Shown piece after piece: positions 1-64,000 of a stretch of DNA of 64,000 bases; position 1 is the stretch's first letter, and every line of letters begins with the position of its first letter. The stretch is from positions 320,001 through 384,000 of the forward strand of contig CM000436.1 in assembly GCA_000165345.1 (NCBI GenBank), in the 5' to 3' direction. A program made the position numbers and the translations under genes. The notes beneath the pieces were generated by a model. That model was not told the DNA's origin. It saw nothing but the letters and a program-made list of their open reading frames with translations, and did not search any database.

Positions 1-53
1 AACAATTATTCTCAAAAAATACAATTAATCAAATAATTCAACCCATTTTAAAT

Positions 54-3000
54 TTGGCCTTGGATTGTGCATGCAGAGACGAGACAAGTTTAAAACATGC
101 AATTAATATAATAAATTTGATGAATGATATTTATTTTCCATTAAATCAGGTACCAAATATAATATTTGAAAATATATATTTTTATAATAATATATTTACT
201 AAAAATAAGGTAACTTATTTACATAATGCATTGGATTTATGTATTGATAAATCTGATCATATTAGTAACGATAATTATAATCGTGATCATCATCAATTCA
301 TGACAAAAAGAAATCAAAGGAGGAATAGAATTAATATTTTCCATGATGATGATGATGATGATGATAATAATAATAATAGTAATAATAATATTTGTATTTT
401 AAAAAAGATGAGATTTTTCTTCTTAATTAGTGATGATAATAATGATGATGAAGATAAATTGCAAGTATTTCATAAAAGTCAAGATCATGAATTCTTGGAG
501 AAAATTTATTATAATAATTATTCAAATGATTACCATAATTTTCAACATTTTTGTGATATTATGTCAAAATCTAAACTAAAAGTATTTCATGAATTACAAA
601 ACTTGGTACTTAATTATCTTTCTTTTGATACATGTTGGGTACTTGTATTATTTTTATCCATACATAATAGAATAATATTCAATAATAATGGAAATATGAA
701 TTCTTTCTTAATTGATATAATTGAAGGAAAAGATAATATGAATATTGATAATAATGATTATTATAGTAATAATAATCATATTGGAAGACTTTTAACACTT
801 TTTGGTATTTCATTAAACCATCAACTCCAATTTTTAGATGATTATGAAATTAAGAAAAGCTTAGAAATCATATTATTAAAAAATTCAAGCTCAAATTCAA
901 ATAATTCTGATTTTAATAATGATAAACAAATAATAAGTTCCAAATTGATTCCATTTTTTAATTCCAATGAAATAATGATAATTGATAATAAAATTATATC
1001 AGGAATGAATGGATCTGAAATTTTGGATAATATTCTGGAAGATTTAAGTAAACATAAAAATTTAACCATGTTAATTAATTATGAAAATATTCAATGTATT
1101 AATAAATCCCAAAAAAATCTGTTAATAAATCCATTTTTATTAATAAACAATAGAAATCAATTAAACTATATTTCTTTATTTATTAATAATTTAACCTTCA
1201 CAATCTTGAAAATGATGATGTTTGAAATAAAAGATAAAAATACTGGAAATGAATTAAATATGATATATAGAAGTCAAAATAGTAATAGTATTAGTATCAA
1301 TAATAATAATAATCATCATCATCATCATCATCATCTTGGAAAATTGATAAATATCTCGATTTTTGGAGAATTGACAAGAAGACTTTATCAGAATTATTTA
1401 AAATTAAACCATTTCCAAATGAAATTAGATGATCCAATAATAAAAATCCCTTGGACAATTTCTGAAGCTTCCAATTTACTTAAACCTAAAGATGTATTGA
1501 TTAAACAAGCTTTACATATTGAATCACTTGGATCTTTTCCTTCAAATAATCTTGGTGAATATGGATTTAGACTTAATGATGAAGATAGAAATTTGAATAA
1601 TTTTGAAGAATATGATGATCTTTATGAAGATGATGATGATGATAATGATAATATAAGTGGTTTGACCAATAATATTAATTATAATGATAGCAATATTAAT
1701 AATAATTATAATTTTAATATTGATAATGAAAAAAGATTAGCCAGATTGGATTTATTAAGAGTATTTGATTCGACTTTAAAATATGTTTCAAATAAATCAA
1801 AATTTGAATTATTAAGACGAGTATTAAGAGAAATGCCACATTTAATAGGATTTGAGGATAGACTTCATTTCTATTATCATTATATAGCAGAATTAAGATT
1901 TAATCATTATCAACCAGAATTATTTCATGAAATTCCAAGCTTTGAAATTAGAAGAACCCATATAATAAAAGATGGATTAAATAATATTGGAAGATTGGAT
2001 CCAAATAGATTAAGAGTAGCTTTTAGAATAATATTTTTGGATGAACAAGGAGATATAGAACCAGGTATTGATGGTGGAGGACTTTTAAAAGATTTTATTA
2101 CTAGTATTTCCAAAGAGCTTTGTTCAGAAAGTTTTGGTCTCTTTAAATCTTGTAAAGATAATACAATAATACCCAGAGAATATGATAGTTTAATAGAAAT
2201 ATCCAATAAGTTTAAAGACTTATTAATTGATGAACCACTAAGTTTAAAGAAATCCAATAATATTTTATATTTATTTGAATTTTTGGGAAAAATTGTAGGT
2301 AAAGCAATTTATGAAAAGATATTATTGGAAATAGAATTCAATCCAGTATTTTTAAATTCAGTTTTTGAACAAAATAATGATTTTACTGATTTATTAAATC
2401 TTGATGAAGAATTATATAAGAGTTTAAATTATATAAAAAGCTTAGAAAATTACCAAGAAGTGAAGAATCTTTGTTTAACTTTTTCGTTAACTTTAGATTT
2501 GGGATCTTTAACAGACGTTGGTAATAATAATAAACATCTTGAGATTGATTTAATTCCAAATGGAAGAAATATTCCAGTAAATAATGAAAATAAAATTGTA
2601 TATATAAAATTATTAACACATTATAAGTTAATAACAAGTATTAAACTTCAAGCTGAAGCTTTTCTTAGAGGTCTTAGTACAGTAATTCCAAATGAATCTT
2701 TAAGATTATTTTCACCATATGAATTACAATCATTAATTTCTGGAGTATATCAAAAATTGGATGTTAATAATCTTAGATTAAATACTTGTTATACTGGTTA
2801 TACAGAAACTTCTCAACAAATTATATGGCTTTGGGATATTTTAGAGAATGAATTTTCAACGGAAGAACAAGGAGAGTTTTTGTTATTTGTAACTTCTTCC
2901 AGAAAAGCTCCTTTGCTTGGATTTCAACATCTTAATCCAAAGTTTGGTATACAAATTGTTCCAGATAATACAAGATTACCAAGTGCTTCAACATGCTTTA

Positions 3001-3095
3001 ATTTATTAAAATTACCATCTTATAATTCAAAAGAAATCCTTAAATTGAAATTAAGACAAGCAATTTTCAATTCTAAAGGATTTGATTTAAGTTAA
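54..3095 (+). CDS. HECT-domain E3 ubiquitin-protein ligase. The reading frame is open to the window start, so the gene may be 5'-truncated; the first in-frame ATG is at 120.
   Basis: The C-terminal ~350 aa show HECT hallmarks: LRVAFRIIFLDEQGDIEPGIDGGGLLKDF...; the catalytic Cys context PSASTCFNLLKLPSY; and the terminal ...AIFNSKGFDLS a few residues before the stop. The N-terminal two thirds are low-complexity and N/D-rich, with a His7 run. The ORF track begins at a TTG with no upstream in-frame stop. Confidence 0.8.
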   Translation: MALDCACRDETSLKHAINIINLMNDIYFPLNQVPNIIFENIYFYNNIFTKNKVTYLHNALDLCIDKSDHISNDNYNRDHHQFMTKRNQRRNRINIFHDDDDDDDNNNNSNNNICILKKMRFFFLISDDNNDDEDKLQVFHKSQDHEFLEKIYYNNYSNDYHNFQHFCDIMSKSKLKVFHELQNLVLNYLSFDTCWVLVLFLSIHNRIIFNNNGNMNSFLIDIIEGKDNMNIDNNDYYSNNNHIGRLLTLFGISLNHQLQFLDDYEIKKSLEIILLKNSSSNSNNSDFNNDKQIISSKLIPFFNSNEIMIIDNKIISGMNGSEILDNILEDLSKHKNLTMLINYENIQCINKSQKNLLINPFLLINNRNQLNYISLFINNLTFTILKMMMFEIKDKNTGNELNMIYRSQNSNSISINNNNNHHHHHHHLGKLINISIFGELTRRLYQNYLKLNHFQMKLDDPIIKIPWTISEASNLLKPKDVLIKQALHIESLGSFPSNNLGEYGFRLNDEDRNLNNFEEYDDLYEDDDDDNDNISGLTNNINYNDSNINNNYNFNIDNEKRLARLDLLRVFDSTLKYVSNKSKFELLRRVLREMPHLIGFEDRLHFYYHYIAELRFNHYQPELFHEIPSFEIRRTHIIKDGLNNIGRLDPNRLRVAFRIIFLDEQGDIEPGIDGGGLLKDFITSISKELCSESFGLFKSCKDNTIIPREYDSLIEISNKFKDLLIDEPLSLKKSNNILYLFEFLGKIVGKAIYEKILLEIEFNPVFLNSVFEQNNDFTDLLNLDEELYKSLNYIKSLENYQEVKNLCLTFSLTLDLGSLTDVGNNNKHLEIDLIPNGRNIPVNNENKIVYIKLLTHYKLITSIKLQAEAFLRGLSTVIPNESLRLFSPYELQSLISGVYQKLDVNNLRLNTCYTGYTETSQQIIWLWDILENEFSTEEQGEFLLFVTSSRKAPLLGFQHLNPKFGIQIVPDNTRLPSASTCFNLLKLPSYNSKEILKLKLRQAIFNSKGFDLS

Positions 3096-3126
3096 AACTT
3101 TATTTATAATAATAATGTTATAATTA

Positions 3127-4059
3127 TTATTTTTCTAAAGCTTTCTTAATTTCATCATATAATATTAGTACAAGTGCTCCACCTGTTCCTCTTAGTACAT
3201 TTGATAATGAACCTTTAAATAATGCTCCAACTCCTTCTTTTCTAATAATCTTTTTCAAACAATCATAAGCTCCAGTATATAAAACATCTTTCCCTTTCTT
3301 ACCAGCCATCATCATCATTCTTCTACGAATAGTATCAAATGGATAACATATTATACCAGCACTAGTTGTAACAGTTTGTGCAATTATCCATTTATAAAGC
3401 ATATTTTCTTGTTTCTGATTCTTAAAAAACATTTCTTTTGTTGTGTCATATAATCCAAAATAAGCTGCTCTATATACAAAAATTCCTTGTATTGATACAA
3501 AAAATCCTTGATATAAAGATCTAATACCACTTTGTTTTGAAATCTTCATAATGCAATCAAACATTCCCTTAAATTCTTTACTTCCATTCTTACCAATATC
3601 AGTAGCTAATCTTGTTCTTGCAAAATCTAATGGATAAACTATTCCAGAAGATGCAGCACCAGCCAAACCACCTGATAACATATTAACACCAAAAAATTTC
3701 CAGAAATCTGATTCTTTATTATAACGTGGCATCATATCTCTTATCATATCTTTAAATGCAAATCCAAATGCTTGTGTTGGAAAATATCTTATTACATTAG
3801 TTGTATTTCCTCTCCATAAACTTAATATTCCCTGTTCTTTTGATACTCTTCTTAAACAATCAAATATTCCAGCATATCTAGGAATTAAACCTTTAATAAT
3901 ATCTGGATTTGTATCTTGAGTTTGTAGAAGAAGTTTAACTCTTTCTATTGGTGCAACAGCTGTCTTACTAATTGTGGCAGAAATTCCACCTACAATAAAA
4001 TCTGTAAGGAAATTATTTTTTTTCTTTTTATTTTGTTTTTCTTCTTTTTTATTTTCCAT
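3127..4059 (-). CDS. AAC: Mitochondrial-carrier-family ADP/ATP translocase (AAC-like), with a Lys-rich N-terminal extension.
   Basis: Tripartite mitochondrial carrier repeats are present, including [10 protein letters not shown] and [10 protein letters not shown]. The AAC-specific signature RRRMMM occurs in [12 protein letters not shown]. The ORF track starts at a TTG at 4098; the first ATG (MENKKEE...) is at 4059 and gives about 310 aa, typical for AAC. Confidence 0.8.
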
Positions 4060-4340
4060 TTTTAAAAAAATGTTCAGATGATAATTATTTAATTTCAATT
4101 TTCTTTAAAAGTTTTATTATATTAATTTCAATATTACCATATCACACCTTAATATTTCTCAAAAGAATTAATGTTTATATGTTAAATATTATAAACACAT
4201 GTACCAATAAATGTTTATAAATTTAAATACATAAGTGCATTAACAGATATTGAATATTTGTATTTATTTGATTATTCTTATTTTTGTTATTTCTTCCTTT
4301 GAATTTGCATTGATTTAATTTTAAAGTCAAATTTAGAAAT

Positions 4341-4352
4341 TTTTGGCGGGAA
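4341..4352. promoter_or_regulatory. E2F-like site TTTTGGCGGGAA upstream of the ADP/ATP carrier gene.
   Basis: Exact match to the canonical E2F core TTTGGCGGGAA, about 280 bp upstream of the ATG at 4059. Confidence 0.5.
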
Positions 4353-4424
4353 TTCAACCGTTTTTTTTTTTAAATTATTAATTGTCAATTATTTTCAATG
4401 AATTTATAAATTAAATATAAATAT

Positions 4425-6802
4425 TTAATTAGTGCAATATATTTCTTGTGCTGGAATAAGTTCATAATTAGCTCTATATTTTAAATATGCATTTTGACGA
4501 TGACTATTCCATGTTGTTGGAGCTTCTTGTATATTATCGGAAATTATTGTTTGATTATTAGAATTATTTATTCCTGTATTATTTGAATTAATAATATTAG
4601 AAAATGCAATTCTTTGTGCAATTAATGGTAAAATTTCATTGAGAGTTTCAATGAGTGGTATAAAATAGTCTAAAGTTAGTAAATATGTTCCATTACTTAA
4701 TCTTTTAGAATCAAAATTATCAAAATCAAATGATTCATAAGCCATTTGCATTGTTCTCCAGCCTGGAATGGTGTACTTACCATCAAACCATCCAAATGGA
4801 CCCATTTTGTTTTGTTCAGTAATATACCATCTTTGATCATATTTATATGTAACATTTGGTGCAATACAATGATTCATAACTTTAGTAATATTTGAAACTC
4901 CTTTATCATAATTTTTATCTAAATATGTGCTTTTTGGTATTAATAACCTTTTATTCATTAATTTTTGTGCGTGTAAATACTGTTGCTGGTTTTGCATGTT
5001 TTTCATTGATACAGATTTTGTAGTCTTGACTGTTTTCACTGGTGATTTTGTTGTTACTATTGTCACTCTTTTTGTAGTGGTAGTAGTTATTATTATAGGT
5101 TTTTTGGTTGTTGTTACTGTAGGTTTTCTAGTTGTAGTAGTAACTATTGGTTTTCTAGTTGTGGTAGTAGCTGTAGGTTTCTTAGTTGTGGTAGTTGCAA
5201 CTATGGGTTTCTTAGTTGTGGTAGTTGCAACTGTGGGTTTCTTAGTTGTGGTAGTAGCTGTAGGTTTTCTAGTTGTGGTAGTAGCTGTAGGCTTCTTAGT
5301 TGTGTTTGTCGTTCCAATGGGTTTCTTGGTAGTAGTTGTGTTAGTTGTCATTGTGGTTTTCTTAGTTGTGGTTGTAGTTCCAATGGGTTTCTTGGTAGTA
5401 GCTGTATAAGTTGCCACTGTGGGTTTCTTAGTTGTGGTTGTCGTTCCAATAGGTTTCTTGGTAGTAGTTGTATTAGTTGCCACTGTGGGTTTCTTAGTTG
5501 TGGTTGTCGTTCCAATAGGTTTCTTGGTAGTAGTTGTATTACTTGTCACTGTGGGCTTCTTAGTTGTGGTTGCCGTTCCTATGGGTTTCTTGGTAGTAGT
5601 TGTGTTAGTTCCCACTGGCTTTCTTGTTGTTGTTGTTGTTGTTGTAACCGTAGGTTTCTTAGTAGTTGTAAAAGTTGTAGTATTTAATGGTTTTGTTTCT
5701 TTATTTATTTTATCAATAGAACTTTCTTTTTCATTCAATGTTTCATCTCTATCTTTTTTAGTTAAAGATTCCAAAAAACTATTTAACCCATCCATAATTG
5801 TTGAATCACCAGAATTTGTATCTTTATTTGATTCTTCCTGTTGCATTTCTTCCTGCTCAAGTTCTAATTCGCTACTCTCTGAATCTTCAGTATTTGTTTC
5901 CTCATTACTGGTATCTGAATTGGTAACATCTGCAGAAGAAGAAGAAGAAGAAGAAGAAGTAGAAGTAGAAGTAGAAGTAGTAGTAGTAGTCATCTTCGTC
6001 GTTGTCGTCGTTGTTGATTGATTTTTTGAAGATATTGGCCTTTTTGTATTTGTAACACTTATTTGATTTGAAATATGAACCTTTTTTTCATTGTTACTCG
6101 ACATTTTGTCAATATTGTTACTTTTCGAGCTTTCAAATTGATTGTCTATTGTATTGCTACTTACAACTAAAGGCTCTTTATCTCCAATATATCTAACGAT
6201 TGTATCGTTAAAGTTAATTGGTTGGTAGTAAAGATGATCGTTAATTATTGGATTTTTAGCATTAAACCATTTAATTCCCATATTTGTATTAAAAAAAACA
6301 ATTCCTGCAATTGGGTAACTCATTATCAATGGTATTACATATTTTTGAGTAATACTATTACTATGAGTAACTACAACAATCTTTCTTGTTTCAAATTTTA
6401 AACAATTATTTACAAGCCAAAATAAAAATGATGAACTTGAAATTGTTTCAGACTTATTTCCAATTTTCGAATTAGTTAATTTTCCAGATTTTCCATAACC
6501 TGGTGGTGATACTGCTGCTACAGTAAAACCATTCTTATAAGCTTCATCTAATACTTTTGATTTTAACCAAGTATCCGCTATTAATTTTCCAATAAACAAA
6601 ACTAAACCTTTTTCTTCACTCTGATCTTGCTTCATTAATACTATTTCAATATCTAATTCTGATGAACAAGATAAAATTTGAGTTTTTGTAGTTATTAATG
6701 ATTTTGTATTTTTTGTTATACTATTAGATGTTTGTACTTTATCATTATTTTCATAAATATTACTTTCAATAAATATATTATTTGTATCATATGATGAAAA
6801 TA
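4425..6802 (-). CDS. Secreted or membrane mucin-like glycoprotein, main exon. It has an alpha/beta-hydrolase-like N-terminal domain, about 17 tandem copies of an 11-aa Thr-rich repeat (TTTTKKPxxTx), and a Cys/Trp-containing C-terminal domain.
   Basis: This is a 796-aa ORF. The N-terminal part resembles an alpha/beta-hydrolase core: LVLFIGK...GFTVAAVSPPGYGKSG and VVVTHSNS at the nucleophile-elbow position. The centre is a Thr/Lys/Pro O-glycosylation-type repeat encoded by a 33-nt tandem DNA repeat. A probable upstream exon is joined through a 70-nt GTAAGT...TTTTAG intron (see the 6873-7272 feature). Confidence 0.6.
5090..5670. repeat. 33-nt tandem repeat, about 17 imperfect copies, encoding the Thr-rich mucin repeats.
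   Basis: The plus-strand unit is GGTTTCTTAGTTGTGGTAGTAGCTGTAGGTTTT-like and repeats head-to-tail. It explains the spurious antisense poly-Val ORFs at 4927-5409 and 5419-6021. Confidence 0.9.
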
Positions 6803-6872
6803 CTAAAATAATCATTAGTTAAATTAAAAAAAAAAAAATTTTCAATTAATTTTAATATTAAATTAAACTTAC

Positions 6873-7272
6873 CTAAAGATTGATAATAAAAATAACTAAA
6901 AATTGCTGGTACAAATATAAAAATTAATGTCAATATACCATTCAATTGTCTTAACTTTTTTCCTCTATGCGATTTTGGTTTTATACATGTTTTACCAATT
7001 ATCCAAGAAATGCCCCATGATATGATTGGAAAACCAAAAAATCCCATAAAAAATAATACTACTTGTATTCTATCTCGCTTATATTTTGTTCTCAGTAATG
7101 ATTTAGATGTTTTTCTTTGAATTATTTCCAGTATTGTTGTATTACTGTCCGTTAAATGATAATAATCATTTTTATCTCCAATATCAAAGTTCTCAAGTTT
7201 TTTATCTTCCTTATTATGCTCTATATTTAATTTTAAATTTTCAATATTATTTTTTCTATTTTCAGTGACCAT
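6873..7272 (-). CDS. Probable exon 1 of the mucin-like gene. It encodes an N-terminal segment with two hydrophobic helices (signal anchor).
   Basis: This is a 161-aa ORF on the same strand, starting with ATG at 7272. Its tail overlaps the ATG of the downstream ORF in another frame. A consensus donor CTTTAG|GTAAGT lies at 6873/6872 and a poly-T tract plus TTTTAG acceptor ends at 6803. Splicing joins ...YYQSL to VFSSYDTNN... in frame (phase 1). E2F-like and GCATGC motifs lie 180-260 bp upstream, at 7452-7526. Confidence 0.5.
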
Positions 7273-7451
7273 TTATTATTATTATTATTATTATTTTCCT
7301 TCAAGTTTTTTTAATTATTAACTTAATTTTTCTTCTTCAATTAAAAAAAAAAACAAGAATAAAAGAAAATCTTTTTTAGTTACTTAAAATATTAATGTTA
7401 TTGTATTTGTTGTCCACATAAAAAATGCATTCGTAATTTTACTTGCAATTT

Positions 7452-7526
7452 TGCATGCATGTAAAAAATGACGTAATTAGTTATTTAATAAAAGAAATTT
7501 TTGAGTGTGCCGGACCCTCCCGCCAA
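7452..7526. promoter_or_regulatory. Promoter motif cluster upstream of mucin exon 1: TGCATGCATG, TGACGTAATTAG and TCCCGCCAA (E2F-like, reverse).
   Basis: The motifs are read directly at 7452-7461, 7468-7480 and 7518-7526, 180-255 bp upstream of the ATG at 7272. Confidence 0.5.
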
Positions 7527-7656
7527 TTCCACTACCAAGTAATAAATCAAATAATAAGAAATTATAACAAATAATTAAAAAAAAAAAGAAAAATGAAAAG
7601 AAAGAAAAGATAGAATGACCCAAGAAATATATATTTAAAAAATAAAATCAAAATTT

Positions 7657-9849
7657 TCAAAAATTAGCTACATTTTGTATAAATGGATGTGAGAAAGCTT
7701 CAAAAATATTAGGCCTATTTGCAGGATCATAAGTCAAAAGCCAGTTAATATATGATTTGCACTCTGAAGAAACATGATTTTCAAATATTGCACCCTTTTC
7801 AGCCTCTAAAGGTATCAATGAAAACGCTTCAGCAATAGAATTACTTCTTAAACCAAATGGCCTTCTTAAATGAAGAATCTCAAAAAATATACAACCAATT
7901 GCCCAAATATCAACTTTGTGAGAAACTATTCTTGGATTATCTAAAGAATCTCCTGGCCTTAATAGAATTTCTGGTGGCTGATACCAAACAGTACCACCTC
8001 CAATTCTCTCAATAATAATATTCCCAGATTCCTGATCAGATTGCTTACTAAGTCCAAAATCAGCAATTTTACAACATCCTCTATGGAGAATAATATTTCC
8101 AGGCTTTAAATCATAATGAATTATTGGATTCCTATTTGGAGTTATTCTATCACCATTTTTATCCAAGTTATTTAAATAAAGAATACCTTCAAGAATTTGT
8201 CTTATCCAAATAATTGCTAATTCTTCAGGAACATTACCATTTGTTTTTATAAATGTATCTAAATCTGGACCATCACACAGTTCCATAATTGTTACAAGCC
8301 TATCATTATCTACTTCAAAACAGTGAAGCATATTGACAATATTTGGATGTTTAAGATCTCTATGTAGCTTAATCTCATTACTTACTCTTTCTACGCAAAC
8401 CATTCTTTCATGTTCTGTCATATCAGGAGTAAGTTCATGAATTTTTGCAGCTGAAATACTCCAGGTATTCATATTTAATACTTCCCAAACCTCGGCAAAT
8501 CCCCCTTTTCCTATCATATTCAATAGAGTATATGCTTGAGAATCAGATAAAGTACTCAAACTGTTGTATCTTGAATTTTGTTGATGTCTAAATAGCCTGG
8601 ATTTTTTAACATATAGACTTCTTTCAATATCCAAGTTCATTCCTGATAATTCTAGTTTTTTTGTAAAATCTAATATATAATCTTGTCTTTTATTTAATAT
8701 AGAATAAGCAGTATTCTCTAAATTAGAATCCTGTTTCTTCCCAATCATTTCAATTCCATTCAAAATTTGATATGGAGTCTGATTTAGGTATCCTTGTAGA
8801 CGATTCTTTAAATTCATTAAATTCTGAAAGTTCAACCCATCTCTATAAATTTCATCATCAATATATCCTAGATTAATATGCGAAGTATAATGATTATTCT
8901 CAGCCATGTTGTTATTATTATCATCATTATTATTATTGTTATTCTTATTATTACTATCATTATTATTATCTGGATTAGTCGAGGCTAGTGTATTATAATG
9001 AACAATTTCACTTGAAGATATCTGGCTTTCTTCAATTTCTGATTTTTGTAACTCCTTCAAAGTATAACACGAATTATTCATGGAGTTTATACTACTTCTT
9101 TTACTTAAAGCCATACTTCCGCTGATTATTGATCCTTTAATATAACTATTTGCATCAAATTCTTTGTTTTCACTCGAATGTTGGGCTCTTTCAGTTATTA
9201 TATCTTGTGATATTCTATTGGAATTATCACTTTTTTCTTGTTCTTTTAAAATGATTTGCCTCTTTTTTTTCAATATATTGGCATTTGCAGCAGGAGCAAG
9301 ACCTACTTGAGATTCTTGCCAAAATAATTGATTTCTATTTAACTCTCTTTCAATCTTCTTAAGCTGAATTACTGATGTTTTAAAGCTATTCTTAATCAGA
9401 GCAAGCTTTCTTGTGAGATTTTGCTCATTGTCCTTTAGATTCTCTTTCATCAAAGTAATCTCATTACATTTCTCCATAATTTCTTCTATACTCTTATTAT
9501 TTCTTTCCATACAATCATAATCAACACAAGCTGAAATATTTTCCTTAATTTTAATAAGTTTTTCTTTCAATTTTACAATATTATCCAATATTCTATGCCT
9601 ATTTTCAGTATTATTAGATAAAGGTATCGCAAAATTTTGATCTCCTATTGACTGTTTTTCTTCATCAAGATGAATAAAAATTCCTCTTTTTTGTTGTATT
9701 CCATTATTGGAAGGGGAATGTAATCTCCCATAAAATGATTTATATCTACTCAAATACTTTGTTGCGAGAACTTGCTCATGCGCAGAAATTCTATCAATTC
9801 GATCTGAACTCAGGTCTAAATTACTTTCATTTCTATTTTCTAAATTCAT
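7657..9849 (-). CDS. TLK: Tousled-like serine/threonine protein kinase.
   Basis: The C-terminal kinase domain contains GKGGFAEVWEV (Gly loop), the TLK-diagnostic catalytic loop IIHYDLKPGNIIL (HYD instead of HRD), KIADFGLSK (DFG) and WYQPPEIL. A long N-terminal coiled-coil region (residues ~100-200) matches TLK architecture. Confidence 0.8.
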   Translation of the reverse strand: MNLENRNESNLDLSSDRIDRISAHEQVLATKYLSRYKSFYGRLHSPSNNGIQQKRGIFIHLDEEKQSIGDQNFAIPLSNNTENRHRILDNIVKLKEKLIKIKENISACVDYDCMERNNKSIEEIMEKCNEITLMKENLKDNEQNLTRKLALIKNSFKTSVIQLKKIERELNRNQLFWQESQVGLAPAANANILKKKRQIILKEQEKSDNSNRISQDIITERAQHSSENKEFDANSYIKGSIISGSMALSKRSSINSMNNSCYTLKELQKSEIEESQISSSEIVHYNTLASTNPDNNNDSNNKNNNNNNDDNNNNMAENNHYTSHINLGYIDDEIYRDGLNFQNLMNLKNRLQGYLNQTPYQILNGIEMIGKKQDSNLENTAYSILNKRQDYILDFTKKLELSGMNLDIERSLYVKKSRLFRHQQNSRYNSLSTLSDSQAYTLLNMIGKGGFAEVWEVLNMNTWSISAAKIHELTPDMTEHERMVCVERVSNEIKLHRDLKHPNIVNMLHCFEVDNDRLVTIMELCDGPDLDTFIKTNGNVPEELAIIWIRQILEGILYLNNLDKNGDRITPNRNPIIHYDLKPGNIILHRGCCKIADFGLSKQSDQESGNIIIERIGGGTVWYQPPEILLRPGDSLDNPRIVSHKVDIWAIGCIFFEILHLRRPFGLRSNSIAEAFSLIPLEAEKGAIFENHVSSECKSYINWLLTYDPANRPNIFEAFSHPFIQNVANF

Positions 9850-10020
9850 TTTATTCTAAGCTCAAACCATCATCCAAATTTAAGAATCACTATTTACATT
9901 ACATATTATTTAATTAATTGCAAATTAATAACTTAATTTAACCAATTTTACTAAAATTTCAAATACTACCAATTTTTACCAATATTTCTTAAATTTCTAG
10001 TACTTATATATTTTACATAC

Positions 10021-10108
10021 ATACCGGCATTCTGACAGTGTGGGGAAATGCTAAAACACCGGTACTAACATTTGCAGAAATTTGGCGCCAAACACACACG
10101 TAATTATT
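10021..10108. promoter_or_regulatory. Bidirectional promoter core between TLK (minus) and POLE (plus): ACCGGCA / ACACCGGTAC, GTGTGGGGAAATG, the palindromic E2F site TTTGGCGCCAAA, and CACGTAATTA.
   Basis: The motifs lie at 10021-10030, 10056-10065, 10038-10050, 10081-10092 and 10095-10108. The segment sits between divergent ATGs at 9849 and 10306. Confidence 0.6.
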
Positions 10109-10305
10109 AGTAATAAAGAATTAAAAAATATATAGAAAACAGATTTACTTTTAATGAACTATAAGCAAATAAAACTAAGGCATTTATAGATATTAGGCCA
10201 AGTTCAGTAATGCCTTATGGCATTCTTAGGTCGAAATTAACTGAAAAGTTGGTAGATATTTGAAAGTTTGGAAATAACTAAGTTAGGAATTATAACACCA
10301 GTATA

Positions 10306-13300
10306 ATGAAGAGAAGTAAAAGCTACAGGGACAATGGTCGAAAAAAGTTTGAGAGGAAGACCACTGAAAGAAAGAAAGGTAGGTTTGAGTTAGGTGGCTC
10401 TTCCAATATTGATAAAAAGTTTGGAATCAATTTTCAAAAAATTGGAGTAAATCATAGGGAAATTGGTTATTTATACAATGTTCAAGTATCATCAGAATTA
10501 ATATCTGAATCTGGAACAGCATTTGATGGAATGGAAATTGGAACTCTAGAATCTTCATCAGAACTTATTGAATCTTATAAAGAACGTTCATGTCTTAATT
10601 TATATTTTATTAATAAACAAGGAATGACATTTAAAAGTCCATTCTTCTTTAGACCATATTTTTACTTGGAAGCACAAAAAGCTGTTGATATCCATTGGAT
10701 ATTAACCAATCTTGAACATAAATATAGAGATACTACTATAGAATTTACTAATATAATGAAAGAGGATTTAACTCTTGATAATCACTTAATTGGTGAAAAA
10801 AGAGAGGTTATTAAAGCTTCTTTTGATAATGTTAAGGAACTTGTTTCTATTAGAAATGAAATTCTTGATCATATCAAGAGAAATAAGCTTGAAAAAAAAA
10901 AGAATGAAAGTTTAAGTGCTTATTACGATCAGGATCAACAAAACAACTATGAAAATAAAACTCTTGATGTATTGGATTCTATTTCAGAAATTTACGAATA
11001 TGATGTTCAATATGAAGCACGAGTTATGATTGATAACTCCATTTCTATTGGAATGTGGTATGATTCTGTACGTTGGACTCATGAACTTTTGGAATTAAAA
11101 TGTTTAGATCATGATACTTCTGCTCCTGATTTAAGAAGTTTAGCTTGGGATATTGAAACTACTAAAGATCCTTTAAAGTTCCCTAATGTAGAGAAAGACC
11201 AAATTATGATGATTTCTTGTATGTTTGAAGGTCAAGGATACCTAATTACTAATAGAGAAATTGTTTCTGCTGATATATATGATTTTGAATACTCTCCTAA
11301 AAAGGAGTATGAATCATTCTTCAAATGTATTAATTATCCTGATGAAAAAGAACTTATTTGGGGATTTATTAAACTTATTCAGACTTTAAGACCTCATATC
11401 ATTGCTTCTTATAATGGAGATAATTTTGATTTTCCTTTTCTATATGAAAGAGCTAAAAAATATGATATCGATGTTTCCAAAGAATGGGGAATACGAATGG
11501 AAATTGATCATTCCTCTGGAGGAGGATTACAATCTTCTAATAAAACTATCTTTTCTGGAACTAATATTATTCATTTAGATTGTTTTAGATGGGTAGAAAG
11601 AGATTCATATCTTCCTTGTGGTTCTAGAGGTTTAAAAAGTGTTACTAAAGCAAAGTTAAGATATAATCCTGTTGAACTTGATCCTGAATTAATGGTTCCT
11701 TATGCAAAAACAAATCCTCAAGGTCTTGCAGAATATTCTGTTTCAGATGCAGTTGCTACTTATTTTCTTTATAAGACTTATGTTCACAGATTTATATTTG
11801 CTTTAGCTACTATAATTCCTTTATCTGGAGAAGATCTTCTTAGAAAAGGGTCTGGTACTCTTTGTGAACATTTATTAATGAAAGAAGCTTTTACTAAGAA
11901 TATTTTATTTCCAAACAAAAAAGTTCAAGAAACTATGGAATTTTATCAAAATAGACCCATCTTAAATAGTACTTATGTTGGAGGTACTGTAGAATCTTTA
12001 TGTAGTGGAGTATTTAGAGCTGATATTCCTGAAAAATTCTGTTTAAATACCGATACCCTTAAACATTTAATTAAAATATTAGATACTACTTTGAATTTTG
12101 GTATTAAAGATTCTGGTACTACAATTGATAATATTGAAAATTATGAACAAGTCAGAAATGAAATTCTTGAAAAATTGCAAAGTTTATTAGAATCTCCCAG
12201 AATTAAAATTGAGCCTTTAATATATCATCTTGATGTTGCTGCTATGTATCCTAATATTATTCTAACTAATAGATTACAACCAACAGCAGTAATAGAAGAG
12301 ACAACTTGTATGAAATGTCCATTCAATTCTGAGTCAAAACTTTGCCAAAGAAGGATGAATTGGAGATGGAAAGGAGATGTTTTTCCAATTTCCAAAGGAG
12401 AGATGGAGAGAATGATTAATCATATCCAAATTGAGACTTTTGAAAATGTTAAGAATGAAATAGGAGCAGTTAACAAGAAAAAGAAATTTGAAGATCATGA
12501 AAGTGATTCAGAAAATGATGATAAGATGGAATTTACTGGAGAAAATGTTAATATTAATAATAAAGAAAAGATTAAATGGTCATCTTTAACTCCTAGACAA
12601 CAATCCGAGATTTTAATACAAAGAATGAAAGCTTATTGTAATAAGATATATAGAAAACAAACTGAGAATATTGAAGAGACAAGATCTTCAATAGTTTGTC
12701 AAAGAGAAAATCCTTTTTATATAGATACAGTTAGACGTTTTAGAGATAGAAGATATGTTTATAAAGGTAAGAAAAAAGAAGCAGAAGAAAAGTTAAAGAG
12801 AGCTGAATTATTAGGAGATTTATTAGCAGTACAGGAAGCACAGAATGAAGAGCTTTTATATGAATCTTTACAATTAGCTCATAAATGTATTTTAAATTCT
12901 TTTTATGGCTATGTTATGAGAAAAGGGAGTAGATGGTTTTCTATGGAAATGGCTGCTATTGTTACATGGGTAGGTGGTAATGTGATTAGAGAAGCAAGAT
13001 CTTTAATGGAAGGTATCGGTAGACCTTTAGAATTAGATACCGATGGGATTTGGGCAATACTTCCAAAAGGATTTCCAGAGGAAATCACTTTTAGATTAAA
13101 GGATGGTGGTAAGAAGAAGATTCATTATATTTGTACTTTGTTAAATCAACAAGTTCACAAAAGTTGGACAAATGATCAATATTTGGAATATGATGCAGAT
13201 CTTGGGAAATATAATATTAAAGTAGAGAATTCAATATATTTTGAAGTGGATGGTCCATATAAATGTTTCTTTATTCCAGCTTCTGATAAACAGAATAAGC

Positions 13301-16300
13301 TTTTAAAGAAGAGATATGCAGTTTTTGATTTTGAAAATAGGCTTAAAGAACTTAAAGGGTTTGAATTAAAGAGAAGAGGAGAGCTTCAATTGATAAAAAT
13401 TCTTCAGGAGGAGTTATTTCCAGCATTTTTAAAAGGTAATTCAAAGAAAGAAGCATATGATCATGTAGCTGCAATATCAAAGAAATGGTTAAGTTTGATA
13501 GATACTAAAGGAAGAGGTATTTTAGATGATGAACAATTATTCTTTTTGATTTCAGAGTCAAAGAATATGTCAAAGAGTGTACAACAGATGGGGAATGCTA
13601 AGTCAATGTCAATTACAACAGCAAAGAGACTTTTTGAATTTCTTCAGAATCCTTCATATATTCAGGATAAGAATATTGTTTGTAAGTTTATTGTTTCAGA
13701 GTTCCCTAAAGGAGAAGATAAAAGTCAAAGAGCAGTTCCTCTTTCTATTTTTTCAACACCTTTAGAGACAAGAGTTTCATGGCTTTCTAAATGGCTGAGA
13801 ATAAGTAAATCTGGTGGAAGGAGAGAAAAGGATGAGTTGGTGGAGCACAGGAGGAAAGCAGATGTAGATATAACGAGTGGCAGTGGTGGTGGCAGTGGTA
13901 TTCTTAATAAAGAGAATGAGAATAACAAATGGAATGTTCGTAACATTCTGGACTGGGAGTACTATAAGAACAGGCTTACAAACACTATTTTAAAGATAGT
14001 TATAATTCCTGCAATTAACCAGGGGGTTCCAAATCCTCTTCCAGAATTAGAGGTACCGAGTTGGGTAAGATACCATTCAGAGATAGTTGGTACAAATCAA
14101 CAAAAGATTTCAGAGTACTTTAATGTTGTTAAGAAGGAGGAGAAAAAGAAGAGCAGTTTCTCTGAACTTCCTAATTATAATTCTATTATTCAAGGCCGAA
14201 GTCAAGATCATGGTCAAACTCAAGATCAGGGTCAAACTCAAGATCAGGGCCAAATTCAAGATCAGGGTGTAATTCAAGACCAGGGCCAAAATCGAAATCA
14301 AAACTTAACTTTAGGTCAAGGCCAAATTCAAGATCAGGGTCAAACTCAAGATCAGGGTCAAACTCAAGATCATGGCCAAATTCAAGATCATAGCCAAATT
14401 CAAGATCATGGCCAAACTCAAGATCAGGGTCAAACTCAAGATCAGGGTCAAATTCAAGATCAGGGTCAAATTCAAGATCATGGCCAAACTCAGGCTTGTA
14501 AAATTGTAGAAACCAGAAATAACAACAGTATTTCAAAATTGAATGGAAAACTGACAAAAAAAGAGAGGATTGAATTATTCAAGGAAAAAGGATTTAAATC
14601 CTGGTTAGAGTACCATAAGAAATTTTGGTTGGAGAATTTTCATGCATTTAATGAAAAACAGTCAGAACTTGAAAAGAAGCTAAAAAATATTGATATAGAA
14701 AAACTTGAATATTTTGGAAAAGGTAATACTGCAAAAGGTATCGAATTTTTATCTGAATATATTTTCTTAACGAAAGGAAGATTTCATATTTTAGATATAT
14801 ATCCTCTTAGTATCCAACAAAGGAATATTAAAAGAAATTATGATGAAGATCTACTGGGATTTTATAATGTTGTTATGTACTCTGAAGAAACAGGAGATTG
14901 TTTTACTGTTACATTTGAGTTCCTTAGACGTTTTTATATTGCTACAAATGTTCAAATTCAAATTATGGATAATGATGATGATGGTGAATTTATTACAAAA
15001 TCTATAGCTACAGGGAAAGAGTTACCTAGAGGGGTACCGTATAATCATTTAACAGAAGTAATAATTTCAGAGAGAAGATTTCAGAAATCAAAATCAACAT
15101 TGATTTGTGATAATAATACTGTTGGTATTTATGAGACAAATTTACCACTTGAATTTTCTATTTTAGAAAAATTTGGGAATATCATAGAAAGTAATACTCC
15201 TAATGTTGAGAAATTACTTCTTAAGAATGGAGCAATTACTGATAAATTTTGGAATTCTGCTGGTGGATTAAAAGAGAAGAATTTGAATTATGGAGATATA
15301 ATACATTGGTTATTTCTTTCAATATGTACTTTTGAAGAAAGAAAATGTTTCTCTTTAACAGATTTAAGTAAGAAAAGAATTTACTTCTTTCTTGGATTAG
15401 GACCAACTATTTCTAATAATATTCTTAAATCTGAGCTTCATAGACAAATTCAACAAGATCAAAGATTGGAAAAGATTACTGAAATTCATGTTAATTATTT
15501 TAAGACAACAAAAGATTGTTTAGAAGAATTGGATCGACTTTTGAAAGATTTAATCCAAGAATTTCCAAAAGAACCTATAGTTCTTTTAATACAATCAATG
15601 GTTAGATTAGAAGAACTTAAAACACATAATAGTGAATTAAATCTTTATAAAACTATATTAAGAGAATATATTTCTGAAATGGAACATAATAAGAAAGTTA
15701 TTGAAACTAAAATAGTAACATTATGGGAAGAAATAATAGATTTTGATTCAAGTAATTCAATATTTAGTAGATTTGATTGGCATAAAGATTCGATTAGATA
15801 TTCATTAAAAGCTTTAAAAGAAGCAATTAATAAACTTCAGCTATCATTAGAACTTTCTAAAGCTTTAAGACTTCCAGTATTATATTTACTTCAATTTAAA
15901 AAAAACTTAACAAACTTTTTATATGATATAATATATTCCAGAGAACTTCATTCTATGGGATTATTAAGCTGGGGATCTTTAAGATCCACTCCAGATCTTG
16001 GGAATCCTAAGTTAATCCAACTTTCAAAAAGTGATTGGGATCTTAGAAGACTTGGATATTTAATGCCAACAAAAGATCTTAATAACTCTAAAGGAGGAAG
16101 AGTAGGTGGAGGACATAGTAATTGTAATACTAATAGCTTAGATGAATTGGATGTATTGGAAGTAGTAAGACCAGGAATCTATAGAAACTATGGGGTTCAA
16201 TTGGATTTCAAGCAATGGCTAATAATTGAATCTGTAAGAAATTGTAGGTTACTCTCTGATAAGTACAACTTGGATGACTTTGAACAAGGAGAGAAACGTA

Positions 16301-18492
16301 TTCTTGGAGCTGATTGTAAGAAAAAGAATTCTGAAAAAGATGATAAGAATAAAGATGTTTTGATCTATAATCTAGGTAGTAGAAAGCATTTGAGTAATCC
16401 AAATAATAAACAAGGCTTATTGATTTCTCAGCCTTTATATAACCATTCATCATTATCCACAAGCTCAGCTTTTCTATGTTTAGAGAAAACTATCAATAGA
16501 ATGAGATCAGTAATTGAAAACCATGAAAAAGTGGAGTCTATCTTTAGAATATACAATGCTCAAAAAACTTGTGAGAATGAACAATTTGATCAAATGAATG
16601 ACAATATTCTTGGTAAAGAAGAAGAGAAAGGGGGGAGAGAAGATAGGAAAAGGAGGAGAGAAGAAGAGGAGAAAGGGGAGGAAGAGGAAGGGGAGGAAGA
16701 GGAGGGGGAGGAAGAGGAAGAAGAAGAAGAAACTTCAAGCTTACTTTTTGAGTTTATGGTAACTCTCCAGGAAAGATTCTACTCTTGGTTATCTTCTTCC
16801 AACTCTCTCTTGTATGACCCAGCTTTAATAGAGATGACAAAAGATTATGCTCATTGGTATTTTAAATCTCTTGAATCTGATATGAGAGAAATGGGAATCC
16901 AAGTAGTATATGGAAATATTAGAAAAATGATCTTAACATTTAATTTGGATGAATTGAAGAATAATAGTATTAGGAATAATAGTGATCTCCAAAATCAGTT
17001 TTCTAAACTTATGCAAATATTAAATAACAGAGAACTATATTCTGGTATTTCTTTAGATCCTACTGTAGAGTATAAGGCTATGATTCAAATTGACAGAACA
17101 AATTATATTAGAAGAACCTTGGGAGGAGGAGGATCTGGAAGTTTGGAAGATCCATATGAAATGAATCTAAGTTTATTGAACTACTTTCCAATAAATTCTA
17201 GAAAATACATTGTTGGCGAGATTTCTAACTTTTTGATGGAGCCTCTTAGAGAATTGAGAAACTACTTCAAGAAGAATTCCAATTTATCTCTTAAGGAATC
17301 TTTGCAAATATTGGGAGACATAGTTTTGGAACAATTTGGACCTTTTAGTGAGAATTTTCAAAACTTTTTGCAGGCTATTTCCAATCCAAATACATATATT
17401 GTAAGTAAATATGGAATTCAACAGTTTGATGATCCACTAAATGATATTGGATGGAATGATGATATAATAGGGGAAGGAGAGGAAGTGAAGGAAAAGAGGA
17501 AGATTATTGAAGAGGAGGAAGAGGAGGAGGAGGAAGAAGAAGAAGAAGAAGGAAAAAGAAGGAAGAAAAAGAATGCAAACTCAATATTAGAAGAAAACGA
17601 CGATACCCTATTACTAAAGAGGAATCTAGAAAATCTAGACATTAATAATAATAGAGATGATATTCCTTTTGCTATATACCCAAATTCAATAAAGAAAAAA
17701 GGAAATAGCCATTCATTAAGGATTGAAGCTTCAACAAAAAGAATGGAAGAAAAAGGAATAAGAAAAAGAAGAAATTTCAAAGACTTATTTGAATTCCCTC
17801 CATGTATTGGAAAAGCTTATAATGGAAATAAACCCTCATTAAGCTTGGAATTAATAAAATTATTTATTTATATTTGGGGATTGGATAAATCCTTTTCAAT
17901 AGATGAATCTAAACAGAAACAATATGAACAAATAATTTTTATGGTTTGCCAAGCTGTGGATATTTCAGAGTTTAATCCAATAGTTACAGAGAAATGGACT
18001 AGTCCTTTAATTCCTTATATAATCAAAGACTTTTCTTGTCCAAATTGTTTTGAAATAGAAGATTTTGACTTTACTGGGAATGCAATACAAGATGAAGATG
18101 ATCTTGGATTATCAAGTAATAATTACAATAATATAATTAGACCAAGGTTTACTTGGTATTGTAGTCATTGTAACTTTTCTATTGATAATGAAATTTTAGA
18201 AGAAAAGCTACTTCTTGAATTCTTTGAAAGATTGGAAGTTATTCAATCACAAGATATTCTCTGTTCAAGATGTAACTCCGTTCAAATAGGTTACATGCAA
18301 AAGCATTGCGATGAATGTATGGGAGAATTAACAACAAGACTTGGAAATCATAAAACTTTCCATAATTTCTTTACTCTATTCAACTCGGTTGCTCAATATT
18401 ATTCTGATCTAAATAATGAAGAAGATGAAAATCCACAATTCCAAGGCCTTATTGAATTTAAAAATATGTATGATAATATTTTATACATTTAA
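10306..18492 (+). CDS. POLE: DNA polymerase epsilon catalytic subunit A.
   Basis: The 2728-aa ORF has B-family exonuclease motifs LAWDIETTK and SYNGDNFDFPFLYERA; polymerase motifs HLDVAAMYPNIILTNRLQP, LNSFYGYVMRKGSRWFSMEMA and LELDTDGIW; and C-terminal CysX2Cys zinc modules CPNCFE...CSHCN and CSRCN...HCDEC. Colinear with Pol2/POLE throughout. Confidence 0.95.
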   Translation: MKRSKSYRDNGRKKFERKTTERKKGRFELGGSSNIDKKFGINFQKIGVNHREIGYLYNVQVSSELISESGTAFDGMEIGTLESSSELIESYKERSCLNLYFINKQGMTFKSPFFFRPYFYLEAQKAVDIHWILTNLEHKYRDTTIEFTNIMKEDLTLDNHLIGEKREVIKASFDNVKELVSIRNEILDHIKRNKLEKKKNESLSAYYDQDQQNNYENKTLDVLDSISEIYEYDVQYEARVMIDNSISIGMWYDSVRWTHELLELKCLDHDTSAPDLRSLAWDIETTKDPLKFPNVEKDQIMMISCMFEGQGYLITNREIVSADIYDFEYSPKKEYESFFKCINYPDEKELIWGFIKLIQTLRPHIIASYNGDNFDFPFLYERAKKYDIDVSKEWGIRMEIDHSSGGGLQSSNKTIFSGTNIIHLDCFRWVERDSYLPCGSRGLKSVTKAKLRYNPVELDPELMVPYAKTNPQGLAEYSVSDAVATYFLYKTYVHRFIFALATIIPLSGEDLLRKGSGTLCEHLLMKEAFTKNILFPNKKVQETMEFYQNRPILNSTYVGGTVESLCSGVFRADIPEKFCLNTDTLKHLIKILDTTLNFGIKDSGTTIDNIENYEQVRNEILEKLQSLLESPRIKIEPLIYHLDVAAMYPNIILTNRLQPTAVIEETTCMKCPFNSESKLCQRRMNWRWKGDVFPISKGEMERMINHIQIETFENVKNEIGAVNKKKKFEDHESDSENDDKMEFTGENVNINNKEKIKWSSLTPRQQSEILIQRMKAYCNKIYRKQTENIEETRSSIVCQRENPFYIDTVRRFRDRRYVYKGKKKEAEEKLKRAELLGDLLAVQEAQNEELLYESLQLAHKCILNSFYGYVMRKGSRWFSMEMAAIVTWVGGNVIREARSLMEGIGRPLELDTDGIWAILPKGFPEEITFRLKDGGKKKIHYICTLLNQQVHKSWTNDQYLEYDADLGKYNIKVENSIYFEVDGPYKCFFIPASDKQNKLLKKRYAVFDFENRLKELKGFELKRRGELQLIKILQEELFPAFLKGNSKKEAYDHVAAISKKWLSLIDTKGRGILDDEQLFFLISESKNMSKSVQQMGNAKSMSITTAKRLFEFLQNPSYIQDKNIVCKFIVSEFPKGEDKSQRAVPLSIFSTPLETRVSWLSKWLRISKSGGRREKDELVEHRRKADVDITSGSGGGSGILNKENENNKWNVRNILDWEYYKNRLTNTILKIVIIPAINQGVPNPLPELEVPSWVRYHSEIVGTNQQKISEYFNVVKKEEKKKSSFSELPNYNSIIQGRSQDHGQTQDQGQTQDQGQIQDQGVIQDQGQNRNQNLTLGQGQIQDQGQTQDQGQTQDHGQIQDHSQIQDHGQTQDQGQTQDQGQIQDQGQIQDHGQTQACKIVETRNNNSISKLNGKLTKKERIELFKEKGFKSWLEYHKKFWLENFHAFNEKQSELEKKLKNIDIEKLEYFGKGNTAKGIEFLSEYIFLTKGRFHILDIYPLSIQQRNIKRNYDEDLLGFYNVVMYSEETGDCFTVTFEFLRRFYIATNVQIQIMDNDDDGEFITKSIATGKELPRGVPYNHLTEVIISERRFQKSKSTLICDNNTVGIYETNLPLEFSILEKFGNIIESNTPNVEKLLLKNGAITDKFWNSAGGLKEKNLNYGDIIHWLFLSICTFEERKCFSLTDLSKKRIYFFLGLGPTISNNILKSELHRQIQQDQRLEKITEIHVNYFKTTKDCLEELDRLLKDLIQEFPKEPIVLLIQSMVRLEELKTHNSELNLYKTILREYISEMEHNKKVIETKIVTLWEEIIDFDSSNSIFSRFDWHKDSIRYSLKALKEAINKLQLSLELSKALRLPVLYLLQFKKNLTNFLYDIIYSRELHSMGLLSWGSLRSTPDLGNPKLIQLSKSDWDLRRLGYLMPTKDLNNSKGGRVGGGHSNCNTNSLDELDVLEVVRPGIYRNYGVQLDFKQWLIIESVRNCRLLSDKYNLDDFEQGEKRILGADCKKKNSEKDDKNKDVLIYNLGSRKHLSNPNNKQGLLISQPLYNHSSLSTSSAFLCLEKTINRMRSVIENHEKVESIFRIYNAQKTCENEQFDQMNDNILGKEEEKGGREDRKRRREEEEKGEEEEGEEEEGEEEEEEEETSSLLFEFMVTLQERFYSWLSSSNSLLYDPALIEMTKDYAHWYFKSLESDMREMGIQVVYGNIRKMILTFNLDELKNNSIRNNSDLQNQFSKLMQILNNRELYSGISLDPTVEYKAMIQIDRTNYIRRTLGGGGSGSLEDPYEMNLSLLNYFPINSRKYIVGEISNFLMEPLRELRNYFKKNSNLSLKESLQILGDIVLEQFGPFSENFQNFLQAISNPNTYIVSKYGIQQFDDPLNDIGWNDDIIGEGEEVKEKRKIIEEEEEEEEEEEEEEGKRRKKKNANSILEENDDTLLLKRNLENLDINNNRDDIPFAIYPNSIKKKGNSHSLRIEASTKRMEEKGIRKRRNFKDLFEFPPCIGKAYNGNKPSLSLELIKLFIYIWGLDKSFSIDESKQKQYEQIIFMVCQAVDISEFNPIVTEKWTSPLIPYIIKDFSCPNCFEIEDFDFTGNAIQDEDDLGLSSNNYNNIIRPRFTWYCSHCNFSIDNEILEEKLLLEFFERLEVIQSQDILCSRCNSVQIGYMQKHCDECMGELTTRLGNHKTFHNFFTLFNSVAQYYSDLNNEEDENPQFQGLIEFKNMYDNILYI
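14201..14495. repeat. Near-perfect 18-nt tandem repeat (CAAGATCAGGGTCAAACT)n, about 16 copies, encoding (GQTQDQ)n inside POLE.
   Basis: Direct head-to-tail copies with only a few substitutions sit in the variable linker after the conserved ILDWEYYKNRL block of Pol epsilon. The repeat generates the spurious antisense ORF at 14186-14557. Confidence 0.9.
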
Positions 18493-18650
18493 ATTATGAA
18501 TTTCATAGATAACTAGTTAAAAAAAAAGAAATAGAACGGAATTATTTGTTATATATAACTTACTATAATCTAAATCTATCCTTAAACTACCTATTCTGAC
18601 TTTGTTTTCAATTCGAAGATAAAAACAAATATATAAAAAAACAATTTAAT

Positions 18651-18714
18651 GCATGTGGGTTTGGCGGGCCATTGCGTGTATGAACCTGCATGTAGTGGCG
18701 GTAACATCTTTGCC
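18651..18714. promoter_or_regulatory. GCATG plus E2F-like TTTGGCGGGCC and GTGGCGG motifs in the convergent POLE / SEC24 3'-3' spacer.
   Basis: Read directly. Unusually, the motifs are downstream of both flanking genes. Confidence 0.35.
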
Positions 18715-18831
18715 TAACATTTTCTTTCTCCCATATGATAATAGTAACAATAATAATAATAATAATAATAATATTGATAATATAATTCTCTTTATCTACT
18801 TAGTGTTAGTCTTGTCTTGATTTTTGATAGC

Positions 18832-21800
18832 TTAGGAGTCAACAATTTTGCTTTGCACCAATTTGTGTACGTTGCATAAAAAGTCAACATAAGTAGTTTC
18901 AAATCCATATGCATCTTCAACCAACATAGCCTTGAACTTGGCTTCAATATTCTGAGAAACGGGAGAAACTATAACAACAGGCATATAACAATTCACAGAG
19001 AATCTATCGTTTCTAATTTGTTGTACCACATTTGAGATACGTTTAGAAATACCAATATTGGATTCCATTGTAGGTAAATAGTCCTCAGGTGGAAAAGAAA
19101 GTTTAGTAAAGTTTTCAAAATTGATGGAAGTGACTCCGAAAATTTCTGAAATAACTTTAGAATCAACTTGGGGTCCAAAATAAAGATAGATTTCTTTCCC
19201 ATTTTCTAGGACATAAATTCCATCAGAAAGTATTCTTTCTCCAGAACAAGCAATTGAATGATTGAGCCAATATCTAGATATAATAGGAGCATCAGATGAT
19301 TGGAAGGAGCTAGTATTAGAAGCATTCATTCCCATCATATTATTGGTATTATTTCCAGTATTGATAGATGAATCATTTTGAAAGGTAAGCTGGTAAGGAA
19401 GTCCAACAGATTCAAGCTTTTGCAACTCATTATTAGATTCGGATAAAATAAGAGAATGATGCAAAGGATAGAGTCTTGGGTAAAGAGTTGCTGTAGTGAA
19501 GCTTACTGAAGCATAAAGAAGCTCATATAAACCAACAAGCTGTTCTGATACAGTAAATTCCAAAACAGTATTTAGTGGCATTAACGAAGGATGCTTGAAT
19601 AATGATGAAACATAAATCAAAGTAAGTTTAAGAGAATCAGGAAGAATGAGCTGGCCAGTTGATGATGTATTTGCACAGTGTTCTCTATAAGAAAATAGCA
19701 TATCGATAATTGAATTCAGAGTTTCTTGCTTCCAAGCTGTGAGAATTGAGCTGGAGTTTTTGTTAGTAGAAAATGGAAGACCAGGAACTACTGATGTAGC
19801 TGCAGCTATAGCTCCTGTTGAACTTACAGAAGTAGATCCAGAAGAACCAGAAAAACCTCTTTGACCTTTTGAAACAATATGATGAGCAGCCATTCTAGCA
19901 TATATATTAATAATTGGTTCAATAGAAGCATATCTAAAAGCTGTGGTAATACTAGTAGTAACTGGAATAGATATGGTAAGCACTCTCAACAGTCTTTGTC
20001 GTTTATCTTTGCATGTATATAAGCAAGCAGCTTGTAGAAAGACATTTTTTCTTTGTTCCAAATTCTCCTCATGACGAAGTAGAAATGCTATTGCAGTATT
20101 ACTATCCAACTTGGGAATTTGAAAGGCTGAAAGGTCAGGAGTCGGACCACCAGCAGTCCATGGTGCATAAATCTTAGAAACTGCAATTCCTCTAGAGCAA
20201 CGCAGTTTAAATGTACAATCATAGGCCACATTTTGCACAAAGAATATACTATATAAAGTTTGATAAATATCTCTGTAAATCTTCTCAAAAGGAAATTCTG
20301 TAAATAAACGTAATTTACCACCAGTGTGTTGAGATAAATATGCAAATGTACTTGTAGGTACAGAGTTGGCGCCAAAAGCCGACCCCGCATTTGCATTTGG
20401 ACTAGTAAGACCTTGACCTTGCTCTCCTGTTGAATAATCTCCTTGAATAATTTTTGTTACAATAAATGTGTCAAGGGAGACATTGATTTCTCTGCAAGCT
20501 TGAACCATTGTATCTAGCTGTTGAATATTATGTACCAAATATCCAGAAACAAATCCTAATGATGGTTTCATTCCTTTAGAAGTTTTTCGAGGTGGGGACT
20601 TGGGAGCCACATTGGTTTCCTTTGTGTTAATGGCAGCAAATCCAATATTTGGTACTGAACTGACAAAGGAAAAGATAGAACCGGTCGAATTTCTTGCTTT
20701 AAAAATTTGAGTAGCAAGAGAAACTGCTGAAAAGTATGCATTATGTGGAGTTGAGTGAGGGGCTATGAGAGATGGAATACGATCAATGAGTTCATGGAGA
20801 AATTCCAATCCTTGTGCAACTGGGACACAAAGCTCAGATAAAGGACAAGGTAGGAATGGCTCCATTATGTCTGATACTACGCACATTTTGATTGGAGGTT
20901 TAGAGTTTTCATTCAAATTCTGATATGGGAATAAAAGGATTTCTCTTGAATAAAGTATAAGAGTAACATTAGATTCTGGTGAACTTTGGGCCAGTTGAGT
21001 AAAAATATGTTTAAGACAATAAAGGATAAGATTTGTAACATTTCCTTGTAATGCCATAGAAGAAGCTTCAATTACAAAGCAGTAGCAGGGTAGTTCTGGG
21101 GTAGTTGTAACACCAAGACTAGCTGGGGCAAAGTAGTCTACAACTCCATGATATATTTCAGGATAGTTATTTTGATCATCATTTGGAGATTGATAGCTTT
21201 GTGTCTTGATTTGTGATTGTAGTAATCTTAAGTAGTCCATGGGAATATCAAATGTATGCCCACAAAAGTTACAAAGACACTGACTACCATTTTGAGAAAC
21301 GCATGTAAATGGATTTGCATATGCTCTACATCTAAGACACCTGATTGGCTCTATAGTAGAGGAGGAGTTTACAATAGGTACCGGATTTTCAAAATCATTC
21401 AATAGAGGGAAAGGTTGAATAATTGCTGCACATGGAAGTTTCATAGATTGCAAAATTGAGTGTTGACTTGGAATTTGGTTTAAAGTTAACTTATAAAACT
21501 TTCCTGTTGCATTACCTCTATCTATCAACATCGAATGAGGTTCGGCCAAGGAATTTGGCGGAAGTAAATACTTGTCACTCTCATAGATACAACAATCCTT
21601 ATCAATTATGTTTCCAAACACTGGCCTTGGTATCTGGGATGGATCCACTCTAGATTGTACTGGTTTAGTTAAAGATGTTACAAGATTTGTTGAATTTTCG
21701 GCCAAATGTTGTTGTTGTTGTTGTTGTTGTTGATATTGCTGTTGTTGAGTCTGCAAATTTGTCTGATACTGACCCTGATGGAACTGTGTGGAAGAACCAG

Positions 21801-22284
21801 GATGTGGTGCCGCTATTGTACTTGTTTGCATGGGCGGGTTATTCATTTTTGCCTCATGTTTGGGCGGGAACTGGCTCCCATAGGCCGTATTGTATGAGGA
21901 GCCAGTAGTAGGAATGCTTGAATTGTTGTTAGGAGGGGGGTATGTAGTTTGTTGAACAGGTTGTGGTTGTGAATTTGTGGGATTGTTATATGTATTGTAG
22001 TTATAGCTCTGGTTTATATTTGATGTGAAATTAGTGTTACTTTGAATCTGGTGGTTATTGTTTAGTTGTTGGTTATTAGCATTTTGTAGGTAATTATTCG
22101 TCTGACCATTATTATACTTATTATTAATTACGGAGTAATTTTGGACATACTGAGGTATGTTTGGTTGTTGAGTTGCACTTTGAATTGAAGATGAATTATT
22201 TGTTTGATTAGGAATGTCGTTTACTGGTAAGCTATTTCCATTTTGTGAGTAATTTGATGTACTAAAATTTGGATAAACTCTCAT
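18832..22284 (-). CDS. SEC24: COPII coat protein Sec24.
   Basis: The Q/N/P-rich N-terminus is followed by a Sec23/24 zinc finger, CLRCRAYANPF...CNFCGH, then trunk, beta-barrel and gelsolin-like regions. At 1150 aa, size and domain order fit Sec24 rather than Sec23. Confidence 0.85.
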   Translation of the reverse strand: MRVYPNFSTSNYSQNGNSLPVNDIPNQTNNSSSIQSATQQPNIPQYVQNYSVINNKYNNGQTNNYLQNANNQQLNNNHQIQSNTNFTSNINQSYNYNTYNNPTNSQPQPVQQTTYPPPNNNSSIPTTGSSYNTAYGSQFPPKHEAKMNNPPMQTSTIAAPHPGSSTQFHQGQYQTNLQTQQQQYQQQQQQQQHLAENSTNLVTSLTKPVQSRVDPSQIPRPVFGNIIDKDCCIYESDKYLLPPNSLAEPHSMLIDRGNATGKFYKLTLNQIPSQHSILQSMKLPCAAIIQPFPLLNDFENPVPIVNSSSTIEPIRCLRCRAYANPFTCVSQNGSQCLCNFCGHTFDIPMDYLRLLQSQIKTQSYQSPNDDQNNYPEIYHGVVDYFAPASLGVTTTPELPCYCFVIEASSMALQGNVTNLILYCLKHIFTQLAQSSPESNVTLILYSREILLFPYQNLNENSKPPIKMCVVSDIMEPFLPCPLSELCVPVAQGLEFLHELIDRIPSLIAPHSTPHNAYFSAVSLATQIFKARNSTGSIFSFVSSVPNIGFAAINTKETNVAPKSPPRKTSKGMKPSLGFVSGYLVHNIQQLDTMVQACREINVSLDTFIVTKIIQGDYSTGEQGQGLTSPNANAGSAFGANSVPTSTFAYLSQHTGGKLRLFTEFPFEKIYRDIYQTLYSIFFVQNVAYDCTFKLRCSRGIAVSKIYAPWTAGGPTPDLSAFQIPKLDSNTAIAFLLRHEENLEQRKNVFLQAACLYTCKDKRQRLLRVLTISIPVTTSITTAFRYASIEPIINIYARMAAHHIVSKGQRGFSGSSGSTSVSSTGAIAAATSVVPGLPFSTNKNSSSILTAWKQETLNSIIDMLFSYREHCANTSSTGQLILPDSLKLTLIYVSSLFKHPSLMPLNTVLEFTVSEQLVGLYELLYASVSFTTATLYPRLYPLHHSLILSESNNELQKLESVGLPYQLTFQNDSSINTGNNTNNMMGMNASNTSSFQSSDAPIISRYWLNHSIACSGERILSDGIYVLENGKEIYLYFGPQVDSKVISEIFGVTSINFENFTKLSFPPEDYLPTMESNIGISKRISNVVQQIRNDRFSVNCYMPVVIVSPVSQNIEAKFKAMLVEDAYGFETTYVDFLCNVHKLVQSKIVDS

Positions 22285-22596
22285 TATTTATTTAACTTTC
22301 TGGGTATTAAGTGTTAATAACCCATACAGTAGAGGATTATCTTTGCTCCTAATAGTATTTAATTATTCTCCCCAAATAAAATAAAGAAAGAAATGTAGAG
22401 AAAATATTCTCCTTAATTAATTTAACCATACAGTTTATTAACTAGGTTGTTGCTATTATTGTTAAATTTTTTTTATTAATTAATTTTAATATTCTTTTTT
22501 GATTAATTTTCTATTTTCCCCTCTTTCTAATATGCATTTACTATTATTTCAATTATTATTATTCCCACATTAAAGTAATAAATAAATTGCCCAATA

Positions 22597-22607
22597 GGCG
22601 GGAATTC
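22597..22607. promoter_or_regulatory. E2F-like site AGGCGGGAATT upstream of SEC24.
   Basis: Shares the extended GGCGGGAATTC core with the 4341 site. It lies about 315 bp upstream of the ATG at 22284. Confidence 0.45.
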
Positions 22608-22980
22608 TTATTTAAATTATTTAGTGGGGAAAATTAATTTAAAAAAAAATGAAAAAAATGCTTTCGTTTATTCATTCTTAAATATTAAAAAAAAAATTAT
22701 AATATATATAAGTTTCTATAATGAAATTGATGGATAATTGTTCTTTGATTTTGTGATTAATAAAATCTGATAATAAATAGAAAGTATTATTGAACTTAAA
22801 TATTAAAATTTTATATTATTTTCTTTCAATGTTTTGCTGTTATAAATAGATTTGTTTCTAGTAAAATATATTTATATAAAGGAAAATTATTTACTATTAA
22901 AGAAAGATCTACCTGAATTTTTAAAATAATTTCTAATTAAAAAAAAAAATTTTTATTCACAATATTTATTGGTAGCAAAT

Positions 22981-23015
22981 ATGTGGGGAAATGTTTCTAG
23001 TGTCCTATACCGGTG
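22981..23015. promoter_or_regulatory. ATGTGGGGAAATG and ATACCGGTG motifs upstream of the 23210 gene.
   Basis: The same two motifs co-occur in the TLK/POLE promoter. Confidence 0.45.
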
Positions 23016-23209
23016 TTTGTTGGCATTGCATACGTGTATTTTTTTTTTCAATGTGGAAGGGGAACTTAGGTGTAAAGGCAATGCAAAAAAAAAATAAAAA
23101 TAATATTATAGAGTAAGCAGAGAATAGTTATAAATTTTAAGTATTTTTTTTTTTTCTAATAAATAATTAATAAGGTAATTAACAAAATAAAATTAGTAAT
23201 TAGATTAAA

Positions 23210-25363
23210 ATGCTAGATGGGAAAATCAAGAAGCCTGCTCATCAAAAATTACATGAAACAGTTGGAAAACATAACAGTTACATGAAAAATGTTGTATATG
23301 GTGACGAAAATATAACTGAATTAAATAAAATGGAATATCCAAGAAACACACTTTTGAGAAATAATGGATTACCAGAAAAACTTGAAAAGCATTTAAACAA
23401 TGAAAAAGAAAGAGAATTAGAATCATTATATGAAGAAAATCGACAATTATTAATGGAAATTTCAAAACTACGTAAAACAAATCAATTGTTAGTCAAAGAT
23501 GTAAATAAGAAAAATGAAATTATTGATAGTCTTGATTCAAGTCTTGTTGAAGTTGAAGAAAAACTGGAAAATGCAAAAAAGAAGAATTGGAATATGTATA
23601 ATGAAATTTTGAATAGAGAAAGAAAGAATCAACAACAAAATAATACCAGAGAACATAATACAGATTCAAATAATTCTGATGATGAAACTTATGAGCTTAA
23701 GGCCTCTAAAATTGGAACTTTTAATACAGTAAATATAATAAAATCTAATAATAAAAAAGATTTAACTAGCAATAGACCAAAGTCTACAAGTATCTCTACT
23801 TCAACAGAAAATACCAAATGGCTACAAGACATGATTTTAGAATCTTTAAGTGAAAAACATGTGGAAAAGAAAGCATATGATAATTTAAAATATGAAGTTG
23901 AGAAGCTTCAGAAAGAAATTTATTCAATGCAAACTGACTTATTGAAAAGTAATATACATGATGAAGTCATTCAAGAACCAATTGTTGATCATTCTAATGG
24001 AAAGTTATCAGTCTTCCATTCCACTAGCTCTTCAACCAATAATTCTTCAAGCATTATTGGAACATCTGTCAGCGGCTTTAATACCATCAATAATACTTTC
24101 CAATCTACTTCTCTCGCTCAAGAACTAAAGGAGGTCAACAATACTACAACTAATAGCTCCTTTGACTCTTCACAGAAATCTGAAGAAATTCAACAAGAAT
24201 CTGAAAAGGAAAATGAACAAGAAAATGTTGAATCTATTCCTCCAAGAAGTGTTCACATATTAATGGGTAAGACTTTCTCTAGAGACAATAACATTGACAA
24301 AAAAATCAACAAATACAAAAATGGTCCTAGATATAATATTCAGAAATCTGATAATGACAATTTTATTCATCCAACTTCTAATTATTACAGATCTGATATT
24401 CAAACATTCCAAACTCAAATTAATCAACAACCAAGTATAGCTACTAACGGAAATAACTATTATTACTACTCATACTCTAATTTGAATAATAAACATCAAA
24501 ATTACAACAACCTTGATCTAAAGAACTATTCTCATATCTATAATACTAATTACACTAATCCGTTTTTAAGTGTATCTACGAATGATAATTATAATAATAT
24601 GAATAGGCCTTTACAAGCATTCCAAAACAATAACTATTCTATTTATAACTCAATTAGAAGACCCATAAACCTTGCTGAATATAGAGCTAATTATAAAAAC
24701 CAACCGCATATGGACAACTTAGTAAATCACCATCCCCTAATGACTAACTCCATGTTAGATTCAGGCTTAAACCCTCAAAACTTAAAACAAGGATTTATAC
24801 AACATCAATACTCTAAAATTAATTTTCCAGAATCAAATTTAAACTCAATTCCAAGTTTAAATCCATTCTATACACAAACTATTAACTTAAATAATTATTC
24901 AAATTTACCATTTCCACCATTTCAAGTCAAAATTACACAAATATTCAGGAGAAATAGAAACAATTCTGTTCCTCCTCCAAGACCTAAAAATGAATTAAAT
25001 TCTGAAAAAGTTGTTAATGAAGAAAATCATCCAGTATCTAACAAAATTGATCTACCCGATTCTAATAATGATTCAGATAAAGATCTCCCACAGGGATATA
25101 TTCGTTTCAAAACTTCTATTTCTTCTCCATTGAGCCAGGATGATTTCTTTTCCCCAATCTCAGGAAATGTTAATAATATCTGTCCTTGCGATAAAGCCAT
25201 TGATTCATGCGCAGCCATATCAAAAAAGCTAATTCAAAATAACTATGAGAAGAAAAACAAGATGAGATCATCGTCAACATCTCTTCCACTCCCGATTCCT
25301 TTAATCGCAAAAAATAACCAATTTCAGGGAACATCTGGTCTACTCAAGTTTAGTAAATACTAG
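23210..25363 (+). CDS. Hypothetical protein with an N-terminal coiled coil and an Asn/Ser-rich low-complexity centre.
   Basis: This is a 717-aa ORF with an ATG start. Heptad-like charged stretches cover residues ~50-130. No recognisable catalytic motif. Promoter motifs lie 150-230 bp upstream. Confidence 0.6.
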   Translation: MLDGKIKKPAHQKLHETVGKHNSYMKNVVYGDENITELNKMEYPRNTLLRNNGLPEKLEKHLNNEKERELESLYEENRQLLMEISKLRKTNQLLVKDVNKKNEIIDSLDSSLVEVEEKLENAKKKNWNMYNEILNRERKNQQQNNTREHNTDSNNSDDETYELKASKIGTFNTVNIIKSNNKKDLTSNRPKSTSISTSTENTKWLQDMILESLSEKHVEKKAYDNLKYEVEKLQKEIYSMQTDLLKSNIHDEVIQEPIVDHSNGKLSVFHSTSSSTNNSSSIIGTSVSGFNTINNTFQSTSLAQELKEVNNTTTNSSFDSSQKSEEIQQESEKENEQENVESIPPRSVHILMGKTFSRDNNIDKKINKYKNGPRYNIQKSDNDNFIHPTSNYYRSDIQTFQTQINQQPSIATNGNNYYYYSYSNLNNKHQNYNNLDLKNYSHIYNTNYTNPFLSVSTNDNYNNMNRPLQAFQNNNYSIYNSIRRPINLAEYRANYKNQPHMDNLVNHHPLMTNSMLDSGLNPQNLKQGFIQHQYSKINFPESNLNSIPSLNPFYTQTINLNNYSNLPFPPFQVKITQIFRRNRNNSVPPPRPKNELNSEKVVNEENHPVSNKIDLPDSNNDSDKDLPQGYIRFKTSISSPLSQDDFFSPISGNVNNICPCDKAIDSCAAISKKLIQNNYEKKNKMRSSSTSLPLPIPLIAKNNQFQGTSGLLKFSKY

Positions 25364-25622
25364 ACATCTACTCTCATTGTATCCTAGCGTGACTCAACAT
25401 ACGACTCCCCTTCCCATATCCATCTTATAACTATCTATTTACTGCTAGTCAAATCTACAATCTAAAAGCAACATACAGTATAAAAACCTTAATTAATACA
25501 CAATTATTATTCGTTGTTTTTTAATATAAAATTCATACTCCTAAAAATTCTCCTGTAGAGCTCAACATGAACCCTTCTGTCCATTATACTACCTACAAAT
25601 TATTAACCGCCACATTTTCGAA

Positions 25623-25668
25623 AGCGCCAAATCGCATGCATTTTCATGTGGACAATTCAATACCGGTA
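25623..25668. promoter_or_regulatory. GCGCCAAA half-site, GCATGCAT and TACCGGTA in the convergent spacer between the 23210 gene and clathrin.
   Basis: Read directly. The cluster sits 3' of both neighbours. Confidence 0.35.
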
Positions 25669-25685
25669 TTTATTTAGCTGGTTTT

Positions 25686-28600
25686 CTAGTGAAAGATTAA
25701 TTTATTGTTTGACATTAGATGATAATTATTATTTATTGTATTGGAAGAGTTAGAATTTGAGTTATTATTACTGTTGTTATTGTTCACATGATGATGAGAT
25801 GAAATCAGACCAGGAGAAATTGAAGAATTGGGCCCCATGTCAACGCAACTTGAAATGTTTTGTGAGTTAGAAACACTTGGATGACCGCCAGAAGCCGTAG
25901 TTGCAATGTCAGTAATTTGAAGAGTTTCAAGCTTCTTTTCAAGGACATCAATTCTATTGGTCATATCTCTAAGACTTTGTATGAAAAATGGCATTGTAGC
26001 ATCCAGACAATTATGTTTCCAAGCCATTTCCATTACAGTATCTGGTCTTAAAAACTCATAGCATGTATATAAACAAGCTACAAAGTTCTCCTTCTTGTTA
26101 TTACTAAGGAGGAATTCCAAAAGTTCTTCAATAAGAGCAACATTGCCACTCTTGTAAACCACTAAGATTGCTTCATCTATTAGCATCTCTTTCTGACAAA
26201 TTGAAAGAGCTTGTTGATAATTTGAATTCTTATCTAAGATCTTCACTGCAAGTTTTCTTAAATCATTCATTGGATGCTTTTCTAATCTGGCTGAAAGTTT
26301 TGCCTGGTCATAGTTGTCGCAAGTTAAAATTAATTTCATCAGCTTTTCAACTTCCACCTTCTCTATGTATAAATTAATCAAAGCCTCATTCACAACTTGA
26401 ATGTTCTCATCACTAATAGATTCTAAGAATTCTTGAATTATTGAAATATCGTAATTAGATCCACTCTGTGTTCCACTTTCTTTCCCAACTGAAGGTCTTG
26501 GAGAAATCCCTGTAATTGGACCCACTGTATTAGAGCTTGTTGAAGAAAGTCCTTGACTAAAATACTGTTGAATAAATCTAGTAGTAATATTAGCAAGATC
26601 AAAATTGCTTCCAGATCTTCCTGTCCCTGATTGACTATGAGCTCCACTTGTTGATTTAGTGGGAGAATAGTCTGATATATCACTAGAGTTCGACTTTGGT
26701 ATCATTTCAGAACTTTTTTTAGGCTTTAAAGTTAACATTAATAAACTATTTAGCAATTCTGGATGCTCTTGTAGATAGAAAGTCATTGATTTATAGAGAA
26801 TATCCACATTTGTAACGTTTTGTAGTATACTTAGGAATTGATCATTCTTCCATGCCTCTTTTGGATGACTTATTACTGTTAAAACTGCTTGATCAAACTC
26901 TTGATATTGGAGGTAAAGGTATACCACCTCATTCCAAAGCTGTCTTTGCTCACAGATCCTAGTAAGCTTTGGGATGTTAATTCTTCCTGAGTAAGAAGAA
27001 CAATAATCCATAAGCTTTTCAGGAGTATACTTTGCATAAAGTATTCCAAGTTCTGTGAAAAGGCTACCATTAGCACGATCTGTGTTTTGAATAGCTCCTT
27101 CTAATAGAGTTAGAAGCTCAGCTGTGAGACCCTTCTTCTCATATTCAGATACCACATCCTCACAGTAATCTGGATACACTATTATGTTAAGTCCAGCTTG
27201 ATGTGCTAACTCAGATTCACCAATCTGCATACAAATCTGCAAAAGCTCCTTCCAAGTTTTAGGAGAGTTTGCCTTCTTAGCAGTTTCCAAAGCGTTATTG
27301 TACTCTCCAAGTTGAATATAGCAACTAGTAAGCCTTGAGTAATTTGGTATTGCCTGATAGAAAATGATTGAGTATCTATAATCTTGTTCATCCATAAGTC
27401 TATCTCCAATTTTTTGAAGTTGTACTGTGTTAATACCTTGTAAGAAGCTTTGGAGATCTTGCAAAAGCTCCAACTTAGACATACAGTAAGCTAATTCTGT
27501 ATCAACAATTGGGTCTTTGGATGTTCTAGAATCTTTCAATCTTCGAACCATTTGTAAATACCCCAATAGTTCTCGATAAGCTTTAACTGAGAGACAATGT
27601 TCAATAATAAGTCTATAATCTCTGGTGTTCTCAGATTTAATAAAGCAATCAACAGCGTCCTTTGTTCGAGAAATCTTTAGATATTGTTGACCAAGAACAT
27701 CCCAAACAGAGTTATCATTGCAATAGGATGCAAAATCCTGAACCTTAGATAGATCCATATTAGCCAATTTTTCAATACTAATCATAGAATCCAAGTTTTT
27801 CATAAACTCAGATCCTTGTCCATCAATTTCAATACCCTCATTCTTTAACAATTCAAGCTTTGAAATCATTAATAAGGTCTCAACAGCCTCATTATTAAAA
27901 GAGAACTTCTTATAGATCTGAAAAGCATGTGAATAAAGCCCATGATCTATTGCAACTTTGGCCACCTCCTTAGCATCATAATTATCTAATCTGAGTACGT
28001 AATCATCCAATCTTCGAACATCTATCTTAATAGAAGTTAATAAAAGAAGATTTTGAAGGTTCTTATTCTGAGAAAATTCAGTGTTATTAACATGGAAGAT
28101 AATCTTCTCCAAAACTTCTAATAATGAATTCGGTACCTCTGCATTAATAAATGCCCTAATTACACAGCTAATTTCTTCAGATTTATTATAGAACTCTGGT
28201 AATATTGAAGAAGTAACCTGATCAATAATAGCTTGTCTACACTGCTCATTAACAACAGGTTCAATAGAATTCGAAGAATTTCCCAAAACTTTATTCCAAA
28301 GATCAAGATCTTGACGTTCAACAAGGTACCTAGCTAATAAACGATATAAATCATTTTTGTAGGTAACTTGTATAATTTCATCATCGCATTGTCCCCAAGC
28401 CTTTCTATAAGCAATATATGCAAGATAAGGATCTCTATCTTCACAATAATCTCCAATAGTTTTTGCGTCATAATGAGGATTAGTCTTAAGGAAATTCTCG
28501 GAATCCTTATTCATATCAATATAAATCTTTGCCAAAGCATTATGTAAAGCTGGATCTTGGTACCCTTCTTGAACTCTTTCTTCAAGCCAAGATAACAATA

Positions 28601-31600
28601 ACTTGAGACGATTTCTGTTTTCTGCTTGTTGAATTAGCTCTCCAAAGGAGAATGAGGATCCTAAAGTCTTGATCTCTTGTAAAAGAGATTTAACTAAATC
28701 CTCAGATCCATCAAGATCTATTAAGGTACCGATAACCAAAGGAGTTTGACTTGGATTAATCTTCAAAGTATAAACCTGTATGTACTTATAAAGTGACATA
28801 TGGTACAAGTAACTAATCAATTCTTCTACACGGTGATGAAGATCACAAACCCAAATTAATGGTCTTAAATCGCTCATCTTAATGCTCTTAAAGTACTCGA
28901 TGACTTGTTCTGGTTCGTAAGATTGTGGGAAATCCCTGCAAATCCTCTCAGCCTCTTGGATCTGGCCAAGATGGACTGAAGCTTCAATATACTTGAATAC
29001 AATAAAGGTAGAAAATGATCCTGTTCCACCATTAACCGATCCTGTATTAGAAGATGGTAATCTTCCCGATCCTGCCAGAACCACTCCAGCCCCTCCTCTA
29101 TTTTGAGTACCAGAATCTCCTATTAAGCTTTCACTAGACAAATTCAAAGAATCAGTAGAACCAGATGAAGATAAGCTATTTCCAGATAAATACTGAGTCA
29201 GATTTGACCCTACAACATAGTAAATGCCTTCCCAAATTCCCTGTTGTTCAAATAAAGTAATAATATTCTCTATTCCTATATTATCCACATTCTTAATACA
29301 TACCTGAATGACACTCTGTAAAACGGTGTTATTATTACTTAATGCTATCGAATTTGATGAACTGTTTCCTATTAACCCTGCTTGTCCATTACCTGGTAAT
29401 GCTCCATTAGACGCTAATCCACCTCCCATGGAAACTAATCCACCTGCCCCACTACTATTCTTGCAAACCAACAGTAGCTCCTTCAAACAATCAAATCTTG
29501 TCCTTGGACTTAATTTAGATAAGTAATTTGCCAGCCAATCGGTATTTAAACTCCCACAAGCTACTCCTAATATTCTCCTTATATCACGCATGTCAGAGAA
29601 ATTCTCAAGAGCCCTCTCATAGAGACCCGCCTTTTCGCAAAGGGCGGCAATTGCATGCTTGTCATAATGAGTGAAAAGGTCCATTTGGAAAAGGGCTTCA
29701 GCAACTTGTGGAGCATGAAGGAGATTAACTTCAAGTAGTTTTGTTTGGAGGGCAGAATCTTCTGGTTTATTAGCTTTGAGATGGTCTAGAAGGATAGAAG
29801 TGATTTCCTTATATCTAGAATGGGATACAAAAATCTCAACGACTGAAGTTTTATCTATATTAAGATCAAGAGATTCAGCAGAGGTGGAATTGGCCAGATC
29901 TGTTTGGGATGAAGGAGCAGGAGGGAGTATAACTGTTTTAACAAACTCAACAGTAGCATCAATATTGTTAGCAATTAAAAGACTGTTGAGTAATGACCTG
30001 ATATCAGTAGTAATAGTAGGCCAGTTTGAAGCTCTCTGTTCACGAATAAATTCTGAAACATGTGAGAAATTACCAATTTCAATAAGTGTTTGTAAGATTT
30101 TGGTTGGATTTTGAGGAGTACATTTTTTAAAAATCTTAAGAGCAAGTTTCTTTTCGCCATTCTGAAGTAGTGTATCTCCAAGTTCTTCAGAGAAAGCTAA
30201 CTTTTCTTCATTTATTAGGACTTGTAAGAAAGCTAAAGGTTGTGTAATGGAGGTAAATTCTGAAATTAAACTTGTAGAATTTGGAGAAAGTAATAGTCTA
30301 CAAAACTCAGTACTTTCAAATTGGTTTAAAGTGTGAAATTTGAATACAGTTGTAAAGTACTGGAATAATAACTTATTCGAAGAATCAACCATTTTGAAGT
30401 GATTAAGAGTTGCAGGAGTTCTTAAGCTCCCATTTTTATTAAGAGAAACAACTCTACAAGCATTTTGATAGTCTTGTCTCTTAATTGATTCATTGAACAT
30501 CCTAATTGAGAATTCATCTGTTCCCTGATAACCGTACCTCTGAGTCCATCTAAGAAGATTTGAATTTAGAGATAATTCAGGATTTGATTGGATATATGTA
30601 AGAACTGATGAGCTATTTAAAGTAATATGGAGAACCAGTCCTTTTTTATTTGCCATACAAATCCCGTGAAAACGGCTTGGAGAACCTAAAAACACAGAAT
30701 CCTGGCAGACCTTATTGCAATAAAGCAAAGTATTTGATGTTGGCTCCACGATATACAGAATTCCACCTCTTGTAATAATGAATATGACTCCAAAGTAACT
30801 TGAAACATAAGTATATATTGGAAAGTCAAAGCTATGTGCACCTCCAGCTGAGCCTTCATCTACAGTTGGAAGTTCAATAACAGCTTTGAATGGTGTTGGA
30901 GGAGATAATGATGACCCGAATTCACCAGATCCTGCTCTTTGGCCTGAAATATCCATTACATGAAGTCTAGCATTTGAATGTTCTTGTTTCTTCTCGACAA
31001 AGCAGACAATTGATGCTGGAGAATGTACAAAATCATCAACAATAAGCTCTCCAAAGTTACCAGAAAACCCTTCAATAAGTTGTTGTTGACGTTTTTCTAC
31101 TGAAAATAATTGAAGCTGGCCTTTAACGGAAATTGACCCAGTTGACTCATTTGTTACTGGGCAAAGTCCCATAAGCATACACCATCTTTGGCCAGAGTCT
31201 GTCTGATATCCAACAATTTGAGTTGATTGTTCTGCTAATTTTCCAGCTCTCTCAAAAATTCGAACAGGAATTGAATTAGAATTTCCTGATTCTATTGTCC
31301 AGTGATATATACCCTTATCACCAACAATTGCTAGAATTCTTGGAGTCAACCATCTCCAAAATACTACAGATTCAGGAAATAAGAATGCTCCAAGCTTCTC
31401 TTTAGAGTCTAGATTAAAGATTTGGACTGTACAACCATTATCTTCATATCTTCCTCTGACTACTAGAATATTTTCAATGGGATGTATTAAAGCGCTTTCT
31501 GCTTTCATTGGCTTTCTATTTATTCCTTTAGATTGAGTATCAATCACAACAATCTGTGAACCGCCATCAACACTTGTTTCCTTTACACCGACATATTTAT

Positions 31601-31709
31601 CTCCTTCCAATGTCAGGCTACCAAATCGAAAACATGATGAATTGATTCCAAGTTCCTCCAAATTTGCCAATACATTGGTAGTAATAGGGATTCCTCCCTT
31701 GTTCTGCAT
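25686..31709 (-). CDS. CHC: Clathrin heavy chain.
   Basis: The 2007-aa ORF has an N-terminal beta-propeller region (PITTNVLANLEELGINSSCFRFGSLTLEGDKYVGVKE matches the start of the clathrin terminal domain), followed by long alpha-solenoid CHCR repeats to the C-terminus. Several Gly/Ser/Asn low-complexity insertions are present. Confidence 0.9.
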   Translation of the reverse strand: MQNKGGIPITTNVLANLEELGINSSCFRFGSLTLEGDKYVGVKETSVDGGSQIVVIDTQSKGINRKPMKAESALIHPIENILVVRGRYEDNGCTVQIFNLDSKEKLGAFLFPESVVFWRWLTPRILAIVGDKGIYHWTIESGNSNSIPVRIFERAGKLAEQSTQIVGYQTDSGQRWCMLMGLCPVTNESTGSISVKGQLQLFSVEKRQQQLIEGFSGNFGELIVDDFVHSPASIVCFVEKKQEHSNARLHVMDISGQRAGSGEFGSSLSPPTPFKAVIELPTVDEGSAGGAHSFDFPIYTYVSSYFGVIFIITRGGILYIVEPTSNTLLYCNKVCQDSVFLGSPSRFHGICMANKKGLVLHITLNSSSVLTYIQSNPELSLNSNLLRWTQRYGYQGTDEFSIRMFNESIKRQDYQNACRVVSLNKNGSLRTPATLNHFKMVDSSNKLLFQYFTTVFKFHTLNQFESTEFCRLLLSPNSTSLISEFTSITQPLAFLQVLINEEKLAFSEELGDTLLQNGEKKLALKIFKKCTPQNPTKILQTLIEIGNFSHVSEFIREQRASNWPTITTDIRSLLNSLLIANNIDATVEFVKTVILPPAPSSQTDLANSTSAESLDLNIDKTSVVEIFVSHSRYKEITSILLDHLKANKPEDSALQTKLLEVNLLHAPQVAEALFQMDLFTHYDKHAIAALCEKAGLYERALENFSDMRDIRRILGVACGSLNTDWLANYLSKLSPRTRFDCLKELLLVCKNSSGAGGLVSMGGGLASNGALPGNGQAGLIGNSSSNSIALSNNNTVLQSVIQVCIKNVDNIGIENIITLFEQQGIWEGIYYVVGSNLTQYLSGNSLSSSGSTDSLNLSSESLIGDSGTQNRGGAGVVLAGSGRLPSSNTGSVNGGTGSFSTFIVFKYIEASVHLGQIQEAERICRDFPQSYEPEQVIEYFKSIKMSDLRPLIWVCDLHHRVEELISYLYHMSLYKYIQVYTLKINPSQTPLVIGTLIDLDGSEDLVKSLLQEIKTLGSSFSFGELIQQAENRNRLKLLLSWLEERVQEGYQDPALHNALAKIYIDMNKDSENFLKTNPHYDAKTIGDYCEDRDPYLAYIAYRKAWGQCDDEIIQVTYKNDLYRLLARYLVERQDLDLWNKVLGNSSNSIEPVVNEQCRQAIIDQVTSSILPEFYNKSEEISCVIRAFINAEVPNSLLEVLEKIIFHVNNTEFSQNKNLQNLLLLTSIKIDVRRLDDYVLRLDNYDAKEVAKVAIDHGLYSHAFQIYKKFSFNNEAVETLLMISKLELLKNEGIEIDGQGSEFMKNLDSMISIEKLANMDLSKVQDFASYCNDNSVWDVLGQQYLKISRTKDAVDCFIKSENTRDYRLIIEHCLSVKAYRELLGYLQMVRRLKDSRTSKDPIVDTELAYCMSKLELLQDLQSFLQGINTVQLQKIGDRLMDEQDYRYSIIFYQAIPNYSRLTSCYIQLGEYNNALETAKKANSPKTWKELLQICMQIGESELAHQAGLNIIVYPDYCEDVVSEYEKKGLTAELLTLLEGAIQNTDRANGSLFTELGILYAKYTPEKLMDYCSSYSGRINIPKLTRICEQRQLWNEVVYLYLQYQEFDQAVLTVISHPKEAWKNDQFLSILQNVTNVDILYKSMTFYLQEHPELLNSLLMLTLKPKKSSEMIPKSNSSDISDYSPTKSTSGAHSQSGTGRSGSNFDLANITTRFIQQYFSQGLSSTSSNTVGPITGISPRPSVGKESGTQSGSNYDISIIQEFLESISDENIQVVNEALINLYIEKVEVEKLMKLILTCDNYDQAKLSARLEKHPMNDLRKLAVKILDKNSNYQQALSICQKEMLIDEAILVVYKSGNVALIEELLEFLLSNNKKENFVACLYTCYEFLRPDTVMEMAWKHNCLDATMPFFIQSLRDMTNRIDVLEKKLETLQITDIATTASGGHPSVSNSQNISSCVDMGPNSSISPGLISSHHHVNNNNSNNNSNSNSSNTINNNYHLMSNNKLIFH

Positions 31710-32193
31710 CTTCCTCTACAATGAAAATCTATTATTTCTGCCTTCTCTTTTTATTTCTTTAATTAATAATTAAATAAGAATTTGTATTGTTTAGCCAAGT
31801 ATTAGTAATTATTCTTTTACATATACCCAGTTTAGATTAATAGCAAAAAATGTATATATATTGTGATATAAAGGGAAAATTAAGAAATAAGTTTCAGAGA
31901 ATTTTTGTTTAAAATATCTTAAAGCTCGTACTGTTCAGGGTCTCGATTACATAAATATTGCATATATATTTATATATATACTACATATACATATATATAC
32001 ATAAATATTTACAACAGGTCTAAGTAAACTTCACAGGCTTCAAACACTTTAAAACTTGCAAATTTTCCTGCTGTTCTTTTTTTTTTTGGAAACCTAAAAA
32101 TTACCTTTCCCCCTTAATTTAATTATTTCTTTTCTCCTTACCCTATTACCGTTATTGCTCCTTTATATAAGATTTTTTTTTGAGGGGTAAAAC

Positions 32194-32281
32194 TTTGGCG
32201 CCATACGTGGCGCTTCTTGGCGCCTAAAGTTGAAATTATTATTTTGTGAGAGCATGTAAAGGAGATATAATGTGGGGAAAT
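32194..32281. promoter_or_regulatory. Bidirectional clathrin / centrin promoter: three E2F-like half-sites (TTTGGCGCCA, GTGGCGCT, CTTGGCGCCTAAA) and TGTGGGGAAAT.
   Basis: Positions are 32194-32203, 32208-32215, 32217-32229 and 32270-32281. Confidence 0.55.
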
Positions 32282-32524
32282 AGGTTGTAATTAAAATTGG
32301 AATACAAGGAAAGGAAGAATTAAATAAATTGAGACTAAATAGGCGGAAGATAGATAATAATATATATTAAATTTGGTGAATTTAGTGGAAAATTTACGGC
32401 CTATTTGAGTTTTAAAGTCTGTTAAAAAACGACGGATTATAGCATATATTGAAAGAAAGGGAATTAATTTAAATAAAATAGAGAGAGATAGTTTTCAATA
32501 TCGTTTTAAGAGTAATTTTGAACA

Positions 32525-33022
32525 ATGAAGAGAAGAACATCACCAACTAGAAAGAGAGGAAATGAGTGGCCAGGTTTGACTGATGATGAAATTGAAGAAA
32601 TAAGAAAAACCTTCAATTTATTTGATACTGATGGTTCTGGAACTATTGATCCAAAAGAAATGAAGGCAGCTATGCAAAGTTTGGGATTTGAAAGTCAGAA
32701 TCCAACAATGTATCAATTGATCGCAGATTTGGATAGAGAAGGTTCTTCAGCCATAGATTTTGAAGAATTTTTGGATGCAATAGCATCAAAGCTTGGTGAT
32801 AAGGATAGTAGAGAAGGGATTCAGAAGATATTTGCAATGTTTGATGATGATAAAACGGGAAGTATTACATTGAAGAATTTGAAAAGAGTAGCGCACGAGT
32901 TAGGAGAGACAATGACTGACGATGAACTAAGAGAGATGATTGAGAGAGCAGATAGTAATGGAGATGGTGAAATTAGCTTTGAAGATTTCTATAGTATCAT
33001 GACTAAAAAGACTTTTGTATAA
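32525..33022 (+). CDS. CEN: Centrin (caltractin), an EF-hand protein.
   Basis: 165 aa with four EF-hand loops ([48 protein letters not shown]). It also has the basic N-terminal tail typical of centrins, and is colinear with centrin-1/2. Confidence 0.9.
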
Positions 33023-33092
33023 ATTAAAACTTGAAAATAGTAATATTAGTATTGAAATTTTTGTTCAACTCTGTTTGAATTTATTTCATAAT

Positions 33093-34562
33093 TTATTTTT
33101 TTGAATTACCAGATTCTTGGTCATTTAAATATTTGTTGAGCATCTTAGGAATTTCTTCTTGTATTGAAATACTTGTATCCCATAGAAATGAAAATAGGTG
33201 TATTATTATTGAACATATAGAAATCCCAAAAAGGCTATATATAAGAACTTGATTAGGTATTAGTTTGTAATTAAGCTTTATATTTGATGCTAAGAGGAAT
33301 ATATAATAAAGATCGGATTTAAAAAGCCAAGAATTTGATAAATTTGTAATATATATAATATTAGATATTGGAATTAAGACTATACCAATAATAAAAATCA
33401 TAGAATTCATTGGAGTTTGTGATTTAACTAAAACATGTATTGGTAAACAATAGCATATTTTTTTAGCCAATAGATTCCAAGTATAACATATACATGATCC
33501 AATATATATTGGTAAAATCATTGAGAATATTATAAAAATCATATTAATTAATTGATTACCACTATAATTTGGAGGATTCTTGACAACAATATGAATGATT
33601 AATGTTGCATATATAGATATAGTTAGTAATAATGTAAAGAACATTTGTACTAATTTAATAATAATAAAGGTGATATTTTGTCCTTTAGTCCTGAATCTCT
33701 CCTCCAAATTCTCAAAATATGAGCTTAATGCAAATACCTCACTTTTATATTTATATATTTTTTGTTTAAGAGCTCTTGTTTCCTGCCAAGACTTTAAATA
33801 TTTGCTTGTGTAGAATTCTGATTCAAGTCCTTTGGAGCTTTGATCAAACTTTCTTTTCAGATTCTCTCCTTTATTTGATAGTGCTTTAGAGATTACATAG
33901 ATTTCTTTTTTCTTTTCTTGATATAAATGAATATCAATTAGTTTTGGTCTTCTAATGATTGAAATTAAGTAGTTAATTGGAATCAAAACGCTAGCAACTC
34001 CAATAAATAATACATTAAAAATATACCCAATAAATAATAATAATCCAGCTGTTGCTATGGAGAATGTTCCATTAAAAATTAAAGGATCACTTGCACAATT
34101 AGCTTCATTGATATAACCAAGTAATGTTAATCTTATGCATGTCTCTTTTGAAATGCTACCTAAGTGAATTTCTTTGAAAATTGCATAATTACCACCAATA
34201 AAGATCCAACAAAATAATGTAGATAAGAATGAAGCTAGATATGGAGTGTAAGATCTATTTAGTCCAATTTTTGTATCAAACTGGGTTTCATAATAAAATA
34301 TTGAAAAAGGAATAACCAAAGAAGTGAATAAAATATTCAAATACATCACTACCATAAACAAAGCTCTCATATTAACAGTTCTGAATTCTTGAGACCCAAT
34401 AATTGGATATTCATTAATAATATTCACTGGAACTAACATAAAGTTTATCCATATTAACTGTAATCCTAGAATTACAACTATTCTTGTTACTAAAGCTTGT
34501 GTAAAAAATCCTAAAAAAGTTTGGTGAGTCAAAGTGGGAAATAGCTGAAAAACCTTTAGCAA
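33093..34562 (-). CDS. LMBR1-like multi-pass membrane protein; the true 5' end is probably a spliced micro-exon.
   Basis: About 9 predicted TM helices with a central charged coiled-coil loop (YQEKKKEIYVISK...). The motif IPFSIFYYETQF resembles the conserved LMBR1 PFAYFFxESEG segment. The ORF track start is TTG with no in-frame ATG until residue 42. A candidate ATG micro-exon lies at 34573-34590. Confidence 0.55.
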   Translation of the reverse strand: MLKVFQLFPTLTHQTFLGFFTQALVTRIVVILGLQLIWINFMLVPVNIINEYPIIGSQEFRTVNMRALFMVVMYLNILFTSLVIPFSIFYYETQFDTKIGLNRSYTPYLASFLSTLFCWIFIGGNYAIFKEIHLGSISKETCIRLTLLGYINEANCASDPLIFNGTFSIATAGLLLFIGYIFNVLFIGVASVLIPINYLISIIRRPKLIDIHLYQEKKKEIYVISKALSNKGENLKRKFDQSSKGLESEFYTSKYLKSWQETRALKQKIYKYKSEVFALSSYFENLEERFRTKGQNITFIIIKLVQMFFTLLLTISIYATLIIHIVVKNPPNYSGNQLINMIFIIFSMILPIYIGSCICYTWNLLAKKICYCLPIHVLVKSQTPMNSMIFIIGIVLIPISNIIYITNLSNSWLFKSDLYYIFLLASNIKLNYKLIPNQVLIYSLFGISICSIIIHLFSFLWDTSISIQEEIPKMLNKYLNDQESGNSKK

Positions 34563-34800
34563 GTTTACTTACCTTTTGAATCTTCAGCATCCTCGAAAAT
34601 ATAAATTAACCTTAGATTAATAAATAAAGCGATGGAATTGTAGAATATTATAAAACAAATTAAAATGAAATCCATAAATAATAATTCATAGCCTGTTTCA
34701 AATATTCTATGTTAACTTAAATGTTTTTTCCTTTGTTATTTATTAATAAATGTGAACTTATTTTTTTTTTTTTTTGCACTTCATTTAATTCATTCGTTTA

Positions 34801-34917
34801 AATTACGTCATTTTAAATTTGGCGCCTAAATAAATTCATGAACACTGTACCGGTATTCATGCACAATTTTTTTTTTTTCAGTTAATATATTTATCCACAT
34901 AAATCACACGTAATTAA
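34801..34917. promoter_or_regulatory. Bidirectional LMBR1-like / SMC5 promoter: AATTACGTCA, TTTGGCGCC, GTACCGGTAT, CATGCAC and CACACGTAATTAA.
   Basis: Positions are 34801-34810, 34818-34826, 34848-34857, 34858-34864 and 34904-34917. Confidence 0.55.
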
Positions 34918-35096
34918 AAATAATTGCATTAATCATTTTGCTAAAGAAGGTAATTGAGAAACTTTTTGGAGTTATTTTTCCTCAATTCCATCTTTCCTTT
35001 ATGCAAATTCTAAGAAATATATTATAGTAACTGAATGAATGAGTTGATTGACAAATTTTGAGTTAATGATAATACTGATTAAAATTCATAAATTTA

Positions 35097-38000
35097 ATGA
35101 CTGTAATAAGTAAAAAAGGAAGATTAAAGAAAAATATTTGTGAAAGTGAACATGAAAATGATGATAAAGAAAAACAAGAAGTTAATAAAAGTAATCGAGA
35201 ATCTGGAAAAATCGAAAATGGTACATTAATTTCAATAGAACTAGAGAATTGGATGAATATAAAAGGGCCAACAAAGTATTGTTTTAATAATGGGGTTAAC
35301 ATCATTACAGGATTAAATGGGAGTGGTAAAAGTAGTGTGGCTTGTGGAATTGCAATTTCATTAGGATATGATACTCATATATTAGCTAGAGGTCATTACT
35401 TGTCATCATATATTCGTAATGGAAATACATCATGTAGATTATTAATAGCAATAAATAATGAAAAAGAGCATGAGAATCATTATATATCAGAAATTGAAAG
35501 AGTTATCACAATTGTAGAATCTAATAGAGCTAATAAGTCAAATTTGCAACCAGAAATTAGATCAAGTTGGAAATTAAATGGTAAGAAATGCTTAGAAAGG
35601 GATATAATAGCCTTAAGGAAAGGGTTAAACATTCAATTAGATAATATGGTTGCATTTCTAGCTCAACAAAGAGTTAGTCAGTTTGGTTCTCAAAGTCCTC
35701 AAGAAATATTTATCGATACTTTGAGAATCATTTCCAATGGAGAAAATTTAAAATCCAAAAATTCTCAAAATGAAAATATAATGATTGATACTACTATACT
35801 ATCTGAATATAAATTTAATGAAAATGATTTATTGAATGTATATTACCAATTTTTAAATATATTTAAGGACTCAAAAGATTGTAAATTAAGACTCAGAGAT
35901 CATGAAACAAGATTATCACAATTAAGTAATGAAATATCGAAATCCAAACAAAATGAAATTAAATATATACAATACTTGTTAAATAAAATGGGAATCTATT
36001 TGATCCATTTTTTTCAATCATTGAATGATATTTCAAATGATAAAGTTAGTTTATTAAATTTAGATGAGAGAAAAAAGAAAGTTATTAAAGTTATTACTGA
36101 AACAAGAAATGAACTCAAAAAATTGGAAAATGAGTCTTCAAAGATTTTTAAAGAACTTGAATTGGCTAATAAAAAGAAAGAAGACTTTTTAAGAAATTTA
36201 CAACATGATAAACTTGATACACAATTTAACTCATTAATGAATAATTTAGATCAAGTAATCAAAAAGTTACAAGAAAGTTACACAGATCCAAAGCTTTTAC
36301 TTGAAAGATATCGATTAAAAATGAAAGGAATACAAGATCAGATAATTGATATAGAAAATAAAATAAAGTATAGCATGGAACAATTTGAGAATGAATGGAA
36401 ACCAACATTGGTTAGATGCAAATTATATGAAGAAGATCTCCCTCATAAATTTGATAAAGTTACTGCTGAGAAGAAGAGAAAGCTATTAGGAGAAAGTCTG
36501 AGTGAAGTTTCTACCAAAAAAATAACATTACAAAAAAATATTAAGGAATTTGAGTTTATGCTCTCAAAACTAATTGAAAAGAAAAATTCTATTAATTCTA
36601 TTAATCCTGTAAACTTTAGAGAAAAGGTTCTGAGAGAAAAGTATCTTAAAAATATTAATCAAAAGGCCTTGTCAAGTTCCAAAAGAGAAAATATTCTTCA
36701 ATATTTTCAAAAGTTGAATGAGTATTCTGCTTTTGAAAATTATTTGCCAAAAAAAAAAGTAATAGGACCAATTGGAAGCTATATTTCTGTTAAGAGTATT
36801 AAATTTCAAACATTAGTTGAAGCATTTCTACAACAATTTCATTATTACTTTATCTCGGAAAGAGAGGACGTTAAATTGTTAACAGAAAGGTACCGTTTAA
36901 ATGTTTTAACATTGTCTAATTCAAAAACACCAATTTACCCAAAACTTGATGATGAAATGAAGAGTCTAGGAATTACAGGATTTCTACATGAACATTTGGA
37001 TTTTGAAGATGATACTATGAAAAACATACTATATCAAATTTCTGCTCAATTCTTCACATGCGTAATTATTGATAATCCAACATTATCAGTTGAAGAAATC
37101 CAAGAAGATCAAATTCTATATAAGATTTCAGATTGGTTTAAAAGAAAATACGATCAACCTGGAAACAAAATATCCAATAATATTCATCTGTTTATTACTC
37201 AACAAAATGTTGAAAATTATCTAGATTCAAAGAATGGAATTTTATTTAAACTTGTAACTTCTATATATAATCCAAATTCAAAAACTATATCGATGATCAA
37301 TCTTGGAGATAAAATGAATACAGTATTATTAAATAAAGATATAGTCAAAGAAGAAAACTTTGAAATTGAGCAAGTTAATCATCAAAAAAGTTCAGTTGAA
37401 ATTGAAATTGAACAGTTAGAATTGAAGATTAAAGAATCTTATAATACTTTTCAAGAGCTTAAGGAACAATACGATGGAGAAACTGCTCTACTTAATATGA
37501 TTACTGAGTGTATTAGTAATGTTCCTTTTTTATTTGAGAAAATATCTAGTTTGAAAAAAAGACTTGTTAATCTTGAAAAAGATATGAAAGAAAATACTCC
37601 AAATGAATCAGAAATCAAATTAAAGAATCAAAAACTCATTAAGTCTGCATTTATGGGTCAAAATCCATTGGATGATTTATCAGAGTCTATCGTTTTTAAA
37701 ACCAGTATATTTAATGAATTAAACAAAATTAATAAACTATTTCTAGAAATTTCTACTCAAGATTTTACTAAAAATAAGGAATTGAATGAAAAAGTTATTC
37801 AATTAAATACTAATTATTCATCATTTCAAAAAGAAATCATTCAAAAAAAAGAAGAAATAAGAAAATTTGAATTAGAAATGAATCAAGTTAATGAAGATTA
37901 TGATAAAATTATATCTAATTTGGATATTAAAAGAAAGGCTTCAATAGATTCTTATCTTCAATACTATTCAACTTATTGTCAATATTATAAGAGATTAAAG

Positions 38001-39023
38001 TATAATGATTTTAACAAAGGTTCTAATTCTAATCATAAATCAAATGAAAATATTTATGAATTTATTTATAATAAAATTGGTAAATGTGAAAATAATCAAT
38101 CTCAAGATCAAAATGATTGTGATAATGATAAAATCAATAGATCAAATTGGGATAATCATATTTCTGATGTTCCAGGTGTTAAATTCTTTTCATTTATAAT
38201 AAATGGAAATAAACCCTCATCAATTAATTGTGAGAAGATTCCTGATTATTGTTTAGAAATGATTAGTCAAGTATCGTCTGAGTTTGGACTTCTTAAATGT
38301 GAAAATTTACAATTTAAAGAAATAATGAATAATACATTAAAATATTCATCAAACTTGAGGAGTTACAATAATCAAATATTAAATCATGGAGAAGAAGAAA
38401 TGAAAGAGAATACTATTCTAGAAGATAATGAAGTTAAAGTAGGAAAAAGAGGTATTAAAAAGATTTCAAAAAATAATTCTTCTAATCATTTAACTCTATT
38501 TGATATTTTACTTGATAATGATGAATATAAAATAAGATATGAAAATCTATTTAATACAATAACTAGCTTAGAAGCCAAGACTCATAATACAAACTTAGAA
38601 AGAATGGCAGATTTAGAACAAGAATTTGAGATTTTAACCAAAGAAAGCCAAGATTTATCTAAAAGGATTATTATATATGAAGATTTTGTTTCTAAACATT
38701 ATAAGAAATGGATTGATCAATTAAAAATGATTGAAGATGTAGTTTCTCATTGTTTTGGAATTTTTATGAGATTTATTAATGATAAACATAATGGAAAGAT
38801 TATTATTCCTTTTATTAATAATTTTCTACTTTTTATGAATACTTCAATGGATACAGGTAATGAAGCTATATTTAATTATTTTGTTGATAATTTTGAAAAT
38901 GATTCAAAACTTAATATAATGGTTAGATTTAGTCCTGATGAAGATTTAAGATTATTTTCATCAAACTCAATTTCAGGAGGTGAACAATCTCTTTGTACTA
39001 TTCTTTTTATATTATCTTTACAG
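35097..39023 (+). CDS. SMC5: Structural maintenance of chromosomes protein 5 (SMC5), exon 1.
   Basis: The N-terminal Walker A head (ITGLNGSGKSSVACGIAISLG) is followed by about 1000 aa of coiled coil with a hinge, then the signature motif SGGEQSLCTILFILSLQ. The exon ends at the CAG|GTAAGT donor (39023/39024). Confidence 0.8.
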
Positions 39024-39076
39024 GTAAGTTTGAATGAATAAATATGGAAATATATTTATTTTTCTATCATTTATAG

Positions 39077-39379
39077 GGACTTTGTAATGGAAATTCATTC
39101 AAGTTATTTGATGAAATTAATCAAGGATTAGATAATTCACGAGAAATTAAACTAATGGAACTTTTAGATATTTTAACAAATAAAGAGAAAACCGAAAATT
39201 TATTAAAATTTAAAGAATATGAAAATAATTATGGAGAAATATATGAGAATATGAAAATTTCATCAAATTATAAAGATAATCAAATAATTATTATTACTCC
39301 ACATATCTTCCCAGGAGTAATTTTTGAGAACTTTTCAATACACTTTGTATTAAATGGTCCAGGATTTATAATAAATTAG
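39077..39379 (+). CDS. SMC5: SMC5, exon 2 (Walker B / D-loop and C-terminal tail).
   Basis: After the 53-nt intron (GTAAGT...TTTATAG, 39024-39076) the frame continues GLCNGNSFKLFDEINQGLD. This is the SMC5-type Walker B (DEINQGMD in SMC5 versus DEFDVFMD in SMC6). The exon is in phase with exon 1 and ends at TAG 39377-39379. Confidence 0.7.
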   Translation, partial: GLCNGNSFKLFDEINQGLDNSREIKLMELLDILTNKEKTENLLKFKEYENNYGEIYENMKISSNYKDNQIIIITPHIFPGVIFENFSIHFVLNGPGFIIN

Positions 39380-39392
39380 TTCAAGTGTATTT

Positions 39393-40787
39393 TTATTCGA
39401 GAAATTCTTGAAAAAATTTATACCAATTTGGATTATCTTGTATTCTTACAATAATGAATCCAATAGAGCCAAATCTCCAAATTAAATTTAAAGCAAAAGA
39501 AATTCTTCTAATTAAGCTGGCTAATTTAGGAGAATCAATATTACCATGGAAATTATTATGATTACCAATTCCAACACAAAAATAAATATCAACAAATTTT
39601 CCTTTAAATGATTTTTGTGAAAGTTCAAGTTCTTGTTGAGTAATTTTAAAATGATGAATATTTTTTGACAAGATTTCTTCCATATTAGCTTGGAATTTAT
39701 ATTTAATTATCATAATAATAGTAAATATGACTAAATTAATGGTTTCATTTCTATTAAAATTATGTAGATCAACAACAACTTGAGAATTATGATTTGATTT
39801 GGTTGAAAAGTAATCAATAAAATAATTATTTTGTGAGTTAAAAACAAGATTAAAGAGTCTTTTTTGAAGATTAAGTCTATCAATTTTAATAGAATTAATT
39901 TTATGTTTAAATTCTTGACTCTTTATTGCTTTATATTCACTTATATTAGAGTTATTTAAGATATTATTAAGTTCAGAATATTTTAATTTCAAAGACAAAT
40001 TCAAATCTTGAATTTGATTTTGTAGAATTTCTATTTCTTTCAAACTCTCTTTACTCCTAGAACTAAGTTTCATGTCTTTAATTTGTATTGAATTTGATTC
40101 ATTTCCAGGTCCTTCTGGTGGCCAATTTTTATTTTTTCCTTCTTTAACTTTGAATAATCTTGGAGAATTGAATATTTTAGTTAGAATACTACTAAATATA
40201 TTCATTTCATAATGAATTAACTCACTTTGAATCTCAAAAATATTCCATGGTTTTTTCCCCAGCTTAAGAATATCCCTTTGTATGCTATTATTATTATTAT
40301 TACTACTCTTTAAGGGATTTATCGGATTACTACTAGTTTGTTGATTTTGCGTGCACACAGACAAATATGACAATTTATTATTTTGTTTAAGAAAATCTTT
40401 CATATAAGTATCCAATTCATCATTTTGAATCTGATTAAAGTAGAAATTTAAGTTCAAATATCTATTAAAATCTATATTATTATTTAAATCCTGATATTGT
40501 TTGTCAAATTCACCGGAATTTTTAGAAGATTCTTGAAAATCGAACTGACAACAATCATTATAACCCTCTTTGATTGAAATTTCAGATAACTTCTCATATA
40601 ATTCGTTTATAATATTATTCATTTCATTTTCGTAACTATACTCTTTATCGCAGCTAGATAACTGTTTACATAGCTTAAGGTTTTCCTTAACTAAGTAATC
40701 AAAAATGTCTCCTATTATAACATCAGGGATATCACTAAAAATCTCAGACATATGCTTAACCACATTGTCACGAGTGTATGATTTCAT
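39393..40787 (-). CDS. Smr (small MutS-related) domain protein with an N-terminal CUE-like region.
   Basis: The C-terminal ~110 aa match the Smr domain pattern: VVVDLHNF...ETINLV and FCVGIGNHNNFHGN, compared with Smr LDLHG...GKGNHS. The stop is only 13 bp from the SMC5 stop on the other strand. Confidence 0.6.
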   Translation of the reverse strand: MKSYTRDNVVKHMSEIFSDIPDVIIGDIFDYLVKENLKLCKQLSSCDKEYSYENEMNNIINELYEKLSEISIKEGYNDCCQFDFQESSKNSGEFDKQYQDLNNNIDFNRYLNLNFYFNQIQNDELDTYMKDFLKQNNKLSYLSVCTQNQQTSSNPINPLKSSNNNNNSIQRDILKLGKKPWNIFEIQSELIHYEMNIFSSILTKIFNSPRLFKVKEGKNKNWPPEGPGNESNSIQIKDMKLSSRSKESLKEIEILQNQIQDLNLSLKLKYSELNNILNNSNISEYKAIKSQEFKHKINSIKIDRLNLQKRLFNLVFNSQNNYFIDYFSTKSNHNSQVVVDLHNFNRNETINLVIFTIIMIIKYKFQANMEEILSKNIHHFKITQQELELSQKSFKGKFVDIYFCVGIGNHNNFHGNIDSPKLASLIRRISFALNLIWRFGSIGFIIVRIQDNPNWYKFFQEFLE

Positions 40788-40986
40788 TATTTATTCTTAA
40801 TATTACTTTTAATTAAATTATTAAGTGAAATTTTGTCCCCAAAACAATCCAACTCAACTAGACCTCAAACACCATATAAATTACCGTTCACTATTCCATT
40901 CATCCTAATAATGGATAGCTTTTTTTTTTTTAATAAAAAATTAAAATTTATTCTAATAAATTAATTTTTTTTCCCCCGAAACCATA

Positions 40987-41293
40987 TTCCCGCTCAAAGT
41001 CACCTGGTACATGTGAAAAAGGATGTGTGCAATGGTAGAGACTGACATTTGTGACAATGGAACTCAGTAATTTAAAAAGAAAAAGAAAAGAAAATTCTTT
41101 TTAACTCAGATATTTAAACATATTTCCGTTCATTAATAATAATAATAATAAAATATAAATATATATGTTAAAAATAAATATTTATTGAAATTATTTAATT
41201 AAAAATTAAAATAATTGGATCCACATAAATTATTTTATTATAATTACGTGTATTAATAAAAAACACCGGTATATGCAAGTAAAATTTGCATGT
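40987..41293. promoter_or_regulatory. Smr / calpain divergent promoter region: TTCCCGC (E2F-like, reverse), TAATTACGTG, ACACCGGTAT and TTTGCATGT.
   Basis: Positions are 40987-40993, 41241-41250, 41263-41272 and 41285-41293. Confidence 0.45.
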
Positions 41294-41623
41294 AAAAATA
41301 GCTTACGTGGCATGATTTTTATTTTTATTTTTTTATTTTAAATTAATAATTTAAGTATAAAGAATAAATGGTAAATTAATTTTTTTAATTCAAATGAATA
41401 ATGTCAATTGGTAAAGATAAATATCTAATCGTGAATTTTTGGTACTTTTATTTCTAATATAATATAATTAAAGAAAATTGTTAGATGGAATTAATAAATT
41501 TGGATGAGTGAAAATATTTTCTGTCAAGTTAAAATAGTAAAAAGTACAAGTAAAAAGAAAAATTATGTTGATAAAAGTTAAATAATAACATTTCAAATAT
41601 AATAAATTAAAAATTTTGGAAAT

Positions 41624-44335
41624 ATGTTAATATCAAAGTTATTTAAAAGAAAAACAACAAATACATTGAATCATGTGGATAATGTAAATGTTGAGACTGA
41701 TCAACTATTTGAACTTAAAAAAATGGTTATGGAAAAATACAAAAATTTGATGAGATTAAAAAGAAATGATCAAGATCAAATAGATTATCGAATTTATATA
41801 GAATCATCATTTATCAATGATTCTTGTTTTTTGCCTCCACTTTTAATCGATAAAAAACCAGGAACAAAGCTTACAAAGTTAAATAATGATCAAGCACAAT
41901 TTTTGTTGTTAATGTTATTATATAATCAACAACTATCATTTCAAGAGAATATAATAAATCAATCAATTAATATTTGTTTGAAGGAACAATATATATTAAT
42001 AGTAGAACAAATGGTGAGAAGTTTAATGTTATCAAAGAAACAGAAAAAAATGGTAGTAAAATGGAAGAAGTTGAATAGTAATGTAGAATTATTTCCAATT
42101 AGTAATTTTGTGAATATTACTTCGAGTAATATAATACAAGGATTTATTGGAGATTGTTCATTTATTGTTGTGTTATCTTTATTGCTAGAGCATGAGAAGA
42201 AATTTGATTCAAATTTATTATCAAATCTGATAAGTCCAATAAAATTCTCAATAAAGAATCAAAATCATCAGAATCAAAATAATACTAATGGTTATCAAAA
42301 AATTCATAATTATGAAAATAATAATAATAATATTAATGAATTGGATGATGTGTTATGTCTTTATAAATGTAAATTATTAATTAATGGTATTTGGAGAAAT
42401 ATTTTTGTGGATAGTTTAATTCCTATTGATTCTGGAAATAATTGTTTGTTATCACATTTTGATTGTAATAAATATTATGGTATAACCTTAATTGAAAAAG
42501 CATATTTAAAAGTTATGGCAAATAGATATGATTCTGTTGAAAGTAATCCTTCAATAGATTTATATTATTTAACAGGATGGATACCTGAAACTATTTCTAT
42601 TAAATCACATTATGAAAAAAAAGGGAGCTATTTTCTAAATTTATGGAATCGTATAAAAAAGCCAATACAAAATGGATATTGCTTAATGGCTTTGGGTACT
42701 AATGAAATTAATTCAAATATTGATAATCATGCAAGATTAAGTCCTAGTAATTATAGAAGTTCTCGAGATAAACCACTTAATAGATTTGATAATGAAATTG
42801 ATAATAATCAGTTAGAATATAAGTTTATTTCAAAAGAAGATATTTGTAAAAAAACTGGATTAGTAACTAAACATGCATATCAAGTTTTAAGAATTGTTGA
42901 ACTAGTTAATCAAGAAAATGATTCTATTCGCAGATTAATTTTATTAAGAAATCCATGGGGAAAAATCAGTTGGAAAGGAAAATTCTCAAAATATGATAAA
43001 GAAATATGGACTAATGAACTTGTAGAATTATTAGGTAATCATTTTAATTATAAAGTTAATCAAGATAATGGAATTTTTTGGATTGAATGGAATGATATAT
43101 TGAAATGGTTTTCACATATATATTTAGCTTGGGATCCTGAAAAAGTATCCAAACATTTAAAAAAAGTACATGGTAAATGGTTACCATGCCCACATAATTC
43201 AATATTAAAAGATGATTTACATCTTTTATATTTTTATCCTCAATATAAGTTATCTATTGATACTAAGTTAATAAATAAATTAAAAATGGATCATTCAAAT
43301 TTATTGAATGAAAAAGAATTCATTAATCGAGACATTAATAAACCACAATCAAATATTAATGATTATAAAAGATTAAAGTTACATTTTGATTCAAATCAAA
43401 ATGATTATATTGAAGATTATTCAAAAAATAATCTATTTGTAAGAAAATGGAAAAAATCCGATATTATTGATTATGAAAATTATAATGTTGGTGATATTTG
43501 GATTGTATTAAATAGACATATTGATTATTTGGAAGCAAAAGAATTTGATGATAATTACAATAAGCCAGATATTAATAATATACCTTTTATGTCAATAAGT
43601 ATATTTAGAGGTAGAAGCCGAATAGTCACTCAAGAAAGGTTACCAATTATGCAAGGTGTCTATAGTAATGGTAATGTAATTACATTCAAAACAAGTATTT
43701 TTCAATTATTAAGAGAATATGAACATTTTGATTTACAAGAAAATAAAGATTTTGTATTAGTTATTACTCAATATCAAAGTAATAAAAGTTTTAATTATAC
43801 ATTAAATATATATAGTAATTTTGAAATGAGTATTAAGTTATTGGATTCTTATTTTCAAAAGATTATATATCCTATTAGTAATAATTATAGTTTTATAGAA
43901 ATTAATGGTAAAATTCTACATTATAATTATAGTGAAAGATATTATATTAGTTTAATGAGAAATTCAAAAATTAAATTGGTTCCTGCTATATCTAATAAAT
44001 ATTTTAATTTAAAAAGCGAAACAGATAAAGTAAATACTTTAAATTCATTTAAAAGTGAGTTATCTGATGAACATTTCAGAGTTTTAATATTATTAGAAAT
44101 TAAAGAAAAATGTAATAATTTCAAGTTAAGGATTTTTCCAGAAACCTTTGATGAACAAGACAAAATCACTAAATTGAGTTCCAGTAATGATTTATATAAT
44201 AATAGTAATTGTAAATTTACTACATCCATTTGCAGTTATGGTAATTACTTTATTTTGATTGATTTCAAAGAAAAACAACAAGATTTTGTAAAAGGCAACT
44301 TTTTTAAGCTTATTATTTATTATCAAAAAATTTAA
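41624..44335 (+). CDS. Calpain-like cysteine protease.
   Basis: The catalytic triad context is conserved: QGFIGDCSFIVVLSLL (Cys), TKHAYQVLRIV (His) and LILLRNPWGKISWKG (Asn). A long C-terminal non-catalytic extension follows. Confidence 0.8.
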   Translation: MLISKLFKRKTTNTLNHVDNVNVETDQLFELKKMVMEKYKNLMRLKRNDQDQIDYRIYIESSFINDSCFLPPLLIDKKPGTKLTKLNNDQAQFLLLMLLYNQQLSFQENIINQSINICLKEQYILIVEQMVRSLMLSKKQKKMVVKWKKLNSNVELFPISNFVNITSSNIIQGFIGDCSFIVVLSLLLEHEKKFDSNLLSNLISPIKFSIKNQNHQNQNNTNGYQKIHNYENNNNNINELDDVLCLYKCKLLINGIWRNIFVDSLIPIDSGNNCLLSHFDCNKYYGITLIEKAYLKVMANRYDSVESNPSIDLYYLTGWIPETISIKSHYEKKGSYFLNLWNRIKKPIQNGYCLMALGTNEINSNIDNHARLSPSNYRSSRDKPLNRFDNEIDNNQLEYKFISKEDICKKTGLVTKHAYQVLRIVELVNQENDSIRRLILLRNPWGKISWKGKFSKYDKEIWTNELVELLGNHFNYKVNQDNGIFWIEWNDILKWFSHIYLAWDPEKVSKHLKKVHGKWLPCPHNSILKDDLHLLYFYPQYKLSIDTKLINKLKMDHSNLLNEKEFINRDINKPQSNINDYKRLKLHFDSNQNDYIEDYSKNNLFVRKWKKSDIIDYENYNVGDIWIVLNRHIDYLEAKEFDDNYNKPDINNIPFMSISIFRGRSRIVTQERLPIMQGVYSNGNVITFKTSIFQLLREYEHFDLQENKDFVLVITQYQSNKSFNYTLNIYSNFEMSIKLLDSYFQKIIYPISNNYSFIEINGKILHYNYSERYYISLMRNSKIKLVPAISNKYFNLKSETDKVNTLNSFKSELSDEHFRVLILLEIKEKCNNFKLRIFPETFDEQDKITKLSSSNDLYNNSNCKFTTSICSYGNYFILIDFKEKQQDFVKGNFFKLIIYYQKI

Positions 44336-44374
44336 AAATATGTTATCACAAGATTTATTCTAAATATTTTTTTA

Positions 44375-44397
44375 CACGTCATTTTTGCATGCATGCA
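44375..44397. promoter_or_regulatory. ACACGTCATTT and TGCATGCATGCA in the convergent spacer after the calpain gene.
   Basis: Read directly. The motifs lie downstream of both flanking genes. Confidence 0.3.
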
Positions 44398-44557
44398 ATA
44401 ATAATTTATTAAAAAGGAAGTTGATGTTTAATTTTATTAAAAATTTATTTAAATAAATAAACAAATTTCTTTGTTTTTTTTCTCTTTTTTTTGGAAAATT
44501 GTGTATCTTAAATAATTTAAAATCTGGTAGTGTTATATATACTTATAGTTAAATAAG

Positions 44558-45439
44558 TTACGTAGGAATAGGCTCAGAAGCTTCAACGGAAACATTGTCA
44601 GATCTTATATCAGCAGGTGAGGATATTAAGGTTTGATATTTAGAAGCAATTTGTCTTCTTGATTCTTGACAAATAGTTTTTACGACATCATTGATAGTTG
44701 GTCCTCCTAGTATAGATGCAGATTTTCCGTAAGTATCGAAAACCACGTTACAAACTGCATTAAATTGATCATGACAAGAATTACCAGTACAAGTCTTATT
44801 ATTTATTTCCAATAATCCAGAACTTACAAGTCCAACAAAAAAAGTAACACAAACTTGAAGAAAAGTCTCCTTGTATAAAACTTCCAAGGCTGGAACTTTA
44901 AACTTTTTTTTAGAAGGAATTGATAATCCATTTTTTATTAGTTGTTCTTGAATTAAACTATTTATTGTACTTTCATCTAACCATGTATCCATAGATAACA
45001 AGAATTTAGTACATTTTTCATAATCCAAATCTCTAAATCCAAGATCTAAATATGGATTACTTGTGAATAAACATATTCCAAAACCTTTAGATGAAGATTC
45101 TTTTTGCATTATTTCCTTAATATCTTTATTCAATTGTTCTATTGATGGTTTTTTAAAAAGTTCATTCAAAAATGAACCACCAGAAGCTAAATTACCAGTA
45201 TTTTGTTGTGGATTATTTACTATAATAGTAGTAGCTTGAGTACTTGTAGAAGTTGTAGGTAAATTGGCATTATTAACCAAATTTGGAGGTAATAATCCAC
45301 TATTTGCTAATAATTGTTGAGGAACTAATTGTCCAAATACATTATTTCTTAATCCATACAACAAATTAATCTTAATAACAAACTCAATAATAATTAATAG
45401 TATTATCCATTTTCTATATCTTATAACACAATATTTCAT
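44558..45439 (-). CDS. Hypothetical secreted or membrane-anchored Cys-containing protein.
   Basis: 293-aa ORF with an ATG start. A hydrophobic N-terminal signal anchor (WIILLIIIEFVIKINLLYGL) is followed by a Cys-rich C-terminal half. A (CCTCTTT)n tract lies upstream. Confidence 0.5.
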   Translation of the reverse strand: MKYCVIRYRKWIILLIIIEFVIKINLLYGLRNNVFGQLVPQQLLANSGLLPPNLVNNANLPTTSTSTQATTIIVNNPQQNTGNLASGGSFLNELFKKPSIEQLNKDIKEIMQKESSSKGFGICLFTSNPYLDLGFRDLDYEKCTKFLLSMDTWLDESTINSLIQEQLIKNGLSIPSKKKFKVPALEVLYKETFLQVCVTFFVGLVSSGLLEINNKTCTGNSCHDQFNAVCNVVFDTYGKSASILGGPTINDVVKTICQESRRQIASKYQTLISSPADIRSDNVSVEASEPIPT

Positions 45440-45572
45440 TCTTTATATATAATAAAATGTTATATTATTATTTGTATATTTAACATTTAAGAATATATTA
45501 AATACTATTTCCAACATTTGAATTTTTCTGTGTGCAAACAAATTCACTGTATTAATATTATACCCATACCTC

Positions 45573-45612
45573 ATTCCTCTTTCCTCTTTCCTCTTTCCTC
45601 TTTCCTCTTCTC
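45573..45612. repeat. (CCTCTTT)n microsatellite (a GAGA-like element on the minus strand) in the promoter region of the 44558-45439 gene.
   Basis: About five tandem copies of TCCTCTT read directly in the sequence, 130-170 bp upstream of the ATG at 45439. Confidence 0.85.
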
Positions 45613-45789
45613 TATTTATAAATTATCAAAGAAATATCAGCATTATTCTTTCCTCTCATACCTCTATAATATAAGCAATATATATATTCAATTCTCTTTT
45701 CTTTGAAATAGAATAATTCAAGTCTAAAATTGACCATTCAAGTTTTTTTATACAATTCGGTCACCATTTATCCTTCCAGGTTAATACAA

Positions 45790-54210
<8,421 letters not shown>

Positions 54211-54305
54211 CTTCAACTAATTTGCAAACTTCTTCCTCCTTTTTCCTTTTCCTTATCCCATATAATCCTCTTACCTAAATTTTCACTGCTTGACTTTGCC
54301 AAATG

Positions 54306-54315
54306 TTGGCGCCAT
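54306..54315. promoter_or_regulatory. E2F-like TTGGCGCCAT upstream of the Med14-like gene.
   Basis: Lies about 95 bp upstream of the ATG at 54210. Confidence 0.45.
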
Positions 54316-54696
54316 TTCCCCACCAAGAAATTCTAAAAAGAAATATAATTGGGGTAAAAATCATCAGTTTTTGATGAAATTTATTTGAAACTAAGCAAAT
54401 TGAGATGGAATATAATTATTACTATTAGATTTATCTTATTTTATGAGTGAAATTCAAGAGAAGCTTTTTCAATAGTATTTCCCCTAATTTCCTAATTGAC
54501 TTTTTCAAGCTTACACAATATAATCAATACTGACATGGACAAATCTGAATATAAAGAAAATTAAAATTAATTGAAATGCAAATTAAGTTAAAATTAAATT
54601 AAACTATTAAAATATTCAAAGGTGAAGGCACTCAGCCAATTCTTTGATTTTTTCTATTCTTAAGGAGTTTGCTCACATGAGCAAAAGTTGAATTAC

Positions 54697-55779
54697 TTAC
54701 TCCGATAATTTTGATCGGATAACCTTTATTAACCACTTCTCGATATCTACAATACAGTCAATTTCGAATCTCTTTTGATCCTGCTGCATTTGCATGCAAA
54801 ATGTATTCCACTCTGATTTTGATTCTTGAGAAATCTCATTTGAACTCATTAGTCTGTTTCTGGTATTAATTATTCTCGAAATTTCATCTTGTGTAATATC
54901 AAAAACATTATATGTAGCTATTAGCTCGTTCTCTATCAACTTCGAAACAGGAGGAACTTTAATTGGCAAAAGTTTTGGGATACTAAAACTTGAATCATAC
55001 CAAGTGCCTGATTTACCTCCCATTATATACGTTGCTGCTATTGAAAGTCCAAAACAGTCGTAATCGCATAGAATCCAGAACTTTGTATCTTCTGGAAGAT
55101 CTTGACTTAGTCTGTATAGTAAAGTCCTAGTAGGTAGATCCGAAAATCCTCTAGCTGTAATTAATATACAAGAATTATCAAACTCTTTATGAAATCCAAA
55201 TTCTAAAAGTCTTTGGAAAATAGTATCCTTTTCAACAACCAAAACAAACTTGATCTTTGAATAGTAGCTAAACTTTAAACCATTCATACCCTTGAATAGA
55301 TAAGGACTTATCGAATGCCCCATACTTTCAAAAATGGACATACAATCCAATCTAACCTCTCTTCTTCTTTCACAAAATCCTATTTCGTATCCTTGAATTA
55401 TCAAAGGACCTCTTATCCTCCCTCTAGCTGTGGAAACCACGTTCAAAAGTTCTCGAGGAGTCTGTACTAGATGAGTTACTTGTGCAATATATTTGTCTGA
55501 AATACTTTGTTTTGTATATAAACTCGGATTATTATAATAAATATCTCTTAAAGTCGAATGGAAGCCTTCCTTGACATTTCTATGAAGAATATTCATAACC
55601 GAAACCAAACAAGTTGAATTGTAAATTTGACTCCTACTTCCTCCATTTATTAACTCCCTTATTATGCTACATACTGAACTTTCCAAACGACTTGTAATTC
55701 TTTTATCTTCACCTTCTAAAACAAGAAGCTTATCCTTACTTTTACCTCTCTCAATCAAATTCCTCTCTTCTTGCACCAT
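54697..55779 (-). CDS. SPO11: SPO11 / topoisomerase VI subunit A homologue (meiotic DNA double-strand-break transesterase).
   Basis: The catalytic tyrosine context STLRDIYYNNPSLY matches RDI(F/Y)Y. The Toprim region FVLVVEKDTIFQRL (acidic metal ligand), ILITARGFSDLPTRTLLYRL and ILCDYDCFGLSIA (DxD) is colinear with yeast Spo11 IVIVEKEAVF / LITGKGFPDFLTRLFL / FTDADPYGISIA. Confidence 0.8.
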   Translation of the reverse strand: MVQEERNLIERGKSKDKLLVLEGEDKRITSRLESSVCSIIRELINGGSRSQIYNSTCLVSVMNILHRNVKEGFHSTLRDIYYNNPSLYTKQSISDKYIAQVTHLVQTPRELLNVVSTARGRIRGPLIIQGYEIGFCERRREVRLDCMSIFESMGHSISPYLFKGMNGLKFSYYSKIKFVLVVEKDTIFQRLLEFGFHKEFDNSCILITARGFSDLPTRTLLYRLSQDLPEDTKFWILCDYDCFGLSIAATYIMGGKSGTWYDSSFSIPKLLPIKVPPVSKLIENELIATYNVFDITQDEISRIINTRNRLMSSNEISQESKSEWNTFCMQMQQDQKRFEIDCIVDIEKWLIKVIRSKLSE

Positions 55780-56040
55780 TACGCCATCACTTAATCACAC
55801 TTTCTTCTTCCATCCCACCTATTATTTTATCCCATTATATGACTTTTCCATAAAATCCCTTTAATTTCAAATATATTAATCCTATCAAATCGAAAAATAG
55901 CCGAAACCTTGGCTATACTTCGCTCCAGAAAAAAATTCAACAATTTAATTTCTCAGATTCTTCCTTCCCTAATATTGCCAAATACATTACAATTTTTTCA
56001 TGTCGCCTTCATTTTATATTTTTTCCCCTTTGGGCTCCTC

Positions 56041-56092
56041 TTGCATGCAAAACTCCTCATTAATAAAAATTGGTACACCAAACTTTGGCGCC
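56041..56092. promoter_or_regulatory. TTGCATGCAA and TTTGGCGCC in the divergent SPO11 / 56638-gene promoter.
   Basis: Positions are 56041-56050 and 56084-56092. Confidence 0.5.
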
Positions 56093-56637
56093 TAAATGTC
56101 ACTCGACGTTAATTACCGTCAACCTTGGCAATTTTATTGCCGGCAGCATTTAGAGGTAAAAAAATAATATAAAATTGGTACCTAGTAAAAATTTGAGAGT
56201 TTTAGGTGCTTTTCTAGCCAAATTTTTTGAATTTCGGTATACTTTTCTAGATATATAATTGGAGTTGCTGTTTGTAGGGTTACTGGATATTATTGGATAT
56301 CAATTATAAGAAAGGATTTGATAAAATTTGGTATTGAAAATCAATTTTTTGGTATTAAAAAGGTTTTTTGGATTTTTATTCAGCTTCTAAGTGCTTATTT
56401 AGCAGAATTTTTTAACAATATTCTCAAAGCAATAAATAAGTTAAGTTTCTACTTTTCTTTTGGTATTTATATATTTTTGAATGCCTTTAATTAAAATTAT
56501 TAAATCGCATTTTTTAGACCCATTGCCTCAGGATTCAAATATAAAAGAGTTTTCAAGAGATAGAATACGGAGATAGGATTAATATTCGAGATTGAATCAC
56601 AGTGATTACTATTTTTCTGTTTATTTTAAATAATCAT

Positions 56638-58515
56638 ATGTGGCATAACGTTTCAAATAATTCATTGGCAAACTCATGTCTTCACAGACTTGATGATTAT
56701 TTTCGACATGAAAGTTCATCAAGTTCATCACAACTTATTCAGAATGGTATAATTCAAAGTAATTTAGGAGGTAATCATTTAATTAAGACATGTTCCTCTC
56801 CAATAGGTAACCCCCAATATTACCCTGGAAAAGATATGGAGTGCATAAATGCTCCAAGAGACCAAGAGAGAGTACTTAATAGCTATAAAAGCTTTCTAAA
56901 TATGGATAGAGTGATGCCCTGGATGTTAAACATTGATTCTTTTAACTTACCAAATAGCAACCAACAACCTTGTTCTCCTTCTTCACCTCCTAACAGTATG
57001 AATCCTGGGCATCAATTTGGCTTAAATTCGAATCCTTGTCAGAATCCGAATATGAATTCTAGTACATATGTTAGCAATCAATACCAGAATTCTCAGCAAC
57101 AACATAGCTTGCATAACTATAATCGTATTGATGATTTAAAATACATGGAGAAGATAAATTTATTTGCGGAACGTAATCCTCAATTAGGACTGAATAATGT
57201 TTTTAGTGCATCTCCAGTCAAGAGTGATACATCTACAGCAACTCCTTCATCTATGAGGTCAATAATTAATGATGGGTTTTTCAATAATTATCAAGATGAT
57301 AGAAAGTCTAGTATTCAAAGTTACTTTTCATCCGGAACAAGCAATCATCATGGATATGGTTTAAACTTTAATGGAGGAAATAGTACAGCTAGTAGTAGTT
57401 ACAATGGGAACAATAATGTATTTACAACTGGTTTAGGAGGGACAAATTTTGGAGGAATGGAGCATTATCGTTTAGGAGATGTTCCACCTCTTAGTTTTAG
57501 TTACCTTGATAAGAATAGAAATGAAGCTTACTACACCCAAGCAAGTAACCTTTTGAAGATTCTGAGTCCATCTTGGATTCTTTGTATTGATATTGCTGCC
57601 ATTTTACTTACTAATACAGATAATAAGATGGCATTAAGCAACATTGGTCCTAAACTATCATGTTTTGCCAGAGACGCTTTAAGGCAAATTAAGCAGAAGA
57701 AACTTTCAAGATTTATTAAAGAACATAGTAATTTCTTTGATATAAGAAGACCTTCTCCTTCACACTCTGCATTGTATGTTACTTTGAAATTTCCTTTGCC
57801 AAATATTGTTCAACAATTTCTACCTTCAATAGTCCAACTAAGGAAATATGAATTAGAAAGAAATCAGATGAACAATAATATCCAAGCAATGAATGAATTT
57901 TCTGAGAATGATTTGGAACAATCTCAAAATGTAAACTCAACAGCAACAGTGGTAATGTCGGAAGAAAGGGTGAATACAACTTCAAAAGAAGGTAGTGCAT
58001 GTAAATTGTCAGAAGATACTGACAATAAAGTGGAATGTACTTCAATTTCAAATAAACAGCAGTTTGACCAAAATTTAACTCAAAAAAAGAATTTAGAAGA
58101 GAAGAATTGTGTAAATGATCAAATTCCTAGCTCTGTAAAGTCTTATCAAGCTTATGAGTGTTGGTTGTGCGTAAGGGAGTTTGCAAATGTTCTTATTCAT
58201 CAACCAACACATACAATGGAATTAAGGGAAATCGGGGTTCTAATGTCTCAAAAGGCAAAGATTCAAGCTAAAAGAAATAGTTCAAAAAAGAATTACAAAT
58301 CCTTTTTATTATCATACCCAAAATTGTTTAGGATTTTTGGTAAAGATGATAATCACTCTATTCAATGGATTGGGTCCAGCCAAGACTTCATCAAATTGAA
58401 CTCAATTAAATATCAACCATCTCAATCAGATGATGAATTATTTAATATACCAACTTTAAATCAATCACATTTACAATTTTTGTTCAATCTTAACAACTCT
58501 TCAATGTCACTTTAG
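56638..58515 (+). CDS. Hypothetical Ser/Asn-rich protein.
   Basis: The ORF track starts at a GTG at 56602, and the first ATG is at 56638. N/S/Q low complexity is present. There is no recognisable domain apart from a Cys-containing segment, YECWLCVREF. Confidence 0.5.
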   Translation: MWHNVSNNSLANSCLHRLDDYFRHESSSSSSQLIQNGIIQSNLGGNHLIKTCSSPIGNPQYYPGKDMECINAPRDQERVLNSYKSFLNMDRVMPWMLNIDSFNLPNSNQQPCSPSSPPNSMNPGHQFGLNSNPCQNPNMNSSTYVSNQYQNSQQQHSLHNYNRIDDLKYMEKINLFAERNPQLGLNNVFSASPVKSDTSTATPSSMRSIINDGFFNNYQDDRKSSIQSYFSSGTSNHHGYGLNFNGGNSTASSSYNGNNNVFTTGLGGTNFGGMEHYRLGDVPPLSFSYLDKNRNEAYYTQASNLLKILSPSWILCIDIAAILLTNTDNKMALSNIGPKLSCFARDALRQIKQKKLSRFIKEHSNFFDIRRPSPSHSALYVTLKFPLPNIVQQFLPSIVQLRKYELERNQMNNNIQAMNEFSENDLEQSQNVNSTATVVMSEERVNTTSKEGSACKLSEDTDNKVECTSISNKQQFDQNLTQKKNLEEKNCVNDQIPSSVKSYQAYECWLCVREFANVLIHQPTHTMELREIGVLMSQKAKIQAKRNSSKKNYKSFLLSYPKLFRIFGKDDNHSIQWIGSSQDFIKLNSIKYQPSQSDDELFNIPTLNQSHLQFLFNLNNSSMSL

Positions 58516-58780
58516 TGAATCATTCTTACCAAATTTCCTTGATCAAAAAGCCCAATTTAGTTTCAATAAATGAACTATTTCTGAACAAAATGTGTATAAT
58601 ACAAGTTAAGTGGATTAAAACTAACTTAAACGTTGAGGTTTAGGTTGTTTAAAAAATAAAAAAGTATCGTTTCGAAACAGTTTTCTTGAAAATTTGCGAG
58701 TGGTATTGTAGTGTGTTTTCTAAAAATTGTTATTTGATTTTTTTTCTTTTTTTTGCATTATTTTAAATTCACTGTTTACT

Positions 58781-58898
58781 TACACGTAATTAACTTGTCA
58801 GATTTTTTTTTTTTTGCTATTCAATTTTTATCTTGCATGCACTTAGACTGTAAAAATTTGCATGAATTTGGCGCCTATTTGGCTTTGCCACGTCATTG
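58781..58898. promoter_or_regulatory. Promoter of the SLC35 transporter gene: TACACGTAATTAAC, TGCATGCA, TTTGCATG, TTTGGCGCC and CACGTCATTG.
   Basis: Positions are 58781-58794, 58844-58851, 58857-58864, 58867-58875 and 58889-58898. Confidence 0.5.
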
Positions 58899-59111
58899 AA
58901 AGAATTATTTGCCAAAATTGACAAATGATGTGACAAAAGAAGTAATATCAAAAGAATCAGAAATTTAAGTGTTTATGTTTACTAATAATTTATTGATCTG
59001 CCGATGAAGAGATAATCGGATTAATTTTGAAAAAATTGCAATATTTTGACATAAAATATAAAAGAGATTTAAAGGAAGAAAAAGAAAAAAAAGCAATAAT
59101 ATGGATTAAAA

Positions 59112-60398
59112 ATGATAGAGCTTTCATTGGGAAAACCAAGTCCTGAAAGAGGAGGTGATAATTCATTGATTAGTTTTCAGAAATATTATGAATTTGAAAA
59201 AGATTTAACAATAAATAGCCACGAGAATAATAACACAGAAAATTATGATATAAGTAATAACCAATTTGTCAATGTTGGAAAATTCTTAATCATTGAAGAT
59301 GAAAATTTTCAAAACAAAAGAGAAATAGTTACAGAACCTGTTATAGAAGTTAGAGAATTAATTAATACAGAATTAAATATTAATCAGCCTTCAGATTCTT
59401 TTCAATTAATGAAGGTTGAAGAATCTATTACGAGCATTTCAATTTCCATTACCATCTATATGATTGTGAGTATTTCAATAGTATTCTTGAACTATAAAAT
59501 TTTTTCAGGAATCATTGAATTTCCAATATTTGTTTCTTGGTTTCAACAACTAGTTGGGTTGGCAATCTTTCAAATTCTAAAAATTTATAAAAATCACCTA
59601 AGATTTGAATTGACTGAATTTACTCACTTTGATCATTTTGAATGGGAAACAGGAAGACATATGATACCATTAGCATTGTGTTTTATTGGAATGGTTTCTT
59701 TGAGTAATATATGCTTAAAACATGTATTAGTTTCAACTTATCAAGTTGCAAGAAGTACAACGATTATTTTTAATCTAATTCTTTCATATAAAATATTAAA
59801 ACAGAAATCTTCAATTTTTACTGTAGCATCTTGTATTATTGTAATGATTGGGTTTACAATAAGTGCATTTGATTCAAATACATTAAATTTGAATGGAGTA
59901 ATTTATGGGGTATTTTCATCAATTATACAATCATTTTATAGTGTATTGATAAAAAAACAGCTAAATATTGTTAATAACAATCAAATTCAACTCTTATATT
60001 ATCAGTTAATTTTATCTTCAATAATGTTTATACCTATTCTGATTGTTACTGGTGAAATCAGATTTTTTTTTATATTATTTGACATTAATCAAGGAATATT
60101 CAAAATATGTTTATTATTAAATTTCTTAATAATTTCCGGTGTTTTGTCAATACTAATCAATTTCTCAACTTTTCAGCTTATTAAGAAAACAAACTCTATA
60201 ACTTTTAATATTATTGCTTTACTAAAGTCATGCATTCAAAGTATTGGCGGGATTTTATTTTTGAATGAAATAGTTACTTTTCAATCTATTTTTGGAACAG
60301 CTCTAACATTATTTGGAACGTTTATGTATAGTTTTAATTCAAATAATAGAAACTCAATAAATAGTATGGAATATCAAGATTTAGAAAATAGAAATTGA
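59112..60398 (+). CDS. Nucleotide-sugar / triose-phosphate transporter family (SLC35 / DMT) membrane protein.
   Basis: About 10 TM helices. The segment LSNICLKHVLVSTYQVARSTTIIFNLILSYKILKQKSS matches the TPT/SLC35 core (vSFyQV.K..tp.f..l.s.l.l..k.s). There is an unusual ~110-aa hydrophilic N-terminal extension. Confidence 0.55.
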   Translation: MIELSLGKPSPERGGDNSLISFQKYYEFEKDLTINSHENNNTENYDISNNQFVNVGKFLIIEDENFQNKREIVTEPVIEVRELINTELNINQPSDSFQLMKVEESITSISISITIYMIVSISIVFLNYKIFSGIIEFPIFVSWFQQLVGLAIFQILKIYKNHLRFELTEFTHFDHFEWETGRHMIPLALCFIGMVSLSNICLKHVLVSTYQVARSTTIIFNLILSYKILKQKSSIFTVASCIIVMIGFTISAFDSNTLNLNGVIYGVFSSIIQSFYSVLIKKQLNIVNNNQIQLLYYQLILSSIMFIPILIVTGEIRFFFILFDINQGIFKICLLLNFLIISGVLSILINFSTFQLIKKTNSITFNIIALLKSCIQSIGGILFLNEIVTFQSIFGTALTLFGTFMYSFNSNNRNSINSMEYQDLENRN

Positions 60399-60791
60399 GT
60401 TGAACTCAAAATAAGTGAATACTTTAAAATTTTTTTTGAAAAAATATTAATAATAATTTCTTTATACTAAATTGATTTGATTTATACAGTTAAGATTTAA
60501 TTTAACTGTTTTTTTATTAAAAGTGTATACTTGAGATTATGAAATGATATAGCCAAATATAGTTATTTTGTAAAAGATTTCAACTTGATCAATATATTTT
60601 ATTATTTTAAGAAAAAAAAAACGAAAACATATACATTAGTGAAATTTATTCTTAGAAAGTATAACTTCATTAAAGTATATGATAAAGGATTTGATTTTCA
60701 ATTTTTGGGTGAAAGCAATCTGATGATTATAATATATTTTTTGTCAAAAACTTTTTTCATTTAGTAGCCATTAAAATTATTTACACACGAA

Positions 60792-60802
60792 TTGGCGCCA
60801 AA
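60792..60802. promoter_or_regulatory. E2F-like TTGGCGCCAAA upstream of the 61120 gene.
   Basis: Lies about 320 bp upstream of the ATG at 61120. Confidence 0.45.
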
Positions 60803-61119
60803 TGATAAAGACTTTAAAAAGCCAAAATTAAAAAAGAAAATATAATTAAGTAAAAAAATAAATAAATAAATTGAAAAATAACGAGATTTGAGATAAAAAA
60901 GGAGCTTGGGTATAAAAACAAAGGATTTAAATATATAATAATCGGATTAGCGCAAATATTTGTTGAAATATTGTAACATTTATTAAGTTTCAAATAGAAA
61001 ATAATAATTGGTCTTTATTAGAGGTACTAAGTACTAGTTAATATAAATCAGTAATAACTACAATGTTAAGTAAATATTATTTCTAATAAACTAAAGGTAT
61101 TAGGAAGTAATTTAGAAAG

Positions 61120-63654
61120 ATGGTATTATGTAATGCAATTGTAGGAAATTATGATGAAAGTAACTTTAAAACTATTCCTGAAAGACTTTTAATGGAGAGG
61201 AGAATGATAATGTCTAGAAGTTCAGATTCAAATAGTATATATATACTATTTCGTGTAATACCGTCTGATAATGACTTGATCCCCAAAGAAAATCAAGGAC
61301 TAGTAATAAATTATTACTCAATGAATAAATCTGAAGAAAATAATAAGAAATATCACTATTTGGTTCCAATCTACAATGATTATAATGTTTTTTGCTATTG
61401 GATTTCAAGTAGGTATTTAAGAATTAAAAAAAAAGAGTTCTGCTTTACAATAAGTGATTTTATAAAAGAATACTGGAAGCAGCCTGTTTTTACTCCAGAA
61501 TTCTCTGAAAATACTTTGATGAGTAATAATAACATTTTATCCTTTGAGAATGTATCAAATGATTATCCGGGTTATAATAGAATAATTAATATAGAAAGGG
61601 AGGAAAATGTTCAAATGATTTGTATCAATTTGAAGTATAGAAATAAAGACTTTATAATTATAGAAAATTTAATTGAATCTGCAAAAGCTTTATTAGCTCC
61701 AAGTTCTGTATTTAATGGAAATAATACAATTAGAGACTTTATTACTGAGGAGCAAGAACAGGTGAATAAATTGGAGAATGAACAGAAACAAGAACAAGAA
61801 CAAGAACTAGAACTAGAACTAAAACAAGAACAAGAACAAGAACAAGAACAAGAACAAGAACAAGAACAAGAACAAGAACAAGAGCTAGAACAACCAGAAC
61901 AAGAACTAAAACAAGAACTGGAACAAGAAAATGAGCTTGATCAAGATCAGGATCAGAAACAAGTCCTAAATATAGAAGAAATGCGTGAAAATGAAGAATT
62001 AGGAAATGAAGTCGACATAATATCAGTTATATCATATAAGAAAGATCAAAAAGTCGCTTCGAACGAATATTCAATGAAGGAAGAAGAGGATGTTTTAAAG
62101 AATGAGATTGATTACAAATCAATGTGCATTTCAACTCAAACAAATAGTAATGAAAATTTACAATTACTTACGATTTGTTCTGAAACAAATGTGAATATTA
62201 CTCAGAATAAAAAACCAAACTCCGTAACTTCAAATTCTTTAGTTGTTAATAGAGAAGAAGTAATTATCAACCAAGTTCCTGAATATAGTATTAAGAAAAA
62301 TACTATATCAAATACTAACGAATGCCAAATTACTAATTCCCCTCTAACTTTGGATGCAGCAATTACTCCCATTACTACTCCAGTTAAAAGAAGTGCCAAA
62401 AATAAAATAAACAATCAAAATAATGAAATTCTTCCGGAAATCTACTCAAAAACCGACATAATTAAAAAAAACTGCTCAGCTATACAAAATTTTGATAATT
62501 TTTCGTCCACAAATAATTTTAATACATGCAAAACACGTAATCAAGTTAACTCATTTTTACCGCCTGACATACAAATTGACACCGGTATAGGTAATACTAA
62601 TCAAATAAATAGAGAAAAGTTAATATTAAATAGAATAGAATCAGCAAGAAAGAATGTCAATTTAAATCATAGAATACACAGTGGAGGAAATTTTTTTGGT
62701 GGATATATTCATGCAAATCGAATCAAAGTACCTAGTGAAAATGGAATTTGTGGTGGAATCAATAACTATAGTATATGTACAAATAATCACATAGGTGGAC
62801 CAATAATCAATAGTAGCAACCGAATTAATGGGAACTATAATGCCAATTTTGATAATAATATTGACATTCTATCAAAGAAATTTAATCGTGCTATTGGCAA
62901 AGCTGACTATTTATTGGAGCAACTAAGCAATAGTGGTGATTCTAATAATAAATTTCAAAGAATTAAGAATGAAGTAGATTCTTATAATGAAAATTATTCT
63001 AATAGAAAAAGTAGACCAGCAAATTCATCTTCTAGTATTATTAACAGTTTCCAAAATCATTCATTTGACTTTCAAAAAAGTGCAAATAATCAGACTTTAT
63101 TTGACAATACATTTAATATTAGAGATGAAATGCTTGAAAAAAAAGTTCAAACATTATGCAATAATCATAATAATAATGATAATAACATTGCAGAGAAAAT
63201 TATCCAAAAAAAAACAAAGAATTTTAATTATACGAGAGAAAGTAACTTATCAATAGTAAATAGTAATCAACTTGAGATAAAGAAAGTTCTTGTAGATGTT
63301 CAAATAAATACTCAGCTTGACGATTCTAACGATAAAAGTGAGAAAAATGTTGATTCTTTGGAAATATCTCAGACTAAATTAAATCATAAAGAAAACTTTA
63401 ACCAAGTAACTGACTTGGAAAAAGTCGCAAAAACTCTTGAAAAAAAAATAGAAACTATAGATTTGGATGGGAAATTGAAAGAATCTGATTCAGTTGAAGT
63501 TGAAGAAGTTGAAATTAGAAGAAGATCAATCATTGATCCAGAATTAGTTGAGGTAGATTTCTATGTAAATGGAGGAAAACTCAAGAGTTCATTTTCAATA
63601 TTAAATATATTACTTAGTAGATGGAGTGGTATTCCCATTGTATCCAAATTATGA
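61120..63654 (+). CDS. Hypothetical protein with an (EQ)n / ELEL acidic repeat.
   Basis: 844-aa ORF with an ATG start. A hexanucleotide repeat (GAACAA)n at ~61786-61920 encodes EQEQEQ. The rest is N/S-rich with no recognised domain. Confidence 0.55.
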   Translation: MVLCNAIVGNYDESNFKTIPERLLMERRMIMSRSSDSNSIYILFRVIPSDNDLIPKENQGLVINYYSMNKSEENNKKYHYLVPIYNDYNVFCYWISSRYLRIKKKEFCFTISDFIKEYWKQPVFTPEFSENTLMSNNNILSFENVSNDYPGYNRIINIEREENVQMICINLKYRNKDFIIIENLIESAKALLAPSSVFNGNNTIRDFITEEQEQVNKLENEQKQEQEQELELELKQEQEQEQEQEQEQEQEQEQELEQPEQELKQELEQENELDQDQDQKQVLNIEEMRENEELGNEVDIISVISYKKDQKVASNEYSMKEEEDVLKNEIDYKSMCISTQTNSNENLQLLTICSETNVNITQNKKPNSVTSNSLVVNREEVIINQVPEYSIKKNTISNTNECQITNSPLTLDAAITPITTPVKRSAKNKINNQNNEILPEIYSKTDIIKKNCSAIQNFDNFSSTNNFNTCKTRNQVNSFLPPDIQIDTGIGNTNQINREKLILNRIESARKNVNLNHRIHSGGNFFGGYIHANRIKVPSENGICGGINNYSICTNNHIGGPIINSSNRINGNYNANFDNNIDILSKKFNRAIGKADYLLEQLSNSGDSNNKFQRIKNEVDSYNENYSNRKSRPANSSSSIINSFQNHSFDFQKSANNQTLFDNTFNIRDEMLEKKVQTLCNNHNNNDNNIAEKIIQKKTKNFNYTRESNLSIVNSNQLEIKKVLVDVQINTQLDDSNDKSEKNVDSLEISQTKLNHKENFNQVTDLEKVAKTLEKKIETIDLDGKLKESDSVEVEEVEIRRRSIIDPELVEVDFYVNGGKLKSSFSILNILLSRWSGIPIVSKL

Positions 63655-63777
63655 TTCTATCAATACAATAGTATTACTATTATTATAATTTATTAATATA
63701 TAAAAGACGCTATATTATGTTTTTATTTAGACTATTTGGTTATATAATTTATTTTGAATAAGGTATTATTTAATATT

Positions 63778-64000
63778 TTACTTTTTTTTCTTTTTCTTGT
63801 TTAATTTATTTATAATAACTCCTAGTGTAATTAATCCAATAATATTAATAACAGTAATAATCAAAAGAATCCCGAATTCAATTATAGTAGGAAACATACC
63901 AAATTTATTGTTTTGTCTTATACATAACTGTCTTATTGATAATAAATCAGCATTTGAAAGACTTAATGGAGAAGTATTTTTTGGCAGAACCCATATATAT
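63778..64000 (-). CDS. Partial ORF running off the window end, encoding a C-terminal transmembrane helix plus a poly-Lys tail (tail-anchored-protein-like).
   Basis: The minus-strand frame is open from 64000 down to the stop at 63780-63778. The terminal translation is ...FPTIIEFGILLIITVINIIGLITLGVIINKLNKKKKKK*. Only the 3' end is visible. Confidence 0.25.
   Translation of the reverse strand, partial: YIWVLPKNTSPLSLSNADLLSIRQLCIRQNNKFGMFPTIIEFGILLIITVINIIGLITLGVIINKLNKKKKKK

What the first reader, a model, noticed from the sequence alone, without database searches (positions are those of the whole stretch)
39000..39100. 53-nt intron splits SMC5 between the signature motif and Walker B.
The long ORF ends six codons after ...SGGEQSLCTILFILSLQ with a consensus donor CAG|GTAAGT at 39023/39024. 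A TTTATAG acceptor ends at 39076. The next exon resumes in phase 0 with GLCNGNSFKLFDEINQGLD, the SMC5-type Walker B / D-loop. An unspliced read would lack Walker B, so an SMC ATPase needs the intron. This is one of the few spliced genes in the window, and automated callers would probably truncate it.
Basis: partly seen in the sequence, partly recalled or inferred. Interest (0 to 1): 0.6.

Follow-up and report, generated by a model that had tools for sequence, protein, structure and literature searches.

The report
Known 53-nt intron in Cryptosporidium SMC5
The 53-base intron is real and is needed to make a complete SMC5 DNA-repair ATPase in Cryptosporidium parvum, but it is an ordinary intron that current public annotations of this genome already include.

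Summary
ORF 35097..39041 (+) stops five codons after ...SGGEQSLCTILFILSLQ. CAG|GTAAGT lies at 39023/39024 and TTTATAG ends at 39076. Removing the 53 nt joins exon 2 (39077..39379) in phase 0, giving a 1409-aa protein.

The spliced protein aligns without a break across the junction to yeast Smc5 and to Plasmodium, plant and fungal SMC5. Walker B, the D-loop and the C-terminal Q/TP/NG motifs all lie in exon 2.

All ten Cryptosporidium species examined have a phase-0 GT..AG intron at the same codon boundary. Its length runs from 53 to 132 nt, it diverges faster than the flanking exons, and read-through reaches a stop in every species.

The window is identical to C. parvum assembly CP029787.1, where exactly this two-exon, 1409-aa model is already deposited. 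C. hominis and C. tyzzeri carry equivalent 1409-aa models.

I could not obtain transcript evidence with these tools. Verdict: real, correctly interpreted, ordinary, already known.

The parts
35097..39023 (+). SMC5 exon 1 (1309 codons): N-terminal head half, coiled-coil arms, hinge region, and the C-terminal head up to the invariant Q after the signature motif
   Evidence: ORF list and translation. Pfam SMC_N matches at 3.5e-19 across aa 44-1343. Yeast Smc5 aligns to aa 18-213.
35310..35333 (+). Walker A / P-loop, GLNGSGKS (aa 72-79)
   Evidence: Read from the translation. Aligned to yeast Smc5 GPNGSGKS.
38973..38984 (+). ABC signature motif SGGE (aa 1293-1296)
   Evidence: Sequence. Invariant in the SMC5 alignment.
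39024..39076 (+). 53-nt phase-0 GT-AG spliceosomal intron. Donor GTAAGT at 39024-39029, acceptor TTTATAG at 39070-39076, in-frame TAA at 39039-39041 on read-through.
   Evidence: The position is conserved in 10 Cryptosporidium species with lengths of 53-132 nt. The annotated gene range of 4283 nt equals 4230 nt of CDS plus 53 nt.
39077..39379 (+). SMC5 exon 2 (100 codons plus TAG): the rest of the C-terminal ATPase head
   Evidence: Translation. Continuous alignment to yeast, Plasmodium, plant and fungal SMC5.
39098..39115 (+). Walker B, FKLFDE (aa 1317-1322)
   Evidence: D and E are invariant in alignment A1. Aligned to yeast FRVVDE.
39116..39133 (+). D-loop, INQGLD (aa 1323-1328)
   Evidence: N, Q, G and D are invariant in alignment A1.
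39281..39304 (+). Conserved C-terminal head strand QIIIITPH (aa 1378-1385), matching SMC5 Q-x-F-L-[IL]-T-P-K
   Evidence: Q, T and P are invariant in alignment A1.

Best explanation
This is the two-exon SMC5 gene of Cryptosporidium parvum (35097..39379, + strand). A canonical 53-nt, phase-0 spliceosomal intron (39024..39076) interrupts the coding sequence for the C-terminal half of the ATPase head. It sits directly after the invariant Gln that follows the signature motif.

Splicing joins ...SGGEQSLCTILFILSLQ to GLCNGNSFKLFDEINQGLD.... This restores Walker B, the D-loop and the C-terminal head motifs, which together with the N-terminal Walker A form the ATP-binding head of an SMC protein. Unspliced mRNA would terminate after five extra codons and give a protein unable to hydrolyse ATP.

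Shown here: the sequence anatomy, the homology across the junction, conservation of the intron across the genus, and the existence of identical deposited gene models. Inferred: that the intron is actually removed in vivo, and that the protein acts in an Smc5/6 complex.
For: 1. **Anatomy.** All coordinates are exact.

2. **Homology across the junction.** The spliced protein aligns uninterrupted to yeast Smc5: SLQ|GLCNGNSFKLFDEINQGLDNSRE against [25 protein letters not shown]. It also aligns to Plasmodium, plant and fungal SMC5 with SGGE, Q, F, DE, NQG-D, Q, TP and NG invariant.

3. **Conservation across the genus.** Ten species were compared: C. parvum, meleagridis, chipmunk genotype I, ubiquitum, canis, felis, bovis, ryanae, serpentis and muris.
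   - All have a GT..AG intron at the identical codon boundary.
   - Lengths are 53, 53, 76, 69, 79, 108, 63, 97, 132 and 131 nt, with no respect for reading frame.
   - The donor is GTAAGT in 8 of 10.
   - Read-through reaches a stop after 2-30 codons in every species.
   - Identity to C. parvum is 0.38-0.91 in the intron against 0.71-0.98 in the flanking exons.

4. **Independent annotations.** The annotated gene ranges in C. ubiquitum, C. canis and C. serpentis imply exactly the intron lengths I derived.

5. **Already deposited.** The identical 1409-aa model exists for C. parvum (WKS79379.1, KAL5366860.1). [quoted passage not shown] The window equals CP029787.1 with 0 mismatches over 10,283 nt, and the gene is identical in a second assembly.

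6. **Typical for the genus.** 84% of Cryptosporidium introns begin GTAAGT and the median length is 61 nt (PMC2483917).
Against: I could not obtain transcript-level evidence for this specific junction. The spliced 28-mer is absent from metagenome contigs. The only member of the protein's cluster that comes from Logan alone, without an accession or a name, is the unspliced 1314-aa ORF on a 15.6-kb contig.

No clear branch-point motif is present, although none is known for this genus (PMC2483917). The re-annotation papers say that changed models needed RNA-seq support, but they do not name this gene.
Confidence: 0.95

Rival explanations
1. The unspliced 1314-aa ORF is the real product, as in the 2004 Iowa II model. 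On this reading Cryptosporidium SMC5 has lost its Walker B, and the downstream open frame is non-coding.
For: Seven deposited annotations carry this truncated form. I have no direct RNA evidence of splicing.
Against: The 100-codon exon 2 is open in all ten species and conserved at the protein level, including Walker B, the D-loop and the TP/NG motifs. Chance openness has a probability of about 2.5e-5 in C. parvum alone. The truncated models are simple longest-ORF calls that leave exon 2 in unannotated space of about 350-400 nt before the next gene.
Confidence: 0.02
2. The same donor is used with a downstream acceptor (TTCAAG|, an 80-nt intron). This would delete GLCNGNSFK and resume at LFDEINQGLD.
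For: An in-frame AG at +80 exists in C. parvum. The corresponding AG, 27 nt past the main acceptor, is present in eight of the ten species and absent from C. serpentis and C. muris.
Against: That AG lies inside the conserved F-K codons, so its presence is explained by coding constraint. Using it would remove the invariant Phe and shorten the signature-to-Walker-B spacing by 8 residues relative to all other SMC5 proteins. The deposited models in C. ubiquitum, C. canis, C. serpentis and C. parvum use the upstream AG.
Confidence: 0.02
3. The break in the reading frame is an assembly or sequencing error (a frameshift), or the C-terminus is supplied by a separate downstream gene.
For: None beyond the abstract possibility. 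AT-rich homopolymer runs are error-prone.
Against: Two independent C. parvum assemblies have the gene identical over 4283 nt, and nine other species show the same interruption. No indel can restore the frame, because both frames contain stops within the 53 nt and the homologous proteins have no residues to fill the gap. Exon 2's frame opens only at the acceptor's TAG, and its first ATG (39155) is downstream of Walker B and the D-loop.
Confidence: 0.01

Closest known systems
Deposited C. parvum gene model 'Smc like ABC ATPase' (WKS79379.1 on CP029787.1; KAL5366860.1 on CM109968.1), with 1409-aa cluster members in C. hominis (PPS95387.1, OLQ16892.1, KAL3126350.1) and C. tyzzeri (TRY49695.1)
   Same: The two C. 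parvum accessions are 100% identical to the spliced model over all 1409 aa. The annotated gene range of 4283 nt implies the same single 53-nt intron. The DNA is identical to the window.
   Different: Nothing. This is the same object.
Saccharomyces cerevisiae Smc5 (PDB 7ylm_A, 7qcd_A, 7tve_E)
   Same: Both have an N-terminal Walker A head half (E=5e-21 overall) and a C-terminal signature motif, Walker B and D-loop that align continuously across the splice junction.
   Different: The Cryptosporidium protein is about 300 aa longer (1409 against 1093). The extra length lies between the two head halves and includes a low-complexity N/S/Q-rich stretch. There is one extra residue between the signature motif and Walker B. 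The arms are too diverged to align significantly.
Typical Cryptosporidium GT-AG introns (Irimia & Roy 2008, PMC2483917; Isaza et al. 2015, PMC4637869)
   Same: The GTAAGT donor is found in 84% of the genus's introns. The intron is short (genus median 61 nt, mean 82-99 nt), AT-rich (17% G+C against a mean of 22%), and has no clear branch-point motif.
   Different: It is slightly shorter than the median. Otherwise nothing differs.
SMC5 genes of Plasmodium brasilianum and the plant Macleaya cordata
   Same: They are orthologous proteins with the same head motifs.
   Different: The Plasmodium gene is intronless. The plant gene has introns 13 residues upstream (SGG|E) and 17 residues downstream (INQ-G, phase 1), but none at the LQ| position. 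The intron position therefore appears specific to Cryptosporidium among the taxa examined.

Membership tests
SMC5 (Smc5/6 complex subunit) | N-terminal Walker A (GxxGxGKS/T) in an SMC_N head domain | tested here: met
   GLNGSGKS at aa 72-79. Pfam SMC_N matches at 3.5e-19 and AAA_23 at 7.7e-7. Aligned to yeast Smc5 GPNGSGKS.
SMC5 (Smc5/6 complex subunit) | C-terminal signature motif (SGGE), Walker B (hhhhDE) and D-loop at the normal spacing | tested here: met
   Met only after removing the 53 nt. SGGE is at aa 1293-1296, FKLFDE at 1317-1322 and INQGLD at 1323-1328. The alignment to yeast, Plasmodium, plant and fungal SMC5 is continuous.
SMC5 (Smc5/6 complex subunit) | Closer to SMC5 than to SMC6 or SMC1-4 | tested here: met
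   In the PDB search, Smc5 scores 5e-21, archaeal (Pyrococcus-type) Smc head-domain fragments about 5e-7, and SMC6 2.7e-5. Among the hits outside the genus, the named ones are SMC5 from Plasmodium and plants; the rest are unnamed or labelled only hypothetical/uncharacterized. UniRef names the cluster SMC5. No formal phylogeny was run.
SMC5 (Smc5/6 complex subunit) | Two head halves separated by long antiparallel coiled-coil arms and a hinge | tested here: inconclusive
   The Pfam SMC_N match spans aa 44-1343, so the head halves are about 1100 aa apart. There is no Pfam SMC_hinge hit at E<=1, and the hinge-region alignment to yeast is insignificant. Coiled coils were not explicitly predicted, and the protein exceeds the 1200-aa limit for structure prediction.
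SMC5 (Smc5/6 complex subunit) | Forms a complex with SMC6 and Nse subunits | not testable with these tools
   A 2008 gene inventory lists Smc6/Rad18 as present in Cryptosporidium (PMC2488364). No interaction data are available.
U2-type (GT-AG) spliceosomal intron | GT at the 5' end, AG at the 3' end, and an extended donor matching the genus consensus GTAAGT | tested here: met
   The consensus comes from PMC2483917.
U2-type (GT-AG) spliceosomal intron | Removal restores an uninterrupted reading frame that is homologous across the junction | tested here: met
U2-type (GT-AG) spliceosomal intron | Position conserved in orthologues while length and sequence drift without regard to frame | tested here: met
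   Ten species, lengths of 53-132 nt, all three mod-3 classes, and lower identity than the flanking exons.
U2-type (GT-AG) spliceosomal intron | Branch point and polypyrimidine tract | tested here: inconclusive
   By eye, a TTTAT lies 18 nt from the AG and is followed by TTTTTCT. Such matches are trivial in 17% G+C sequence, and the genus has no defined branch-point consensus.
U2-type (GT-AG) spliceosomal intron | Absent from the mature mRNA | not testable with these tools
   No transcript data were reachable. RNA-seq-guided re-annotations exist but do not name this gene.

The most novel reading that the evidence does not exclude
Retention of the intron might be used as a switch. A premature stop 2-30 codons into the intron is present in all ten species. 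Regulated retention could therefore produce either an unstable mRNA or a Walker-B-less SMC5 arm in particular life-cycle stages, such as non-replicating sporozoites, and so tune Smc5/6 activity. Nothing here tests this. The conserved stop is also what neutral AT-rich sequence would give.
Probability: 0.03. Interest if true: 0.4.

Novelty: already known. Interest (0 to 1): 0.1.

Why it matters
There is little biological news. [quoted passage not shown]

The practical value is in curation:
- The RefSeq Iowa II entry XP_627037.1 (also EAK89346.1 and UniProt Q5CW82) still ends inside the intron and lacks Walker B.
- So do C. hominis CUV07675.1, C. meleagridis KAK9170809.1 and the deposited models for C. 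sp. chipmunk genotype I, C. felis, C. bovis and C. ryanae.
- Anyone using those entries for phylogeny, domain inventories or drug-target screens would see a defective ATPase.

The comparison of ten species gives exact intron coordinates for correcting these models.

Tried and rejected
- **Spliced junction in metagenome/metatranscriptome contigs.** A scan for the 28-mer found no hits.
- **Transcript-derived ORFs.** I looked in the protein's 90% cluster. The only member that comes from Logan alone (no accession, no name) is the unspliced 1314-aa ORF on a 15.6-kb contig.
- **Isaza 2015 supplement.** A search for SMC, RecF and 'structural maintenance' to link this gene to RNA-seq evidence found nothing.
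- **Literature on Cryptosporidium SMC5.** The only relevant paper was a 2008 gene inventory. One query was rejected for syntax.
- **GTAAGT enrichment in the window.** It is not enriched, at 22 observed against 24.4 expected, so the donor hexamer alone carries no weight.
- **An ancient intron position.** I tested whether the position is shared outside the genus. It is absent from Plasmodium brasilianum and from the plant Macleaya cordata.
- **Other readings.** The alternative 80-nt acceptor, a frameshift error and a separate downstream gene were each considered and rejected.

Full report
**Observation.** The + strand ORF 35097..39041 encodes 1314 aa and ends ...SGGEQSLCTILFILSLQ-VSLNE-stop. The codon CAG ends at 39023, GTAAGT occupies 39024..39029 and TTTATAG occupies 39070..39076. 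The intervening segment is 53 nt at 17% G+C. Exon 1 is 3927 nt and exon 2 (39077..39379) is 303 nt, so the junction is phase 0 and the joined product is 1409 aa. Exon 2 begins GLCNGNSFKLFDEINQGLD. The acceptor's own TAG closes exon 2's frame immediately upstream. The first in-frame ATG of exon 2 is at 39155, beyond Walker B and the D-loop, so those motifs can be translated only through splicing.

**Is it more than chance?** The donor hexamer by itself is not. GTAAGT occurs 22 times in the window against 24.4 expected from shuffles. The evidence lies in the combination. A 100-codon open frame in this AT-rich stretch has a chance probability of about 2.5e-5, and it encodes exactly the part of the ATPase head that exon 1 lacks.

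**Identity of the gene.**
- Pfam SMC_N matches at 3.5e-19 across aa 44-1343, meaning two head halves about 1100 residues apart.
- Against solved structures, the best hits are yeast Smc5 (7ylm_A, E=5e-21) and a further SMC5 (9lwi_I). SMC6 reaches only 2.7e-5.
- The yeast alignment crosses the splice junction without a break: SKLNIMVRFSPDEDLRLFSSNSISGGEQSLCTILFILSLQ|GLCNGNSFKLFDEINQGLDNSRE against [62 protein letters not shown].
- An alignment with Plasmodium, plant and fungal SMC5 and a fourth, unnamed homologue shows these invariant: SGGE, the Q that ends exon 1, F, DE (Walker B), N-Q-G-x-D (D-loop), and the downstream Q, TP and NG.
- The spacing between SGGE and DE is 24 residues, one more than in the other SMC5 proteins.

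**Comparative test of the intron.** I fetched the orthologous loci of nine further Cryptosporidium species and located the signature motif and the D-loop in each.
- All ten species have a GT..AG segment immediately after the LQ codon, followed by G/A-L/F-C/S....
- The lengths are 53 (C. parvum), 53 (meleagridis), 76 (chipmunk genotype I), 69 (ubiquitum), 79 (canis), 108 (felis), 63 (bovis), 97 (ryanae), 132 (serpentis) and 131 nt (muris). All three mod-3 classes occur.
- The donors are GTAAGT in eight species, GTTAGT in C. bovis and GTATGT in C. ryanae.
- Read-through meets a stop after 2-30 codons in every species.
- Identity to C. parvum is 0.38-0.91 in the segment against 0.71-0.98 in the 150 nt of exon on either side.

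This is the signature of a real intron that was already present in the common ancestor of the gastric and intestinal lineages of the genus. The annotated gene ranges in C. ubiquitum (4248 nt for 1392 aa), C. canis (4150 nt for 1356 aa) and C. serpentis (4563 nt for 1476 aa) imply exactly the intron lengths I derived.

**Outside the genus.** The position is not shared. Plasmodium brasilianum SMC5 is intronless. The plant Macleaya cordata has introns at SGG|E and at INQ-G (phase 1), but none after LQ.

**Already known.** The database search returned a protein 100% identical over all 1409 aa. It is named 'Smc like ABC ATPase [Cryptosporidium parvum]' (WKS79379.1, KAL5366860.1). Its gene range in two assemblies is 4283 nt, which equals 4230 nt of CDS plus 53 nt. 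Window 32097..42379 is identical to GCA_031892065.1 CP029787.1:343749-354031 with 0 mismatches in 10,283 nt. The gene is also identical in GCA_048859185.1. Further 1409-aa models in the same 90%-identity cluster exist for C. hominis (PPS95387.1, OLQ16892.1, KAL3126350.1) and C. tyzzeri (TRY49695.1).

**Literature context.**
- Two re-annotation efforts used RNA-seq and cDNA. One raised the share of intron-bearing C. parvum genes from 4.3% to 10.8% and accepted changed models only with expression support (PMC4637869). The other made more than 1500 updates, including new introns (bioRxiv 10.1101/2021.01.29.428682).
- Neither text names this gene, and the supplement search found nothing. RNA support for this particular junction is therefore probable but not shown.
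- The intron is typical of the genus. 84% of Cryptosporidium introns begin GTAAGT, the median length is 61 nt, and no branch-point consensus is known (PMC2483917).

**The truncation prediction.**
- These models stop in the intron and lack Walker B: the original Iowa II model (EAK89346.1 / XP_627037.1, 1314 aa), C. hominis CUV07675.1 (1314 aa), C. meleagridis KAK9170809.1 (1307 aa), chipmunk genotype I (1301 aa), C. felis (1299 aa), C. bovis (1261 aa) and C. ryanae (1285 aa).
- In the five truncated records fetched as loci (C. meleagridis, chipmunk genotype I, C. felis, C. bovis, C. ryanae), exon 2 sits in unannotated space before the next, convergent gene.

**Mechanism.** By established knowledge of SMC and ABC-type ATPases, the head is assembled from the N-terminal Walker A segment and the C-terminal segment carrying the signature motif, Walker B and D-loop. 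Here Walker A is GLNGSGKS (35310..35333). The signature motif SGGE (38973..38984) is in exon 1, while Walker B FKLFDE (39098..39115) and the D-loop INQGLD (39116..39133) are in exon 2. A protein ending at VSLNE would bind its partner arm but could not hydrolyse ATP. Splicing is therefore obligatory for function. This step is inferred, not measured.

**Rivals.**
- A truly truncated protein is contradicted by protein-level conservation of exon 2 across ten species.
- A downstream acceptor giving an 80-nt intron would delete nine aligned residues, including an invariant Phe. Its AG is explained by the F-K codons it sits in.
- A sequencing error is excluded by two identical assemblies and nine other species.
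- A separate downstream gene is excluded by the lack of a start codon before Walker B.

**Verdict.** The finding is correct in both observation and interpretation. It is an ordinary intron that current annotations already model, so interest is low. The residual value is in correcting the seven truncated orthologue models.

Noticed in passing
window 33093..34675 (- strand); intron 34511..34572: The divergent upstream neighbour is also spliced. A 62-nt GTAAGT...TTTTAG intron joins a 103-nt first exon to the long ORF and gives a 506-aa product whose sequence is rich in long hydrophobic stretches, so probably a membrane protein. This matches the annotated product length in L001 and L002. The plain ORF list shows only a TTG-started 489-aa fragment.
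   Followed up: partly
window 39379..39393: The SMC5 stop codon ends at 39379. The stop of the convergent 464-aa gene (39393..40787, - strand) is 13 nt away, so the two 3' UTRs must overlap. This illustrates how compact the genome is.
   Followed up: no
window ~35264..35313 (aa 58-72 of SMC5): The C. parvum IOWA-ATCC model QOY39881.1 (1394 aa) has the 53-nt intron right but lacks 15 residues, PTKYCFNNGVNIITG, just before Walker A. No GT-AG pair fits a 45-nt removal there; the nearest is GG..AG. It is therefore either a non-canonical or spurious intron call, or a 45-nt deletion in that assembly. It removes the conserved strand leading into the P-loop.
   Followed up: partly
L003 (C. muris DS989727.1) 1501..6073: The C. 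muris RN66 model (1401 aa) implies 367 nt of introns, against the single 131-nt intron expected. It also lacks about 75 residues of the hinge region that are present in C. serpentis. This is probably a second, spurious intron patched over a frameshift.
   Followed up: no
window 35097..39379 (protein aa ~965-1130): Cryptosporidium SMC5 is 1356-1476 aa when complete, against about 1050-1200 aa in yeast, plants, fungi and Plasmodium. The extra ~300 residues include an N/S/Q-rich low-complexity stretch that varies between species. Its location relative to the arm and hinge was not mapped.
   Followed up: no

Follow-up and report, generated by a model that had tools for sequence, protein, structure and literature searches.

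Does the SPO11-like gene within a 64,000-nucleotide stretch of DNA from the intestinal parasite Cryptosporidium parvum (the window) encode a working catalyst of meiotic DNA double strand breaks (DSBs), and is its product a SPO11 or the A subunit of a topoisomerase VI? The original prediction had described an unbroken gene of the Spo11/Top6A family that keeps its catalytic residues. This held up: we found one uninterrupted ORF on the minus strand, at exactly the limits that had been given, carrying both Pfam domains and the aligned catalytic residues.

54697..55779, minus strand: SPO11 coding sequence (C. parvum cgd8_1350; from the ORF map), 360 amino acids plus stop, no introns

An in-frame stop lies five codons upstream of the start codon, which is the first ATG to follow it. 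Residue for residue, the protein matches EAK89350.1 of C. parvum Iowa II, and gene order, counted from the kinase cgd8_1230 over the following 12 ORFs, identifies the ORF as cgd8_1350 and hence as annotated already. With its annotation and its female expression both published, cgd8_1350 is an ordinary, known gene. The ORF is unbroken in 8 Cryptosporidium species and is under purifying selection (dN/dS ~0.07-0.09). We conclude that its product is very likely the catalytic (A-type) subunit of the C. parvum meiotic TopoVI-like DSB complex and the orthologue of PfSpo11 (PF3D7_1217100) and of the Toxoplasma ‘type IIB topoisomerase’. The following domains and active site motifs were located in it.

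55438..55614, minus strand: winged-helix (WHD) or 5Y-CAP domain, residues 56-114 (Pfam TP6A_N, PF04406, 65.4 bits, cutoff 26)
54742..55248, minus strand: Toprim domain, residues 178-346 (Pfam TOP6A-Spo11_Toprim, PF21180, 76.8 bits, cutoff 24.1)
55534..55548, minus strand: RDIYY, residues 78-82, with the WHD Arg78 and the catalytic Tyr82 (Tyr82 codon 55534-55536)
55225..55239, minus strand: VVEKD, residues 181-185, with the Toprim metal-binding Glu183 (Toprim-E1 of the published family alignment)
55138..55158, minus strand: TARGFSD, the Toprim-G (Gly211) DNA-pocket motif, G211 and D214 invariant, not of the Top6A GQPD type
55048..55065, minus strand: DYDCFG, residues 239-244, the DxD metal site of the Toprim domain (Asp239, Asp241), with Cys next in place of the usual Pro
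54754..54768, minus strand: FEIDC, with the active-site Glu339 of Toprim-E2 (Allen & Maxwell Fig. S1), E339 and D341 invariant

R131 and Y135 of yeast Spo11 align without gaps to R78 and Y82, and Tyr82 aligns with Y65 of the PfSpo11-type protein. Neither R78 nor Y82 changes across 25 orthologues, and E183 and K184 are invariant in the orthologue alignment. Across the Cryptosporidium and Plasmodium orthologues R78, Y82, E183, G211, D239, D241 and E339 are all invariant, as is Y240 within the DYD. RDIYY, VVEKD and DYD, the motifs on which the original prediction relied, were all found at their positions, and the alignment it had proposed as a check returned a catalytic Tyr kept relative to yeast Spo11 and the orthologues, in an undisturbed frame.

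The predicted structure points the same way. The best PDB sequence match of the protein was yeast Spo11 (2e-15). The AF2 model is of moderate confidence only (pLDDT 72.5); its Toprim region mostly reaches 75-95, with lower values at residues 211-220 and 251-270. At E <= 0.001, the threshold for significance, Foldseek gave nine matches in the PDB, every one a chain of Spo11 or Top6A, with E from 2.5e-11 to 3e-7; the global TM was low (0.34-0.41), as can be expected of two domains joined by a flexible link. The Arg and Tyr of the 5Y-CAP domain, the Toprim Glu, DxD, Toprim-G and Toprim-E2 elements and the AF2 fold, which define the Spo11/Top6A superfamily, are all present in the cgd8_1350 protein.

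DYDCFG had been singled out as an unusual setting for the DxD. This stood for the Cys, absent from that position in all 127 representatives of the family that lie outside the clade, but not for the remainder: the middle DxD residue varies across the Spo11/Top6A family (Tyr in 9% of representatives), and the Pro that follows the DxD in 87% of representatives is missing recurrently in the alveolate clade, also in functional PfSpo11, whose type of protein has its Tyr at 65 and reads DYDVYG. On the sequences compared, the Cys is the sole Cryptosporidium-specific part of the motif. Loss of the conserved Pro might nevertheless signal a weakened or non-catalytic SPO11, serving only as structural partner of cgd3_2720, the second C. 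parvum SPO11 paralogue described in the literature. The rarity of the Cys and the frequency of the Pro would suit such a role, as would the existence of two paralogues, both female-enriched, and the use of a SPO11-1/SPO11-2 heterodimer by plants. Yet R78, Y82, E183, D239, D241 and E339 are all kept and invariant under a dN/dS of ~0.08, and PfSpo11 rescues sporulation of a yeast spo11-null mutant through its catalytic Tyr (Y65F abolishes rescue) although the PfSpo11-type protein, too, does without the Pro. Moreover, both partners of the Arabidopsis heterodimer are reported to need their catalytic tyrosine. We therefore regard a non-catalytic cgd8_1350 as extremely unlikely and retain the catalytic subunit as our reading.

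The label originally attached to the gene, SPO11 / TopoVI-A, joined two names; likelihood mapping, subfamily HMMs and the literature uphold the first and speak against the second. In four-cluster likelihood mapping against SPO11-1, SPO11-2 and SPO11-3, the weights were 0.41, 0.41 and 0.18, respectively, and SPO11-3 was favoured by 1 of 61 resolved quartets; quartets restricted to Cryptosporidium gave SPO11-1 a weight of 0.54. Subfamily HMMs scored 179 bits for SPO11-1, 126 for SPO11-2 and 110 for SPO11-3, a comparison confounded by breadth as the SPO11-1 profile is the broadest, and hhalign leaned towards SPO11-1 as well, with profiles that again differ in breadth. The Top6A/SPO11-3 signature (TKRDLFY, TAKGQPD, D(S/A)DPYG) is replaced in cgd8_1350 by TLRDIYY, TARGFSD and DYDCFG. 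Placement outside the Top6A/SPO11-3 clade thus has moderate support and agrees with published ML trees. We take the product to be, very likely, a meiotic SPO11 rather than a topo VI A subunit, an affinity to SPO11-3 being disfavoured.

A true topoisomerase VI would require cgd8_1350 to act with a Top6B in decatenating or relaxing DNA during repeated nuclear divisions, as has been proposed for the Plasmodium orthologue. Database names (‘topoisomerase VIA’, ‘type IIB DNA topoisomerase’) speak for this, as do the E2F-like promoter site described below, a type seen on replication genes, and the report of ‘topoisomerase VIA’ among the genes with a 12 h peak in the asexual cycle (Mauzy 2012). PfSpo11 binds PfTopoVIB; jointly the two complemented a mutant of yeast topo II and decatenated DNA in extracts, and the pair is reported to associate with mitochondria. 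However, two independent phylogenomic studies found Apicomplexa to be without Top6A/SPO11-3, canonical Top6B, RHL1 and BIN4; they have SPO11 paralogues and a TopoVIB-like subunit, reported also in C. ubiquitum, and no topo VI. The low SPO11-3 weight and HMM score and the missing GQPD signature weigh against a topoisomerase as well, as does a transcript that is ~11-fold up in females. Furthermore, the genome of the Cryptosporidium mitosome is reported to have been lost and no organellar genome is left to segregate; a conserved, constrained Cryptosporidium SPO11 therefore cannot serve the segregation of mitochondrial DNA. We consider a topoisomerase VI function very unlikely. Constraint on the gene in a parasite without mitochondrial or apicoplast genome argues for a conserved role that is nuclear and meiotic, not for the organellar decatenation proposed for Plasmodium.

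Within SPO11, the evidence for SPO11-1 or SPO11-2 is divided. A neighbour joining (NJ) tree of 148 relatives put the alveolate clade next to sequences of the DxN type. Anchored with named sequences and bootstrapped 200 times, NJ joined the alveolates to SPO11-2 in 12.5% and to SPO11-1 in 3.5% of replicates, all deep nodes being unsupported. Only four positions diagnostic for SPO11-1 or SPO11-2 were found, and they point both ways. RDIYY is SPO11-1-like; TA(R/K)G and the aromatic residue within the DxD are SPO11-2-like by comparison with the SPO11-2 signatures TQRE.., TAKG.PD and DWN-PxG, and the clade member of Babesia duncani has DFN. The C. parvum protein has DxD, not DxN. DxN was rejected as proof of SPO11-2 because it also occurs in other, unassigned family representatives (LVDANPHG, LVDGNPFG). 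Word-indexed searches for the second paralogue and for named Arabidopsis anchors yielded nothing beyond close orthologues or sequences from algae and fungi.

The closest characterised orthologue is PfSpo11, formerly ‘PfTopoVIA’, with ~32-35% identity over >80% of the length. The two share TLR(D/Q)I(Y/F)Y, VEK(D/E)T, TA(R/K)GF(S/P)D and the DYD, after which comes a residue other than Pro: Cys in Cryptosporidium, Ala or Val in the PfSpo11 type. PfSpo11 acts as a Spo11 through its catalytic Tyr and has a TopoVIB-like partner, as expected of the C. parvum protein; in difference from it, the Cryptosporidium protein has an N-terminus that is 30 amino acids longer and insertions at residues ~130-137 and ~162-170. 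The mitochondrial role proposed for PfSpo11 is inapplicable in Cryptosporidium, which has no mitochondrial DNA. Spo11 of Saccharomyces cerevisiae (PDB 8urq/8uru), the SPO11-1 prototype and top structural match, has the same two-domain architecture and an equivalent active site (R131/Y135 for R78/Y82, VEKE for VEKD, DAD for DYD), but only ~19-20% identity in the structural alignment, and it reads DADPYG and TGKGFPD. Yeast has no recognisable TopoVIB-like subunit and uses Rec102 and Rec104 instead. Archaeal and plant Top6A/SPO11-3 (Sulfolobus shibatae 2zbk, Methanocaldococcus jannaschii 1d3y) share a homologous fold and catalytic chemistry; Top6A is a reversible, ATP-dependent strand-passage enzyme acting with a full Top6B, whereas the Cryptosporidium protein falls outside the SPO11-3 group. 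As in the SPO11-1/SPO11-2 system of plants, Cryptosporidium keeps two paralogues, both induced in sexual stages, but cgd8_1350 has DxD where DxN is typical of plant SPO11-2, and a Cryptosporidium heterodimer is hypothetical. Two paralogues are also present in Plasmodium (PF3D7_1217100, PF3D7_1027600) and Toxoplasma.

Expression of cgd8_1350 fits a meiotic role. In published RNA-seq data its log2 mean is 3.7 in asexual and 7.2-7.3 in female parasites (LogFC 3.5; Tandel 2019 supplement), and Spo11 is listed by name among the female-expressed meiotic genes (Tandel 2019). The asexual 12 h peak, together with the generic nature of E2F-like sites, makes some non-meiotic expression possible. We found no direct experiment on the Cryptosporidium SPO11 protein or cgd8_1350 function in the literature; a meiotic role would fit both the published expression in female gametes and the functional data on the Plasmodium orthologue.

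We infer DSB activity and partners from the homologues. By homology, two Spo11 protomers joined by a TopoVIB-like subunit would bind DNA, and Tyr82 of each protomer would attack the phosphodiester backbone, assisted by Arg78 and by Mg2+ held on Glu183, Asp239 and Asp241 of the partner’s Toprim domain. The resulting covalent 5' Tyr-DNA ends would initiate recombination. SPO11 would be used at meiosis after fertilisation, within the developing oocyst, and accumulation of the transcript in female gametes suggests an enzyme held ready for this step. C. parvum is thus predicted to encode a catalyst for meiotic DSBs that is complete and maintained by selection. This agrees with a sexual cycle that is obligate and with the genetic crosses now feasible in this species.

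How might the gene be switched on? It had been predicted to share a divergent promoter, with two recognisable motifs, with an uncharacterised gene. The head-to-head spacer and both motifs are there; the motifs are generic elements found genome-wide and not specific to meiosis.

55780..56637, no strand: head-to-head intergenic spacer between SPO11 and cgd8_1360, 858 bp (ORF map)
56638..58515, plus strand: divergent neighbour cgd8_1360 (ORF), uncharacterised, 625 amino acids from the first ATG
56042..56145, no strand: conserved composite promoter island, with TGCATGCAA at 56042, TTTGGCGCC at 56084, TGTCACTCGACGT at 56097, GTCAACCTTGGCA at 56118 and TGCCGGCA at 56138
56084..56092, plus strand: E2F-like site TTTGGCGCC, 305-313 bp upstream of the SPO11 ATG, fitting Motif 3 (DTTGSCGCCH)
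56042..56050, plus strand: AP2_1-type site TGCATGCAA, 263-271 bp upstream of the SPO11 ATG, fitting Motif 1 (BGCATGCAH)

SPO11 transcription probably starts from a compact predicted promoter in the 858-bp spacer. Both flagged motifs, TTTGGCGCC and GCATGCAA (56043-56050, inside the spacer), exactly match the consensus of published C. parvum upstream motif families, E2F-like and AP2_1 (Oberstaller 2013). They are over-represented in the window (TTTGGCGCC, 9 observed and 0.01 expected; TGCATGCA, 8 observed and 0.5 expected) and mostly intergenic, 7 of the 9 TTTGGCGCC copies lying between and upstream of genes. An E2F-like site precedes SPO11 in 8 of 8 species, as GGCGCC in five further species, GGCGGGAAA in C. 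felis and TTTTGGCGC, in opposite orientation, in C. andersoni; it is paired with an AP2_1-type site (TGCATGCA) in 7 of the 8. The AP2 protein that binds TGCATGCA is cgd2_3490.

In contrast to the published families, the SPO11 sites sit in a longer conserved block with the additional invariant elements CGTCGAGTGAC, TGCCAAGGTTGAC and TGCCGGCA, which were not found among the published C. parvum upstream motifs compared. The island blocks are invariant in five species while the flanks diverge, and C. andersoni and C. bovis preserve the order of elements. Between blocks the indel lengths are not divisible by three, which argues that the island is non-coding. An RNA gene was rejected, the island giving no Rfam or tRNA match, and a promoter is the preferred reading. 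Conservation of the composite island across the genus is only a mildly new point; the island is a concrete candidate for a cis-regulatory module of a gene induced in the sexual stage.

Extending this, the two co-induced paralogues cgd8_1350 and cgd3_2720 might act in female gametes as a plant-like heterodimer with the TopoVIB-like subunit. This would differ from Plasmodium, in which asexual stages reportedly cannot do without one of the paralogues. A composite promoter module of ~100 bp, conserved in the genus and new to the literature (TGCCGGCA, TTGCCAAG, CGTCGAG, the E2F-like site and TGCATGCA), may drive cgd8_1350. The whole is a tentative proposal, towards which we lean rather less than we lean away. 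If it is true, Cryptosporidium, free of organellar DNA, would offer a clean system for the ancestral nuclear role of the apicomplexan ‘TopoVIA-like’ protein in meiotic DSBs.

The neighbour cgd8_1360 is listed as sporozoite-enriched, not female-enriched, so that a promoter shared with SPO11 does not imply co-regulation. Its product has only a sub-threshold WH_Egal match, and its syntenic orthologues measure 616-625 amino acids. The head-to-head layout recurs in six other species with a spacer of 415-906 bp; the start called for the upstream gene in C. bovis is ~1.46 kb away.

The SPO11 gene of the window is intact, as predicted from the DNA, and each of the motifs quoted for it (RDIYY, VVEKD and DYD) is preserved:

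54697-55779, minus strand: SPO11 coding sequence (cgd8_1350), one unbroken ORF of 360 codons plus stop
Residues 78-82 of the cgd8_1350 protein: RDIYY motif
Residues 181-185 of the cgd8_1350 protein: VVEKD motif
Residues 239-244 of the cgd8_1350 protein: DYDCFG motif

The ATG is the earliest start after an in-frame stop, which lies five codons upstream. Full identity of the encoded protein with C. parvum Iowa II EAK89350.1 ('topoisomerase VIA/SpoII nuclease subunit, toprim domain') shows that the window represents Cryptosporidium parvum. At 7657-9849 lies a Ser/Thr kinase ORF that matches cgd8_1230, with the Spo11 ORF exactly twelve ORFs beyond; from gene order and product name we therefore infer that it is cgd8_1350, 'Spo11/DNA topoisomerase 6 subunit A'. 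C. parvum SPO11 is already known, being annotated and transcriptomically characterised. Residual interest lies in its SPO11-1/SPO11-2 label, a Cryptosporidium-specific Cys, a possible two-paralogue complex and a composite promoter island.

The protein matched the Pfam families TP6A_N (65 bits) and TOP6A-Spo11_Toprim (77 bits), both over the curated cutoffs. By sequence, the top solved-structure match was yeast Spo11 (8urq, E = 2e-15), with archaeal Top6A next, and R78 and Y82 aligned gap-free with yeast Spo11 R131 and Y135. An AlphaFold2 model built with 25 orthologues as input had a mean pLDDT of 72.5 (mostly 75-95 in the Toprim domain), and all nine significant Foldseek matches of this model in the PDB were Spo11 or Top6A chains. 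At least 11 Cryptosporidium species carry an orthologue of 356-377 aa. Frame disruption was found neither in the C. parvum ORF nor at the orthologous loci of seven other Cryptosporidium species, where synteny was conserved in 7/7. The dN/dS was 0.09 for C. parvum against each of C. tyzzeri, chipmunk genotype I and C. ubiquitum, and 0.07 between the latter two, which indicates strong purifying selection on these SPO11 sequences. Ten residues (R78, Y82, E183, K184, G211, D214, D239, Y240, D241 and E339) were invariant in 25 Cryptosporidium and Plasmodium orthologues. They include the catalytic Tyr82 and the whole active-site set of the published alignment (WHD-R, catalytic Tyr, Toprim-E1, Toprim-G, DxD, Toprim-E2). 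By homology to yeast Spo11/Top6A, Tyr82 would perform transesterification helped by a Mg2+ ion on E183, D239 and D241, and a TopoVIB-like subunit would hold the working SPO11 dimer.

Apicomplexa are reported to be without topo VI, having no SPO11-3/Top6A, canonical Top6B, RHL1 or BIN4, while Apicomplexa including Cryptosporidium possess SPO11-1 and SPO11-2 paralogues and one TopoVIB-like subunit (Allen & Maxwell 2024; Brinkmeier 2022). The C. parvum pair in the orthogroup table of Tandel 2019 is cgd8_1350 and cgd3_2720, and the two may form a plant-like complex. An exhaustive profile search yielded 3063 relatives, the nearest beyond Cryptosporidium and Plasmodium being from Toxoplasma, Eimeria, Babesia, a gregarine and dinoflagellates. 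The alveolate clade of these sequences appeared in 60% of replicates of a neighbour-joining tree (200 bootstraps) whose deep nodes were without resolution. Subfamily HMMs scored the protein at 179 bits for SPO11-1, 126 for SPO11-2 and 110 for SPO11-3, the SPO11-1 score being inflated because its profile is the most diverse. In four-cluster likelihood mapping (240 ML quartets) the weights were 0.41, 0.41 and 0.18, respectively. Top6A identity was rejected on this low SPO11-3 weight, on the single SPO11-3 quartet among 61 resolved, and on the lowest HMM score. Judged by these comparisons, the protein is SPO11 and not Top6A; with the sequences obtained it may be either SPO11-1 or SPO11-2, which the likelihood mapping weighted equally. 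A Babesia duncani protein of the same alveolate clade, encoded outside the window, reads DFN in place of DxD. The Asp-to-Asn change is described as confined to SPO11-2 (Allen & Maxwell), so DFN may hint at paralogue identity; it is not decisive because DxN also occurs in other, unassigned family representatives (e.g. LVDANPHG). The bee-annotated Spo11 XP_053992847.1 ('Hylaeus volcanicus') grouped with the gregarine Digyalum oweni within the apicomplexan clade and probably stems from apicomplexan parasite contamination of the bee assembly.

The DYDCFG loop had been called unusual, which held for its Cys but not for its Tyr or for the loss of Pro. Among 127 non-redundant Spo11/Top6A family representatives from outside the alveolate clade, the middle DxD residue varied freely (Ala 39%, Cys 14%, Tyr 9%, others), and the residue following DxD was Pro in 87% and never Cys. 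The alveolate clade has mostly DYD or DFD, and 7 of its 18 representatives have no Pro after it, as in the Plasmodium orthologues with DYDAYG or DYDVYG. PfSpo11 (PF3D7_1217100) rescues sporulation in a yeast spo11 null whereas its Y65F mutant does not, and position 65 is a Tyr in the 327-aa P. falciparum-group protein, which reads DYDVYG; Pro loss is thus compatible with activity. The Cys is the sole Cryptosporidium-peculiar feature of the loop, and even within the genus C. andersoni differs, having Ala instead.

Sexual-stage expression is borne out by published data. Female-preferential meiotic genes include Spo11, and for cgd8_1350 the mean log2 value rises from 3.7 in sorted asexual stages to 7.2 in females in vitro and 7.3 in females in vivo (LogFC 3.5; 4.3 for cgd3_2720) (Tandel 2019). 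As Cryptosporidium is haploid and meiosis follows fertilisation (Tandel 2019), a macrogamete stockpile of SPO11 mRNA is consistent with DSBs arising in the zygote or the early oocyst. A caveat to a meiosis-specific reading is that 'topoisomerase VIA' peaks at 12 h, inside the asexual window (Mauzy 2012). The Plasmodium orthologue and its TopoVIB-like partner PfTopoVIB have a proposed role in mitochondrial DNA segregation. Cryptosporidium is reported to have lost its mitosome genome; the continued strong conservation of SPO11 thus argues for a nuclear, meiotic core role. Overall, the original prediction was correct in description and interpretation.

SPO11 and the plus-strand gene cgd8_1360 stand head-to-head, 858 bp apart, and the spacer contains the following elements:

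56043: GCATGCAA, SPO11 upstream spacer
56084: TTTGGCGCC, SPO11 upstream spacer
~56042-56145: conservation island of ~100 bp with the E2F-like/TGCATGCA pair, flanks diverged
56097: invariant island block TGTCACTCGACGT
56118: invariant island block GTCAACCTTGGCA
56138: invariant island block TGCCGGCA

The uncharacterised cgd8_1360 has only a WH_Egal match, under threshold. A neighbour of ~500-625 aa lies 415-906 bp upstream of SPO11 in six of seven other species, the exception being C. bovis, where the upstream gene call begins ~1.46 kb away. TTTGGCGCC agrees with the E2F-like Motif 3 consensus DTTGSCGCCH and TGCATGCAA with the AP2_1 Motif 1 consensus BGCATGCAH; the AP2 protein cgd2_3490 binds TGCATGCA. 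In the window, TTTGGCGCC occurs 9 times (0.01 expected; 7/9 intergenic, upstream of genes) and TGCATGCA 8 times (0.5 expected). Given these copies, and since E2F-like motifs are the commonest C. parvum upstream elements (~2,379 genes, no particular expression pattern), the motifs near SPO11 are real but generic. The neighbour cgd8_1360 is listed as sporozoite-enriched (log2 ~11.0 for sporozoites against 5.5 at 24 h and 7.7 at 48 h), so a common spacer does not imply the same expression profile.

By phylogenetic footprinting, C. parvum, C. tyzzeri, chipmunk genotype I, C. ubiquitum, C. canis, C. felis (E2F-like variant GGCGGGAAA) and C. andersoni all carry an E2F-like site ~35-55 bp upstream of TGCATGCA. 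Conservation of the island, with the extra invariant blocks CGTCGAGTGAC, TGCCAAG(G/A)TTGAC and (T)GCCGG, extends over five species, and both C. andersoni and C. bovis retain a recognisable element order, TGCATGCA having decayed to TGCATGTA in C. bovis. Rfam and tRNA searches of the island gave no match, and its elements at 56097, 56118 and 56138 were not found in the published motif literature examined. This candidate promoter island could serve SPO11, cgd8_1360 or both.

The same ordered trio, TGCATGCA (58834), TTTGGCGCC (58867) and TGCCAAAATTGAC (58910), spans 58834-58922 upstream of a triose-phosphate-transporter-family gene (59112-60398, plus strand), which suggests a recurring composite promoter architecture. 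TGCATGCA (51763) and TTTGGCGCC (51832) also lie 69 bp apart (51763-51840) inside a 2808-aa minus-strand ORF rather than between genes; as only 0.01 copies of TTTGGCGCC are expected per window, an internal or antisense promoter may lie here. This ORF, the 'uncharacterized' cgd8_1340 (45790-54216), has poly-Gln/His tracts dominating its C-terminal third and looks like a Mediator Med14-like protein, since the chipmunk genotype I, C. felis, C. canis and C. andersoni orthologues have precomputed Pfam Med14 matches. A TGCATGCA copy at 54791-54798 within the SPO11 coding sequence covers Cys-Met-Gln codons near the C-terminus and is probably fortuitous because these residues vary between species (CEQ, CQQ). 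Finally, 10081-10092 is a perfectly palindromic E2F-like site, TTTGGCGCCAAA, in the spacer from which the kinase gene (7657-9849, minus strand) and a 2728-aa ORF (10306-18492, plus strand) diverge.
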